The translations under genes and the position numbers were made by a program. From NCBI GenBank assembly GCA_964388555.1, contig CAYMAY010000004.1, positions 1 to 45,812 on the forward strand: DNA of 45,812 bases, in the 5' to 3' direction. The notes beneath the pieces were generated by a model. The model was not told where the DNA came from. It did not search any database and worked only from the letters and a program-made list of their open reading frames with translations. This document shows positions 1 to 45,812 of the stretch, piece by piece. Origin of the DNA: an uncultured Lachnospiraceae bacterium (lineage in GTDB: Bacteria > Bacillota > Clostridia > Lachnospirales > Lachnospiraceae). How positions within the stretch are numbered: the first letter of the stretch is position 1; each line of letters opens with the position of its first letter.

Positions 1-3
1 AAA

Positions 4-1107
4 ATGAGTATTTATAATATGCCGTGGAAGCTTGTTTGGAACAGACTTCGTGGATGCGGAGGCAGGGAAATAGACAGATTTCGAGGAATTTTCCCTCCTG
101 TTGATGACGAAAACGGATCGGAGGCTTGGATAGGTTCGGATACAAAGGCTTTGGGAGCAACAGAGGAAAATCCGATCGGTTGTTCGGAAGTGATGCTGCC
201 GGATGGAAAAAGAGAGTTTCTGTATCGTGTGATTGAACAAGCGCCGATGGAAATTCTTGGGAAAAAACACATCGAGAAAAACGGTAAACGTCTTGGAATA
301 TTGGTAAAGCTGCTCGATGCGCAGGAAAGTTTTGCAATGGAGGCTCATCCAACACGCAATGTGGCGAAGAAGATTTGGAATAGTGAGTACGGAAAAGAAG
401 AAAGCTGGTATATTTTAGGAACAAGAGATGATGTAAGAGAGCCTGCATTCGTATATCTTGGCTTTAAGGAAGGCGTTACGAAAGAAAGGTTCGCCGAGCT
501 GTACGATAAAGGAGATTTGAGCGCACTGGAGGAATTGTGCCATAAGATTCAGGTAAAGCCCGGAGATGCGTTCATGATACGAGGCGGTCTTCCTCACGCA
601 TTGGGTGCCGGCTGTTTTGCGCTGGAGGTACAGGAGCCGAGTGACATAGGCGTAACTCCGCTGCCGCAGAGTGCATTGGCGGAATATTATCGTTCGTGCG
701 GATGTGAAATGGAGATGCAGGATGAGGGTAAATACCGAAGCGACATCATAGAGACGTTTGTCTACGAAGGAAGAAGCCGTGAAAAGAATCTTGAAAAATG
801 GTATATTCCCGGGAAAATAATACGAAATGGAATATGGGGCAAGGAAGTGCTTTTGGCAGGGCCTGATCAGACGGAATATTTTTCGTATACGAGATTAGAT
901 GTGGACGGACAGGCAAGTGTCAGGAATACAGGATTTCCGCAAATTGCTGTGGTTATAGATGGAGAGGGAAGCTTTATACATAAAGAAGGAAGTATGGAAG
1001 TTAAAAAGGGAGATGAGCTGTTTCTTCCATATAATATACCCGAAGCATCTGTAAAAGGTAAATTGAGTATAATCTTCTGCCATCCGGAAGGAGCGAGTGT
1101 TGAATAA
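4..1107 (+). CDS. class I mannose-6-phosphate isomerase-like cupin protein
   Basis: The 367-aa ORF resembles type I phosphomannose isomerase (PMI): N-terminal PWKLVWNRLRG..., then AMEAHPT, ESWYILG and GLPHALGAG blocks in the PMI order. The metal-site motif is divergent (EAHP instead of QVHP). Confidence 0.6.
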   Translation: MSIYNMPWKLVWNRLRGCGGREIDRFRGIFPPVDDENGSEAWIGSDTKALGATEENPIGCSEVMLPDGKREFLYRVIEQAPMEILGKKHIEKNGKRLGILVKLLDAQESFAMEAHPTRNVAKKIWNSEYGKEESWYILGTRDDVREPAFVYLGFKEGVTKERFAELYDKGDLSALEELCHKIQVKPGDAFMIRGGLPHALGAGCFALEVQEPSDIGVTPLPQSALAEYYRSCGCEMEMQDEGKYRSDIIETFVYEGRSREKNLEKWYIPGKIIRNGIWGKEVLLAGPDQTEYFSYTRLDVDGQASVRNTGFPQIAVVIDGEGSFIHKEGSMEVKKGDELFLPYNIPEASVKGKLSIIFCHPEGASVE

Positions 1108-1169
1108 TGTGCCGGATTCGTCAAGGAAATTTGATACAAAAATTCGGCAAATTAATCGGAAAATTTTTC

Positions 1170-1198
1170 TTGCATTATGCCCAAAGTTCAAGTATAAT
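1170..1198 (+). promoter_or_regulatory. sigma-A type promoter of the ribosomal-protein operon (TTGCAT-17 nt-TATAAT)
   Basis: -35 TTGCAT at 1170-1175 and -10 TATAAT at 1193-1198 with an exact 17-nt spacer. It lies about 225 nt upstream of the rpsJ ATG, which implies a long leader. Confidence 0.6.
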
Positions 1199-1425
1199 GC
1201 GAATGTTGTGACATGATAGCTTTGATGCGTGAGGTTGCTGTTTACAAAACAGGTTAATTTACGCGGAGCAAATGTCCGTTCAAGAAACAGGCGACAAGTC
1301 ACTGTACAATTTAAAATGTCCGCTTACGAAGCGGAAACAACGTGTGAAAGTTTAAGACACACACGGAGAAGTGTACAGTCACCACTGTCGTACTTAAATG
1401 TGCGAATAAGGAGGCGACTTTTTTT

Positions 1426-1737
1426 ATGGCAAATCAGAAAATGAGAATCATCTTAAAGGCTTATGATCATCAGCTTGTAGACGCTTCGGCGGCTAAGATA
1501 GTTGAGACAGTTAAGAAGAACGGCGCAGCAGTAAGCGGACCGGTTCCGCTCCCGACAAAGAAGGAGATCGTTACGATCCTCAGAGCCGTTCATAAATATA
1601 AAGATTCTCGTGAGCAGTTCGAGCAGAGAACACACAAGAGACTTATCGACATCCTCACACCCACTCAGAAGATCGTTGATGCTCTTTCGAGACTCGATAT
1701 GCCCGCTGGAGTTTTCATCGATATAAAGATGAAATAA
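1426..1737 (+). CDS. rpsJ: 30S ribosomal protein S10 (uS10)
   Basis: [15 protein letters not shown]... is a typical uS10 N-terminus. AAGGAGG SD at 1408-1414. It heads the S10-type gene order. Confidence 0.97.
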
Positions 1738-2016
1738 TAACGAGCAACGTGGCTTAACGAGGCACGCAGGCTTGCTTGCGAGACTAAGTTAAGACATGGT
1801 GCGACAAACAAACATGAAGCACGGGCTGCGCGAAGCGGAGCTAAAGTGCGAATGATTGTTTGACAATCATGAGAGCGTGAAACGCGAAATGATTGTGTTA
1901 TTAAATAAAGTAAAACAACGGTTAATTGATATAGAAGTAATGTACGCATTCCACGTATATCTGTTAACTAGTATGAGCCCCTAAGGGGTTCCGCTGTAGA
2001 AAAACAGGAGGAAAAC

Positions 2017-2652
2017 ATGAAGAAAGCAATTTTAGCTACTAAAGTTGGAATGACACAGATTTTCAACGAAGACGGAGTTCTCACTCCCGTGACAGTGCTT
2101 CAGGCAGGTCCTTGTGTGGTTACTCAGGTCAAGACGGTTGAAAACGACGGCTACAGTGCCGTACAGGTGGGCTTTGCCGATACCCGCGAAAAGCTTCTCA
2201 ACAAGCCTGAGGCTGGTCAGTTCTCAAAAGCCGGTGTTCCGGTAAAGAAATTCGTTCGCGAGTTCAGATTTGAGGATGCTGAGAGCTACGAAGTTGCGCA
2301 GGAGATCAAGGCAGACATCTTCGCAGAGGGCGACAAGGTTGATGCAACGGCCATCAGCAAAGGTAAAGGATTCCAGGGCGCCATCAAACGTCACGGACAG
2401 TCCAGAGGACCTATGGCTCACGGTTCTAAGTATCATCGCCATGCAGGATCAAACGGAGCTGCATCCGATCCCAGCAAGGTATTCAAGGGCAAGAAGATGC
2501 CCGGACAGATGGGACATGTACAGGTTACCGTACAGAATCTCGAGATCGTCCGCGTCGATGCCGAAAACAATCTGCTACTTGTAAAAGGTTCTGTTCCGGG
2601 ACCGAAGAAATCCCTTGTAACGATCTGTGAGACCGTTAAAGCAATAGGGTAA
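2017..2652 (+). CDS. rplC: 50S ribosomal protein L3 (uL3)
   Basis: 211 aa, ...[12 protein letters not shown]...GKGFQG...; AGGAGG SD at 2006-2011; conserved operon position. Confidence 0.97.
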
Positions 2653-2681
2653 GCCTTATACAGGAAGGAGGACCACTTCAA

Positions 2682-3302
2682 ATGGCAAACGTGGCTTTAT
2701 ATAATATGGAAGGCAAAGAAGTCGGAAACGTTGAACTTTCTGACGAGATATTCGGAGCCGAGATAAAAGAAAACCTTATTCACCGCGCAGTTGTGCTTTA
2801 TCTTGCCAACCAGCGTCAGGGTACGCAGAAGGCTAAGACGCGCAGCGAGGTAAGCGGCGGCGGAAGAAAGCCCTGGAGACAGAAGGGTACGGGTCATGCA
2901 AGACAGGGCTCAACCAGATCTCCCCAGTGGGCAGGCGGCGGAGTTGTATTCGCTCCCGTTCCGAGAGATTATTCCTTCAAGATGAACAAGAAGGAAAAGA
3001 GAGCTGCTCTTAAGTCGGCTTTAACCGCAAAGGTTCAGGATAACAAGTTCATGGTTCTCGACGAGCTTAAGTTCGACGAGATCAAGACAAAGAGCATGAA
3101 GCAGGTACTTGATAATCTCAAGGTAAGCAATGCACTTGTTGTTGTAGGAGATGAGGGCGTTAATGTTGTTAAGTCTGCAAGAAACCTTGCTGATGTACAG
3201 ACAGCTTCTCCGTCTACAATAAACGTATACGATTTACTTAAGTATGATACCGTCATCATAACAAAGAGCGGTGTCGAAGCTATCGAGGAGGTGTACGCAT
3301 AA
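2682..3302 (+). CDS. rplD: 50S ribosomal protein L4 (uL4)
   Basis: 206 aa with SGGGRKPWRQKGTGHARQGS, a uL4 hallmark; operon position. Confidence 0.97.
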   Translation: MANVALYNMEGKEVGNVELSDEIFGAEIKENLIHRAVVLYLANQRQGTQKAKTRSEVSGGGRKPWRQKGTGHARQGSTRSPQWAGGGVVFAPVPRDYSFKMNKKEKRAALKSALTAKVQDNKFMVLDELKFDEIKTKSMKQVLDNLKVSNALVVVGDEGVNVVKSARNLADVQTASPSTINVYDLLKYDTVIITKSGVEAIEEVYA

Positions 3303-3595
3303 TGGCAAACATTCAGTACTACGACGTCATCTTAAAGCCGCTCGTAACAGAAAAGAGCATGAACGAGATGTCAGAAAACAAATACACCTTTCTTGTACAT
3401 CCCGATGCCAACAAGACAATGGTTAAGGAAGCGGTTGAGAAGATGTTCAGCGGAGTTAAGGTAAAGAACGTTAACACAATGAACATGGACGGAAAGAAGA
3501 AACGCAGAGGTTATACCTACGGAAAGACCGCTAAGACGAAGAAGGCAGTTGTAACGCTTTCTGAGGGCGAGATTGAGCTTTTCCAGGGACTTTGA
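3302..3595 (+). CDS. rplW: 50S ribosomal protein L23 (uL23)
   Basis: 97 aa; its start overlaps the rplD stop (TAATG); DVILKPLVTEKS motif. Confidence 0.96.
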   Translation: MANIQYYDVILKPLVTEKSMNEMSENKYTFLVHPDANKTMVKEAVEKMFSGVKVKNVNTMNMDGKKKRRGYTYGKTAKTKKAVVTLSEGEIELFQGL

Positions 3596-3685
3596 TAGGA
3601 AGAGCGTAAGCGTATGTGCGGATATGCACGATAATCATATCGATGTGCTTTGAAAATAAAGCACACACTGAAAGGAGATACCGTA

Positions 3686-4531
3686 ATGGGAATCAAAACC
3701 TATAAACCATATACACCGTCCCGCAGACAGATGACGGGTTCGGATTTTTCGGAGATAACAAAGACAACTCCTGAGAAATCACTTGTTGTTTCTCTCAAGA
3801 AAAACTCCGGAAGAAACAATCAGGGTAAGATCACTGTAAGACATAAAGGCGGCGGAAACCGTAAGAAATACAGAATCATCGACTTCAAGAGATTCAAGGA
3901 CAGCATACCGGCAACGGTTAAGGCAATCGAATACGATCCTAACCGTACAGCCAACATTGCACTTATCTGCTATGCAGATGGTGAGAAGGCTTACATCCTT
4001 GCTCCGGAAGGACTCAAAGTCGGAATGACAGTTATGAACGGTTCCGAGGCAGAGGTTCGTACAGGAAACTGCCTTCCTATGAGTGATATACCGGTTGGTA
4101 CACTTGTACACAACGTTGAGCTTCATCCCGGAAAGGGCGGACAGCTTGTTCGTTCAGCAGGAAACTCAGCTCAGCTTATGGCTAAAGAGGATAAATACGT
4201 AACGCTTCGTCTTCCCTCAGGAGAGATGAGAATGGTTCCGTCAAACTGCAGAGCGTCGGTAGGCGTTATCGGCAACGGAGACCACAGCCTTATTAACATC
4301 GGTAAGGCCGGAAGAAAGCGCCACATGGGAATCAGACCTACAGTACGCGGTTCTGTCATGAACCCGAACGACCATCCGCACGGTGGTGGTGAAGGACGTG
4401 CTCCGGTAGGACGTCCGGGTCCGTCAACACCGTGGGGCAAGCCTGCTTTAGGACTTAAGACAAGAAAGAAGAACAAACAGTCCAATAAGTTGATCGTCCG
4501 CAGAAGAGACGGAAAACAGCTGAGCAAATAA
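3686..4531 (+). CDS. rplB: 50S ribosomal protein L2 (uL2)
   Basis: The ORF opens at 3650, but AAAGGAG at 3671-3677 followed by ATG 3686 gives the canonical [14 protein letters not shown] start. GGGEGRAP motif near the C-terminus. Confidence 0.96.
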
Positions 4532-4543
4532 GGAGGAGATAAG

Positions 4544-4819
4544 ATGGCTCGTTCACTTAAAAAAGGACCTTTCGCAGACGCAAGCCTGTTAAAGAAAGTA
4601 GACGCCGCGAACGCATCCGGCGACAAGGCGGTTATAAAGACATGGTCCCGCCGTTCCACTATTTTTCCCTCTTTTGTGGGTCATACAATAGCGGTTCACG
4701 ACGGACGCAAACATGTTCCGGTATATGTTACAGAGGACATGGTAGGACATAAGCTCGGTGAGTTCGTTGCTACAAGAACTTACAGAGGACACGGTAAAGA
4801 CGAGAAGAAATCGCGATAA
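4544..4819 (+). CDS. rpsS: 30S ribosomal protein S19 (uS19)
   Basis: 91 aa, [10 protein letters not shown]...[10 protein letters not shown]... Confidence 0.97.
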
Positions 4820-4837
4820 AGCGGAAAGGAGGACGTT

Positions 4838-5224
4838 ATGTCAAAGGGACATAGAAGTCAGATTAAAAGAGCAAGAAACGAAGAAAAAGACATGAGACCT
4901 TCCGCTAAGCTTTCCTATGCAAGAATTCCCGTTCAGAAGGCATGTTTCGTTCTGGACGCAATAAGAGGCAAGGATGCAGAGACGGCGGTCGCTATACTCG
5001 AATACAACCCGAGATATGCTTCAAGTGTTATCAAGAAGCTCCTCGAGTCAGCTATCGCAAATGCGGAGAACAACAACGGCCTCAATAAAGCCAACCTTTA
5101 TGTGGCAGAGTGCTATGCCAACAAAGCTCCGACGATGAAGAGAATTCAGCCGAGAGCACAGGGCAGAGCCTACAGGATTGAGAAACGCACAAGCCATATC
5201 ACGATAGTGTTGGATGAAAGATAA
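4838..5224 (+). CDS. rplV: 50S ribosomal protein L22 (uL22)
   Basis: 128 aa; operon position between rpsS and rpsC; ...[24 protein letters not shown]. Confidence 0.95.
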
Positions 5225-5235
5225 GGAGGTCGAGC

Positions 5236-5892
5236 ATGGGACAGAAGGTTAATCCGCATGGATTAAGAGTCGGAGTTATTAAAGACTGGGATTCCAAATG
5301 GTATGCCGAGAAGGAATTTGCCGATTTCTTGGTAGAAGATCATAAGATAAGAGATTTTCTTAAGAAGAGATTATACAGCGCAGGCGTTTCCCGCATCGAG
5401 ATAGAGAGAGCTTCCCAGAGAGTTAAAGTTATACTCTACACGGCTAAGCCGGGTGTCGTAATCGGCAAGGGCGGAGCTGAGATAGAAAAAGTTAAAAATG
5501 AGCTTTCAAAGCTTATCGATAAGAAAGTTTACATCGATATCAAAGAGATCAAGCGTCCGGATCGTGATGCACAGCTCGTAGCTGAGAACATCGCGCTTCA
5601 GCTTGAGAACCGTATCTCTTTCCGTCGCGCTATGAAGTCTACAATGCAGCGCACGATGAGATCCGGAGCACTCGGAATCAAGACAGCTGTTTCAGGTCGT
5701 CTTGGCGGAGCTGATATCGCACGTACAGAGTTCTACAGCGAGGGAACAATACCGCTTCAGACACTTCGTGCTGACATCGACTACGGATTTGCCGAGGCAG
5801 ATACAACGTACGGAAAGCTTGGAGTAAAGGCGTGGATCTACAATGGTGAGGTTCTTCCTACCAAAGGAGCTAAGGAAGGGAGCGATAAATAA
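5236..5892 (+). CDS. rpsC: 30S ribosomal protein S3 (uS3)
   Basis: 218 aa, [13 protein letters not shown]...; KH-domain GKGGAEIEK. Confidence 0.97.
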
Positions 5893-5894
5893 TC

Positions 5895-6332
5895 ATGTTA
5901 ATGCCAAAGAGAGTTAAACGTCGTAAGCAGTTCCGCGGTTCCATGAAAGGAAAAGCGTTAAGAGGAAATAAGGTAACTTACGGCGAGTTCGGCCTTGTAG
6001 CACTTGAGCCGTGCTGGATAAGATCAAATCAGATAGAGGCTGCCCGTGTAGCTATGACGCGTAACGCAAAGAGAGGCGGCCAGGTATGGATAAAGATATT
6101 CCCCGATAAGCCCGTTACAGCTAAACCTGCCGAGACTCGAATGGGTTCAGGAAAAGGAAGCGTTGAGTATTGGGTAGCGGTTGTTAAGCCGGGACGCGTG
6201 ATGTTTGAGATCGCCGGCGTTCCCGAAGAGGTTGCCCGTGAATCGTTACGTCTTGCAATGCACAAATTACCCTGCAAGTGCAAGATAGTATCCCGTGCAG
6301 ACTTAGAAGGCGGTGATAACAATGAAGAGTAA
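5895..6332 (+). CDS. rplP: 50S ribosomal protein L16 (uL16)
   Basis: 145 aa, [15 protein letters not shown]... Confidence 0.97.
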
Positions 6333-6531
6333 AACATATATGGAAGATCTCGTAGCAAAATCTGCTGCTGAGCTTAATGAGGAATTGGTATCTGCCAAAA
6401 AGGAACTTTTCAACCTGAGATTCCAGAATGCGACTAACCAGCTGGACAACACCAGCAGGATCAAAGAGGTGCGCAGGAATATCGCCAGAATTTCAACGGT
6501 GATAGCACAGAAGGCTAACGCAGCTGACTGA
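6322..6531 (+). CDS. rpmC: 50S ribosomal protein L29 (uL29)
   Basis: ATG 6322 gives MKSKTY...[10 protein letters not shown]. The ORF track opens at GTG 6313. It overlaps the rplP 3' end. Confidence 0.93.
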
Positions 6532-6563
6532 AGCGCCGATTTGACGAACGAAAGGAGACAATC

Positions 6564-6821
6564 GTGGAGGAAAGAAATCTTAGAAAAACACGTGTCGGTA
6601 AAGTCGTAAGCGACAAGATGGACAAGACGATAGTTGTTGCCATCGAAGATCACGTAAAACATCCTCTTTATAAGAAGATAGTTAAGAGCACATATAAATT
6701 AAAAGCACATGACGAGAATAACGAATGTCACATTGGTGATACCGTTAAGGTTATGGAAACAAGACCGCTTTCAAAGGACAAGAGATGGCGTCTTGTGGAA
6801 ATCGTCGAGAAGGCTAAATAA
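6564..6821 (+). CDS. rpsQ: 30S ribosomal protein S17 (uS17)
   Basis: 85 aa; GTG start after AAAGGAG; [19 protein letters not shown] motif. Confidence 0.95.
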
Positions 6822-6849
6822 CGCGTTGTTGTAAAGGAGGAATACCAGT

Positions 6850-7218
6850 ATGATCCAACAGGAAAGCAGACTTAAGGTCGCTGATAATACCGGTGCCAAG
6901 GAAATTCTTTGCATTCGTGTTATGGGCGGTTCGACAAGAAGATATGCAAACATCGGAGACGTAATCGTTGCTTCTGTTAAAGATGCAACACCGGGCGGCG
7001 TTGTTAAGAAGGGCGATGTTGTTAAGGCTGTCGTTGTACGTACAGTTAAGGGAATGAAACGTAAAGACGGTTCATACATCCGCTTCGATGAGAATGCGGC
7101 AGTTATCATCAAGGATGATAAGACGCCGAGAGGAACCCGTATTTTTGGACCGGTTGCGAGAGAACTTCGTGAGAAGCAGTTCATGAAGATCGTTTCATTA
7201 GCACCGGAAGTATTATAG
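6850..7218 (+). CDS. rplN: 50S ribosomal protein L14 (uL14)
   Basis: 122 aa, [18 protein letters not shown]... Confidence 0.97.
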
Positions 7219-7228
7219 GAGGTTGGCC

Positions 7229-7537
7229 ATGTCAGTAAAAATTAAAAAAGGTGATACGGTCAGGGTCATTGCCGGAAAAGAGAAAGATAAAGAAGGTAAG
7301 GTCTTAGTAGTTGATCCTAAGAAGAACCGGATTATCATTGAAGGCATAAACATGGTGAGCAAGCACACGAAGCCCAGCGCAGCTAATCAGGCAGGCGGAA
7401 TCGTTGAGAAAGAAGCTCCCATCGACCTTTCGAATGTAATGTACCTTCACAAAGGTCAGCCGACCCGCATAGGTTACAAGGTCGAGGACGGCAAGAAAGT
7501 TCGCGTGGCTAAGAAGACCGGCGAAGTTATCGACTGA
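7229..7537 (+). CDS. rplX: 50S ribosomal protein L24 (uL24)
   Basis: ATG 7229 lies 6 nt after AGGAGG (7217-7222) and gives [23 protein letters not shown]. The ORF track opens at TTG 7223. Confidence 0.95.
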
Positions 7538-7561
7538 GCTTAGGAAGGAGGACATAAAATC

Positions 7562-8101
7562 GTGAGTAGATATAAAGATTTATACAAGAATCAGATTGTC
7601 GATGCCATGATAAAGAAGTTCGGGTACAAGAACATCATGGAAGTTCCGAAGCTCGATAAGATCGTTATAAACATGGGAGTCGGAGAGGCAAAGGAGAATT
7701 CCAAGGTTCTTGATTCAGCAGTAAGCGATATGGAGAAGATCACGGGACAGAAGGCGATCGTAACAAAGGCTAAAAAGTCAGTTGCAAACTTCAAGATCCG
7801 TGAGGGAATGGCCATAGGCTGCAAGACAACATTAAGAGGCGAGAAGATGTATGAGTTCGCAGACAGACTTATCAATCTTGCGCTTCCCCGTGTACGTGAC
7901 TTCCGTGGAGTAAACCCCAACGCATTCGATGGCAGAGGAAATTATTCACTAGGAATCAAAGAGCAGCTTATTTTCCCGGAGATTGAATATGATAAGATAG
8001 ACAAGATCCGCGGCATGGACATCATTTTCGTTACAACAGCTAAGACAGACGAAGAAGCACGTGAATTACTGACGTTATTCAACATGCCTTTTGCCAGATA
8101 A
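7562..8101 (+). CDS. rplE: 50S ribosomal protein L5 (uL5)
   Basis: 179 aa; GTG start after AAGGAGG; ...[20 protein letters not shown]... Confidence 0.96.
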
Positions 8102-8119
8102 TATTAGGAGGAAAATTTC

Positions 8120-8305
8120 ATGGCTAAAACAGCAATGAAGATAAAACAGCAGCGCAAGCCTAAATTCTCCACAAGAGAATACAGCCGCTGCAAGATCTGC
8201 GGACGTCCCCATGCGTATTTAAGAAAATACGGGATCTGCCGTATCTGTTTCCGTGAATTAGCATATAAAGGCCAGATACCGGGCGTTAAGAAAGCCAGCT
8301 GGTAA
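8120..8305 (+). CDS. rpsZ: 30S ribosomal protein S14 type Z (zinc-binding, 61 aa)
   Basis: 61 aa with CKICGRP...CRIC (CxxC...CxxC); position between rplE and rpsH. Confidence 0.95.
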
Positions 8306-8328
8306 AAGCAGAAAGGAGGAAACGCAAT

Positions 8329-8730
8329 ATGTCGATGAGTGATCCTATCGCGGATATGCTTACAAGAATACGTAATGCGAATGCTGCAAAGCATGATACA
8401 GTAGATGTTCCGGCATCTAAGATGAAGATAGCAATAGCTGATATCCTTGTAAAAGAAGGTTATATAGCAAAATATGATCTCGAGGAGAACGGTGCCATCA
8501 AGAATATTCATATTACTCTTAAGTATGGCGCTGGCAAGAACGAGAAGATTATCACAGGACTCAAGAGAATATCAAAACCGGGTCTTAGAATCTATGTAAA
8601 CAAGGAAGAGCTTCCGAGAGTTCTCGGCGGACTCGGAATTGCAATCCTTTCTACCAATCAGGGTGTTATCACTGATAAAGAGGCAAGAAAGCTTCAGGTA
8701 GGCGGAGAGGTTCTCGCATTTGTTTGGTAA
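8329..8730 (+). CDS. rpsH: 30S ribosomal protein S8 (uS8)
   Basis: 133 aa, ...[14 protein letters not shown]... Confidence 0.97.
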
Positions 8731-8806
8731 GATGCGAAAAACAAACTGAAAACAGAGGAGACAAGGATCTCCTCCGAAAATTTAAGTTATTCAGGAGGAC
8801 AATAAA

Positions 8807-9346
8807 ATGTCACGAATAGGCAGATTGCCGGTTGTAATTCCTGCCGGCGTTACTGTTGATATCAAAGATAAAAATGAAGTAACCGTAAAAGGACCTAAGG
8901 GAAGCCTTACAAGAGTTCTTCCTGAGGAGATGGAGATAAAGGTTGAGGACGGACACGTTGTTGTATCCAGACCTAACGACCTTAAGAGAATGAAAGCTCT
9001 TCATGGACTTACAAGAACACTTATCCAGAACATGGTAACAGGCGTTACGACGGGATATGAAAAGGTTCTCGAGGTAAATGGTGTCGGTTATCGTGCTGCA
9101 AAGCAGGGTAAGAAGCTTGTTTTGAACCTTGGATACTCTCATCCGGTTGAGATGAACGATCCTGACGGACTCGAATCATCAGTAGATGGAAACAAGATCA
9201 TCGTCAAGGGTATCGACAAAGAAAAAGTCGGACAGTATGCGGCGGAGATCAGAGAAAAGAGAAAACCTGAACCTTACAAGGGCAAAGGTATCAAGTATGC
9301 TGATGAAATTATTCGCAGGAAAGTCGGTAAGACCGGTAAGAAATAA
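8807..9346 (+). CDS. rplF: 50S ribosomal protein L6 (uL6)
   Basis: 179 aa, [14 protein letters not shown]... Confidence 0.97.
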
Positions 9347-9364
9347 TATAAGGAGAGTGTTGAG

Positions 9365-9733
9365 ATGATAAATAAAGTATCAAGAGCAAAGGTTCGCCAG
9401 AAAAAACACAGCAGAATGCGCAACCATATTGCAGGCACTGCCGAGAGACCGCGTCTTGCTGTCTTCCGCAGCAACGAGCACATGTATGCTCAGCTCATCG
9501 ATGATGTAGCAGGTCATACAATTGCTTCAGCTTCTACTGTACAGAAGGATGTTAAGGCAGAGCTTGAGAAGACAAACGATGTAGCAGCTGCTGCATACTT
9601 AGGAACCGTTATCGGAAAGAAGGCTGTCGAGGCAGGAATCAAGGAAGTTGTTTTTGACCGCGGCGGATTCATATATCACGGAAAGATCCAGGCTTTGGCT
9701 GATGCAGCGCGCGAAGCCGGATTGGAATTCTAA
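9365..9733 (+). CDS. rplR: 50S ribosomal protein L18 (uL18)
   Basis: 122 aa; [20 protein letters not shown]; C-terminal [26 protein letters not shown]. Confidence 0.97.
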
Positions 9734-9750
9734 GGAAGGGAGTAGAACAC

Positions 9751-10260
9751 ATGAGACATGAGTTGATCGATGCCAGCCAGTTAGAGCTGGAGGAGAAAGT
9801 CGTTTCCATCAAACGTGTAACAAAAGTTGTCAAGGGTGGACGTAACATGCGTTTTACCGCCCTGGTAGTAGTAGGCGACAGAGACGGACATGTAGGTGCC
9901 GGTCTCGGAAAGGCTGCTGAAATTCCGGAGGCTATTCGTAAGGGTAAAGAGGACGCTGCAAAAAATCTCATTACCGTTGCAAGAGATGCCAACAACAGTG
10001 TAACACATGATTTCATAGGTAAATTCGGAAGTGCTGAGGTTCTCCTCAAGAAGGCTCCCGAAGGTACCGGTATCATAGCCGGAGGCCCTGCTCGTGCAGT
10101 TGTTGAGCTTGCAGGTGTTTCCAACATCCGTGCTAAGTCACTTGGCTCGAACAATAAGCAGAACGTCGTTCTGGCTACGATCGAGGGACTGCGTCAGCTT
10201 AAAACTCCTGAAGAGGTAGCAAGGCTTCGCGGATTATCGCAGGATGAAATCTTTGCATAA
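9751..10260 (+). CDS. rpsE: 30S ribosomal protein S5 (uS5)
   Basis: 169 aa, ...[27 protein letters not shown]... Confidence 0.97.
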
Positions 10261-10274
10261 GGAGGGAAATGCAG

Positions 10275-10454
10275 ATGGCTGATAAATTACGTATTACGTT
10301 AAAAAAATCTACGATCGGATGCATTCCTAAGCACAAGAAAATCGTAGAAGCTTTAGGCCTGAGAAAGGTTAACCATACTGTTGAGCAGCCCGATAACGCG
10401 GCTATCAGAGGAATGGTTAAGCAGGTTGAATATCTCGTTAAGGTTGAAGAATAA
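10275..10454 (+). CDS. rpmD: 50S ribosomal protein L30 (uL30)
   Basis: ATG 10275 lies 8 nt after GGAGGG and gives [12 protein letters not shown]...LGLRK. The ORF track opens two codons earlier. Confidence 0.93.
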
Positions 10455-10468
10455 CAGGAGGTGCCATA

Positions 10469-10909
10469 ATGGATTTATCAAATTTGCATCCGGCTGCCGG
10501 CTCGACGCACAGCGATAATTTCCGCAGAGGACGCGGACATGGTTCGGGAAACGGCAAGACCGCAGGCAAGGGACATAAAGGCCAGAAGGCTCGTTCGGGA
10601 GCTCCGAGAATTGGATTCGAGGGTGGCCAGATGCCGCTTTACAGAAGACTCCCCAAGAGAGGCTTCAAGTGCATCAATTCAAAAGAAATCGTTGCACTTA
10701 ACATAGAAGAATTAAACAGATACGAAGACGGAACAGAGATCACAACAGAGTTTCTTGTTGAAAACGGACATGTATCCAATCCGAGAGATGGCGTAAAGAT
10801 CCTCGGAAACGGAGAACTTACAAAGAAGCTTACAGTGAAAGTGTCTGCCTTCAGCGAAAGTGCAAAAGCTAAAATAGAGGCGGCAGGTGGAACAGCCGAG
10901 GTGATCTAA
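10469..10909 (+). CDS. rplO: 50S ribosomal protein L15 (uL15)
   Basis: 146 aa; glycine/basic N-terminus [26 protein letters not shown]. Confidence 0.96.
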
Positions 10910-12219
10910 TGTTAAAAACCTTACGCGATGCACTGCGTGTCAAGGAAATACGCCATAGATTATTCTACGTTTTTATAGCGCTTGTAATAATCAGGGCCGG
11001 GTCTCAGATACCCGTGCCCGGCGTTGATACCTCTTTCTTTAGCACAATGTTTTCAGAATCGTCAAACGACGCGTTTTCGTTTCTGGATGCATTCACAGGA
11101 GGAGGATTTAGTAACTTTTCTATCTTCGCGCTGAGTATTACGCCTTATATCACGGCATCGATCATAATCCAGCTCCTTACCATTGCAATTCCTAAATTAG
11201 AGGAAATGCAAAGAGACGGAGAACAGGGAAGAAAGAAGCTTACGGCTATAACGAGATATGTCTCCATCGGACTTTCTATTATGGAGTCGGTTGCTCTTTG
11301 CATAAGCTTCGGAAACAGCATGCTCATAGAAATGAACGTCCTGAATGTGATCGTTGTTGTTGCGTCTCTTACAGCCGGTTCCACATTCCTTATGTGGCTC
11401 GGTGAGCAGATAAACGATAAGGGCGTCGGAAACGGCATTTCGATAGTCCTGTTGATAAACATTCTGTCGAGAATACCGTCGGATTTCATTACCCTTTACG
11501 GAAACTTCGTTCAGGGCAAGAGTATCGCATGGGCGACTGTTGCGTGGATCGTAATCTTCGCAGTAGTGATATTCGTAGTCGTTCTTGTACTTATACTTAA
11601 CGGCGCAGAGAGAAGAATAAGCGTACAGTATTCCAAAAAGATTGTGGGAAGAAGAACAATGGGCGGTCAGTCCTCTCATATTCCGCTTAAGGTTAATACC
11701 TCAGGCGTTATCCCGATAATCTTTGCATCGTCCATAATGTCGATACCGTCGATAATAATAGGCTTTACAGGAGCTTCGCTTACAGGCTGGGCAGGTACAT
11801 TTGTATCGATGCTTAGCTCCAGCAACTGGTTTGATCCGAATAACTGGTTCCTTACACTGGGACTTGTAATATATGTTTTACTTGTTGTATTCTTCGCATA
11901 TTTCTATACGACGATCACATTCAATCCTATAGAGGTTGCGGACAACATCAAGAAACAGGGCGGATTTATACCGGGAATACGTCCGGGTAAGCCTACGGTT
12001 GATTATCTTCAGTCGGTGCTTAAGTACATTATATTCATAGGCGCTGTCGGACTTGTGATAGTAGCCGTGATACCGTTTATATTCAATGGCTTGTTCAACG
12101 CAAGCGTTTCGTTCGGCGGAACATCGCTTATAATTATTGCATCCGTTATTCTGGAAACCTTAAAGCAGATTGAATCCATGATGCTTGTAAGAAATTATAA
12201 GGGCTTTTTGAATAACTGA
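10909..12219 (+). CDS. secY: preprotein translocase subunit SecY
   Basis: 436 aa and polytopic; the start overlaps the rplO stop (TAATG); canonical position after rplO. Confidence 0.96.
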   Translation: MLKTLRDALRVKEIRHRLFYVFIALVIIRAGSQIPVPGVDTSFFSTMFSESSNDAFSFLDAFTGGGFSNFSIFALSITPYITASIIIQLLTIAIPKLEEMQRDGEQGRKKLTAITRYVSIGLSIMESVALCISFGNSMLIEMNVLNVIVVVASLTAGSTFLMWLGEQINDKGVGNGISIVLLINILSRIPSDFITLYGNFVQGKSIAWATVAWIVIFAVVIFVVVLVLILNGAERRISVQYSKKIVGRRTMGGQSSHIPLKVNTSGVIPIIFASSIMSIPSIIIGFTGASLTGWAGTFVSMLSSSNWFDPNNWFLTLGLVIYVLLVVFFAYFYTTITFNPIEVADNIKKQGGFIPGIRPGKPTVDYLQSVLKYIIFIGAVGLVIVAVIPFIFNGLFNASVSFGGTSLIIIASVILETLKQIESMMLVRNYKGFLNN

Positions 12220-12282
12220 GAAAAAAGATTAAGGCTGTGGCTTTTGCCGCAGCCTATACTTGCATACAGGAGAATGTTTATT

Positions 12283-12930
12283 ATGAAAAAAATAATCATG
12301 CTGGGTGCGCCCGGAGCAGGCAAAGGCACGCAGGCCGCACTTATTTCAGAAAAATACAATATACCGCATATTTCGACGGGAGACATATTCCGTGAGAATA
12401 TCAAAAACGGAACAGAGCTTGGTAAGAAGGCTAAAGAATACATGGATGCCGGACTTCTTGTTCCCGATGAGCTCACATGTGACCTGGTTATAGACAGAAT
12501 TTCAAAGGATGATGCCGTAAACGGCTATATATTAGACGGATTCCCACGTACTCTTGTTCAGGCAGAGGCTCTTACCGAGGCTCTTAAAAAGAGAAACGAA
12601 GCAGTTGATTATGCCATAGACATAGAGGTTGATGACGATTTTATAGTAAACCGTATGTCGGGACGTCGTGTATGCAAGGGCTGCGGAGCTACGTATCACA
12701 TTCAGTTTGCTCCGTCCAAAAAAGAAAATGTCTGCGATAAATGCTCGGGAGAGCTTGCATTAAGAAAAGATGATGCACCGGAGACTGTAAAGAAGCGTCT
12801 TGCGGTATATCATGAACAGACACAGCCGCTTATCGAGTATTACGGAAACGCAGGTGTCCTTCACGAATTTGACGGAACTAAGGCCATAGATGATGTATTT
12901 GCAGCAATAAAAGAACTTTTGGGTGAATAA
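12283..12930 (+). CDS. adk: adenylate kinase (Zn-lid type)
   Basis: ATG 12283 after AGGAGA gives MKKIIMLGAPGAGKGTQA (P-loop). The lid has four Cys (CKGC...CDKC). The ORF track opens further upstream at 12244. Confidence 0.95.
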   Translation: MKKIIMLGAPGAGKGTQAALISEKYNIPHISTGDIFRENIKNGTELGKKAKEYMDAGLLVPDELTCDLVIDRISKDDAVNGYILDGFPRTLVQAEALTEALKKRNEAVDYAIDIEVDDDFIVNRMSGRRVCKGCGATYHIQFAPSKKENVCDKCSGELALRKDDAPETVKKRLAVYHEQTQPLIEYYGNAGVLHEFDGTKAIDDVFAAIKELLGE

Positions 12931-12931
12931 A

Positions 12932-13687
12932 ATGTCAGTTACGATCAAGTCGCCGCATGAAATTGAATTAATGAGACATGCGGGTAAGCTTTTGGAAGAG
13001 GTTTTCGATAGGTTACAGGAAATAGTTAAACCGGGTATTTCCACATGGGAAATAGACAAAAAAGGTGAGGAATTCATAAGAAAAAGCGGGTGCGTACCGA
13101 ATTTTCTTAACTACGAAGGTTTTCCGGCTTCAATCTGCACATCAATTAATAATGCAGTTGTCCATGGAATTCCCAGTAAGAAGATTATCCTTGCCGAGGG
13201 CGATATAATCAGCCTTGACTGTGGTCTCATATACAAGGGATACCATTCCGACATGGCGAGAACATTCGGAGTCGGTGAAATATCGGAGAATGCGCAAAAG
13301 CTTATTGACGTAACGAAACAGTCCTTCTTCGAAGGAATAAAATTCGCAAAAGCCGGAAATCATCTGCACCAGATATCTGCAGCAATAGGTAATTACGCCG
13401 AGAGCTTTGGCTACGGAGTCGTAGAGGATCTTGTGGGACACGGAATCGGAACGTCACTTCATGAGGATCCGGCGATACCGAACTTCCCGTGCAAAAGCCG
13501 TGGAATACGCCTGAGAGCCGGAATGACTCTTGCCATCGAGCCTATGATCAACGAAGGCACTTACGAGGTTGAATGGCTGGATGACGACTGGACAGTCGTT
13601 ACGGCGGACGGAAAGCTTTCCGCCCATTACGAAAACACGGTACTCATAACAGACGGTGAGCCGGAGATTCTTACTCTAAGCCATTGA
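12932..13687 (+). CDS. map: type I methionine aminopeptidase
   Basis: About 251 aa with the metal-ligand blocks DCGLIYKGYHSDMARTF, HGIGTSLHE and EPMIN. The start could be ATG 12932 or GTG 12923. Confidence 0.94.
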   Translation: MSVTIKSPHEIELMRHAGKLLEEVFDRLQEIVKPGISTWEIDKKGEEFIRKSGCVPNFLNYEGFPASICTSINNAVVHGIPSKKIILAEGDIISLDCGLIYKGYHSDMARTFGVGEISENAQKLIDVTKQSFFEGIKFAKAGNHLHQISAAIGNYAESFGYGVVEDLVGHGIGTSLHEDPAIPNFPCKSRGIRLRAGMTLAIEPMINEGTYEVEWLDDDWTVVTADGKLSAHYENTVLITDGEPEILTLSH

Positions 13688-13765
13688 CATCTGAAAACAA
13701 CGAAAGTACATTATGAAGCACTCTCGGATTTTGAGAGTTCAGTACGTATAAACAGGAGGAAATAT

Positions 13766-13984
13766 ATGTCTAAATCAGACGTAATAGAAGTAGAAGGAAA
13801 GGTTCTTGAGAAGCTTCCGAATGCAATGTTCAAGGTAGAACTTGAAAACAAGCACGTTGTTCTGGCGCACATCAGCGGAAAGCTCAGAATGAACTTTATC
13901 AGAATACTTCCGGGTGATAAGGTGACGATAGAGCTGTCGCCGTATGATCTTGATAAGGGACGTATTATTTGGCGTGACAAGTAA
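13766..13984 (+). CDS. infA: translation initiation factor IF-1
   Basis: 72 aa, [28 protein letters not shown]...SPYDL.KGRI..R. Confidence 0.97.
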
Positions 13985-13993
13985 AAAACACTA

Positions 13994-14022
13994 TTGCTTT
14001 TTTGAAATATAAACGATATGAT
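13994..14022 (+). promoter_or_regulatory. promoter-like element TTGCTT-17 nt-TATGAT immediately after infA
   Basis: -35 TTGCTT at 13994-13999 and -10 TATGAT at 14017-14022 with a 17-nt spacer. It would launch a transcript through the hairpin-rich spacer toward ftsZ. Confidence 0.4.
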
Positions 14023-14089
14023 ACTAAGGTCGAAAAGTTAAAAATTCTATTACAAACTTGTTTGTAAGAGAATTTTTAACTTTGAGACC
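14017..14089 (+). repeat. hairpin repeat unit A (AT-rich imperfect palindrome)
   Basis: Arms AAGTTAAAAATTCTATTACAAAC and GTTTGTAAGAGAATTTTTAACTT are complementary with one mismatch. The unit is homologous to unit B at 14187-14249. Confidence 0.7.
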
Positions 14090-14186
14090 TGCAAAAACAT
14101 GAGTAAGTAGCCATTTTTCGTAGAAAAATGAGCGGATTACGAATGTTTTTAAGCATTGCGAGAGTACAAAGTACGAAGCAATGCTG

Positions 14187-14256
14187 TATCATAGTATCGA
14201 AAAGTCAAAAATCTAATACAAGCTTGCTTGTAAGAGGATTTTTGAAGAGTTTTTTT
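14187..14256 (+). repeat. hairpin repeat unit B followed by a T7 run (terminator/attenuator-like)
   Basis: TCGAAAAGTCAAAAATCTAATACAAGCTTGCTTGTAAGAGGATTTTTGA aligns by eye with unit A at roughly 80 percent. T7 at 14250-14256. Confidence 0.65.
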
Positions 14257-14325
14257 GATTTTATATCAGAGTTTTAAACTTGAGGGGAAGCAAGTAAATA
14301 AAATTAAAAAAGGAGGAAAACTTCT

Positions 14326-15510
14326 TTGTTAGAGATAATGACAAATGATTCGGAAGGCGCTGCAAAGATCATAGTTGTGGGCGTCGGCGGTGCAGGTAAT
14401 AATGCCGTAAACAGAATGGTTGACGAAGCAATAGGCGGAGTTGAATTTATAGGTGTAAACACAGACCATCAGGCTCTTGCAATGAGCAAGGCACCGACGG
14501 TTCTTCAGATAGGGGAGAAAGTCACAAAAGGCCTCGGAGCCGGAGCAAAGCCTGAAGTTGGTCAGCAGGCTGCAGAGGAGAGCATAGACGAGATCAAGTC
14601 TCTCATCGAAGGCGCTGATATGGTATTCGTTACCTGCGGAATGGGTGGCGGAACAGGTACGGGAGCAGCTCCCATCGTTGCAAAGGTTGCTAAGGAAATG
14701 GGCATCCTTACAGTCGGAGTTGTTACAAAGCCGTTCAAATTCGAGGCTAAAAAGCGTATGGAGAATGCGCTGGGCGGAATCGAAAAATTAAAAGAAAACG
14801 TAGATACGCTTATCGTTATTCCTAACGACAAGCTTCTCGAGATCGTAGACAGACGCACGACAATGCCGGAAGCTCTTAAGAAGGCAGACGAAGTGTTAAA
14901 GCAGGCTGTTCAGGGTATTACAGACCTTATTAATCTGCCGGCACTTATCAATCTGGACTTCGCAGATGTACAGACTGTCATGACCGACAAGGGAATCGCT
15001 CATATCGGTATAGGTGAGGGCAAAGGCGACGACAAGGCACTTGAGGCTGTTCAGCAGGCTGTTTCCAGTCCGCTTCTCGAGACGACGATTACCGGCGCAA
15101 CCCACGTTATCATAAACATTTCCGGAGATATAAGTCTTATGGATGCAAACGATGCCGCAAGCTATGTTCAGAACCTTGCAGGCGAGGATGCAAACATAAT
15201 ATTCGGAGCGATGTACGATGATTCTATCCCGGATTACGCAAAGATAACAGTTATCGCTACAGGTCTTCAGGAGCAGAAGAAGGAGAGCGCAGGCGCATCC
15301 AAATTCGGTACAACGGCAAAGAGCAGCACAAATGCAGGTTCATCATTTACGTTCCCGACGCTGAACGTTTCCAGTCATGCTCAGAGCCCGAAGCCGGCGT
15401 CAAATCCCGGCAAGCTCAGCAGCGTTTTACCGACTGCCAATGCACCGATAACCAGCAGAGTACCCAAGAAGGATATTCAGATACCTGATTTCCTTAAGAA
15501 CAGAAATTAA
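14326..15510 (+). CDS. ftsZ: cell division protein FtsZ
   Basis: [13 protein letters not shown], the tubulin signature [10 protein letters not shown], and a C-terminal [11 protein letters not shown] peptide. TTG 14326 lies 9 nt after AGGAGG (14311-14316); the alternative ATG is at 14338. Confidence 0.96.
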
Positions 15511-15538
15511 AAATATTTCAAATTCGCGATGTTTATTC

Positions 15539-15577
15539 ATGGAGCGCACGGGTAACCGTCCGCTCCATATGTTTTTA
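15539..15577 (+). terminator. rho-independent terminator after ftsZ
   Basis: ATGGAGCGCACGG-GTAA-CCGTCCGCTCCAT stem-loop followed by ATGTTTTTA. Confidence 0.75.
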
Positions 15578-15602
15578 TAAGCAGACATTAAGGGAGATAG
15601 CA

Positions 15603-17369
15603 ATGAAGAAATTTACTGATTTGATCGCAGATGACATCGCTGCGGCATTTGAAAAAGCCGGATATGATCCGAAATATGCTTCGGTTACGGTGTCAAACCG
15701 TCCCGACCTTTGCGAATTTCAGTGTAACGGCGCAATGGCGGCAAAAAAGCAATACGGGAAAAATCCCAGAGAGATAGCCGAAGCCGTTGCCGCACAGCTT
15801 AATGACAGCACCACAATAGAAAGTGCCGAGGTTGCCGGACCGGGATTTCTTAACATTAAGGTTTCGGGAGGATTTTTATCGGATTATCTGGGTCAAATGT
15901 CAAAGGATGACAAGCTTGGCGCGGAAAATCCCGAAAGCCCCAAAACAGTCGTTATTGATTACGGCGGTCCCAATGTTGCAAAGCCGCTTCATGTAGGTCA
16001 TTTGCGCTCTGCCATAATAGGCGAGAGCCTTAAGAGACTCGGCAGATTCATGGGTGACAAGATGATCGGCGACGTGCATCTTGGCGACTGGGGTTTGCAG
16101 ATGGGTCTTATAATCACCGAGGTACACGACAGAGAGCCGTCACTTCCGTATTTTGATCCGGATTTCAAGGGGGAATATCCAAAAGAGGCTCCTTTTACCA
16201 TAAGCGAGCTTGAGGAAATATACCCCGCGGCAAGTGCAAAGAGTAAGGCAGACGAGGAATTTAAGGCGAGAGCTCTGGAGGCTACGAATGAGCTTCAGCA
16301 GGGCAGACCGGGCTATATCGCTCTCTGGAATCACATAATGAATGTTTCCGTTACCGATCTTAAGGCAAATTACAAGAAGCTGGGTGTTGAATTTGACCTC
16401 TGGAAAAAGGAATCCGACGCGCAGGAATATATCCCGGACATGGTTCAGAAAATGAAGGACGACGGATATGCCTATGAGGATCAGGGTGCGCTTATCGTGG
16501 ATGTCAAAAAGGATGACGATACGAAAGAGGTACCTCCGTGTATCGTGCTTAAATCAGACGGGGCGTCACTCTATACGACGACAGATCTTGCCACAATCGT
16601 AGAGAGAATGAAGCTCTTTAATCCCGATGAAATTCTCTATGTCGTTGATAAAAGACAGGAAATGCACTTCATCCAGGTGTTCAGATGCGCCCAGAAGTGC
16701 GGTATCGTAAAAGACGATACAAAGCTCGTGCATTTGGGATTCGGCACCATGAACGGCAAGGACGGAAAGCCCTTTAAGACACGTGAAGGCGGCGTTATGC
16801 GTCTCGAGAATCTCATAAAAGAGATAAACGAAAAGATGTACGAGAAGATCGTCGAGAATAAAGGATGCGCCCAGGAGGATACAAAGGACGTGGCCCGCAT
16901 CGTCGGTCTTGCAGCCATAAAATACGGAGATCTCTCTAACCAGGCAACAAAGGATTATGTCTTTGATCCCGATCGCTTTACATCATTTGAGGGAAATACG
17001 GGACCGTATATCCTCTACACTATCGTGCGTATAAAATCCATTATGGCAAAATACGCACAGAACGGCGGAAACGTTGAGGATTGCAGAATAATGGCACCTG
17101 TTTCCGAAAGCGAAAAATCGCTGATGCTGGAATGTGCCGCCTTCGGAAGCGCCATACTTACGGCCTACGAGGAGAATGCGCCTCACAAGATCTGTGCATA
17201 CATCTACTCACTGTCAAACAGCTTCAATCATTTTTATCATGAGACGAAGATCCTCTCCGAGGAAGATGATGAGAAGAAGAAGAGCTGGATAGCATTGCTT
17301 AAGCTTGTAAAAGAAGTTTTGGAGACATGCATAGATATCCTGGGTTTTGAAGCTCCGGAGAAGATGTAA
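15603..17369 (+). CDS. argS: arginine--tRNA ligase
   Basis: 588 aa; class I HIGH motif as PLHVGHLRS; N-terminal Arg-tRNA-synthetase-type domain; C-terminal DALR-like helical domain. Confidence 0.93.
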   Translation: MKKFTDLIADDIAAAFEKAGYDPKYASVTVSNRPDLCEFQCNGAMAAKKQYGKNPREIAEAVAAQLNDSTTIESAEVAGPGFLNIKVSGGFLSDYLGQMSKDDKLGAENPESPKTVVIDYGGPNVAKPLHVGHLRSAIIGESLKRLGRFMGDKMIGDVHLGDWGLQMGLIITEVHDREPSLPYFDPDFKGEYPKEAPFTISELEEIYPAASAKSKADEEFKARALEATNELQQGRPGYIALWNHIMNVSVTDLKANYKKLGVEFDLWKKESDAQEYIPDMVQKMKDDGYAYEDQGALIVDVKKDDDTKEVPPCIVLKSDGASLYTTTDLATIVERMKLFNPDEILYVVDKRQEMHFIQVFRCAQKCGIVKDDTKLVHLGFGTMNGKDGKPFKTREGGVMRLENLIKEINEKMYEKIVENKGCAQEDTKDVARIVGLAAIKYGDLSNQATKDYVFDPDRFTSFEGNTGPYILYTIVRIKSIMAKYAQNGGNVEDCRIMAPVSESEKSLMLECAAFGSAILTAYEENAPHKICAYIYSLSNSFNHFYHETKILSEEDDEKKKSWIALLKLVKEVLETCIDILGFEAPEKM

Positions 17370-17385
17370 AGTTAAGAGGAACGAT

Positions 17386-18093
17386 TTGAACGATAAAAAC
17401 CAGGTATCTGTCAAAAATAAAATATGGGAAATGATAAATCCCTTCGCGTTTTTCATGATATGCATGGCGGCCTGTATATTTGTGATCTATATTGTGTTAG
17501 GATCAGTATACGAGTTCAGCGGCGTAAGCGGTATTTCACTTGAGGAATATGTGGTACAAAATTCCGCGATATGGTGTTATTTATCTTTTTATGCTATAAC
17601 CATTGTAGTAAAATATAAGAGTATAGCGTATGATAAATTCAAGTACGGTCACAAGTCGGCCAACTGGAAGCTCTGGAAATGCATCGCTGCCGCGGCAATA
17701 GGCTTCTTAGCGGCATATGTCATAAGCAAGATAATTATGGCGTCCGGTTTAAATGAAGTATTTACGACATACAGTACGACGGCCGACAGTACGTTTTCGG
17801 GTAAGCCGGCTGTGCTGCTTATCCTGATCACCGTCATATTGGGGCCGATAGCCGAGGAATTGATATTCCGGTATATGACATTTGGAAGGATGCGCTTTTA
17901 TCTTGGCAGCAAATGGGCGATAATACTTTCGTCGCTGTTATTCGGGATTTATCATGCAAACATGCTTCAGTTTATATATTGCACATTGCTGGGAATAGTG
18001 CTGGCGATAATTTATGACAGATCGGGTAATCTGTGGATAACCATCGCGGCGCATATGGCCATAAATTTTGCAAGTATAACAACTTACTTTTAA
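17386..18093 (+). CDS. CPBP family intramembrane glutamic endopeptidase (CAAX protease-like)
   Basis: Polytopic, with EELIFRY, FGIYH and HMAINF motifs. The start is uncertain: TTG 17386 lies 5 nt after AAGAGGA, the ORF opens at TTG 17347, and the first ATG is at 17431. Confidence 0.8.
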   Translation: MNDKNQVSVKNKIWEMINPFAFFMICMAACIFVIYIVLGSVYEFSGVSGISLEEYVVQNSAIWCYLSFYAITIVVKYKSIAYDKFKYGHKSANWKLWKCIAAAAIGFLAAYVISKIIMASGLNEVFTTYSTTADSTFSGKPAVLLILITVILGPIAEELIFRYMTFGRMRFYLGSKWAIILSSLLFGIYHANMLQFIYCTLLGIVLAIIYDRSGNLWITIAAHMAINFASITTYF

Positions 18094-18105
18094 GGAGGAC
18101 AGAAT

Positions 18106-18720
18106 ATGAACATTTGTGTATACGGAGCGGCGAGTCAGAAAATAGAAGATAAGTATAAGGACGCCGTTGAGGAGCTCGGATATCTTATGGCACTTCGCGG
18201 ACATGATCTCGTATTCGGTGCCGGCGCCAGCGGCGTAATGGGCGCGGTCGCAAGAGGTGTTAAGCGAGGCAGAGGAAAGGTTACGGGAGTCATTCCGGAG
18301 TTCTTCAGGGACGAACAGATAGAAGCCGTATTCCAGCAGTGTGACGAGCTTATCTATACAAAGTCGATGCATGAGAGAAAAATGACCATGGAAAATCTGT
18401 CGGATGCGTTTGTTGTGGCGCCCGGCGGAATCGGAACAATGGAAGAGTTCTTCGAAACGCTCACATTAAAACAGCTTAGCAGACACACTAAGCCGATAGC
18501 TCTTTATAATATAGACGGCTTCTTTAATTATCTTGAATCGTTCATGTATGTTACGAAGGAAAAGAAGTTTATAAGAGCCAATTGTGATCTGCTTTATTTG
18601 TCATTTACCGATCTTGATGAGCTTTTCGATTATGTAGAGCATGGCGATGGTTCGTTCGGTATGTCTGTACATGACTTCAAGGATGGCGGAATAGAAAGAA
18701 TAAATAACAAAAGGGGATAA
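18106..18720 (+). CDS. LOG family (TIGR00730-type) nucleotide 5'-monophosphate nucleosidase-like protein
   Basis: 204 aa with GAGASGVMGAV and PGGIGTMEEFFE motifs; AAGGAGG SD directly upstream. Confidence 0.8.
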   Translation: MNICVYGAASQKIEDKYKDAVEELGYLMALRGHDLVFGAGASGVMGAVARGVKRGRGKVTGVIPEFFRDEQIEAVFQQCDELIYTKSMHERKMTMENLSDAFVVAPGGIGTMEEFFETLTLKQLSRHTKPIALYNIDGFFNYLESFMYVTKEKKFIRANCDLLYLSFTDLDELFDYVEHGDGSFGMSVHDFKDGGIERINNKRG

Positions 18721-18725
18721 GGATT

Positions 18726-18959
18726 ATGAGTTTTGAAAGAATCAGGGAGCTTATAGCAGAAATCGTAAGTTGCGATATAGATGAGATAACGATGGATACC
18801 AACATGAAAGAGGATCTCGGAATGGATTCCCTTGATGCTATGGAGCTTGTGATGTCCATAGACGAAGAACTTTGCGTTACCATTCCGGATGAAAAGGTTC
18901 CCGAGATGGTTTACGTAAAAGATCTTGTTGCCTACGTCGATGAAGATCTGGGAGAATGA
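18726..18959 (+). CDS. acyl carrier protein (orphan ACP)
   Basis: 77 aa, acidic, with the phosphopantetheine site DLGMDSLDAMELV. No fab or other lipid-synthesis genes are nearby. Confidence 0.8.
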   Translation: MSFERIRELIAEIVSCDIDEITMDTNMKEDLGMDSLDAMELVMSIDEELCVTIPDEKVPEMVYVKDLVAYVDEDLGE

Positions 18960-18982
18960 TTAAGAAAATAATCAGCCAATGA

Positions 18983-19027
18983 AAAATGTCGCATCAAGTG
19001 CTTATAATGCATTTAATGCGGCATTTT
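18983..19027. terminator. bidirectional hairpin between the convergent ACP and kinase genes
   Basis: AAAATGTCGCAT (18983-18994) pairs with ATGCGGCATTTT (19016-19027) with one G-U pair. Both sides have A/T-run flanks. Confidence 0.6.
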
Positions 19028-19047
19028 CATAGGAACAACTTTTCAAA

Positions 19048-19461
19048 TTAAAAGCTTTTTTTCACGCGAAGGATATTTTTACCGTCTTTGTATTCATATG
19101 TTACTTCGTCTGTCATTTTTTTGACCATAAATATGCCAAGCCCCCCTATCTTGCGTTCTTCAGCGCTTAACGTAATATCGGGCTCGGGTGCGGTAAGCGG
19201 ATCGAATGGCTTGCCCTCGTCCGTAAATGTAAGTGTTATGAGGCGTGACTTATTTGTTATTTCAAGGGCAATATTAGCATCGCCGCCGTTGGCGTACGCA
19301 TAACGCGCTATATTGCTGAAAATCTCGTCTGTTGCTATAGACATTGTCATTATCATTTCCGGTGAGCAGCAGGCTTCTTCAAGTGTAGTTTCAATAAATT
19401 CGGCAACTATCGGCATGCTGTCCAGCTTAGCCGTAACCGTTATATCTTTCTTAACATCCAT
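19048..19461 (-). CDS. RsbW/SpoIIAB-like anti-sigma-type serine kinase (HATPase_c_2)
   Basis: 137 aa with DEIFSNIARYA (N-box-like) and GGLGIFMVKKMTDEV (G-box). Size is typical of partner-switching kinases. Confidence 0.8.
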   Translation of the reverse strand: MDVKKDITVTAKLDSMPIVAEFIETTLEEACCSPEMIMTMSIATDEIFSNIARYAYANGGDANIALEITNKSRLITLTFTDEGKPFDPLTAPEPDITLSAEERKIGGLGIFMVKKMTDEVTYEYKDGKNILRVKKSF

Positions 19462-19515
19462 GTTAGTTTTTCCTTTTGTTATAGTATTATCTAACAGCAG
19501 CTCTGATGCCTTTGT

Positions 19516-21168
19516 TTATGATCTGCCTTTATATTCAAGGCACAGCATTGTTATATCGTCAAACTGATCGGCTTCTCCGACAAAGGCTTCGATGTCTTTT
19601 TTAACCGTGATCAATGTTTGCTTTGTATCGCATGAGCATGTTTTATTAAGGGCATTGCACATGCGATCAAGTCCGTAAAATTCCTGTGATGCGTTTTCGG
19701 CCTCGGGTATGCCGTCTGTGTAAAGGAAAATCCTGTCGCCGATTCCAAGAGTAAGGGAACCTTCTTTATATCTTATGCCTTCCATTCCGGCAAGAACAAA
19801 CCCGGGTTTAACATTGTATTCTTCATAGCTGCCGCCGGCTCTGTATATGAATGGCGGCTCGTGTCCGGCATTCACGTAGTTAAACTCGCCGGTTTCGGTA
19901 TCAAGTACGCCTTCGAATGCCGTTATAAACAGCCCCTCATTATTGCAGGAACAGAGCACATCGTTAACGGTGGAGAATACCTCGTTTAAGGCTATGCCGG
20001 GCTTTGTGTGGTCTTTTATCAGCGTTTTACCTATGACCATAAAGAGCGCCGCCGGTATTCCCTTGCCTGATACGTCTGCCATTACGACAGCCAGGTGGCG
20101 GTCATCAACCATAAATAAGTCGTAGAAGTCGCCGCCCACCTCCTTTGCGGGATTCATGGTAGCATATATATCGAATTCCGTCCGCTCGGGGAACGGCGGG
20201 AATATACACGGAAGCATGTCGGCCTGTATCTTCGTGGCCAGCGCAAGCTCTGTGCCGATGCGTTCTTTGTCCCTGGTCTCGCGGACAAGGTTTAACATGT
20301 ATTTCTTAAGATCTGATGTCAACGTTACAAGAGACGTCGAAAGGGATTCTATCTCGTCCTCCGAATGTATGCCGGGGTCGGAGTAGGAGAGCTTTTCCGG
20401 GTCGTCCTGTGTGCTGCTGTCGGTGACAAATTTTTCCGCCGCCGCCTGAATCTTAGAGACGGGTTCTATTACACTGCGGGACATCCAGCGGTAGATCAGC
20501 GCAAGGAATATCACGACCAGGGCGACAGTGGCGATAAGGACTAAGATAATGTAGTGTCCCAAAACGGCATATATATCGTCTACCGATATGTCCACGGCAA
20601 GTACGGCGATGGCCTCACCGTCAGAATTTATGAGGGGACACAATGCGGTATAATCGTGACCGTAGCTCGTTTCGTTGGAAAAGAAGCTTATTTCGTCGGA
20701 ATCCATGGCGTCTATGTAATGCTGTACAACGTCGGGAGAATAGGAATCTCCGGTGAGCTGACCAAGCCGGGCAAGAGTGTCGGATTCATGGTCTTCCTCG
20801 TACTGCGTAACTCCGGCAATGATATTCATCATGTTGTCGGTAGCGTCCGTGTTGAGGGGCTTAACGACGTACACGTATTCTATTTCGTAATTTTCTTTGA
20901 TCTCATTCAGCAGACCCTGAAGTTCTTCATACTCCTCGGATTGTTCGCCGGTTTCGATGCATTCCTCAAGATCGTCTGTATCAGTCATATCCGTAACGAA
21001 TTCGATAATACCGATCATATATGTATTGTATTGCTTATACATTCCGTTTATATACAGTATTGCACCTATAAAGCCTGTGGCGAAGCATGAGAGAATGCAA
21101 AATATGGCACAGCCGATAAGTATTTTGCGCCGCAGCGGACGTTTGTAGATTTGTTTTTTGTTCTTCAT
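19516..21168 (-). CDS. membrane-bound sensor PP2C (SpoIIE/RsbU family) serine phosphatase
   Basis: 550 aa. Order of elements: TM, an extracytoplasmic Cache-like region of about 170 aa, TM, a HAMP-like linker, then a PP2C core (ATKIQADMLP...EVGGDFYD...MADVSGKGIPAALFM...TDGIPEA). GGGAGGA SD at 21178-21184. Confidence 0.85.
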   Translation of the reverse strand: MKNKKQIYKRPLRRKILIGCAIFCILSCFATGFIGAILYINGMYKQYNTYMIGIIEFVTDMTDTDDLEECIETGEQSEEYEELQGLLNEIKENYEIEYVYVVKPLNTDATDNMMNIIAGVTQYEEDHESDTLARLGQLTGDSYSPDVVQHYIDAMDSDEISFFSNETSYGHDYTALCPLINSDGEAIAVLAVDISVDDIYAVLGHYIILVLIATVALVVIFLALIYRWMSRSVIEPVSKIQAAAEKFVTDSSTQDDPEKLSYSDPGIHSEDEIESLSTSLVTLTSDLKKYMLNLVRETRDKERIGTELALATKIQADMLPCIFPPFPERTEFDIYATMNPAKEVGGDFYDLFMVDDRHLAVVMADVSGKGIPAALFMVIGKTLIKDHTKPGIALNEVFSTVNDVLCSCNNEGLFITAFEGVLDTETGEFNYVNAGHEPPFIYRAGGSYEEYNVKPGFVLAGMEGIRYKEGSLTLGIGDRIFLYTDGIPEAENASQEFYGLDRMCNALNKTCSCDTKQTLITVKKDIEAFVGEADQFDDITMLCLEYKGRS

Positions 21169-24080
21169 TAGTTTTTATCCTCCCTGCCCGAGAATCTGTG
21201 GAACAGTCCGAGTATTCCCGTCGAAGCACCGAATATTAAAAGCGCAAATCTTATGTTAATTGACTCTATTATGCCGGCAAATATACTGGGTCCTAAGGAC
21301 TCGCCGATATTTTCCGAGAAATTATATATTCCCATCGCCCTGTCGGCGCCGTACGCCCTGGTAGCTCTAAGACCGAGATAATACGTCTGCTGTACGGGCT
21401 TTCCGAAGGATGAGCTTATACCCATTATAACAAGAGCCAGGATCATTCCGCCTATGGTTGGCGTCAGGGCATATATGACCATCGCCGCTATATTAAGTAT
21501 GAGGGCGATATACATTGAACCTGCGCCGAATCTTTTTGAAGCCCTGTCTGTAAGGGCGTTGGAAAGCAGTATTGCCGTCTGCGAATATATCATTATAAAC
21601 AGCGTACAGAGGGACTCACCGTATCCGTGGGCATCGCAGAAAAGCGGTACGTAGTAAAATACAAAGCTGCTGAATATGATATAAGGATTCTGGATGAGCA
21701 CCATAAATCCCAATACCTTTTTGTCGGATACATATCTACGGGTCGGAATGCTTCCGGAATCGTCTGTTTCGTCTGAGAGAGATCCGAGAAGACCGTCTAT
21801 CTTTTTAAGTAATACTCCGGAGATCAAAGCCAGGATCGCCCAGGAAATACATACGACGATAAAGACGTTCTGTCTTCCTGCCATCACGGCAAGCAGGGAA
21901 CCCGTTATCATTCCGAAGTTAATTCCCGAAAGATACGCGCTGTTGTATATGGAAAGACCACGTGTGCGGTTCGGCGTATCGCTTATGCAGCTTATGAGAA
22001 TGTAGACGGCGTTTGTGGAAAGACCTACGCCTATGCCGTCCAGCACCAGCCCGGCGAATGCCGTGTAATAATACGGGAACATGAATATAACAAGATTTCC
22101 CAAAAGAGAGCACATCGCCGAAATGATAAGCAGGCGTTTAAAGCCGAATCGTTTTATAAGGCGATTGCAGAACAGCGACATTACGCCTATGAGAAACAGG
22201 TTTATGGTTATGGGCAATGCTCCCGCGAAGCTTGCGAAGGCGCCGTCGAATATCTCCGCCTGACGCAGCAGGTATGCCGGCAGGAATGAAGCCGTCATGT
22301 TATAGGCGGCAAATATCAAAAATACCAGTATCCTTAATACGTGCCACGGCATGGCTTTCGTTGTCTTGAGAGATTCCGCATGGTAATCGTTGTAATTGCC
22401 GACGTACATGATTATCTCTACGGACACTATCCATACCAGCATGAGCATTACGAGAACGGAGAGGATAACACTCTGCATCATCTCCGAGATGGTGTCAGAT
22501 ATAACATAGGATTCTATGCCTACCGCCACGGCACCGCAGATCTCGCCGGTCGAATCCGTAACGGGAACCTTAACGGCGATGTATGTGCCGGATATATCCT
22601 CGACATTCTGATTCCACACGGCCTCGCCCGTATTTTTAAGCGTCACAAGGTCGTTCTGCTCATCTTCGTTTAAGGGGTAGTAAGCGCCTACGGACTGATC
22701 GAGATACGCTACAGCGTAGCCGGCAGAGCCGTCTGCGGGAATCTTAAGAATATTGCAGTATACCTGACGGCAGAACGCCACATCCATGGGGAAAGAACGT
22801 TCCATTATATCGCAGAGACGGTTGTAGGATTCGCCGCCGAATCCGCCGTTTTCTTCTATATCGGTGATATCGTCGCCATCTATCTGAGCTGCCACGGTAT
22901 ATGCCGAAACCTCGACCTGCTCACGTATCTTATCACCGTATTCGTCGGCGAATGAGTTGGTGAGTATGGTGCATATGATCACGGAAACGATGGCCACGGC
23001 CACGATGACGACACCCGACACGCGCTGTATGCGGGTGAGCCTGATGAGGGTGATAAATCTTATTACGCGCAGGCATACCATGATCAAAAGAACGACGCAG
23101 ACAACGGCGCAGATGATCCACAGAATCTGGAAGATCATTTCAGGCATGCCCTTTGAAAGCTCCGAGAATATGAATTCTTCATCGCCTTCGATCACATGAA
23201 TGCCGTCTTCGGCCGAAAGGATAAAGCCGCCATTTGCGGTAAATCCCGCAGTGACAGAGCCGCAAGAGTCCGTAGCAAACGAGCCGGACCGGGTTTCCTC
23301 ATTTACGAGACGCACCTCGTTGTCTACTATGTCGGTAAAATACAGGTCGTCGTCGTACATGGCGAGTTTGTACGGCACCACATAGCCGTCATCATTCTGA
23401 TAGGAATATATGACTTCGCCCGTGGTTTCGCCGTTGTTATATTTTGTTATGATGCCGGACTTGTCCAGTACGAACGTATGATCATCTGAAAAAAATACAT
23501 CGCTTACGGCATTTACGGCGTTTTCGTAAGGGATGCTTAAATCTCCTACGATTATCTCGTTTTCACGGCATTCTGCAAAGCATACATTGCCGTCAATGCG
23601 GGTTATTCCGTAAATGCTGCGCTTGCCCCTCTCCAGATCGGAGTGGTCAGACAGATAAACAGTTTCTATGTATTTTCCGTCGTTATCCAGATGTATAACA
23701 GCCTCCGTCGAAACAGACATTTCATCCCAAACGGATTCGGAGACATATATCCCGGATTCGTCAGCGTATATGTCGTCGATATAGGAAAAATCGCCGTTTT
23801 CGGTGCTTATATTTTCAACGGAAAAACGTATTTTGCCGTTCTCGTCAAAGCCTATGAGACGGGAGTGACCGCTGTCAGTCGCAACAAAGCCGCCATCCGC
23901 CATCTGTTCCGTCTGATACGTAAGATCCAGTATTGTGGTGGAGCTTGTGGCTTCCGATAAAGGCATGCGGAACATAAAACAAAAAGCGAAAAGCAGAGCC
24001 GTTATTATGATCAGAACCGCGTCTCTGCGGGTAAAACGGCGCAGCGTGATATATTCCTTAAGACTTTTAATGAATGACAT
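21168..24080 (-). CDS. fusion protein: two extracytoplasmic sensor-like domains (repeat/beta-propeller-like plus Cache-like) joined to a 12-TM MFS transporter core
   Basis: 970 aa. TM1 is at about aa 22-40, followed by about 290 aa of repeated D/G-rich strands and a TM hairpin. A Cache-like block of about 190 aa follows (GTYIAVKVPVTDSTGEICGAVAVGI). Then come 12 hydrophobic helices with an MFS loop motif (NRLIKRFGFKR). GAAAGGAG SD at 24091-24098. Confidence 0.75.
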   Translation of the reverse strand: MSFIKSLKEYITLRRFTRRDAVLIIITALLFAFCFMFRMPLSEATSSTTILDLTYQTEQMADGGFVATDSGHSRLIGFDENGKIRFSVENISTENGDFSYIDDIYADESGIYVSESVWDEMSVSTEAVIHLDNDGKYIETVYLSDHSDLERGKRSIYGITRIDGNVCFAECRENEIIVGDLSIPYENAVNAVSDVFFSDDHTFVLDKSGIITKYNNGETTGEVIYSYQNDDGYVVPYKLAMYDDDLYFTDIVDNEVRLVNEETRSGSFATDSCGSVTAGFTANGGFILSAEDGIHVIEGDEEFIFSELSKGMPEMIFQILWIICAVVCVVLLIMVCLRVIRFITLIRLTRIQRVSGVVIVAVAIVSVIICTILTNSFADEYGDKIREQVEVSAYTVAAQIDGDDITDIEENGGFGGESYNRLCDIMERSFPMDVAFCRQVYCNILKIPADGSAGYAVAYLDQSVGAYYPLNEDEQNDLVTLKNTGEAVWNQNVEDISGTYIAVKVPVTDSTGEICGAVAVGIESYVISDTISEMMQSVILSVLVMLMLVWIVSVEIIMYVGNYNDYHAESLKTTKAMPWHVLRILVFLIFAAYNMTASFLPAYLLRQAEIFDGAFASFAGALPITINLFLIGVMSLFCNRLIKRFGFKRLLIISAMCSLLGNLVIFMFPYYYTAFAGLVLDGIGVGLSTNAVYILISCISDTPNRTRGLSIYNSAYLSGINFGMITGSLLAVMAGRQNVFIVVCISWAILALISGVLLKKIDGLLGSLSDETDDSGSIPTRRYVSDKKVLGFMVLIQNPYIIFSSFVFYYVPLFCDAHGYGESLCTLFIMIYSQTAILLSNALTDRASKRFGAGSMYIALILNIAAMVIYALTPTIGGMILALVIMGISSSFGKPVQQTYYLGLRATRAYGADRAMGIYNFSENIGESLGPSIFAGIIESINIRFALLIFGASTGILGLFHRFSGREDKN

Positions 24081-25245
24081 AGTTGCCGTACTCCTTTCGA
24101 TTCAGGGGAGCGTCGAAGATAGTGTGGACATTGTCCTGAGACAGAAATTCCGGCAGAAGAATGCACGAAAGATTAAAGGCGTTTTTGTGCGCTTTGCGGC
24201 ATTTTCTGTAAGAATCCGTTTCGTCCATGCTGTCCACCTCGAGGATGTTTTCAGCACCGTAAAGATAATACGGCAGGGCAGGCATGGATATGTAGTCCTT
24301 GATGGATTCCAGTTTTCCCGCAGCCTTTGTAAGGGAATGCAGCGTTTTGCCCCGTTCGATAAAGGGCGCGCGTGCCTCGTAATATTTGCGCGTCAGGTCT
24401 TCACTTCTATCGTGAACCACATCACAATGCACATTAGGATATAATTCGCGAAGCCTGTCTATTACGTGCAGATATTTATCGCAGATTTCGTGGACAATGG
24501 CGCGGAAGTCGCTGATGGCCTTGTCCTTTACGTCCTTTGGTGTGTTTTCAAGAACTGCGCTCATATATTTTATGTAGGACATATCAGGCAGCGGGATGAC
24601 AACGGGAACATTCAGAAGCCTTGCGATATCGAAGGGATATTTGAGGAAAAACCATTCCTGTGGCGTGAGCCCCGTCTTCATGTTCTCAAACCGCAGATCA
24701 GATACATCAGAACCTCGTTCCAACAGAAATCCCCCCAGATCCTCATCCCGCAGCGATGAGGAATAAGGTTTTCCCGAATTAAAGTCGAAGCGTTCAAGAC
24801 TGCCGTCCTTAAGAAAAACATCGACAGTCACCTCATTTGAACCGAAAAGGCAGGGACCGCCTTCAACAGCCGAGCTTACGCCGTCATCAAGAGCCTTACG
24901 GAACGAATCCAAGCCGGACGTGAAATAAGGAAGCTTCGTTTTGGCGGAATATTCCAGACCGTTAAGCTGGGGCAGAATCTCTGTTATCACATTGTAATCA
25001 GCTATTTCAACCGTATTTTTATAGACGAGGGAATATTTGCCGTCGGCGTTTTTAAACGGCTCATAAAATTTCCTCGAGACTATCTGAAAATCCAGCATTT
25101 TCGGGTTACTCTTGTCATATACGGTGTTGTCGATGGAAATCCCTGCGTCTGCAAGGACTTCGGCGATCGATGCTTTGTTTATATTCATAAAATTATGCCA
25201 ATCATCTGAAGTCAATAATGTATGATATCGAAGTACAGGCTCCAA
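24067..25245 (-). CDS. hypothetical cytoplasmic protein (family not recognised)
   Basis: 392-aa ORF with no TM segment or signal peptide. The TTG start lies 5 nt after the nadE stop (first ATG at 25188), and the 3' end overlaps the next gene by 14 nt. Coding status is supported by the operon packing. Confidence 0.6.
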   Translation of the reverse strand: MEPVLRYHTLLTSDDWHNFMNINKASIAEVLADAGISIDNTVYDKSNPKMLDFQIVSRKFYEPFKNADGKYSLVYKNTVEIADYNVITEILPQLNGLEYSAKTKLPYFTSGLDSFRKALDDGVSSAVEGGPCLFGSNEVTVDVFLKDGSLERFDFNSGKPYSSSLRDEDLGGFLLERGSDVSDLRFENMKTGLTPQEWFFLKYPFDIARLLNVPVVIPLPDMSYIKYMSAVLENTPKDVKDKAISDFRAIVHEICDKYLHVIDRLRELYPNVHCDVVHDRSEDLTRKYYEARAPFIERGKTLHSLTKAAGKLESIKDYISMPALPYYLYGAENILEVDSMDETDSYRKCRKAHKNAFNLSCILLPEFLSQDNVHTIFDAPLNRKEYGNYVIH

Positions 25246-25250
25246 CCGCT

Positions 25251-27161
25251 TTAAAGATTTTCAAGCTGATTCAGCCATATATTAGCGCAGGCATCGCTGG
25301 GCATTCTAAGATCGCCTCTCGGTGAAACGGCAACGGAGCCGACCTTCGGACCGTCAGGCAGGCACGAACGCTTGAACTGCTGGCTGAAAAATCTCCTGTA
25401 AAATGTCTTGAGCCACTTCAATATGAATTCACGGTCGTATACGCCGTCAAACGAAAGAAGCGCGATCCTGAATATCTTTGCGGGCGAATAACCTATTCTC
25501 AACATATAGTATAAGAAGAAATCGTGTAATTCGTACGGTCCCACCAGCTCTTCCGTCTTCTGAGAGATAACGCCGTCCTTTGGAGGCAGGAGCTCCGGGC
25601 TGACCGGTGTATTCAGAACGTCCGTCAGTATCTTGGAGAGCTTTGAATCGCCGCAGGTATCCGCGTAATAACGCACGAGATGGCGTACAAGTGTCTTCGG
25701 TACGGAACAGTTTACGGCGTACATGGACATATGATCGCCGTTGTACGTTGCCCAGCCAAGCGCAAGCTCAGAAAGATCGCCTGTTCCGATTACCATTCCG
25801 CCGCTCTGGTTGGCGATGTCCATAAGGATCTGCGTACGTTCTCTCGCCTGGGAGTTTTCATACGTAACACTGTGGTCGGCCGGATCGTGACCTATGTCTC
25901 TGAAATGGATATTTACGGCCTCTTTTATATCTATTTCACGCAGCGTGGCTCCAAGAGAAATGGAAAGTGCGCAGGCGTTGTTGTAGGTTTTATCGGTGGT
26001 GCCGAAACATGGCATCGTAACGGCAGTGATCTTACTGCGCTCTATTCCCGCAAGGTCGAATGCACGAGCCGTAACGAGAAGTGCAAGTGTGGAATCCAGA
26101 CCGCCTGAAATACCTATAACGGCACTCTGGCAATGAGTATGTTCAAGACGCTTTTTAAGGCCCATGGCCTGAATGTTAAGGATCTCGTCGCAGCGCTGCT
26201 CACGGTTTGCCTTGTCCGACGGAACGAAGGGCTGCGGATCGAAACGTCTTGTAAGAGTTGTTTCCTCGACTGCCAGGTCAAATTCTACCGTCTTGTAGCC
26301 GTCATTTGACTGTATCGGATACGTTGTCATGCGTCTGCGCTCGCTTACCAGCCTGTCCACGTCTATCTCTGAATAAATTGTTTCGTTTGTAAAGCGCTCT
26401 GCCTCGCGCAGAACAGTTCCGTTCTCGCATATGAGAGAGTGACCGGAAAATACAAGATCTGTCGTGGATTCGCCATCCCCGGCGCTTGCATAAATATATC
26501 CGCTTATAAGGCTGGCGGACTGCGAGCAGACAAGCTGTTTTCTGTATCCGGCCTTGCCTGTCATTTCATCGCTGGCGGAAAGATTGACTATAACTGTCGC
26601 TCCCGCAAGGGCGTGGGAGATGCTGGGGGGCATCGGAACCCAGAGATCTTCACATATTTCCGCGGAAACTTTAAGATGGGGAACCGACTTGCACGAGAAT
26701 ATTATGTCAGTACCAAATGGCACATCCTCGCCGAAAAGAGATATGGTATCCGGCGTCTTATTTCCTGAGGAAAAATGCCTTGCCTCGTAAAATTCGTTGT
26801 AGTTCGGTATGTACGTTTTCGGAACTGCTCCGAGAATTTTGCCGTGATTAAGCGCGGCTGCGCAGTTGAAGAGCTTCCCGTTATGCTCAAGGGGAAGACC
26901 CACGAAGATAAGGGCGTCCACATCGGCTGTTTCTTCCATTATATGTTTAAGTGCGATGAGACATTCTTTAAGAAGCGTTTCCTGCCAGAAAAGATCCCGG
27001 CATTCGAACCCCGATATGCAAAGCTCCGGCAGCACGATGACCTTTGCCTTGTTGCCGGCAGCCTCTTTTATCTTATCTATAATAGCTTCCGCGTTTGCAC
27101 CGCAGTTGGCGATCTGTATCTTTGGAGTGGCCGCAGCCACTTTTATAAATCCGTTATTCAT
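25251..27161 (-). CDS. nadE: glutamine-dependent NAD(+) synthetase
   Basis: 636 aa. The N-terminal nitrilase/CN-hydrolase domain has LPELCISGF and ICEDLW. The C-terminal NAD synthase domain has the SGGLDS PP-loop. Confidence 0.92.
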   Translation of the reverse strand: MNNGFIKVAAATPKIQIANCGANAEAIIDKIKEAAGNKAKVIVLPELCISGFECRDLFWQETLLKECLIALKHIMEETADVDALIFVGLPLEHNGKLFNCAAALNHGKILGAVPKTYIPNYNEFYEARHFSSGNKTPDTISLFGEDVPFGTDIIFSCKSVPHLKVSAEICEDLWVPMPPSISHALAGATVIVNLSASDEMTGKAGYRKQLVCSQSASLISGYIYASAGDGESTTDLVFSGHSLICENGTVLREAERFTNETIYSEIDVDRLVSERRRMTTYPIQSNDGYKTVEFDLAVEETTLTRRFDPQPFVPSDKANREQRCDEILNIQAMGLKKRLEHTHCQSAVIGISGGLDSTLALLVTARAFDLAGIERSKITAVTMPCFGTTDKTYNNACALSISLGATLREIDIKEAVNIHFRDIGHDPADHSVTYENSQARERTQILMDIANQSGGMVIGTGDLSELALGWATYNGDHMSMYAVNCSVPKTLVRHLVRYYADTCGDSKLSKILTDVLNTPVSPELLPPKDGVISQKTEELVGPYELHDFFLYYMLRIGYSPAKIFRIALLSFDGVYDREFILKWLKTFYRRFFSQQFKRSCLPDGPKVGSVAVSPRGDLRMPSDACANIWLNQLENL

Positions 27162-27326
27162 GTATGTTCTCCTGTTTAGACGATTGATTCATCTTTAAAT
27201 TTTAATTCATTACGGTATTTTAGGCAACAAGTTTACACGCCAGCGAAAAAAATAAAATGACAAACTCCGCGGTTTGTGACATACTTGATGAATATATACA
27301 CAAAGAATTCAGCAGGAGACAGGACT

Positions 27327-30300
27327 ATGGTAAACAATATCGATTCCGTAGTTAGCATAGGACATGAAAAGCGTGTAGAGGGGCTTAACAGTGCCTACAA
27401 TGCCCTTTCGGGTATCTTCTTTTCAATGCACCGCGTTGACGTTCTAAATAATACATATTCCGGTATCAAAACCACATCCACTATCCAGCATCTGACCATA
27501 CCAAATTCGGATAATTATGATGATAACGCCGATCGTATCATTCGCGGCGTTTCTTCGCAGTGGAGCCGCGATGAGGCGCTTCGTTTTGTGGAAAGAAGCA
27601 CGCTGCCTGAGCGCATGGCCGGAAAAAATCACATCGCAATGGAGTTTCTATCTTACGCGGCTGAACCGTGTAAGCTCCATTTCTTTAGAGAGGGAGAAGA
27701 TGTAAACGCGCCTCTGAAGTATGTGATCTTCGCAGTGGAAAAAGTGGATGAGGAAAAAACCCAGGCAATCATCAATGCCCTTTCACATGATTACAGAAAT
27801 GTATTCTGGATCAATCTGGATGATGGCGAAGCCCGTGTGCTCAAAATGAAAGACTATATTGGCGAGGGCATAGACGAGAAGGAAAATCAGAGATTTTCTT
27901 ATGGTGAAACCAGTGTTGCATATGTGGCAAAACGTATACATCCCGACGACAAAGAACAGCAGAAAAAAATGATCTCGCTGGAGCATTTGCAGGAGCATTT
28001 CAAGGATCACAATGAGCTCACCGGAAGTTATCGTGTTTTGGTGGATGGCGTGGTGCATCATTTCAGTTACGTATTTTATAAGCTTGCAAATCTCAATTCG
28101 GTTGTTGCGGGATTTCGAAATATCGATGACATTATTGAAAGACACACTGCCGAGGAACGTCATCAGCGCGAAGTGGAGCAGGCTTATCAGAACCGCTTAA
28201 AAGAGCAGCTTATGATATTCAATTCGCTTTCAAGCAATTTCAGGAATGTATATTTTGCGGATCTTAATGAAGAAACGGCAAGGATACTGAAGCAGGATTC
28301 GAGATATGTAGATCTTCTTGATCTGGATGGGTCAGAAGTTTTTCCGTTTGTCGCTGTACTCAAATACTGGATCGACAATGTGGTATACGAAGAAGACAGA
28401 GAAGAAATCCGCAAAGTGTTCGAGCTGGATAATATCAAACGTGCAATGGCAGCTCATAAAGAGCTTACGGGAAATTACCGCAGTCTGATCGATGGGGAGA
28501 TCCATCACTTCCAGTATAATCTGGTCAGTGTCAGCGAAGACGGTGTTAAGGCTGTTTTGGGCTATCAGAATATCGATGAAATCGTGGAACAGCACATAGC
28601 ACAGGAAAAGAAAGAAAGGGAATTGATGGAAGCGCGCAATCGCGAAGCAAGGGAGCGCGCGGAGGTTATTTCGTCTCTTTCAACCATATATTCCACTATT
28701 TTCAGAGCCGAGATCGACACACATAACTATGAGGTGCTGAATAGCGTTTCTCTTATGGATGATCTTGCCGGCGTTGACGGAAATTTTGACGAAGTAAAAG
28801 AAGAAATCATCACGGCGTTCATGGCACCTGAAATGAGAGATCAGATGCGGGAATTTCTGGATCTTAATACACTGGCGGCCCGTCTTAAAAATGTCAAGAC
28901 AGTTTCAACGGAATACCGCAATCCTGAGGGAAGATGGTTTCAGGCTCGTTTTATCACAAAGCGAAGAGACAAGGCGGGAAATGTCAAGGAAGTTCTCTAC
29001 GTTGCCCGGGACTGCACAGACGAAAAAATGCAGGAGCTGGAGCAGCAGAATCAATTGACAAATGCTTTGGCGGCGGCTCAGCAGGCCAGCAAGGCAAAGT
29101 CAACATTCCTTAACAGTATGTCTCACGATATCCGTACGCCTATGAATGCCATCATAGGATTTACGGCGCTTGCACAGACCCACATCAATGATCAGGAAAA
29201 GGTAAAGGATTATCTGGCTAAGATAAGCACGTCCAGTACTCATCTGCTCAGCCTTATAAATGATATTCTTGATATGAGCCGTATTGAGAGCGGTACCGTT
29301 AAGCTCGATGAAAAACCGGTGCATATTCCGGATATTCTGCATGATCTGCGGACGATGATACAGGGTCTTGTAAGCTCCAAGAACCTCAATCTCTATATTG
29401 ATACTCAGGATGTCATGCACGAGGATGTTATCACCGATAAGCTTCGACTTAATCAGGTGCTCATTAATATCGTTGGAAATGCCATTAAGTTTACACCGCC
29501 GGGCGGAGATATTATTATCCGACTTCTGGAGAAGCCTTGCGAAATGAAGAATCACGCGACATACGTATTTTCTGTCAAGGATAACGGAATCGGTATGTCG
29601 GAGAAATTCCTTGAGCATATATTCGAGTCGTTTTCAAGAGAATACAGCACAACGGTCAGCGGCATTCAGGGAACGGGTCTCGGAATGGCCATTACAAAGA
29701 ATATCGTTGACATGATGGGCGGCACCATAACCGTCGACAGCGTAGAGGGAAGAGGTTCATTGTTTACCGTCACGCTGAACATACGCCTTACAAATGTAGC
29801 CGTGCAAAACGAGCCCATACCGGAGCTTCTGGGCGCTAGAGCCCTGGTTGTGGATGATGATCTTGACACCTGCAGGAATGTCAGCAAGATGCTGCGTGAC
29901 ATTAAGATGCGTCCTGATTGGACGGCGTCCGGCAGGGAAGCCATTGTCCGTGCTCAGGATGCGGCGGAAATGAAGGACGAGTACAAGGTTTATATCATCG
30001 ACTACCTCATGCCGGATATGAACGGAATCGAGACGATCCGCAGAATCCGTCGCGTTATCAGCGAAGAGGCATCGATAATCGTTCTTACCGCCTACGATTG
30101 GGCAGACATCGAATACGAGGCAAGGGAAGCCGGCGTTACGGCGTTTGTGTCAAAGCCGCTGTTCATGTCGGAACTCAGGAATGCGTTAACCCAGACAAAA
30201 GAAGAGAATCTCGGTGCGCAGGAGGGAAAAGAGGTTTACGATTACAGCGGAAAGCATGTCCTTCTGGTTGAGGATAATGAACTTAACCGTGAGATCGCAA

Positions 30301-30632
30301 CGGCTATATTAGAGGAAGCCGGCATCAAGGTTGACAGTGCTTCAGACGGAACGGAAGCCGTTGATATTATGTACAAGGCGGATGATGACGAATATGATCT
30401 CATATTTATGGATATTCAGATGCCCAAGATGGACGGCTACACCGCAACCCACGAGATACGAACATTCGCGAACAACAAGAAGGCCAATATTCCTATCGTT
30501 GCCATGACGGCAAACGCGTTTGACGAGGACAAAAAGAAATCCCTCGAAGCAGGAATGAACGGCCACATCGCGAAGCCCATCAGCATCGAACAGATTGCGA
30601 AGGTTCTCGATGATATATTTGCAGGAAAGTAG
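27327..30632 (+). CDS. soluble hybrid sensor histidine kinase with tandem PAS-like modules and two receiver domains
   Basis: H-box SHDIRTPMNAI (His codon 29124-29126), N-box NAIKFTPPGG, G-boxes DNGIGM and GTGLGM. Two REC domains have Asp codons at 30000-30002 and 30411-30413. No hydrophobic helices. ATG 27327 lies 7 nt after AGGAGA; the ORF track opens at GTG 27276. Confidence 0.9.
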   Translation: MVNNIDSVVSIGHEKRVEGLNSAYNALSGIFFSMHRVDVLNNTYSGIKTTSTIQHLTIPNSDNYDDNADRIIRGVSSQWSRDEALRFVERSTLPERMAGKNHIAMEFLSYAAEPCKLHFFREGEDVNAPLKYVIFAVEKVDEEKTQAIINALSHDYRNVFWINLDDGEARVLKMKDYIGEGIDEKENQRFSYGETSVAYVAKRIHPDDKEQQKKMISLEHLQEHFKDHNELTGSYRVLVDGVVHHFSYVFYKLANLNSVVAGFRNIDDIIERHTAEERHQREVEQAYQNRLKEQLMIFNSLSSNFRNVYFADLNEETARILKQDSRYVDLLDLDGSEVFPFVAVLKYWIDNVVYEEDREEIRKVFELDNIKRAMAAHKELTGNYRSLIDGEIHHFQYNLVSVSEDGVKAVLGYQNIDEIVEQHIAQEKKERELMEARNREARERAEVISSLSTIYSTIFRAEIDTHNYEVLNSVSLMDDLAGVDGNFDEVKEEIITAFMAPEMRDQMREFLDLNTLAARLKNVKTVSTEYRNPEGRWFQARFITKRRDKAGNVKEVLYVARDCTDEKMQELEQQNQLTNALAAAQQASKAKSTFLNSMSHDIRTPMNAIIGFTALAQTHINDQEKVKDYLAKISTSSTHLLSLINDILDMSRIESGTVKLDEKPVHIPDILHDLRTMIQGLVSSKNLNLYIDTQDVMHEDVITDKLRLNQVLINIVGNAIKFTPPGGDIIIRLLEKPCEMKNHATYVFSVKDNGIGMSEKFLEHIFESFSREYSTTVSGIQGTGLGMAITKNIVDMMGGTITVDSVEGRGSLFTVTLNIRLTNVAVQNEPIPELLGARALVVDDDLDTCRNVSKMLRDIKMRPDWTASGREAIVRAQDAAEMKDEYKVYIIDYLMPDMNGIETIRRIRRVISEEASIIVLTAYDWADIEYEAREAGVTAFVSKPLFMSELRNALTQTKEENLGAQEGKEVYDYSGKHVLLVEDNELNREIATAILEEAGIKVDSASDGTEAVDIMYKADDDEYDLIFMDIQMPKMDGYTATHEIRTFANNKKANIPIVAMTANAFDEDKKKSLEAGMNGHIAKPISIEQIAKVLDDIFAGK

Positions 30633-30641
30633 AAAATAAAC

Positions 30642-30793
30642 GAGCAAGCCTTAGTACACCTGCACGGAGAGACACGCTCCCGCTCCGCTCGTCGAAGCAG
30701 CGGTACTAACCTCACTCTTCGCCGTTGGCTCGAGTTCGCTAAGTACCGGCCTCCTCGAGGGTCTTCCTTAGCAGGTGTACATTGGCTTTGCTC
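30642..30793 (+). other. GC-rich, multi-helix structured element directly 3' of the histidine-kinase gene (candidate ncRNA or complex terminator)
   Basis: An outer helix pairs 30642-30663 with 30771-30793 (10 bp, 3-nt internal loop, 5 bp, bulge, 4 bp). A second helix pairs GGAGAGAC (30666-30673) with GTCTTCC (30761-30767). Inner helices include CGGTACT/AGTACCG. A TGTTTCTTT tail follows. Confidence 0.45.
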
Positions 30794-30867
30794 TGTTTCT
30801 TTAAAACTGTTATGGAAAAGCGGGGCACGGATTTACGTATTGAAGACCGGCACGGATTTTTTCGACG

Positions 30868-30896
30868 TTTTTGACCTTTCGACCCTTGTATCATGC
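30868..30896 (-). repeat. inverted copy of the 27-nt core of the infA-ftsZ spacer repeat
   Basis: The reverse complement ATGATACAAGGGTCGAAAGGTCAAAAA matches 14018-14044 (ATGATACTAAGGTCGAAAAGTTAAAAA) at 23 of 27 positions. Confidence 0.55.
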
Positions 30897-30906
30897 AAAT
30901 TTAAGG

Positions 30907-30935
30907 TTTACAACACCATTTCTTTATGATAGTAT
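30907..30935 (+). promoter_or_regulatory. rpsF promoter, TTTACA-17 nt-TGaTAGTAT (extended -10)
   Basis: -35 at 30907-30912, TG at 30927-30928, -10 TAGTAT at 30930-30935. The leader of about 100 nt has two hairpins (TTGCCG/CGGCAA and TTTCCG/CGGAAA). Confidence 0.5.
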
Positions 30936-31043
30936 ACATCGGAAAAGGAATTTATACGTTGCCGTTTAATTTACATGAACCGCGGCAATTATATCCTTGT
31001 TTTCCGCAGGACGGAAAGCCAAAGACCATAAGGAGGAAACAAA

Positions 31044-31439
31044 ATGAACAAGTATGAATTGGCGCTGGTCGTAACAGCAAAGATCGATGATAACGCCAGA
31101 GCGGAAGTTGTAGAAAAAGCAAAAGGCTACATCACCCGTGCAAACGGAGTTATCGTTGGAATCGAAGAGTGGGGCAAGAAGAGACTTGCTTATGAGATTC
31201 AGTATCAGCGTGAAGCTTATTATTACTTTATCCACTTCGAGGCAGAACCTGAGGTTCCGGGTGTGATCGAAAGAGATCTTCGAATCATGGACAATGTACT
31301 TCGTTATCTCGTTGTACGTCAGGATGACGATTTCGTTATGCCTGAGCAGAAGAGCGAAGAAGCACCTGTTGAAGAAGCAGCACAGAGCACTGAGGCAGTA
31401 GAAGAAGTTGCTGCTGAAGAGACAGTCGCTGAGCAGTAA
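31044..31439 (+). CDS. rpsF: 30S ribosomal protein S6 (bS6) with a long acidic C-terminal tail
   Basis: MNKYELALVV...EEWGKKRLAYEI...; an E/A-rich tail of about 30 aa. Confidence 0.95.
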   Translation: MNKYELALVVTAKIDDNARAEVVEKAKGYITRANGVIVGIEEWGKKRLAYEIQYQREAYYYFIHFEAEPEVPGVIERDLRIMDNVLRYLVVRQDDDFVMPEQKSEEAPVEEAAQSTEAVEEVAAEETVAEQ

Positions 31440-31460
31440 GAGTCGAAGGAGGATAAAACA

Positions 31461-31718
31461 ATGGCAGAGAACCAGGAAAGAACATATACACCTTCAAGAA
31501 GGAGAATGCCTCGCAGAAGAAAGAAAGTCTGCATATTCTGCGGCAAGGAAGATTGCATAAGCTACAAGGATGCAGCAAAGCTTAAAAAGTTTGTTTCTGA
31601 AAGAGGAAAAATCCTTCCCAGAAGAGTAACAGGAAACTGCGCTAAGCATCAGAGAGCAGTTACACTTGCGGTTAAGCGCGCAAGACATTTGGCTATAATG
31701 CCGTACGTAGATGATTGA
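31461..31718 (+). CDS. rpsR: 30S ribosomal protein S18 (bS18)
   Basis: 85 aa, ...[10 protein letters not shown]...ISYKD...[24 protein letters not shown]. Confidence 0.96.
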
Positions 31719-31720
31719 TT

Positions 31721-31750
31721 AAAAAAAGGCTCTTTTAAAGAGCCTTTTTT
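31721..31750 (+). terminator. rho-independent terminator after rpsR
   Basis: GGCTCTT-TTA-AAGAGCC stem, extended by A/T pairs and followed by T6. Confidence 0.85.
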
Positions 31751-31780
31751 CTTTAACAACACGTATTATGATGCACATTC

Positions 31781-32992
31781 ATGTCTATCGGGGGAATGAT
31801 GGCTAATAAAAGGGGAAAAAAGCTAAAAACGAAAGCATACTTTGACTACAGTCTTTTGGCGGTAGTTATTATTCTTGTGTGCTTCGGACTTGTAATGATG
31901 TACAGCGCAAGCTCCTTTGACGCGGTAAAAGCCACGGGCAACGATATGTATTACCTTATAAGACAGGCAATCATATCGGGTGTTGCCATATTGTTTGCCC
32001 TTCTGATCTCAAAGGCGGATTTCCATATATTTGTAAAGCTGTCGGGAATATTGTACATTCTCTCCATTCTTTTGATGGCGGTTGTAAAATACACACCACT
32101 GGGTGTCGATTACAACGGTGCAAAGCGCTGGATCGAGATAAAAGGAATCCAGTTTCAGCCCTCCGAGATAGCCAAGATCGCCGTTATTCTTTTCATAACT
32201 GTGCAGATAATCAGAATGGGCAGGTATTTTTACACGAAAAAAGGCGTTTTTACGGTATTTATTTACGGATTCATTCCGGCCTTCGGCGCGTATTTTTTCA
32301 CCGATAATCTAAGTACTGCCATCATAATAATGGCAATAGACGTTCTTATGATATTTGTCGCCCATCCCAAAACAAAGAAATTCATCATACTGTTTATCAT
32401 TTTAGCACTCATTGTGGCGATCGCTGTTATAATCCTGTCAAATTACGCGAATTCCGGCGACAGCTTCAGAATAAGGCGAATACAGGCATGGCTCAATCCC
32501 GAGCAGTATTCGGAGTATGGCGGAATGCAGGTGCTCCAGGGTCTTTATGCCATAGGAAGCGGAGGATTTTTCGGCAAGGGCCTGGGAAACGGTACCCAGA
32601 AGATAACGGCGATTCCCGAGGCGCAGAACGACATGATCTTCTCGGTAATATGCGAGGAGCTGGGTCTTGTGGGAGCCATAGTTGTACTTCTTCTTTTCGC
32701 GTATCTTCTCTACAGGATAATGTGGATCGCGCAGAACGCGCCGGATCTTAAGGGATGCCTTATAGCGAGTGGTGTATTTATCCATATCGCCCTTCAGGTA
32801 GTGCTTAATATATGCGTTGTTCTCAACGTAATACCTACGACGGGAGTTACACTTCCGTTTGTGAGTTACGGAGGAACGGCGGTAGTATTTTTGATGAGTG
32901 AAATAGGTGTCGTGCTGGGAATTTCGCGGCAGATAGATGTTAGTGATGCCGGCGAGCGCAGCAGTGAACCAAAAAGCGTGCCTAATGCGTGA
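31781..32992 (+). CDS. SEDS family peptidoglycan glycosyltransferase (FtsW/RodA/SpoVE)
   Basis: About 400 aa and polytopic, with conserved blocks GAKRWI..G.QFQPSE.AK, PEAQNDMIFSVICEELG and LPFVSYGGTA. The start is ambiguous (31781, 31796 or 31799). Confidence 0.9.
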   Translation: MSIGGMMANKRGKKLKTKAYFDYSLLAVVIILVCFGLVMMYSASSFDAVKATGNDMYYLIRQAIISGVAILFALLISKADFHIFVKLSGILYILSILLMAVVKYTPLGVDYNGAKRWIEIKGIQFQPSEIAKIAVILFITVQIIRMGRYFYTKKGVFTVFIYGFIPAFGAYFFTDNLSTAIIIMAIDVLMIFVAHPKTKKFIILFIILALIVAIAVIILSNYANSGDSFRIRRIQAWLNPEQYSEYGGMQVLQGLYAIGSGGFFGKGLGNGTQKITAIPEAQNDMIFSVICEELGLVGAIVVLLLFAYLLYRIMWIAQNAPDLKGCLIASGVFIHIALQVVLNICVVLNVIPTTGVTLPFVSYGGTAVVFLMSEIGVVLGISRQIDVSDAGERSSEPKSVPNA

Positions 32993-33040
32993 AATAAAGT
33001 GCGGGAAATCAGGCGTTGCGGCATCAGTGAGGATTAAATA

Positions 33041-35752
33041 ATGGACGGGAAGATTCTTTTAGTCGACGGACACAGTATATTAAACAGGGCATTTTACGGG
33101 CTGCCGCTGCTTACAAATTCCAGCGGCGTTTATACCAATGCCGTCTATGGATTTCTTAATATATTTTTCAAGGTATACGAGGATATAAAGCCGGATCATG
33201 TTGCCGTTGCCTTTGACCTTTCAGCGCCTACATTCAGACACAAAATGTACGACGCGTACAAGGGAACGCGAAAGAAGATGCCCGACGAGCTTGCAGCTCA
33301 GGTGCCTGTCATCAAAAAAGCCCTGGAGGCCATGGATGTTGTACTTCTTCAAAAGGAAGGACTTGAGGCGGATGATCTTATCGGCTCTCAGGCGGAGGCG
33401 GCGCAGAAGCTGGGTATGAAAGTCACGATCCTTTCGGGAGATCGTGATCTTTTGCAGCTTGTAAATGAGAATGTTACCCAGATCCTGCCCAAAACCAGCA
33501 AAGGCACGACGACATACGAGACATTTACGCCTGAGTACGTTAAGGAAGTATATAAAATAGGACCGGATAAGATAGTAGACCTTAAGGCCATGATGGGTGA
33601 TTCGTCGGATAACATACCGGGTCTGCCGGGAGTCGGCGAAAAGACGGCGACAAATCTTATTCTTGAGTATGGTTCGCTGGAAAATGCCCATGATAATCTT
33701 GACAAGATAAAGCCGAAAAAGGCCATGGAAGCGTTCCGGGATAGCTATGAGCTGGGAGAACTTTCGAAAAAGCTGGCAACCATAAAGACGGATGCCGATA
33801 CCGGAGCGGATATAAACGATCTTAAGGTAAAGAATTTTTATACTCCCGCGGCGTATGATGTCTTCAAGGAGCTTGGATTTAAAAACTTCCTTACGCGCTT
33901 TAATGATGAGAATAAAAAAAGCGGTGAGGATGTTAAGATCGGGATCATCAGCGACAGAAAAACGGCGGATGAGCTTATAAAAGAGGCGCTTGTGTGCGAT
34001 CTTGTGGGATTCTGTCTCGATATCACTAATGATGATAGTGCGGAAACAGAAGAATTTCAGTATACATTTGATTTTGATAACGGAAATATACACGCAGATG
34101 TTTCCGGCGGCGCAAGTGCGATCTTCGGCCGCGTGTCAGGCCTTGCCCTTGCTTTCGCGGATAAGTGTGTTTATATAAAAGACGATGAAGAATACTTAAA
34201 GTCTTCAATCTGCAAGATCATAAAAAAGACAGATACATCTACCGTGGATTTCAAGGAACAGCAGAATATCTTAAGGTGCGATCCGGACAGCGGAGTATTC
34301 GATTGTGTCATAGCCGCGTATCTTATGGATCCCTTAAGAAGCGAATATTCATATGAATATATCGCCTCGCAGTACGGAAATGCATCACTGCCATCGGCAG
34401 AGGAGATCGTAGGTTCAAAGATCACGAAGAAAACAGAGATTTCCGATGAACAGAGGCAAAAGATCATATCATACAAGGCTTACGGTGCACTGGTTTCGGT
34501 AGATGGCTTAAGGAGTCGTCTTAACGAAAGCGGTCAGATGACGCTTTTTGACGACATCGAAATGCCATTTGTATATGCCTTGAGCGACATGGAGATTGCC
34601 GGAATCAGGATGAATTCCGATGAGCTTACGGAGTTTTCGAAAACCCTTAAGGTTCAGCTTGAGGAGCTTGAAAAAAGCATATACGATCAGGCGGGAGAAG
34701 AATTCAACATACAATCTCCGAAACAACTGGGAGTTGTACTTTTTGAAAAACTTCAGCTTAAGGGCGGCAAGAAAACAAAAACCGGTTATTCCACCGCGGT
34801 GGACGTGCTGGAAAAGCTTGCCGATGAAGCACCGATAGTCCGTGATATACTAAAATATCGTCAGCTTGCAAAGCTGAAATCCACATATGCTGATGCTCTC
34901 GGAAGTTACGTGCGGGAAGACGGCCGCATACATTCACATTTTCAGCAGAGTGTTACGGCGACGGGTCGTATAAGCTCCACAGATCCCAACATGCAGAACA
35001 TACCCGTCCGCATGGAACTGGGGCGAAAGATAAGAAAGGTTTTCGTTCCGCGGGAAGGCTGCGTATTTATAGATGCCGATTATTCCCAGATAGAGCTTCG
35101 CGTTCTGGCCCATATGTCAGGCGATGAAAAGCTTATCGAAGCCTACAGACAGGATAGCGATATACACAGGATAACGGCGTCGCAGGTATTTTCCGTTCCG
35201 CTGGATGAGGTTACGCCTCAGCAGAGAAGAAACGCCAAGGCCGTAAACTTCGGAATCGTATACGGGATAAGCTCGTTTGGCCTTAGTCAGGACTTAAGCA
35301 TAAGCCGTAAAGAGGCACAGAGTTATATCGAAAAATATTTCGAAACATATCCCGGCATAAAGAAATATCTGGATGAAACAGTCGAAAACGCGAAGAAAAA
35401 CGGCTATACGACAACCATGTTCGGGCGCAGAAGACCTATTCCGGAGCTTAAGTCATCGAATTTCATGCAGAGGTCATTTGGCGAAAGAGTCGCTATGAAT
35501 TCGCCCATACAGGGCAGTGCGGCCGATATAATCAAAAAGGCAATGCTTAATGTAAATAAGCGTTTAAAGGCGGAGAAACTTGAGTCAAGGATAATCCTTC
35601 AGGTGCACGATGAACTTCTCGTAGAGGCTCCCGTGGCTGAAGAAAATGCGGTAAAAGAACTCCTGAAAGAAGAAATGGAAAATGCCGTTCATCTTTCCGT
35701 GGAGCTTATCGCGGACACGAATTCGGGATATGATTGGGACGAGGCACATTAA
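33041..35752 (+). CDS. polA: DNA polymerase I
   Basis: 903 aa. It has a 5' nuclease domain (LLVDGHSILNRAFY, GDSSDNIPGLPGVGEKTA), pol motif A (DYSQIELRVLAH) and motif B (RRNAKAVNFGIVYG), plus QVHDELL. Confidence 0.96.
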   Translation: MDGKILLVDGHSILNRAFYGLPLLTNSSGVYTNAVYGFLNIFFKVYEDIKPDHVAVAFDLSAPTFRHKMYDAYKGTRKKMPDELAAQVPVIKKALEAMDVVLLQKEGLEADDLIGSQAEAAQKLGMKVTILSGDRDLLQLVNENVTQILPKTSKGTTTYETFTPEYVKEVYKIGPDKIVDLKAMMGDSSDNIPGLPGVGEKTATNLILEYGSLENAHDNLDKIKPKKAMEAFRDSYELGELSKKLATIKTDADTGADINDLKVKNFYTPAAYDVFKELGFKNFLTRFNDENKKSGEDVKIGIISDRKTADELIKEALVCDLVGFCLDITNDDSAETEEFQYTFDFDNGNIHADVSGGASAIFGRVSGLALAFADKCVYIKDDEEYLKSSICKIIKKTDTSTVDFKEQQNILRCDPDSGVFDCVIAAYLMDPLRSEYSYEYIASQYGNASLPSAEEIVGSKITKKTEISDEQRQKIISYKAYGALVSVDGLRSRLNESGQMTLFDDIEMPFVYALSDMEIAGIRMNSDELTEFSKTLKVQLEELEKSIYDQAGEEFNIQSPKQLGVVLFEKLQLKGGKKTKTGYSTAVDVLEKLADEAPIVRDILKYRQLAKLKSTYADALGSYVREDGRIHSHFQQSVTATGRISSTDPNMQNIPVRMELGRKIRKVFVPREGCVFIDADYSQIELRVLAHMSGDEKLIEAYRQDSDIHRITASQVFSVPLDEVTPQQRRNAKAVNFGIVYGISSFGLSQDLSISRKEAQSYIEKYFETYPGIKKYLDETVENAKKNGYTTTMFGRRRPIPELKSSNFMQRSFGERVAMNSPIQGSAADIIKKAMLNVNKRLKAEKLESRIILQVHDELLVEAPVAEENAVKELLKEEMENAVHLSVELIADTNSGYDWDEAH

Positions 35753-35753
35753 A

Positions 35754-36353
35754 ATGTATATAATAGGAATAACCGGCGGAATAGGATGCGGAAAGTCGCT
35801 GGTGTGCGAATATCTGGGCAGGGATTACGATGCGGAAGTTATCATGGCGGACGACGTTGCCCACGATGTAATGAAGCCGGGAACGAAATGCAATAAATCA
35901 TTAAGAAAATTATTCGGTGATGAATATTTTTTAGACGACGGGTCGCTGAACCGCAAAACGGCGGGAGCGCTGGCGTTTAAAAATCCGGATATCTTAGAAG
36001 CTATGAACAACATAATTCATCCTGCCGTATGGGATGAGATTCAGGACAGGCTTGCCAGGGCAGAAAATGCGGGTAAAAAGCTCGCTGTTATCGAGGCGGC
36101 ACTACTTATTGGTACAAAGTACAAAGACATTTGCGAAGAATTCTGGTATATATATTCTGATACCGAAACAAGGCTGGAGCGTCTTGTATCAAACAGAGGC
36201 ATAACAGCCGAGAGAGCGAAAGATGTTATGAAAAATCAGCTTTCTGATGATGAATTTAAAAATGCGTGTGATTTTACCGTGGACAACAGCGGCGATTTCG
36301 AGGATACTAAAGAACAGATAAAGAAACATCTTTCAAAAAGGTACGGTTTATGA
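35754..36353 (+). CDS. coaE: dephospho-CoA kinase
   Basis: ATG 35754, right after the polA stop, gives MYIIGITGGIGCGKS (P-loop). The ORF track opens upstream inside polA. Confidence 0.9.
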   Translation: MYIIGITGGIGCGKSLVCEYLGRDYDAEVIMADDVAHDVMKPGTKCNKSLRKLFGDEYFLDDGSLNRKTAGALAFKNPDILEAMNNIIHPAVWDEIQDRLARAENAGKKLAVIEAALLIGTKYKDICEEFWYIYSDTETRLERLVSNRGITAERAKDVMKNQLSDDEFKNACDFTVDNSGDFEDTKEQIKKHLSKRYGL

Positions 36354-37147
36354 GAATTTGCACGATAAGCAGCGGCAGCAGCGGCAATTGCATATACGTG
36401 GGAAGCGACAGCACGCATCTGCTTATAGATGCCGGCATAAGCGGGAAACGAATAGAGCAGGGGCTTAACGAAATAGGGCTCACCGGGAAGGACATCGATG
36501 CCGTTCTTGTTACCCATGAACATGTCGACCATATACATGGGCTGGGCGTTATAGCAAGGAGACTGGGGCTTCCGATCTACACGGCTCAGAAAACATACGA
36601 TAAGATAGAAGCCGACGGCAAGGCGGGCAAAATTCCCGAAGGGCTTTTTAACAGCATAACGGCGGACGAGATTTTCTCTATAGGTGATATAAATATCCAG
36701 TCCTTTTCCACGAGTCACGATGCGGCAGATCCGCTGGGTTTCAGATTCGAAAACGGAGATCATTCATTCGCCATTGCTACCGACCTGGGATGTTACAACG
36801 ATTACACCATCGATAAGCTTAAAGGTCTTGATGCTATTCTTGTAGAATCAAATCACGACGTGCGGATGCTGGAATCGGGTGCCTATCCTTATTTCTTAAA
36901 ACGCAGGATATTAGGCGACAGAGGTCATTTGTCTAATGAGGATGCCGGCAGGCTTTTGGAATGTATATTGCACGATGATCTTAAGAGTATTATATTAGGG
37001 CATCTCAGCAAGGAAAATAATTATCCCGCACTTGCGCTTGAAACGGTTAAAAGCGAGATCGACATGGGAGCGACGCCGTACAAGGCGGGAGATTTCAGGA
37101 TTGAGATTGCAAAGAGGGATGCACCGGGAACACTTATGGAGTGGTAG
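36350..37147 (+). CDS. MBL-fold metallo-hydrolase (YycJ/WalJ-like)
   Basis: 265 aa with the THEHVDH motif; ATGA start/stop overlap with coaE. Confidence 0.8.
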   Translation: MRICTISSGSSGNCIYVGSDSTHLLIDAGISGKRIEQGLNEIGLTGKDIDAVLVTHEHVDHIHGLGVIARRLGLPIYTAQKTYDKIEADGKAGKIPEGLFNSITADEIFSIGDINIQSFSTSHDAADPLGFRFENGDHSFAIATDLGCYNDYTIDKLKGLDAILVESNHDVRMLESGAYPYFLKRRILGDRGHLSNEDAGRLLECILHDDLKSIILGHLSKENNYPALALETVKSEIDMGATPYKAGDFRIEIAKRDAPGTLMEW

Positions 37148-37229
37148 AAAGCAAGAAATATCGCATTACATTGCTATATAATTATGTGATAGTTTCATAG
37201 AGTAAATGAGTATTGTCAGGAGAGAAGTC

Positions 37230-37502
37230 ATGAAAAAAACGATAGTAACGGTTGTTGGCCACGACACGGTTGGAATTATTGCGAAGGTGTGCACGTATCT
37301 TGCGGAGCACAATATAAACATCGAGGATATTTCGCAGACGATCATCAAGGGTTATTTCAACATGATGATGATAGTGGACACGAGCAATTCTGATATTACG
37401 GCGGCGGAGCTTTCGAGAGCGCTTGCCTCCATAGGCGACAAATTGGGTGTTATCGTAAGATGCCAGCACGAGGACATCTTTAATATGATGCACAGAGTCT
37501 GA
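37230..37502 (+). CDS. ACT domain protein (UPF0237 family)
   Basis: ATG 37230 after AGGAGAG gives [20 protein letters not shown]...NIEDISQT. It is paired with a UPF0210 gene, as is typical. Confidence 0.8.
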
Positions 37503-37513
37503 GGTGCAATGAT

Positions 37514-38878
37514 ATGATAAATATTTTTGAAGTTTCCGAAACAAACGAGATGATCGCCAGCGAAAATCTCGACGTAAGAACCATAACCCTTGGAATCAGT
37601 CTGCTGGACTGCATAGATTCTGATATAAACGAGCTTAACCGGAAAATCTACGAAAAAATAACGACCACGGCGAAAGATCTCGTATCAACGGGAGAGGATA
37701 TATCCGCGGAATACGGAATACCCATCGTAAACAAGAGAATTTCCGTAACACCTATAGCACTTATCGGATCCGCGGCTTGCAAAACAGAAGAGGATTACGT
37801 TTCCATCGCAAAGACGCTGGATAAGGCAGCACACGAGGTCGGCGTTAATTTCCTCGGCGGATTTTCGGCGCTTGTATCAAAGGGAATGACACACTCCGAT
37901 GAGCTTCTTATAAGAAGCATCCCGAAGACGCTGGCACAGACAGAGAGAGTCTGCGCGTCGGTAAATGTAGGTTCCACGAAGACGGGCATAAACATGGATG
38001 CTGTAAGTCTTATGGGAAAGGTAATAAAAGAGACGGCATACGAGTCGGCGGACGACAGCTGCATGGGTTGTGCCAAACTCGTAGTATTCTGCAACGCGCC
38101 GGATGACAATCCGTTTATGGCAGGTGCATTCCACGGTGTTACCGAGGCGGATGCCATCATAAATGTAGGCGTTTCCGGACCGGGAGTTGTTAAGCACGCC
38201 CTTGAAGGCGTTCGCGGTGAGAACTTCGAAACGCTTTGCGAGACGATAAAGAAAACTGCCTTTAAGGTAACGCGTGTCGGTCAGCTTGTCGCGAAAGAGG
38301 CATCAAAGAGACTGAACATCCCGTTTGGAATAGTCGATCTTTCCCTGGCGCCTACTCCTGCGGTGGGCGATTCGGTTGCTGAGATCCTTGAGGAGATAGG
38401 TCTTGAGTCGGTGGGTGCACCGGGAACAACGGCTGCCCTTGCGTTGCTTAACGACCAGGTCAAAAAAGGCGGTGTTATGGCATCATCATACGTTGGCGGA
38501 TTGAGCGGAGCATTTATTCCTGTCAGCGAAGACCAGGGAATGATAGATGCGGCGAACAGCGGCGCACTTACGTTAGAAAAGTTAGAGGCGATGACCTGCG
38601 TCTGCTCCGTGGGACTGGATATGATTGCTATACCGGGCGATACAACGGAGAGCACACTTGCGGGAATAATAGCCGATGAGATGGCTATCGGAATGATAAA
38701 TCAGAAAACGACGGCGGTGCGCCTTATACCCGTTATTGGAAAAGGCGTGGGTGATACCGTAGAGTTCGGCGGTCTTTTGGGCTACGCGCCGATAATGCCT
38801 GTAAGTAAATATTCCTGCGAAAAAATGGTTAGCAGAGGCGGAAGAATCCCCGCCCCGATCCATAGCTTTAAAAATTAA
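37514..38878 (+). CDS. UPF0210 (DUF711, PFL-like) family protein
   Basis: 454 aa, ...[16 protein letters not shown]...; conserved pairing with the ACT protein. Confidence 0.8.
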
Positions 38879-40131
38879 TTTTTGATGATCATCTGCTTCC
38901 GGTATTCATGCGTAAAGGGCGCGTTGAATTTATGGGCATAGACGCTTTCGTACAAATTGGAGGCGAAGAGCTCTTTATCGTAGGAACCGTCCTTTAAAGC
39001 GGATGGCTTTGGACACAGCGAAGCCCTTGAATTGGCTTTTGCCGCAGAAAGCAATGCGGAGTTTGATTTGTTTATGCCGAGAAGCCTTATATGATTTGCA
39101 TTTACGGCGCTTTCAAAATCTGCATCAGTCAATCCTAAGATAATATGGATCAGTGCACGGCATATGTGAGAGTATGTCGTGCTTTTATTTTTAAGAAGCA
39201 TGGCAAACTGCGAAAATGTTCTGAAATCATTCTCGTGCTGTTTTATGCGCCGGGCAAGGTCGATACCGACATCGCGAAAATTCGAAAGCGATTCCGCGGA
39301 TTCTCTCATCAGAATATAACGAAGTATAAGAGAAAAGTCATCGATGCATAACGTCTTCTTGAATAAATCCCATATGTCGAAATTTGCGGTGATGGAAGCG
39401 GGAAGGGCGCTGAAGGCATCGCCGAAACGCTTATCGGCAAGAGCCAGCCTTATTGCTGAAGCAGAGCTGTATTTTGAATTTAAAGCCTTGTCGTTATAGC
39501 CGCCGCCAAGCCTCGTAAGAGTTTTCGGAACAATATTACTTTTCAGCTTCTTAAGTGCCAGACAGTATTCAATCCCCAGTATATTATTGGGAGAGCTTAA
39601 GAATGTATTTATGGTTTTTTTATTCAAAACAGCATCAGTATCCAAATCATATTTTTTAATGAACCCCGGGTCATTGCCGAAAACCGACGCAAAGGCCGCA
39701 GCTCTCGCAGCGGGAAAACTCATTCCGCATTTAAGATTGCTGCGAAGAGCATCGGAGTATTCCACGGGTTCGTCAGCAAATATGCCGGAAATCACGTCAA
39801 AAAGACGCATATCGCCGGATTCGCTTCCAAACCAAAGCTCGTCTATTACGCCCAGGTTATCAAGAAGTGAAACAGCGCCATATGCAAAATCTCTTGCGCT
39901 TCCCGTGGAAAAAACGACCGGCAGCTCCGGAACCATATCGGCACCGCATATAACAGCCATTTCGGCACGCCTGAATTTATCCCAGATCGCGCATTCGCCG
40001 CGCTGAACATAGTCGCCGCTCATCACTACGACAACGCTGTCCGCACCGGAAAGTTTTTTGGCTTCATCTATAAAATATTCGTGTCCCTTGTGAAACGGAT
40101 TAAATTCCGCAATTATTCCAATCGTTTTCAT
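38875..40131 (-). CDS. tmcAL: tRNA(Met) cytidine acetate ligase (UPF0348/YlbM nucleotidyltransferase family)
   Basis: 418 aa; the N-terminus [21 protein letters not shown] carries an HxGH-type nucleotidyltransferase motif. Confidence 0.75.
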
Positions 40132-40153
40132 AGCAATTTGTTTTAATTTATCA

Positions 40154-40182
40154 TTGTGTAATCCTTTTTTTGATATTATAAT
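40154..40182 (+). promoter_or_regulatory. candidate pta-ackA promoter TTGTGT-17 nt-TATAAT
   Basis: -35 at 40154-40159 and -10 at 40177-40182 with a 17-nt spacer, about 80 nt upstream of pta. Confidence 0.45.
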
Positions 40183-40263
40183 CTAACATGGTTGATATAT
40201 CCAGAATAAGAAAAATATATGTATAGATATGTCTGATGGGATATATCTGAAAGGAGATAAAAA

Positions 40264-41247
40264 ATGCACGGTTTTACTGACATGATCAACAAGCTTAAAG
40301 CAAGCCCCAAGAAGATTGTATTTACGGAGGGCTCAGATCCCCGTATCATCGAGGCTTCATCCCGTCTGCTGGCTGCAAACTTCCTTACACCTATCCTTGT
40401 AGGAAAAGAGGACGAGATATTTAAGGCAGCAGAAGAGGCAGGATACAATATAAAGGGCGCAACGATCATCGACCCCGATAATTTTGACCGTTTCGACGAG
40501 ATGGTTGATATGTTCTGCGAGATAAGAAAGAGCAAGGGAATGACACCGGAAAAGGCTATCCCGATGCTTAAGCAGGGAAACTATTTCGGAACAATGCTTG
40601 TTAAGATGGGCGTTGCCGATGCGCTTTTAGGCGGAGCTACATATTCAACAGCTGATACAGTTCGTCCGGCACTTCAGATCATCAAGACAAAACCGGAGAA
40701 CTCCATCGTATCCTCATGCTTCATTCTTGTACGTGAGGCTGCTACAGGCGAAAGCGAAGTTCTGGCAATGGGCGATTGCGCTATAAACATCAAGCCCAAC
40801 GAGGATGAGCTTGTTGAGGTTGCTTATGAGACAGCTGAGTGCGCTAAAGTATTCGGCGTAGATCCCAAGGTTGCTTTCCTCAGCTATTCAACACTTGGAT
40901 CCGGCAAGGGCGAAGATGTTGATAAGATGAGAAATGCTACGGCAAAGACAAAAGAAAAACATCCGGAGATGGAGATCGAGGGAGAGCTTCAGTTCGACGC
41001 AGCCGTTTCACCGAGAGTTGCAAAGACAAAATGCCCGAATTCTACGGTAGCAGGTCATGCAAACACATTTATCTTCCCGGATATCAACGCAGGAAACATC
41101 GGCTACAAGATCGCACAGAGACTTGGCGGATTCGATGCATACGGACCTATCCTTCTCGGACTTAACGCACCCATCAACGACCTTTCAAGAGGATGCAACG
41201 CTCTTGAGGTATATTCAATGGCCATCATCACAGCATCACTTGCCTGA
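40264..41247 (+). CDS. pta: phosphate acetyltransferase
   Basis: 327 aa; short-form Pta blocks ([42 protein letters not shown]). Confidence 0.94.
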
Positions 41248-41264
41248 AAGGAGAACATCATACA

Positions 41265-42455
41265 ATGAAAGTATTGGTAATAAACTGCGGAAGCTCTTCG
41301 CTTAAATATCAGCTTATAGATTCAGAGAGCGAGAGCGTACTCGCAAAGGGACTCTGCGAGAGAATAGGAATAGACGGAAGACTCGTTTATCAGAAGGCAG
41401 GTCTCGATAAAGAGATAAACGATTACGCTATGCCGACACATAAAGAAGCTATCGGATTCGTTCTTGATGCTCTTACAAACGCAAAGACAGGCGCTATTGC
41501 AGATCTTAAAGAAATCGGAGCCGTAGGACACAGAATCGTCCATGGCGGAGAGAAATTCGCTAAGTCCATCGTTATAAACGACGAAGTTATAAAGGCTATC
41601 GAAGAGGTTTCTGACCTTGCACCGCTTCACAATCCGGCTAACCTTATCGGTATTCGCGTATGTATGGAGCTTATGCCGGGCGTGCCGATGGTAGGCGTAT
41701 TTGATACAGCATTCCATCAGACAATGCCGGAGAAGGCATATCTCTATGGACTTCCCATGGAGTATTACGAGAACTACAAGGTAAGACGTTACGGCTTCCA
41801 CGGAACATCACACAGCTTCGTATCAAAGCAGACGGCTGCGTTCCTCGGACTCGACATAAATAATTCAAAGATCATTGTTTGCCACCTCGGAAACGGTGCT
41901 TCCATAAGCGCTGTATTAAACGGCAAGTGCGTTGACACCAGCATGGGTCTTACACCGCTTGATGGTCTTGTAATGGGAACACGTTCGGGAAGCATCGATC
42001 CCGCCATCGTAGAGTTTATTGCAAACAAAGAGAACCTTTCTCTTTCAGAGGTTATAAACGTACTCAACAAGAAGTCAGGTGTGTTCGGTCTTTCAAAGGG
42101 ACTTTCCAGCGACTTCAGAGACCTTGGCGAAGCTGCCGCAAAGGGCAACAAATACGCTCAGGCTGCACTTGATGTATTCTGCTACAGAGTAATAAAGACA
42201 GTTGGTTCATACGTTGCAGCAATGAACGGAGTAGACGCTATCGCATTCACAGCCGGAATCGGTGAGAATGATGCCAGCGTAAGAGCTACTGTTGTAAACA
42301 GCCTTGAATATCTCGGAATCAAGCTTTGCGAGAAGCGCAACGAGCAGAGAGGCGGAGACAGACTCATCTCCACAGACGACTCCAAGGTAGCGGTTTGTGT
42401 AATACCTACAGACGAAGAACTTGCAATCTGCAGAGATACTGTTGCATTGATCTGA
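41265..42455 (+). CDS. ackA: acetate kinase
   Basis: 396 aa with [24 protein letters not shown] and GFHGTSH. Confidence 0.96.
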
Positions 42456-42485
42456 TCTAAGAAAAAATTTAAAGAAAGATAAAAA

Positions 42486-42519
42486 GAAATCCGGCAGCTC
42501 AAATCGACTGCCGGATTTC
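42486..42519. terminator. bidirectional terminator between ackA and prs
   Basis: 12-bp stem GAAATCCGGCAG/CTGCCGGATTTC with a 10-nt loop. The A-rich 5' flank gives a T-run on the minus strand. Confidence 0.75.
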
Positions 42520-42563
42520 GTGAATTTGTAGATTAAATAATTAAAGTTGAGATTACACAGGAA

Positions 42564-43733
42564 TCACTTCATCCCGAATTCTGCCATAAGCTCGTTTATC
42601 TTGGCTGTGTTATCGATTATCGGATCAAGAGATACATCGTGGTTTACGGCATATATGATATTCGCAAGGTATACCGAAAGCTCAGCCGAGGCAAACCATG
42701 GCTTGCTTGCCAGCTCGGGCATCTGATACGTGAGATCTGTTGTGATCATCAGGTCGAACATACCTTTTTCATAATATTCGTCAAAGCTGTCAAGACCCTC
42801 GGTGAAAAGTCCGAATGTTGCGCAGATGAATACACGTCTTGCTCCGCGTTCTTTTACCTTTTCCGCTACGTGAAGCATGCTTTCGCCGCTGGCGATCATG
42901 TCATCTACGATTATGGCGTCTTTGCCCTCAAGGGATGCACCTAAGAATTCGTGAGCAACTATGGGGTTCTTGCCGTTTACGATGGTTGAATAATCGCGGC
43001 GCTTGTAGAACATTCCCAGATCTACACCCATTACGTTGGCAAAATATTTTGCTCTGGACATTGCGCCTTCATCGGGACTTATTACCATAAGGTGGTCCGG
43101 ATCCGGTTTGATATCCTTTACATTCTCGAAGAGAGCCTGTAAAAACTGATATGTGGGATAGAAGTTCTCAAAACCGCGCAGCGGAACGGAATTGACTATT
43201 CTCGGATCGTGAGCATCAAATGTGATTATATTTGATACACCCATGTCTGCCAGCTCCTGAAGAGCAAGAGCGCAGTCAAGGGATTCCCTGCCGCTTCTTT
43301 TGTGCTGTCTGCCCTCGTAGAGGAACGGCATTATTACGTTTATACGATGAGCCTTTCCGGCACATACCGAAATTATTCTCTTGAGATTCTGAAAGTGATC
43401 GTCGGGAGAATAGTAGTTCTCCATTCCTCTCATTTTATACGTTACGCTGTGGTTGCACACATCCGATATGAGGTAAAGATCAACACCTCTGACGGATTGC
43501 TTGACAAAACCTTTTGCCTCGCCGCTTCCGAATCGCGGACAGTCACATTCTACTATGAATGAATCCGTGTAATTGAAGTGCGCAGCGCTGTCTGCTTTCA
43601 TTTTAAACAGGCGACTCTGAAGAGTTTTAAGGCAGTCGTTGATTTCTGCTGCCTGAGCCTCGCATCCGGGGAGCGGGCATATTTTTAAAGGTGCGACCGG
43701 AATCGCATTTACCATTGTACTGAGAATAGACAT
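42564..43733 (-). CDS. prs: ribose-phosphate diphosphokinase (long form, about 389 aa)
   Basis: PRPP-binding loop DAIIVDDMIASGES and Prs N-domain blocks. ATG 43733 lies 5 nt after TGGAGG; the ORF track opens at TTG 43745. Confidence 0.85.
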   Translation of the reverse strand: MSILSTMVNAIPVAPLKICPLPGCEAQAAEINDCLKTLQSRLFKMKADSAAHFNYTDSFIVECDCPRFGSGEAKGFVKQSVRGVDLYLISDVCNHSVTYKMRGMENYYSPDDHFQNLKRIISVCAGKAHRINVIMPFLYEGRQHKRSGRESLDCALALQELADMGVSNIITFDAHDPRIVNSVPLRGFENFYPTYQFLQALFENVKDIKPDPDHLMVISPDEGAMSRAKYFANVMGVDLGMFYKRRDYSTIVNGKNPIVAHEFLGASLEGKDAIIVDDMIASGESMLHVAEKVKERGARRVFICATFGLFTEGLDSFDEYYEKGMFDLMITTDLTYQMPELASKPWFASAELSVYLANIIYAVNHDVSLDPIIDNTAKINELMAEFGMK

Positions 43734-43774
43734 AAATGCCTCCAAAATTTTTTCGTCTGACGACGTCCTCTAAA

Positions 43775-43804
43775 TTTATATCACGCAGACATAAGCAATG
43801 TCAA
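43775..43804 (-). promoter_or_regulatory. prs promoter TTGACA-18 nt-TGaTATAAA (extended -10)
   Basis: On the minus strand, TTGACA is at 43804-43799 and TATAAA at 43780-43775, preceded by TGa. Confidence 0.6.
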
Positions 43805-43839
43805 TAATTCAAAGCCCTGAGATAAACATATGATATCTG

Positions 43840-44470
43840 TTAATCAGCATTTGAACCGTCAATAACCTCGCTGATCGTCTGCATCAGCACGTTTACATCT
43901 ATGGGTTTGGCGATATGACCATTCATTCCCGCATCATACGCGTTTTTCTTATCCTCTTCGAACGCATTGGCTGTCATGGCGATGATGGGTATGTTAGCCT
44001 TGTCGGTATCTTCTATTATAAAATCATAGTACGCATATCCTGCGCGCTCCGATTTACGCTCCCGCAGGGTGAATGTTATTGTGCCGCCTTCAGGTGTAAA
44101 CTTGACGGCATTTGCCAGGATGTTCATGAGAGCACGGTTTACATGGAGCGAATCCGCATATACATATATGTTTTCAAGATCAATCGTCTTGTCTATATAG
44201 GTGAGCCCTTTAGCCTCAACATCCGAATGAACAACATTCTTTACAAGCTGCAGCTGTTCGGGTATGCACACCGGAGCGGTTTGCCACTTCCGCCTTATCA
44301 ATGGCCTGTCCGCTTTCGCGGATGTCATATACAAAATCATAGTCTTCATCGGATATAACATCTTTAAGGAGACTTCTGTCGTTTGATGCGATTATGTCGG
44401 CACCGTCGGTGATTACGAATGTGCCGGTCTGATCCGGATCAAAACCGTCCAGAAGATCCCTTCGGTTGAA
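43840..44470 (-). pseudogene. decayed remnant of a Cache-sensor hybrid histidine kinase
   Basis: Frame A (44470-44219) reads like a Cache fragment ([20 protein letters not shown]). A +1-shifted frame carries an HATPase N-box region ([14 protein letters not shown]). That region is joined at about 44002/44003 straight to a REC C-terminus ([19 protein letters not shown]...GMNGHIAKP). The H-box, the G-boxes and the receiver Asp are all missing. Confidence 0.65.
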
Positions 44471-44472
44471 TA

Positions 44473-44787
44473 TTACATCATTGCGTTTTCGTGATCTTGT
44501 AATTCATGAAATACATCATCAACAAATACAGTATTATTTTCTATTCTGTATAATATGAAATATCTATGTTTAAGAAAATTTATCCGTCGATATCCAAGCT
44601 TTCTTAATTTGGGATTATCACATAATTTTAAACTTCCTGCCGCGCTTTTTAGTTTCCCTATTGTTTCTTCAAAATCATCAAGAAGATTTCCTGCCGCCTG
44701 TTCGCTATTCTTTTCGAACAGCAGATATTGTATGTATCGATTTAAAGATTCTTCTGCCTCGGATGTCACGAATACTTTATAATCCAT
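44473..44787 (-). CDS. type II toxin, RelE/ParE superfamily
   Basis: 104 aa. It overlaps the upstream antitoxin by 11 nt. The pattern ...YRRINFLKHRYFILYRIENNTVFVDDVFHE is typical of ParE/RelE toxins. Confidence 0.8.
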   Translation of the reverse strand: MDYKVFVTSEAEESLNRYIQYLLFEKNSEQAAGNLLDDFEETIGKLKSAAGSLKLCDNPKLRKLGYRRINFLKHRYFILYRIENNTVFVDDVFHELQDHENAMM

Positions 44788-45070
44788 ACTTTCCCCTCAT
44801 GTCTGAAATTACTGATTCAGCGTCTCGATAGTTTCCGCTTTTTGCAGATTCTCTGGACTGTTCCAGACTTTGAAGAAAATCCTCTTCCGTCATGGACACA
44901 TATGGATTTGAAATTGTTTTTTTTATTTCGAACGGAAATCCATTATATGCGACGGCCTGCGTTAAAAACATTCTTATTGCGGAAGTTGTATCTGTTCCAA
45001 GATCCTTAAAAAGTCTGTCAGATTTATTTTTTAAGTCATCGTCTACTCTTATTTGAATTGTACTTGCCAT
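44777..45070 (-). CDS. type II antitoxin, RelB/DinJ family
   Basis: 97 aa; N-terminal ribbon-helix-helix IQIRVDDDLKNKSDRLFKDLGTDTTSAIRMFLTQ; GGAGG SD. Confidence 0.8.
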   Translation of the reverse strand: MASTIQIRVDDDLKNKSDRLFKDLGTDTTSAIRMFLTQAVAYNGFPFEIKKTISNPYVSMTEEDFLQSLEQSRESAKSGNYRDAESVISDMRGKYGL

Positions 45071-45094
45071 ATCCGATACCTCCGTTGTCTCTTA

Positions 45095-45123
45095 ATTATA
45101 ATACTGTAATGGTGCTTATTCAA
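45095..45123 (-). promoter_or_regulatory. toxin-antitoxin promoter TTGAAT-17 nt-TATAAT
   Basis: On the minus strand, -35 is at 45123-45118 and -10 at 45100-45095 with a 17-nt spacer, about 25 nt upstream of the antitoxin ATG. Confidence 0.6.
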
Positions 45124-45375
45124 TATGTTTGCAATGATGTAGCAAGTGGGAAATGAGGAAAAGAGGAAAATGAGGATGAATTGAAATCCGAGAAAATGAG
45201 AATAGCGTAACAACATAACAGCTAACAGATAGACATTTGGTGTTGGACTGTGTAAGAACATGATTCAGGAGCAGTAATGATGAAAAATATATATAGACGT
45301 CTATTATGGCAAATGATAGAATGGTCATGCGAAAAAGTGAAGAATACTTCACGTTGTTTAATCAGGAGGAAAAAT

Positions 45376-45759
45376 ATGAAAAAGAAAGTAACAAAAAGTC
45401 TTGTGGCACTGATGCTTGCTGTAGTTTGTGTATTTGCGCTGGCTGCCTGCGGCGGCAGCGGTTCTTCGGCGGCAGGAGAGTACAAACTTACAAAGTTTAA
45501 ACAGAACGATACGGAGATGGATATAGCCACTCTGCTCGGTGTACTTGGCGTTTCCGGCGATGTGGTATGCAATCTTGAAGAGGATGGAAACTTTAGTTTG
45601 GATATGACTCTTCTCGGAGAAGAAAGCATTTCAGGTACATGGAAGGCAGACGGATCCAACGTCGAACTTACGGCAGAAGGAGAGACAGTTACAGGCACAC
45701 TTTCAGGAAATGCTCTTACACTTTCTGAGGATGATATGACGTTGACATTTGAAAAATAA
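45376..45759 (+). CDS. small lipoprotein of unknown function (lipocalin-like repeat pattern)
   Basis: ATG 45376 after AGGAGG gives MKKKVTKSLVALMLAVVCVFALAAC with lipobox LAAC. The upstream part of the ORF track (from 45277) is not needed. Confidence 0.75.
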   Translation: MKKKVTKSLVALMLAVVCVFALAACGGSGSSAAGEYKLTKFKQNDTEMDIATLLGVLGVSGDVVCNLEEDGNFSLDMTLLGEESISGTWKADGSNVELTAEGETVTGTLSGNALTLSEDDMTLTFEK

Positions 45760-45812
45760 AGTTCAATCAATAAAGTGATCGAAGACTACAGTTCTCATAT
45801 GTGATGTTCCCT

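Follow-up and report, generated by a model that had tools for sequence, protein, structure and literature searches.

SypE combines an RsbW-like kinase and a PP2C phosphatase in a single polypeptide that targets a STAS protein, and its output is not a sigma factor. The SypE/SypA pair of Vibrio fischeri is a partner-switch system (PMC10120452; reviewed in PMC8256260), and it is established that a partner switch can act through something other than a sigma factor, both for SiaABCD of Pseudomonas aeruginosa, which comprises the PP2C phosphatase SiaA, the kinase SiaB, the STAS-like protein SiaC and the diguanylate cyclase SiaD (PMC7647112), and for other cases (reviewed in PMC8256260). In the window (the whole 45,812-nt stretch of DNA analyzed here), we identified a cassette encoding a conserved protein (UNK), a sensor-MFS fusion, a membrane sensor PP2C phosphatase and an RsbW/SpoIIAB-like kinase, apparently an undescribed membrane signaling and export module. 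At roughly even odds (about 0.5), we read it as a partner switch whose output is not a sigma factor and which probably controls the UNK/exporter pair.

Layout of the locus

An ORF check of the window placed five co-oriented ORFs on the minus strand (Table 1), at the coordinates and in the orientation proposed by a sequence-only reading of the same DNA. The junctions described in that reading were also recovered: the 14-nt overlap of the UNK and MFS genes (24067-24080), the base shared by the MFS stop and the PP2C start (TAATG, 21166-21170), the 54-nt gap preceding the kinase gene and two Shine-Dalgarno-like sites (GAAAGGAG, 24091-24098; GGGAGGA, 21178-21184). UNK is translationally coupled to the DHA1/VMAT-like MFS transporter. 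The hairpin proposed at 18983-19027 folds at -21.1 kcal/mol (z = -3.14; 0/200 shuffles equally stable) and is probably a terminator; a simple terminator scan passed over it, the inner loop being longer than that scan allows. The spacers inside the gene row were unstructured in shuffle-based folding (z ~0). A candidate promoter upstream of nadE matches the sigma-70-like consensus at 9 of 12 positions, such matches being no commoner in the region than in shuffled sequence.

Table 1. Coordinates of genes, domains and signals at the locus
Feature	Position	Strand	Details
Hairpin, probable terminator	18983..19027	-	3' of kinase gene, between convergent genes; folding energy
RsbW/SpoIIAB-like serine kinase	19048..19461	-	137 aa; HATPase_c_2
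Membrane sensor PP2C (SpoIIE/RsbU-type) phosphatase	19516..21168	-	550 aa; SpoIIE
PP2C N-terminal TM-sensor-TM module	20521..21096	-	residues 25-216; hhalign
Sensor-MFS fusion	21168..24080	-	970 aa; MFS_1 and AF2 topology
MFS transporter core, DHA1-like	21186..22346	-	residues ~579-965
MFS external domain 2	22512..22877	-	residues 402-523; single Cache-like alpha/beta domain
MFS external domain 1	23154..23939	-	residues 48-309; all-beta, six-bladed-propeller-like
UNK	24067..25188	-	373 aa, cytoplasmic; start revised from TTG 25245 to ATG 25188
nadE, glutamine-dependent NAD+ synthetase	25251..27161	-	NF002730
Candidate sigma-70-like promoter 5' of nadE	27199..27227	-	TTGCCT, 17 nt, TAAAAT

A conserved cassette and its neighbor nadE

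The neighborhood set comprised 63 genomic loci, 34 of them with adequate flanking DNA. Among these 34, the MFS gene was present in 31, the PP2C gene in 30, both in 28 and nadE in none. The order UNK, sensor-MFS, sensor-PP2C is the conserved core of the cassette, which we found in Lachnospiraceae, Oscillospiraceae, Erysipelotrichaceae, Anaerovoracaceae, Selenomonadaceae and Coriobacteriia (at least six families and at least two phyla, with many gut and rumen anaerobes), with overlapping or tight gene spacing kept across loci. The MFS gene is missing at L004 and L014 and the PP2C gene at L037, L054 and L063; UNK stands without either at L032, L039 and L056. The association also emerged from the other genes, as MFS homologs found independently all had UNK upstream and PP2C homologs at 47-50% identity sit within the cassette. 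Pairwise divergences of UNK, MFS and PP2C co-vary (r = 0.89-0.94), as shared species phylogeny would also produce. Conservation of the neighborhood thus bears out the distinct membrane signaling/transport module of the sequence-only reading for the four non-nadE genes and fails for nadE, which that reading had included. What remains as the true unit is the cassette of four genes, with nadE apart.

The 5-nt spacing originally given for nadE and UNK assumes a TTG start, which would extend UNK by 19 residues that no homolog has. Most UNK homologs are ~373 aa long, and gene calls in L064 and L066 (99% and 77% relatives) begin at the equivalent ATG to give a 373-aa product. These comparisons point to ATG 25188 as the probable start of UNK; the gap to nadE is therefore probably 62 nt instead of 5. 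At 894 bits, above the NF002730 cut-off of 473, the protein encoded by nadE is a standard equivalog of full length. We regard it as very improbable that a five-gene functional operon links NAD synthetase mechanistically to the signaling and transport genes. This arrangement would fit the location of nadE on the same strand, the unstructured, terminator-free 62-nt spacer, the adjacency retained in two close relatives (L064 and L066, 77-99% identity) and a Sugar_tr-fused sensor-MFS homolog (see below) with a presumed likeness to niacin transporters. However, nadE adjoins UNK in 0 of the 63 related loci, the adjacency is already gone in a relative at 58% identity, and the enzyme itself is ordinary. 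The neighborhood analysis largely refutes nadE as a functional operon member: it is a lineage-specific, chance neighbor outside the conserved cassette, possibly co-transcribed with it in this genome.

Transporter, phosphatase and UNK

The MFS protein comprises a first TM helix, an external all-beta domain, a TM hairpin, an external Cache-like domain and a 12-TM MFS core. The AF2 model supports this topology (pLDDT 83.6) and the architecture is kept in at least 38 homologs, with MFS_1 called in 38/38 (E = 5e-29 in the window protein). Model and homolog domain calls alike uphold the two external domains noted earlier. The first consists of strands throughout, with a weak SGL match in the window protein, SGL in 8/38 homologs and the six-bladed propeller DUF5128 in 9/38. 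The second is modeled as helices followed by an antiparallel sheet; sCache_3_2 matches below its gathering score in the window protein (E = 0.002) and is called in 32/38 homologs (best 1.7e-6), and dCache_1 in 9/38. In structure comparison, the core resembles exporters and antiporters, superposing with the 12-TM cores of the DHA1-type proteins VMAT1/2, VAChT, LmrP and NorA (TMt 0.75-0.79), and it has a weak TIGR00880 match. To this core the sensor-MFS adds ~575 N-terminal residues with four TM helices and the beta-propeller-like and Cache-like ectodomains, a fusion for which a literature search found no description. One homolog was odd in carrying a second, N-terminal MFS (Sugar_tr) domain, which presumably resembles niacin transporters.

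The phosphatase matches SpoIIE (E = 5e-43) and, judging from the (near) invariance of the metal-binding Asp motifs GGDFYD, DVSGKG, TDG and DD.T in 35 homologs, its catalytic motifs are intact. Although the original domain calls for nadE, MFS_1, SpoIIE and HATPase_c_2 stood, Pfam made no direct Cache call in the window PP2C; HAMP appeared in 6/35 homologs and dCache_1 in 3/35. In hhalign, the PP2C family (25-216) aligned with the MFS family (363-544) over 167 columns with 90.2% probability (E = 1.5e-6), and a separate alignment of the sensor domains gave E = 4.3e-5. By these profile comparisons, the phosphatase's TM-Cache-TM module and the transporter's second sensor module are paralogs, and homologs and module alignment indirectly support a Cache-like sensor.

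UNK had been labeled an ORFan and an unknown cytoplasmic protein, yet at least 359 homologs reach E <= 1e-3, and a search of 1.84 billion proteins gave 138 representative clusters. It matched nothing in Pfam, NCBIfam or PADLOC. Its AF2 model (pLDDT 94.3, pTM 0.92) gave 43 Foldseek matches in the PDB at E <= 1e-3, and all 50 matches listed were TrpRS or TyrRS, aligned over 280-337 columns with probability 1.0 and a TM-score of only 0.30-0.46. As modeled, UNK, which belongs to a conserved, uncharacterized family, adopts a fold like that of the class Ic aaRSs TrpRS and TyrRS and has an additional N-terminal domain of ~85 residues. Neither sequence nor profile comparison showed homology to aaRSs, and both HIGH and KMSKS motifs are lacking. 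Cyclodipeptide synthases lack these ATP-binding signatures as well; UNK, however, has no match to their Pfam family and none was among the 50 structure matches listed. Across 63 sequences (41-77% identity), 31 positions are invariant, many of them polar or charged, as is typical for residues of an active site or a binding site, and UNK could also be a non-catalytic scaffold.

The missing signatures would suit a nutrient transceptor, in which an amino acid or aromatic amine is imported or merely sensed by the MFS protein, UNK serves as a ligand-binding subunit without catalysis (a pseudo-aaRS) and the phosphatase reports availability to the cell. Aromatic amino acids are ligands of the TrpRS/TyrRS fold, relatives of the VMAT-like core transport monoamines, and a Na+/alanine symporter gene adjoins the cassette in L021, L037, L069 and L070. 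This is nevertheless unlikely, given the many invariant charged residues of UNK, which suggest catalysis, and the DHA1 relatives, which are mainly exporters.

We are similarly doubtful that the cassette is an accessory module of secondary metabolism in which UNK provides tailoring or immunity, and the MFS protein exports a nonribosomal-peptide-type product, with PP2C, kinase and STAS as regulators of its production or export. Same-strand, multi-module NRPS genes lie directly upstream in two differing arrangements (Blautia-type L024, L073 and L074, with a PPTase and an acyltransferase; Anaerovibrio L008), although at only 2/63 genomic loci, and the neighbors at most loci, the window included, are housekeeping genes. 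DHA1-type MFS proteins are typical exporters, and aaRS-like proteins are known from natural-product pathways (review PMC12945691). A stand-alone PP-binding gene does sit beside the kinase gene in the window, but the two are convergent and it is therefore not in the operon.

The partner switch compared with known systems

The kinase matches HATPase_c_2 (E = 1e-22), a domain that is linked to the cassette in free, PP2C-fused (L047 and L065, 690-691 aa) and MATE-fused forms. Kinase orthologs are found in cis in 11/63 loci and a canonical STAS gene (PF01740) in 10/63; STAS also stands beside the cassette in L068, L073 and L074, and L068 and L015 carry full STAS-UNK-MFS-PP2C-kinase arrays. The adjoining STAS genes retain the phosphorylatable Ser in an SSAGL motif, and the kinases at these loci are orthologous to the window kinase (41-50% identity). 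Both genes are missing in cis from most loci, and STAS from all four of the window's own clade (L047, L064, L065 and L066). Kinase and STAS protein are accessory members of the cassette. The window lacks STAS and sigma factor, as the sequence-only reading had claimed: a family-specific STAS HMM run on the six-frame translation had no match at E <= 0.01, and Pfam found neither in the remaining ORFs. Its further suggestion that UNK and MFS occupy the place of the missing STAS is weakened by the cis STAS genes. Because relatives have cassette-linked STAS genes and orthologous kinases, the probable target of phosphorylation is a STAS protein whose gene lies elsewhere in this genome. At loci without cis STAS or kinase, the phosphatase may have a different substrate, and in the window's own clade the target may be independent of STAS.

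An ordinary sigma-factor partner switch, with STAS and sigma factor encoded elsewhere and UNK and MFS as neighbors or regulon members rather than direct targets, has a low probability. The kinase does match RsbW and SpoIIAB models, canonical STAS genes occur in cis, and sigma genes can be unlinked, the window covering 45.8 kb of the genome. Yet no sigma-like cluster recurred near the cassette in the 63 loci (flanks up to 10 kb), and the kinase falls far under the NCBIfam equivalog cut-offs (38 vs 145 bits for RsbW, 22 vs 135 bits for SpoIIAB). Furthermore, phosphatase and transporter have paralogous sensor modules; the phosphatase is also translationally coupled to the transporter and co-occurs with UNK far more steadily than with kinase or STAS.

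In the partner switch with a non-sigma output that we favor, the paralogous external modules of transporter and phosphatase would sense one common extracytoplasmic cue or, alternatively, pair with each other and relay the transporter's state to the phosphatase. The phosphatase would dephosphorylate phospho-STAS and the kinase would phosphorylate STAS, encoded here outside the window. The switch would then act post-translationally on the UNK/MFS pair, the only cytoplasmic partner that appears universally linked to it. UNK would most likely be an enzyme or a ligand-binding subunit for an amino-acid-like small molecule exported by the MFS protein. If so, the cassette would couple that compound's synthesis and export to external sensing.

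The cassette draws on the same families (SpoIIE-type PP2C, HATPase_c_2 and, in related loci, STAS) as the RsbU/RsbV/RsbW-sigmaB and SpoIIE/SpoIIAA/SpoIIAB-sigmaF switches of Bacillus subtilis. It differs from them in the sigma factor and STAS missing from the window, the absence of a recurring sigma gene across loci, the low-scoring kinase and the extracytoplasmic Cache-like sensor of its PP2C. The PP2C-kinase fusions of L047 and L065 resemble the arrangement in SypE, although the domain order and central receiver domain of SypE are absent from the cassette and kinase and PP2C are separate genes in the window. Like SiaABCD, the proposed switch sets a membrane-anchored PP2C against a partner kinase in controlling how far a small antagonist protein is phosphorylated, has an enzyme and not a sigma factor as its output, and has its components encoded together. 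The window PP2C is not an ortholog of SiaA, however, as it scores 45.7 bits against a model cut-off of 700, and the cassette has no diguanylate cyclase. Its relatives carry a canonical STAS antagonist (PF01740) instead of the SiaC type, its linked partners are a sensor-MFS and an aaRS-fold protein, and its phosphatase and transporter have a sensor module in common.

The UNK-MFS-PP2C cassette and its neighbours

We identified in the window a well supported and widely distributed cassette in which the gene for a protein here called UNK is followed by those for a sensor-MFS fusion and a sensor-PP2C phosphatase, with an RsbW-like kinase or a STAS gene in some loci. A scan for UNK relatives in one genome per species returned 63 genomic loci, and tblastn searches with the window proteins revealed the order UNK, sensor-MFS, PP2C repeatedly among them; the neighbourhood is a conserved unit. 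Among the 34 loci with enough flanking DNA for gene counts, the MFS gene is present in 31, the PP2C gene in 30 (both in 28), the kinase gene in 9 and nadE in none. The linkage is reciprocal: independently found MFS homologs all have a member of the UNK family immediately upstream, and PP2C homologs at 47-50% identity sit inside the same cassette. Furthermore, UNK, MFS and PP2C genes are mostly spaced by -11 to +17 nt, and the pairwise divergences of the three are correlated (r = 0.89-0.94, Mantel p <= 0.001), a pattern that shared species history would also give. We regard this account of what the cassette contains and of its conservation as highly probable.

The hosts, represented by both MAGs and isolates, are Lachnospiraceae, Oscillospiraceae, Erysipelotrichaceae, Anaerovoracaceae, Selenomonadaceae and Coriobacteriia/Eggerthellaceae. 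The cassette is conserved across phyla and is common in the first three families and in other anaerobes of gut and rumen, where small-molecule exchange is ecologically important and characterised signalling circuits are few. Hosts available in culture make it experimentally tractable: Blautia sp. MSJ-9 has the complete STAS-KIN-PP2C-UNK-MFS set, and [Clostridium] aminophilum (DSM 10710) and Pseudobutyrivibrio sp. MD2005 have cassettes with neither STAS nor kinase in cis. Literature searches on Cache-MFS fusions, on aaRS-like proteins with PP2C and on partner-switch neighbourhoods yielded no description of the cassette, none of its four proteins matched a PADLOC anti-phage defence model, and no riboswitch or T-box lies upstream of it in the window or in seven related loci. 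The sole T-box detected (L033:6362-6624, 103.7 bits; L numbers denote fetched loci of relatives) is the ordinary leader of a leucyl-tRNA synthetase gene, located ~3.4 kb upstream of the cassette and unrelated to UNK. Some cassettes look degenerate: two from Sellimonas (L071:6319-9068 and L072:6319-9068) have no UNK and encode a 232-aa MFS fragment followed by PP2C and kinase, and another (L006:11121-13246) keeps UNK beside an MFS gene truncated to 237 aa. Recurrent membrane-protein clusters (c4, c16 and c12) precede UNK in Oscillospiraceae/Clostridiales loci (L032:1-11092, L039:1-7594, L014 and L027); from sequence alone, c4 looks MscS-like and c12 like a channel with RCK-type domains. Two of these loci, L032 and L039, carry UNK without MFS or PP2C.

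Coordinates of the five-gene run and of other features of the window
Feature	Position	Strand	Remarks
nadE	25251-27161	-	ORF
UNK	24067-25245 as first drawn	-	ORF; likely start = ATG 25188
MFS fusion	21168-24080	-	ORF
PP2C	19516-21168	-	ORF
Kinase	19048-19461	-	ORF
Hairpin	18983-19027		-21.1 kcal/mol, z = -3.1
Terminator-like sites	24855-24871, 21830-21843	-	within coding sequence
PP-binding (ACP-like) gene	18726-18959	+	stand-alone, 77 aa
Hybrid histidine kinase	27276-30632	+	HisKA, HATPase_c, two receiver domains
HIGH_NTase1 family protein	38875-40131	-	PF05636, E = 4e-115
Partial HATPase_c + receiver ORF	43840-44361	-	173 aa
ParE/RelB toxin-antitoxin pair	44473-45070	-	adjoins the 173-aa ORF

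The five ORFs lie exactly where the sequence-only reading had drawn them, and their domains had been assigned correctly: NAD synthase plus CN_hydrolase (NF002730, 894 bits), MFS_1, SpoIIE and HATPase_c_2. The junctions were reproduced as well, with a 14-nt UNK/MFS overlap, TAATG where MFS meets PP2C, a 54-nt spacer 5' of the kinase gene and the Shine-Dalgarno-like sites GAAAGGAG and GGGAGGA in place. The hairpin after the last gene was borne out by folding (0 of 200 shuffles were equally stable), and the internal spacers of the run folded no better than chance. Terminator-like sites on the minus strand were taken as chance occurrences because they fall within coding sequence and their total count equals the shuffle expectation. 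The label 'ORFan' does not suit UNK, which has 359 homologs at E <= 1e-3. The protein likely starts at ATG 25188: its homologs have about 373 aa, none carries the 19-residue, TTG-initiated extension of the ORF as first drawn, and the gene callers applied to the relatives at 99% and 77% identity choose the equivalent ATG. With this start, the supposed 5-nt gap to the nadE stop widens to 62 nt.

The sequence-only reading had further proposed that nadE forms one functional unit with the other four genes. We found nadE next to UNK in none of the 63 loci and conserved linkage to the four genes in none of them. Only the relatives at 77% and 99% identity show the adjacency, which is lost by 58%; on this distribution, nadE is therefore best described as a lineage-specific neighbour, outside the conserved unit and not a functional operon partner. 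The neighbourhood data largely refute the five-gene unit, which we consider extremely improbable. In this window, nadE may be co-transcribed with the cassette, because the 62-nt spacer holds no terminator.

Among the remaining ORFs, Pfam searches recognised a hybrid histidine kinase, a toxin-antitoxin pair and otherwise only housekeeping genes. The PP-binding gene, which converges with the kinase gene, follows LOG-family and CPBP-protease genes, with no fab genes nearby, an arrangement kept in the close relatives L064 and L066. The hybrid kinase gene, divergent from nadE, is not kept beside the cassette in other loci; the N-terminal ~590 residues of its product have no Pfam match and contain an internal duplication, with two motif copies ending ...HHF.Y...NIDDI/EIVE.H.A.E. 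The 173-aa ORF next to the toxin-antitoxin pair is probably a hybrid-kinase remnant. The HIGH_NTase1 protein belongs to a family that includes the tRNA(Met) cytidine acetate ligase TmcAL. Although it has the nucleotidyltransferase/aaRS theme in common with UNK, the two are unrelated.

Sensor modules of the transporter and the phosphatase

In the AF2 model of the 970-aa MFS protein (pLDDT 83.6), a first transmembrane (TM) helix is followed by an all-beta domain (residues 48-309), and a TM hairpin then leads to an alpha/beta domain (402-523) and to the core of 12 helices (~579-965). The core matches PF07690 (E = 5e-29), as it does in all 38 homologs, and in Foldseek comparisons this 12-TM MFS core is closest to VMAT1/2, VAChT, LmrP and NorA (TMt 0.75-0.79), which are DHA1-type antiporters and exporters. 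Between TM3 and TM4, the window protein scores 18.6 bits against sCache_3_2, for which the gathering score is 28.4, and the modelled topology is compatible with a Cache domain. The same family is detected at E <= 0.01 in 32 of the 38 homologs (best 1.7e-6) and dCache_1 in 9; six-bladed-propeller families (DUF5128, SGL) match 8-9 of the 38. One 1450-aa homolog, P0171 (L069:2782-7134 and L070:1283-5635), bears an extra N-terminal MFS (Sugar_tr) domain before the sensor-MFS, and its gene is followed by one for a Na+/alanine symporter. The extra domain may resemble niacin-transporter-type MFS proteins, which would be curious given nadE in the window.

The phosphatase matches PF07228 (E = 5e-43) and has all of the metal-binding motifs GGDFYD, DVSGKG, TDG and DD.T, each invariant or almost invariant across 35 homologs; HAMP was matched in 6 of them. 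As to its earlier description as 'Cache-PP2C', Pfam matches no Cache domain in the window protein and finds dCache_1 in 3/35 homologs, and the N-terminal module is homologous to the Cache-like module of the MFS protein. Residues 25-216 of PP2C align with residues 363-544 of the MFS protein (hhalign, probability 90%, E = 1.5e-6). Because this match spans the sensor and the flanking TM helices, the phosphatase and the transporter are assigned paralogous TM-sensor-TM modules by sequence comparison. A paralogous sensor on both proteins suggests a concrete and testable way for the two to sense together.

The predicted fold of UNK

UNK has no match in Pfam, NCBIfam or PADLOC, and its family is small and closed, with 138 representative clusters among 1.84 billion proteins in a profile search that disclosed no bridge to known families. 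Its AlphaFold model, which is of very high confidence (pLDDT 94.3, pTM 0.92), has the class Ic Rossmann-fold catalytic-domain topology, and TrpRS/TyrRS account for all 50 PDB matches listed by Foldseek (probability 0.99-1.0, E about 1e-4). These listed matches, with 280-337 aligned columns and TM scores of 0.30-0.46, are at the level of the fold only. In the family alignment, residues 80-130 hold no conserved His and the first strand is not followed by a HIGH-like His, positions being judged by the order of secondary-structure elements, not by superposition; H259 and H334 alone are invariant among the His residues. A KMSKS-like loop is absent from the alignment, in which the C-terminal conserved block reads PELLSxDGxHTIF. 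No Pfam or NCBIfam search, including tRNA-synt_1b, connected UNK to an aaRS. Against all PDB sequences, a 63-sequence family profile gave 0 matches at E <= 10 and the single sequence gave nothing meaningful, and hhalign with the verified M. jannaschii TyrRS sequence returned a probability of 0.2%. UNK as modelled therefore has a class Ic aaRS-like fold but, by every sequence criterion, falls outside that family.

The low hhalign probability also leaves by-eye motif equivalences with TyrRS (PDMSY with ADLHA, DETD with GxDQ) unsupported, and we dropped them. Long, odd hits of the profile search were uninformative: P0297 and P0305 are cadherin-repeat proteins, P0237 has an eCIS core domain only, and P0190, P0251, P0294 and P0295 have no Pfam domain. 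P0078 looks like read-through of the upstream channel gene. Real TrpRS/TyrRS genes, sought in the fetched loci for comparison, were not found. A long UNK subfamily of 430-505 aa (L053-L063 and L067; for example, L060:362-1879 and L054:9584-10957) has the first ~50-70 residues replaced by a longer, charged, coiled-coil-looking segment, and its MFS and PP2C partners are more divergent.

Of the 31 positions that are invariant in the UNK family, many are charged or polar, which suggests a catalytic or ligand-binding site. Were UNK a pseudo-aaRS that binds a ligand, the cassette could work as a nutrient transceptor, a reading that fits the loss of the ATP motifs and the Na+/alanine symporter neighbour in four loci and that we nevertheless hold to be distinctly unlikely. 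For annotation, the start codon of UNK should be revised and 'hypothetical protein' replaced by 'aaRS-fold family'.

Partner-switch components and the proposed circuit

The 137-aa kinase matches PF13581 (HATPase_c_2, E = 1e-22), shows the N-box and G-boxes on inspection and is RsbW-like only (38 bits against the NF003144 cut-off of 145). As the sequence-only reading had noted, its usual partners are missing from the window: a STAS HMM built from related loci and run on the six-frame translation, together with tblastn, found no STAS in the 45.8 kb, and Pfam found no sigma factor among the remaining ORFs. No sigma-like protein cluster recurs across the 63 loci. A canonical STAS gene (~100 aa, conserved SSAGL or SSSGL) lies beside the cassette in 10 of these loci and also in L068, L073 and L074; the full order STAS-UNK-MFS-PP2C-KIN is seen in L068 and L015. 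The kinase occurs in cis in 11/63 loci, in varying positions and in three forms. It is a free gene, as in the window, or is fused to the PP2C C-terminus (L047:4087-6162, the closest named relative, and L065:14231-16303; 690-691 aa, in relatives that include Ca. Alectryocaccobium), or is replaced or joined, directly upstream of UNK, by a MATE-like protein with a C-terminal HATPase_c_2 domain (L020:8107-9852, L008:4961-6712 and L016:2-436). We take the PP2C-kinase fusion to resemble SypE, which carries both activities. The MATE-like proteins have ~580 aa and many predicted TM segments and look MATE/flippase-like by eye only; we know of no description of such a protein fused to HATPase_c_2. The window kinase is 41-50% identical to kinases that adjoin STAS and, because it is orthologous to them, most likely acts on a STAS protein whose gene lies outside the window. 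No locus of the window's own clade has STAS in cis, so the target could also be another protein.

Partner-switching modules are usually read as regulators of sigma factors, and here too the sigma factor and STAS could simply be unlinked. Such an ordinary switch would leave unexplained the sensor module common to PP2C and MFS, as well as the linkage of PP2C to UNK/MFS, which is far tighter than that to kinase or STAS; we judge it quite improbable. Instead, we propose that transporter and phosphatase would answer one extracytoplasmic cue through their external modules, or that these modules would pair with each other, and that PP2C would counteract the kinase on a STAS protein. The partner switch would then target the UNK/MFS pair and not a sigma factor. 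UNK would probably handle an amino-acid-like small molecule, and the DHA1-like MFS protein would export it. To the explanation as a whole, composition and mechanism together, we give a probability of about 0.5; the full mechanism, from cue sensing to export, is tentative and falls short of even odds.

Some neighbours point to another role, that of an accessory module in secondary metabolism. In two distinct gene orders, a co-oriented multi-module NRPS gene lies directly upstream: NRPS, STAS, (KIN), PPTase, acyltransferase_3, PP2C, UNK, MFS in Blautia-type loci (L073:1-12662, L074:1-12662 and L024:3-14046) and NRPS, MATE-HATPase_c_2, UNK, MFS, PP2C, KIN in Anaerovibrio (L008:3-12994). A link of the cassette to secondary metabolism is possible, but an NRPS gene is found in only 2/63 genomic loci, and we assign the accessory role a low probability. 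A further reading, speculative and unlikely, is that the UNK proteins are a new family of class Ic aaRS-derived enzymes that have lost the ATP-binding motifs and make or charge an amino-acid-derived small molecule. A dedicated VMAT-like exporter would release this molecule, the paralogous Cache modules of exporter and PP2C would read it, or a competing cue, on the outside of the cell, and the sigma-independent switch would close the loop. If true, many anaerobes of gut and rumen would possess in this cassette a self-contained circuit of synthase, exporter and receptor for signalling.

The partner-switch components themselves are of known kinds. Their conserved coupling to a propeller-plus-Cache MFS protein and to an unannotated aaRS-fold family, and the paralogous sensor module common to transporter and phosphatase, did not turn up in Pfam, NCBIfam, PADLOC or the literature searched. 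In the cassette, partner-switch parts are joined to the UNK family and to a transporter that itself bears ectodomain sensors, with no sigma factor in sight. No GGDEF protein is encoded in the window or among the recurrent neighbours. In the SiaABCD system, the PP2C and its kinase use a STAS-like protein to control an enzyme (PMC7647112), and other non-canonical STAS systems have been reviewed (PMC8256260). The window PP2C is not a SiaA ortholog (45.7 bits against the NF038263 cut-off of 700). The logic proposed for the cassette, a PP2C/kinase pair with a non-sigma output, would be similar to that of SiaABCD.

Follow-up and report, generated by a model that had tools for sequence, protein, structure and literature searches.

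An MFS permease behind a predicted extracytoplasmic propeller-Cache input module, encoded with a PP2C phosphatase and a hypothetical protein in a conserved gene trio

According to the usual view, bacterial receptors end in enzymes or DNA-binding domains, and the regulation of transporters comes from the cytoplasmic side. In the transporter-domain sensor kinase CbrA, the transporter is reportedly the input to the kinase. MFS transporters that are fused to regulatory domains (CBS, CNBD, PAS or UspA) are known (PMC10710835). UhpC is an MFS sensor that is encoded beside a transducer and signals to this neighbour (PMC8154325). A census of Cache domains described kinases, cyclases, c-di-GMP enzymes, phosphatases, MCPs, transcription factors and ion-channel subunits as outputs, and the words "transporter" and "permease" are absent from its text (PMC4822843).

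The 45.8-kb stretch of DNA that was analyzed (the window) encodes a protein that shares features with several of these systems, and which is called sensor-MFS in the following. As in the UhpC/UhpB system for glucose-6-phosphate sensing of E. coli and in trigger transporters, an MFS-fold protein is encoded beside a membrane-bound transducer with which it presumably cooperates. In contrast, UhpC is a plain 12-TM MFS protein that lacks added sensor domains and is partnered by a histidine kinase, whereas the window encodes a sensor module of 570 aa with four extra TM helices, a partner-switching-type PP2C phosphatase and a third, enzyme-like gene. Cache-HAMP receptors (cyclases, histidine kinases and RsbU-type PP2C phosphatases such as Chlamydia RsbU, PDB 6mab) likewise have a single Cache domain between two TM helices, but in sensor-MFS an MFS permease follows the last TM helix, and a propeller and a TM hairpin precede the Cache domain. 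PknD of M. tuberculosis also carries an NHL-type beta-propeller on the outside of a bacterial membrane signalling protein; unlike sensor-MFS, it has a kinase output, a single TM helix, no Cache domain and no transporter. In comparison with CbrA and the known fusions of MFS proteins to regulatory domains, the added domains of sensor-MFS are N-terminal, predicted to be extracytoplasmic and equipped with TM helices of their own, and the transporter appears as the output. No description of this architecture was found in the literature searched, which left out the MFS-fusion survey of Willson et al. (2019).

The sensor-MFS gene occupies positions 21168..24080 on the minus strand, like all features given below, and encodes 970 aa; in the ORF listing it starts with ATG, its stop codon is at 21168-21170, and the gene model is backed by more than 55 full-length homologues. 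Hydropathy analysis revealed TM1 (residues 21-39), TM2 (319-341), TM3 (353-373), TM4 (539-560) and the helices of the MFS domain from about residue 581, a total of 16 TM helices. The order is TM1, a beta-propeller (D1), a TM hairpin, a single Cache domain (D2), TM4, a linker of 20 aa and the 12-TM MFS domain. Thus, Pfam, AF2, Foldseek and hydropathy agree with the original prediction, made from the letters of the DNA, of a single N-terminal TM helix and of a fusion of two sensor-like domains to a complete MFS transporter. Twelve helices had been counted after the Cache-like region; the MFS domain is indeed complete with 12 TM helices, and the real number is 13 because TM4 is an additional helix. 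A scan for promoters and terminators yielded signals no stronger than those in shuffled sequences.

TM1 (23964..24020) is preceded by a basic N-terminus (residues 1-20), which is cytoplasmic according to its content of 6 K/R in 20 aa. TM2, an Arg-rich turn and TM3 form the hairpin (residues 319-373; 22962..23126), and the basic loop between the two helices is also predicted to be cytoplasmic. TM4 together with the 20-residue cytoplasmic linker to the MFS domain spans 22341..22466. Both D1 (55 D/E versus 15 K/R) and D2 (29 versus 8) are acidic. Helix parity and the positive-inside rule support an extracytoplasmic location of D1 and D2, as had been proposed from helix counting. Since TM4 and the 12 MFS helices add up to 13 helices after the Cache domain, D1 and D2 would lie outside while the N-terminus of the MFS domain stays inside; it is the extra TM4 that restores this inside N-terminus. 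The opposite outcome, an N-terminal region that is cytoplasmic or has no sensor fold, was contradicted by two sensor-type folds that are predicted to be on the outer side.

D1 (residues 40-318; 23127..23963) corresponds to the repeat region of about 290 aa for which a beta-propeller had been suggested, and AF2 modelled it as an all-beta domain with a pLDDT of 93. Foldseek retrieved beta-propellers, including the NHL domains of TRIM71, Thin and Mei-P26 (TM 0.61-0.67). The top matches were six-bladed NHL propellers of 277 aa, which were covered over their whole length (TM 0.66-0.67, E of about 1e-7), and D1 is probably six-bladed, a blade number that was taken from these matches and not from the coordinates. 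Lactonase Drp35 and a putative 6-phosphogluconolactonase were also present in the Foldseek list. A comparison of the family profile with the PDB yielded NHLRC2 (E 1.5e-3) and, weakly, PknD (1rwi). In Pfam, where NHL is PF01436, the SGL family (PF08450) matched D1 with 17-22 bits, under the cut-off of 26.3, and relatives gave weak matches to Vgb_lyase. When a broad alignment of the whole N-terminal module (N-module) was used in a word-indexed search, the distant matches that it added were all NHL/SGL propeller proteins, and the cyclase relatives described below were missed. Taken together, D1 was assigned as an NHL/SGL-type beta-propeller. An alignment of 50 full-length homologues revealed D69, H72, R74, E126 and K153 as invariant residues of the propeller.

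D2 (residues 374-538; 22467..22961) was assigned as a single-Cache (PDC/PAS-like) domain by AF2, Foldseek and weak Pfam matches. A TM hairpin followed by a Cache-like region of about 190 aa had been predicted, and both were recovered, as TM2/TM3 and D2. The AF2 model (pLDDT 81.5) comprises a helix (H2-27), 4-5 beta-strands and a C-terminal helix. The top Foldseek matches were sCache/PDC sensors with TM 0.5-0.6 and E from 1e-5 to 1e-3, and the matches included 8py0, KinD, WalK, CitA and DcuS. As modelled, D2 has the fold of the Cache superfamily, i.e., a PAS-like alpha/beta domain with a long N-terminal helix and two flanking TM helices, which are TM3 and TM4 in the hydropathy profile. The Pfam family sCache_3_2 was matched with 18.6-20.9 bits, short of the gathering threshold of 28.4, and isolated D2 reached an E of 4e-4, likewise under the curated cut-off. 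These weak matches span exactly the stretch in which a Cache-like C-terminal strand pattern had been noticed originally, and PF17203 is recorded on 12 homologues. Homology of D2 to the outer domain of the neighbouring PP2C was rejected, because BLASTP detected no significant similarity between them.

The MFS permease domain (residues 581-970; 21171..22340) matched Pfam MFS_1 (PF07690) from residue 584 to 931 with profile positions 3-347 of 347 (101.6 bits versus a cut-off of 33.4, E 5.4e-29). The hydrophobic segments extend from residue 581 to about 960 and are divided by an acidic, Ser/Asp-rich central loop of 29 residues (761-789), which by hydropathy points to two six-helix bundles, with the central loop and both ends of the domain on the cytoplasmic side. 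The MFS domain is the best-conserved part of sensor-MFS, with a mean pairwise identity of 56-58%. About 30% of its columns are at least 90% conserved, including many polar or charged intramembrane residues such as D681, E822, K894, E923 and E927, and, judged from the alignment, the domain is under strong constraint. The conservation of these polar residues is indirect evidence for solute translocation. Its TM2-TM3 loop, NRLIKRFGFKR, was compared with the motif A consensus G-x-x-x-D-R/K-x-G-R-R/K of this loop. G646 is nearly invariant, and the canonical Asp of motif A is replaced by K/R throughout the family (consensus LVRRxG). Many active MFS proteins have a degenerate motif A. The replacement of the Asp could mean that the transport cycle is impaired, which would favour a pure receptor. 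Neither phmmer with the MFS domain nor the family profile found an MFS protein in the PDB at E<=1.

The homologues of sensor-MFS have lengths of about 970-1000 aa and identities of 34-77%. After clustering at 50% identity, 121 of the top 150 representatives carry the sensor module together with the family MFS, and a search with the N-module profile yielded 178 representatives at E<=1e-30. Altogether, 69 related genome loci were collected from three phyla, with members from Bacillota, Coriobacteriia and Treponema; the family as a whole covers Bacillota, Coriobacteriia, spirochaetes and further, unassigned metagenome lineages. Among the genomes with such loci are those of [Clostridium] aminophilum DSM 10710, Pseudobutyrivibrio sp. 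MD2005 and Blautia sp. MSJ-9, all of which are cultured strains. Every member is at present simply annotated as "MFS transporter".

In sister proteins, the 570-aa N-module precedes a HAMP domain and a class III (adenylate/guanylate) cyclase. In 11 representatives of 903-943 aa the N-module profile covers residues of about 20-560 and is followed by Guanylate_cyc, and HAMP was called by Pfam in all of them except one (10/11). In these cyclase-type relatives (P0162, P0137 and others) HAMP is found at the site that is taken by TM4 and the linker in sensor-MFS. At one locus (L070), a HAMP-cyclase is encoded two genes away from a sensor-MFS, and the N-modules of both proteins align over 632 aa with 34% identity. 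Because the N-module also drives HAMP-cyclases, it seems to be a genuine signal-input module, with the MFS domain in the output position. By this comparison, the N-module is a bipartite extracytoplasmic input module, and the MFS permease stands where the HAMP-enzyme output stands in the sister proteins. The sensing role that had been proposed for the N-terminal addition was thus corroborated by its recurrence in front of cyclases.

Downstream of sensor-MFS, a PP2C membrane protein of 550 aa is encoded (19516..21168; Pfam SpoIIE, E 5.4e-43). It consists of a TM helix, an extracytoplasmic domain of about 165 aa, a second TM helix, a HAMP-like linker and the SpoIIE/PP2C catalytic domain, which contains the stretches GGDFYD, ADVSGKG, YTDG and FDDIT, presumably the PP2C motifs. 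The TAA stop codon of sensor-MFS and the ATG of the PP2C gene share base 21168 (TAATG) behind a GGGAGGA motif, and a PP2C orthologue adjoins sensor-MFS in 55 of 60 evaluable loci. The linkage to a signalling phosphatase that had been read from the DNA is conserved in the family. A 137-aa RsbW/SpoIIAB-like serine kinase (19048..19461; Pfam HATPase_c_2, E 1.2e-22; weak NCBIfam RsbW match) completes a partner-switching pair of SpoIIE-type PP2C and anti-sigma-type serine kinase in the window. It had been asked whether PP2C or kinase genes always neighbour this architecture: this holds widely for the PP2C, and an RsbW-like kinase was found in 21 of the 69 loci. STAS genes are present in 17/69 loci, and none was detected in the 45.8-kb window by tblastn and HMM searches.

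The gene upstream of sensor-MFS, unk392 (24067..25188), encodes a cytoplasmic protein, with the 373-aa form as the called gene. Its 3' end overlaps the start of sensor-MFS, which lies behind an AAGGAG motif, by 14 nt. This conserved third gene had been overlooked originally; it adjoins sensor-MFS in 55 of 56 evaluable loci. In a large homologue search the family comprised at least 302 clusters, all of which are named "hypothetical". No relative was found in Pfam (24 members), in NCBIfam or, with a profile against PDB sequences, in the PDB, and hhalign detected no relation to LPG_synthase_C, either with a single sequence or with a 29-sequence profile, or to Formyl_trans_N. The complete trio of unk392, sensor-MFS and PP2C, with overlapping starts and stops, is present in 47/49 evaluable loci of Bacillota, Coriobacteriia and Treponema, and also in a more distant locus (L077), while two loci (L020 and L022) have retained unk392 and sensor-MFS without PP2C. 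Several other candidates were discarded. NadE, which is encoded upstream in the window, had no matches in related loci. An apparent unk392-MFS fusion in L022 (1325-aa ORF) was a longest-ORF artefact, with the parts in different frames and Pfam matches only from residue ~800. The variant P0051 (1450 aa) was no fusion with unk392 either, because the additional part in front of its entire sensor-MFS is a Sugar_tr MFS.

In more distant relatives, the position of unk392 is taken by LPG_synthase_C-like (PF09924), GNAT or formyltransferase (Formyl_trans_N) genes. The LPG_synthase_C-like genes overlap by 4 nt and lie on one or both sides of sensor-MFS. At least 12 of 32 metagenome loci have them on both sides, a count that overstates the independent support since many of these loci are near-identical human-gut contigs. 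The window contains no LPG_synthase_C gene. Because unk392 has no detectable similarity to known families, the enzyme analogy between the locus types is only positional, with the exception of two Oscillibacter loci of the window's type that also carry an LPG_synthase_C-like gene, in one case (L010) directly upstream of unk392. In the distant loci the PP2C is replaced by a cyclase-like output on the same partner sensor: the region of PP2C from the sensor to the HAMP-like part and the 563-aa cyclase-like partners, in which HAMP is called by Pfam, align over 243 aa with 26% identity (E 4e-22). Hence, a signal transducer is encoded with the transporter homologue in both types of loci, either a PP2C or, in the distant branch, a cyclase or cyclase-like partner.

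Among the mechanisms considered, we tentatively prefer, at slightly less than even chances, that sensor-MFS is a signal-gated translocator for the product of the neighbouring enzyme, coordinated with partner switching and part of a three-part membrane module. The propeller/Cache module would sense a ligand or the state of the envelope, and the signal would be passed via TM4 and the short linker to the first MFS helix, where it would bias the alternating-access cycle, making the MFS domain the effector. The cargo could be what the enzyme encoded by the translationally coupled upstream gene produces or uses as substrate. The distant loci, where this enzyme is an LPG_synthase_C-type (MprF-synthase-like) aminoacyl transferase, a GNAT or a formyltransferase, suggest that a small molecule or lipid with an acyl or aminoacyl group would be exported or flipped, and the layout would be a split analogue of the synthase plus flippase of MprF. 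The neighbouring PP2C would sense in parallel and set a partner-switching output that adjusts gene expression or enzyme activity accordingly. MprF, which combines a lysyl-phosphatidylglycerol synthase with a flippase, resembles the distant relatives by the coupled LPG_synthase_C enzymes; it differs in that the translocator is an MFS protein here and not the MprF flippase domain, and in that the coupled gene of the window is the unrelated unk392. LplT is a known MFS lipid translocator (PMC8154325), but a lipid substrate for sensor-MFS is speculation.

The main competing explanation, a UhpC-like transceptor or co-sensor, is less likely, yet it is a serious one. The MFS domain, alone or together with the outer domains, would bind or transport an external compound, and the adjacent TM-sensor-HAMP-like PP2C would read its conformation inside the membrane, dephosphorylate a STAS protein and flip the partner switch, with signalling as the principal function and transport being secondary or lost. 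This would fit to the tight and widespread adjacency of PP2C with its overlapping codons, to the RsbW-like kinase and STAS genes in a part of the loci, to the replaced motif-A Asp, and to the precedent of UhpC as an MFS sensor that signals to a neighbouring transducer (PMC8154325). However, comparison with the HAMP-cyclase relatives places the N-module at the input and the MFS domain at the output position. In addition, the PP2C and its cyclase-like counterparts have extracytoplasmic sensor domains of their own, so that no co-sensor is needed. The translationally coupled enzyme genes would be left unexplained, and two loci have unk392 and sensor-MFS without PP2C. The transceptor that had been suggested originally, understood as an MFS protein that informs the phosphatase about its substrate, is only one of two live mechanisms. 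A sensor-gated translocator accounts at least equally well for the module swap and for the enzyme genes at the flanks.

An ordinary nutrient importer is improbable. In this case the propeller would either act outside the cell as a lactonase or lyase of the SGL, Drp35 or Vgb kind or serve as a binding scoop, and together with the Cache domain it would prepare the substrate or deliver it to the permease, the upstream enzyme would metabolize the import, and the PP2C would merely be co-regulated. The weak SGL and Vgb_lyase matches, the similarity of D1 to Drp35 and the putative 6-phosphogluconolactonase, the five invariant propeller residues, which could be catalytic, and the extra Sugar_tr MFS of P0051 point in this direction. 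Yet the reuse of the entire module in front of HAMP-cyclases is hard to reconcile with a purely catalytic or delivery role, the best structural matches of D1 are non-enzymatic NHL domains, and the pairing with signalling enzymes persists across phyla although the type of enzyme changes. An artefact, i.e., two or three separate genes for a sensor protein and an MFS protein that only a frameshift or an overlooked stop codon had joined, has a negligible probability, because independent contigs encode 970-aa proteins that are identical or nearly so, 50 aligned full-length homologues are unbroken at the junction with a conserved TM4 and linker and an invariant E555, the architecture is kept in 69 genome loci including those of the cultured strains, and nothing in favour of an artefact was found.

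A more far-reaching version of the preferred translocator is doubtful at present, namely that the MFS domain is the output of a one-component transmembrane receptor, i.e., a ligand-gated flippase or exporter, and forms with the coupled cytoplasmic enzyme a new signal-controlled envelope-modification system that is wired to PP2C partner switching or cyclic-nucleotide signalling and occurs widely among anaerobes of gut and rumen. The enzyme would be unk392 in the window and an MprF-synthase-like, GNAT or formyltransferase enzyme in other loci. If an input module is indeed wired directly to an MFS permease, "transport" would join the outputs of bacterial receptors. The comparison also defines a conserved three-gene module, which includes the uncharacterised unk392 family. 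The three cultured strains named above, and the species Holdemanella biformis, which is represented by a metagenome-derived genome, offer themselves as test organisms. Thereby, a link between the export of envelope components or metabolites and PP2C or cyclic-nucleotide signalling would become testable in abundant anaerobes of the gut and the rumen.

The minus-strand ORF at 21168..24080 begins with ATG and encodes a protein of 970 aa (sensor-MFS), the MFS_1 match of which spans the full Pfam profile (residues 584-931, E 5.4e-29). In the whole protein, Pfam also matched sCache_3_2 (497-535) and the SGL family of beta-propellers (243-299), both weakly. The topology was derived from hydropathy and charge. 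A Kyte-Doolittle analysis revealed four strong helices ahead of the MFS (TM1 to TM4; 21-39, 319-341, 353-373 and 539-560), and the MFS helices start at about residue 581. The original prediction had placed twelve helices behind the Cache-like region, and this number had to be corrected to thirteen, i.e., TM4 and twelve more. With thirteen helices, the loops of the propeller domain (D1) and of the single-Cache domain (D2) are both predicted to lie outside, and the N-terminus of the MFS is still cytoplasmic. Residues 1-20 contain six K/R, the TM2-TM3 turn is rich in Arg, and acidic residues prevail in D1 (D/E 55 versus K/R 15) and in D2 (29 versus 8); the charge means across the family follow the same pattern. 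Thus, helix parity and the positive-inside rule agree with the predicted location of both extra domains outside the cell.

Full-length sensor-MFS has 58 relatives, about 55 of which are 938-998 aa long, with a query coverage of 94-100% and an identity of 35-77%; all those with a name carry the plain label "MFS transporter". Fifty relatives can be aligned from end to end; each domain contains invariant residues, and the junction is unbroken. Scanning one genome for each species yielded 69 sensor-MFS loci, which span Lachnospiraceae, Oscillibacter, Erysipelotrichaceae, Anaerovoracaceae, Selenomonadaceae, Eggerthellaceae, Coriobacteriaceae and many rumen Treponema. Loci of cultured strains are among them ([Clostridium] aminophilum DSM 10710, Pseudobutyrivibrio sp. 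MD2005 and Blautia sp. MSJ-9), as is one from a metagenome-derived genome of Holdemanella biformis. With the architecture kept in these end-to-end homologues and genome loci, a fusion artefact, which the original prediction had named as a possible error, is effectively excluded. Conservation is highest in the two MFS halves and in the Cache domain (mean pairwise identity 55-58%), compared with 42% for the propeller. Polar and charged intramembrane residues of the MFS are kept, e.g., N594, N627, D681, N690, Q797, E822, K894, E923 and E927, which argues for a conserved binding cavity. One predicted polypeptide of 1450 aa (P0051) contains two MFS units, because the whole propeller-Cache-MFS is preceded by a further complete MFS of the Sugar_tr type (residues 26-443, E 9e-54).

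To model the two extra domains, D1 (residues 40-318) and D2 (373-540) were excised from the family alignment, with 18 sequences each. The D1 model was all-beta (pLDDT 93, pTM 0.89), and a Foldseek comparison with the PDB retrieved beta-propellers exclusively. The best whole-length superpositions were with six-bladed NHL domains (E about 1e-7), i.e., TRIM71 NHL (8j72 and 9jur, TM 0.66-0.67) and Thin (6d69, TM 0.62), and the blade number was taken from these structural matches. On the sequence level, the family profile also reached the NHL proteins NHLRC2 (E 1.5e-3), Brat and the PknD sensor 1rwi. In the D2 model (pLDDT 81.5), a PAS-like sheet lies between a long N-terminal and a C-terminal helix. 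The model resembles single-Cache/PDC sensor domains (Foldseek E 1e-5 to 1e-3, TM 0.5-0.6), including 5ere, the formate chemoreceptor 8py0, KinD, WalK, CitA, DcuS and the periplasmic domain of Chlamydia RsbU. The isolated D2 matched sCache_3_2 with E 4e-4, under the curated cut-off, and PF17203 is recorded on 12 sensor-MFS homologues. The predicted folds thus bear out the earlier proposals of a beta-propeller or other repeat fold for D1 and of a Cache-like D2.

A profile of residues 1-572 (the N-module) was searched against 1.84 billion representatives and retrieved 2,646 proteins at E<=1e-3, of which 178 reached E<=1e-30, with NHL/SGL proteins as distant matches. Among the best 150 matches, a local HMM detected the family MFS in 121, 17 were short pieces of 109-550 aa and thus probably fragments, and one protein of 717 aa had no Pfam match. 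In the remaining 11 (903-943 aa), the profile match covers about 20-560 and is followed by a class III adenylate/guanylate cyclase instead of the MFS; Pfam also found a HAMP domain on 10 of them. At one locus (L070) such a cyclase is encoded two genes from sensor-MFS, and the two N-modules share 34% identity over 632 aa; four further loci (L071, L073, L103, L109) are similar. Since the N-module precedes HAMP and cyclase in these sister proteins, the unit of propeller, hairpin, Cache and TM4 is a portable transmembrane sensor, and in the window protein the MFS occupies the place of HAMP and enzyme. This reuse is the strongest support for the sensing role that had been proposed.

In the window, sensor-MFS is a minus-strand gene, preceded by unk392 (24067-25188, 373 aa in the form called in public records) and followed by a PP2C phosphatase (19516-21168, 550 aa) and an RsbW-like kinase (19048-19461, 137 aa). 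The unk392 and sensor-MFS genes overlap by 14 nt, with AAGGAG ahead; the junction to the PP2C gene is TAATG, with GGGAGGA ahead, as expected for the proposed translational coupling to a signalling phosphatase. Across the 69 genome loci, unk392 directly precedes sensor-MFS in 55 of the 56 cases that could be evaluated, and the 14-nt overlap is kept even in Treponema. The next gene downstream encodes a PP2C orthologue (E 1e-130 to 1e-260) in 55 of 60, and three more loci have the orthologue at another position, so that the association with PP2C genes is widespread; the trio is complete in 47 of 49. PP2C is missing from two loci with different downstream genes. In L022 a large surface protein follows; in L020 (Selenomonadaceae) a 477-aa multi-helix ORF (12973-14406, plus strand), which by eye resembles a sodium:alanine (AGCS) symporter, takes its place with a 4-nt overlap. 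The PP2C has an extracytoplasmic domain of its own between two TM helices and contains GGDFYD, ADVSGKG, YTDG and FDDIT, which we take to be PP2C motifs. The cytoplasmic unk392 had no relatives in Pfam, NCBIfam or PDB; its family comprises at least 302 clusters, every one named "hypothetical", and its conserved motifs include VEGGPCLFG, PLPDMSYxKYL, KDYISMPALPYYL and DETDSYRKCRKAHK. In Treponema, unk392 contains an insertion of about 70-90 aa. An RsbW-like kinase is present in 21 and a STAS protein in 17 of the 69 loci. The whole 45.8-kb window contains no STAS-domain partner for PP2C and kinase, and therefore the partner-switch substrate must be encoded elsewhere in the genome.

Several other features of the window were observed. 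Divergent from the nadE-to-rsbW gene string, a hybrid histidine kinase of 1118 aa (27276-30632, plus strand) contains HisKA, HATPase_c and two receiver domains; its first about 600 residues have no Pfam domain and show an internal duplication (…TGSYRVLVDGVVHHFSYVFYKL… / …TGNYRSLIDGEIHHFQYNLVSV…). At 18106-18959 (plus strand), a LOG/"lysine decarboxylase"-family gene (204 aa) is followed after 5 nt by an orphan acyl-carrier-protein-like gene (77 aa, PP-binding E 5e-13), with no adjacent synthase noted among the listed ORFs. Two Clostridiales-1 RNAs (Rfam RF01699) are found at 1735-1903 and 14019-14191 (both plus strand; 76 and 132 bits), and an S10-Clostridia ribosomal leader at 1214-1297.

Divergent sensor-MFS proteins (22-30% identity) are encoded at loci with other parts and the same logic. 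A metagenome scan yielded 32 such loci; many stem from human gut assemblies, and some are near-identical. Most often, the order is a 563-aa protein, an LPG_synthase_C-like protein (PF09924, about 301 aa), sensor-MFS and a second LPG_synthase_C-like protein, with 4-nt overlaps around the MFS. Human-gut metagenome contigs in which sensor-MFS lies between the two MprF-synthase-type genes include L091 (3250-9746) and, similarly, L084, L087-L100, L104 and L107; at other distant loci a GNAT or Formyl_trans_N gene adjoins the MFS. The 563-aa partner consists of a TM-sensor-HAMP part and a cyclase-like C-terminal domain that has no Pfam call. It shares the region of sensor, TM and HAMP with the window PP2C (26% identity over 243 aa, E 4e-22), and thus the second sensor is conserved too, and its output is exchanged, PP2C in one case and a cyclase-like domain in the other. 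Among the loci of the same type as the window, two from Oscillibacter also contain an LPG_synthase_C-like gene, which in one of them (L010) lies immediately upstream of unk392. The unk392 protein itself showed no similarity to LPG_synthase_C (hhalign probability 0.1%).

The exchange behind the N-module suggests that the transporter itself is controlled. The reading that is tentatively preferred, at not quite even confidence, is a signal-gated MFS translocator for the cargo of the coupled enzyme, with a parallel partner-switching output. The outer module of D1 and D2 would sense a ligand or the envelope state, and TM4 and the 20-residue linker would relay this to the MFS and bias its alternating-access cycle. 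The cargo would be a product or substrate of the coupled cytoplasmic enzyme, and the second sensor, PP2C in the window, would tune the partner-switching output in parallel. It is rather unlikely that sensor-MFS instead signals to the PP2C as a transceptor of the UhpC type, and quite improbable that it is an ordinary importer with a catalytic or substrate-delivering propeller. Because of the LPG_synthase_C neighbours in the distant branch, a split MprF-like arrangement of synthase and translocator, for an aminoacylated lipid or metabolite, is attractive for the translocator reading across the whole family; in the window, only gene position points to it.

The searchable literature contained no description of a combination of propeller, Cache and MFS. 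In a Cache census, the partners are kinases, cyclases, c-di-GMP enzymes, phosphatases, MCPs, transcription factors and channel subunits, and neither transporter nor permease is mentioned (PMC4822843), whereas sensor-MFS pairs Cache with an MFS. Fused domains of MFS proteins are mostly C-terminal, and CBS, CNBD, PAS and UspA have been named (PMC10710835; PMC8154325). MFS, Cache and NHL-type propellers are known superfamilies, and the neighbours are a recognisable PP2C/RsbW pair. Taken together, sensor-MFS is rated as akin to sensor-linked or trigger transporters, rather than as categorically new.
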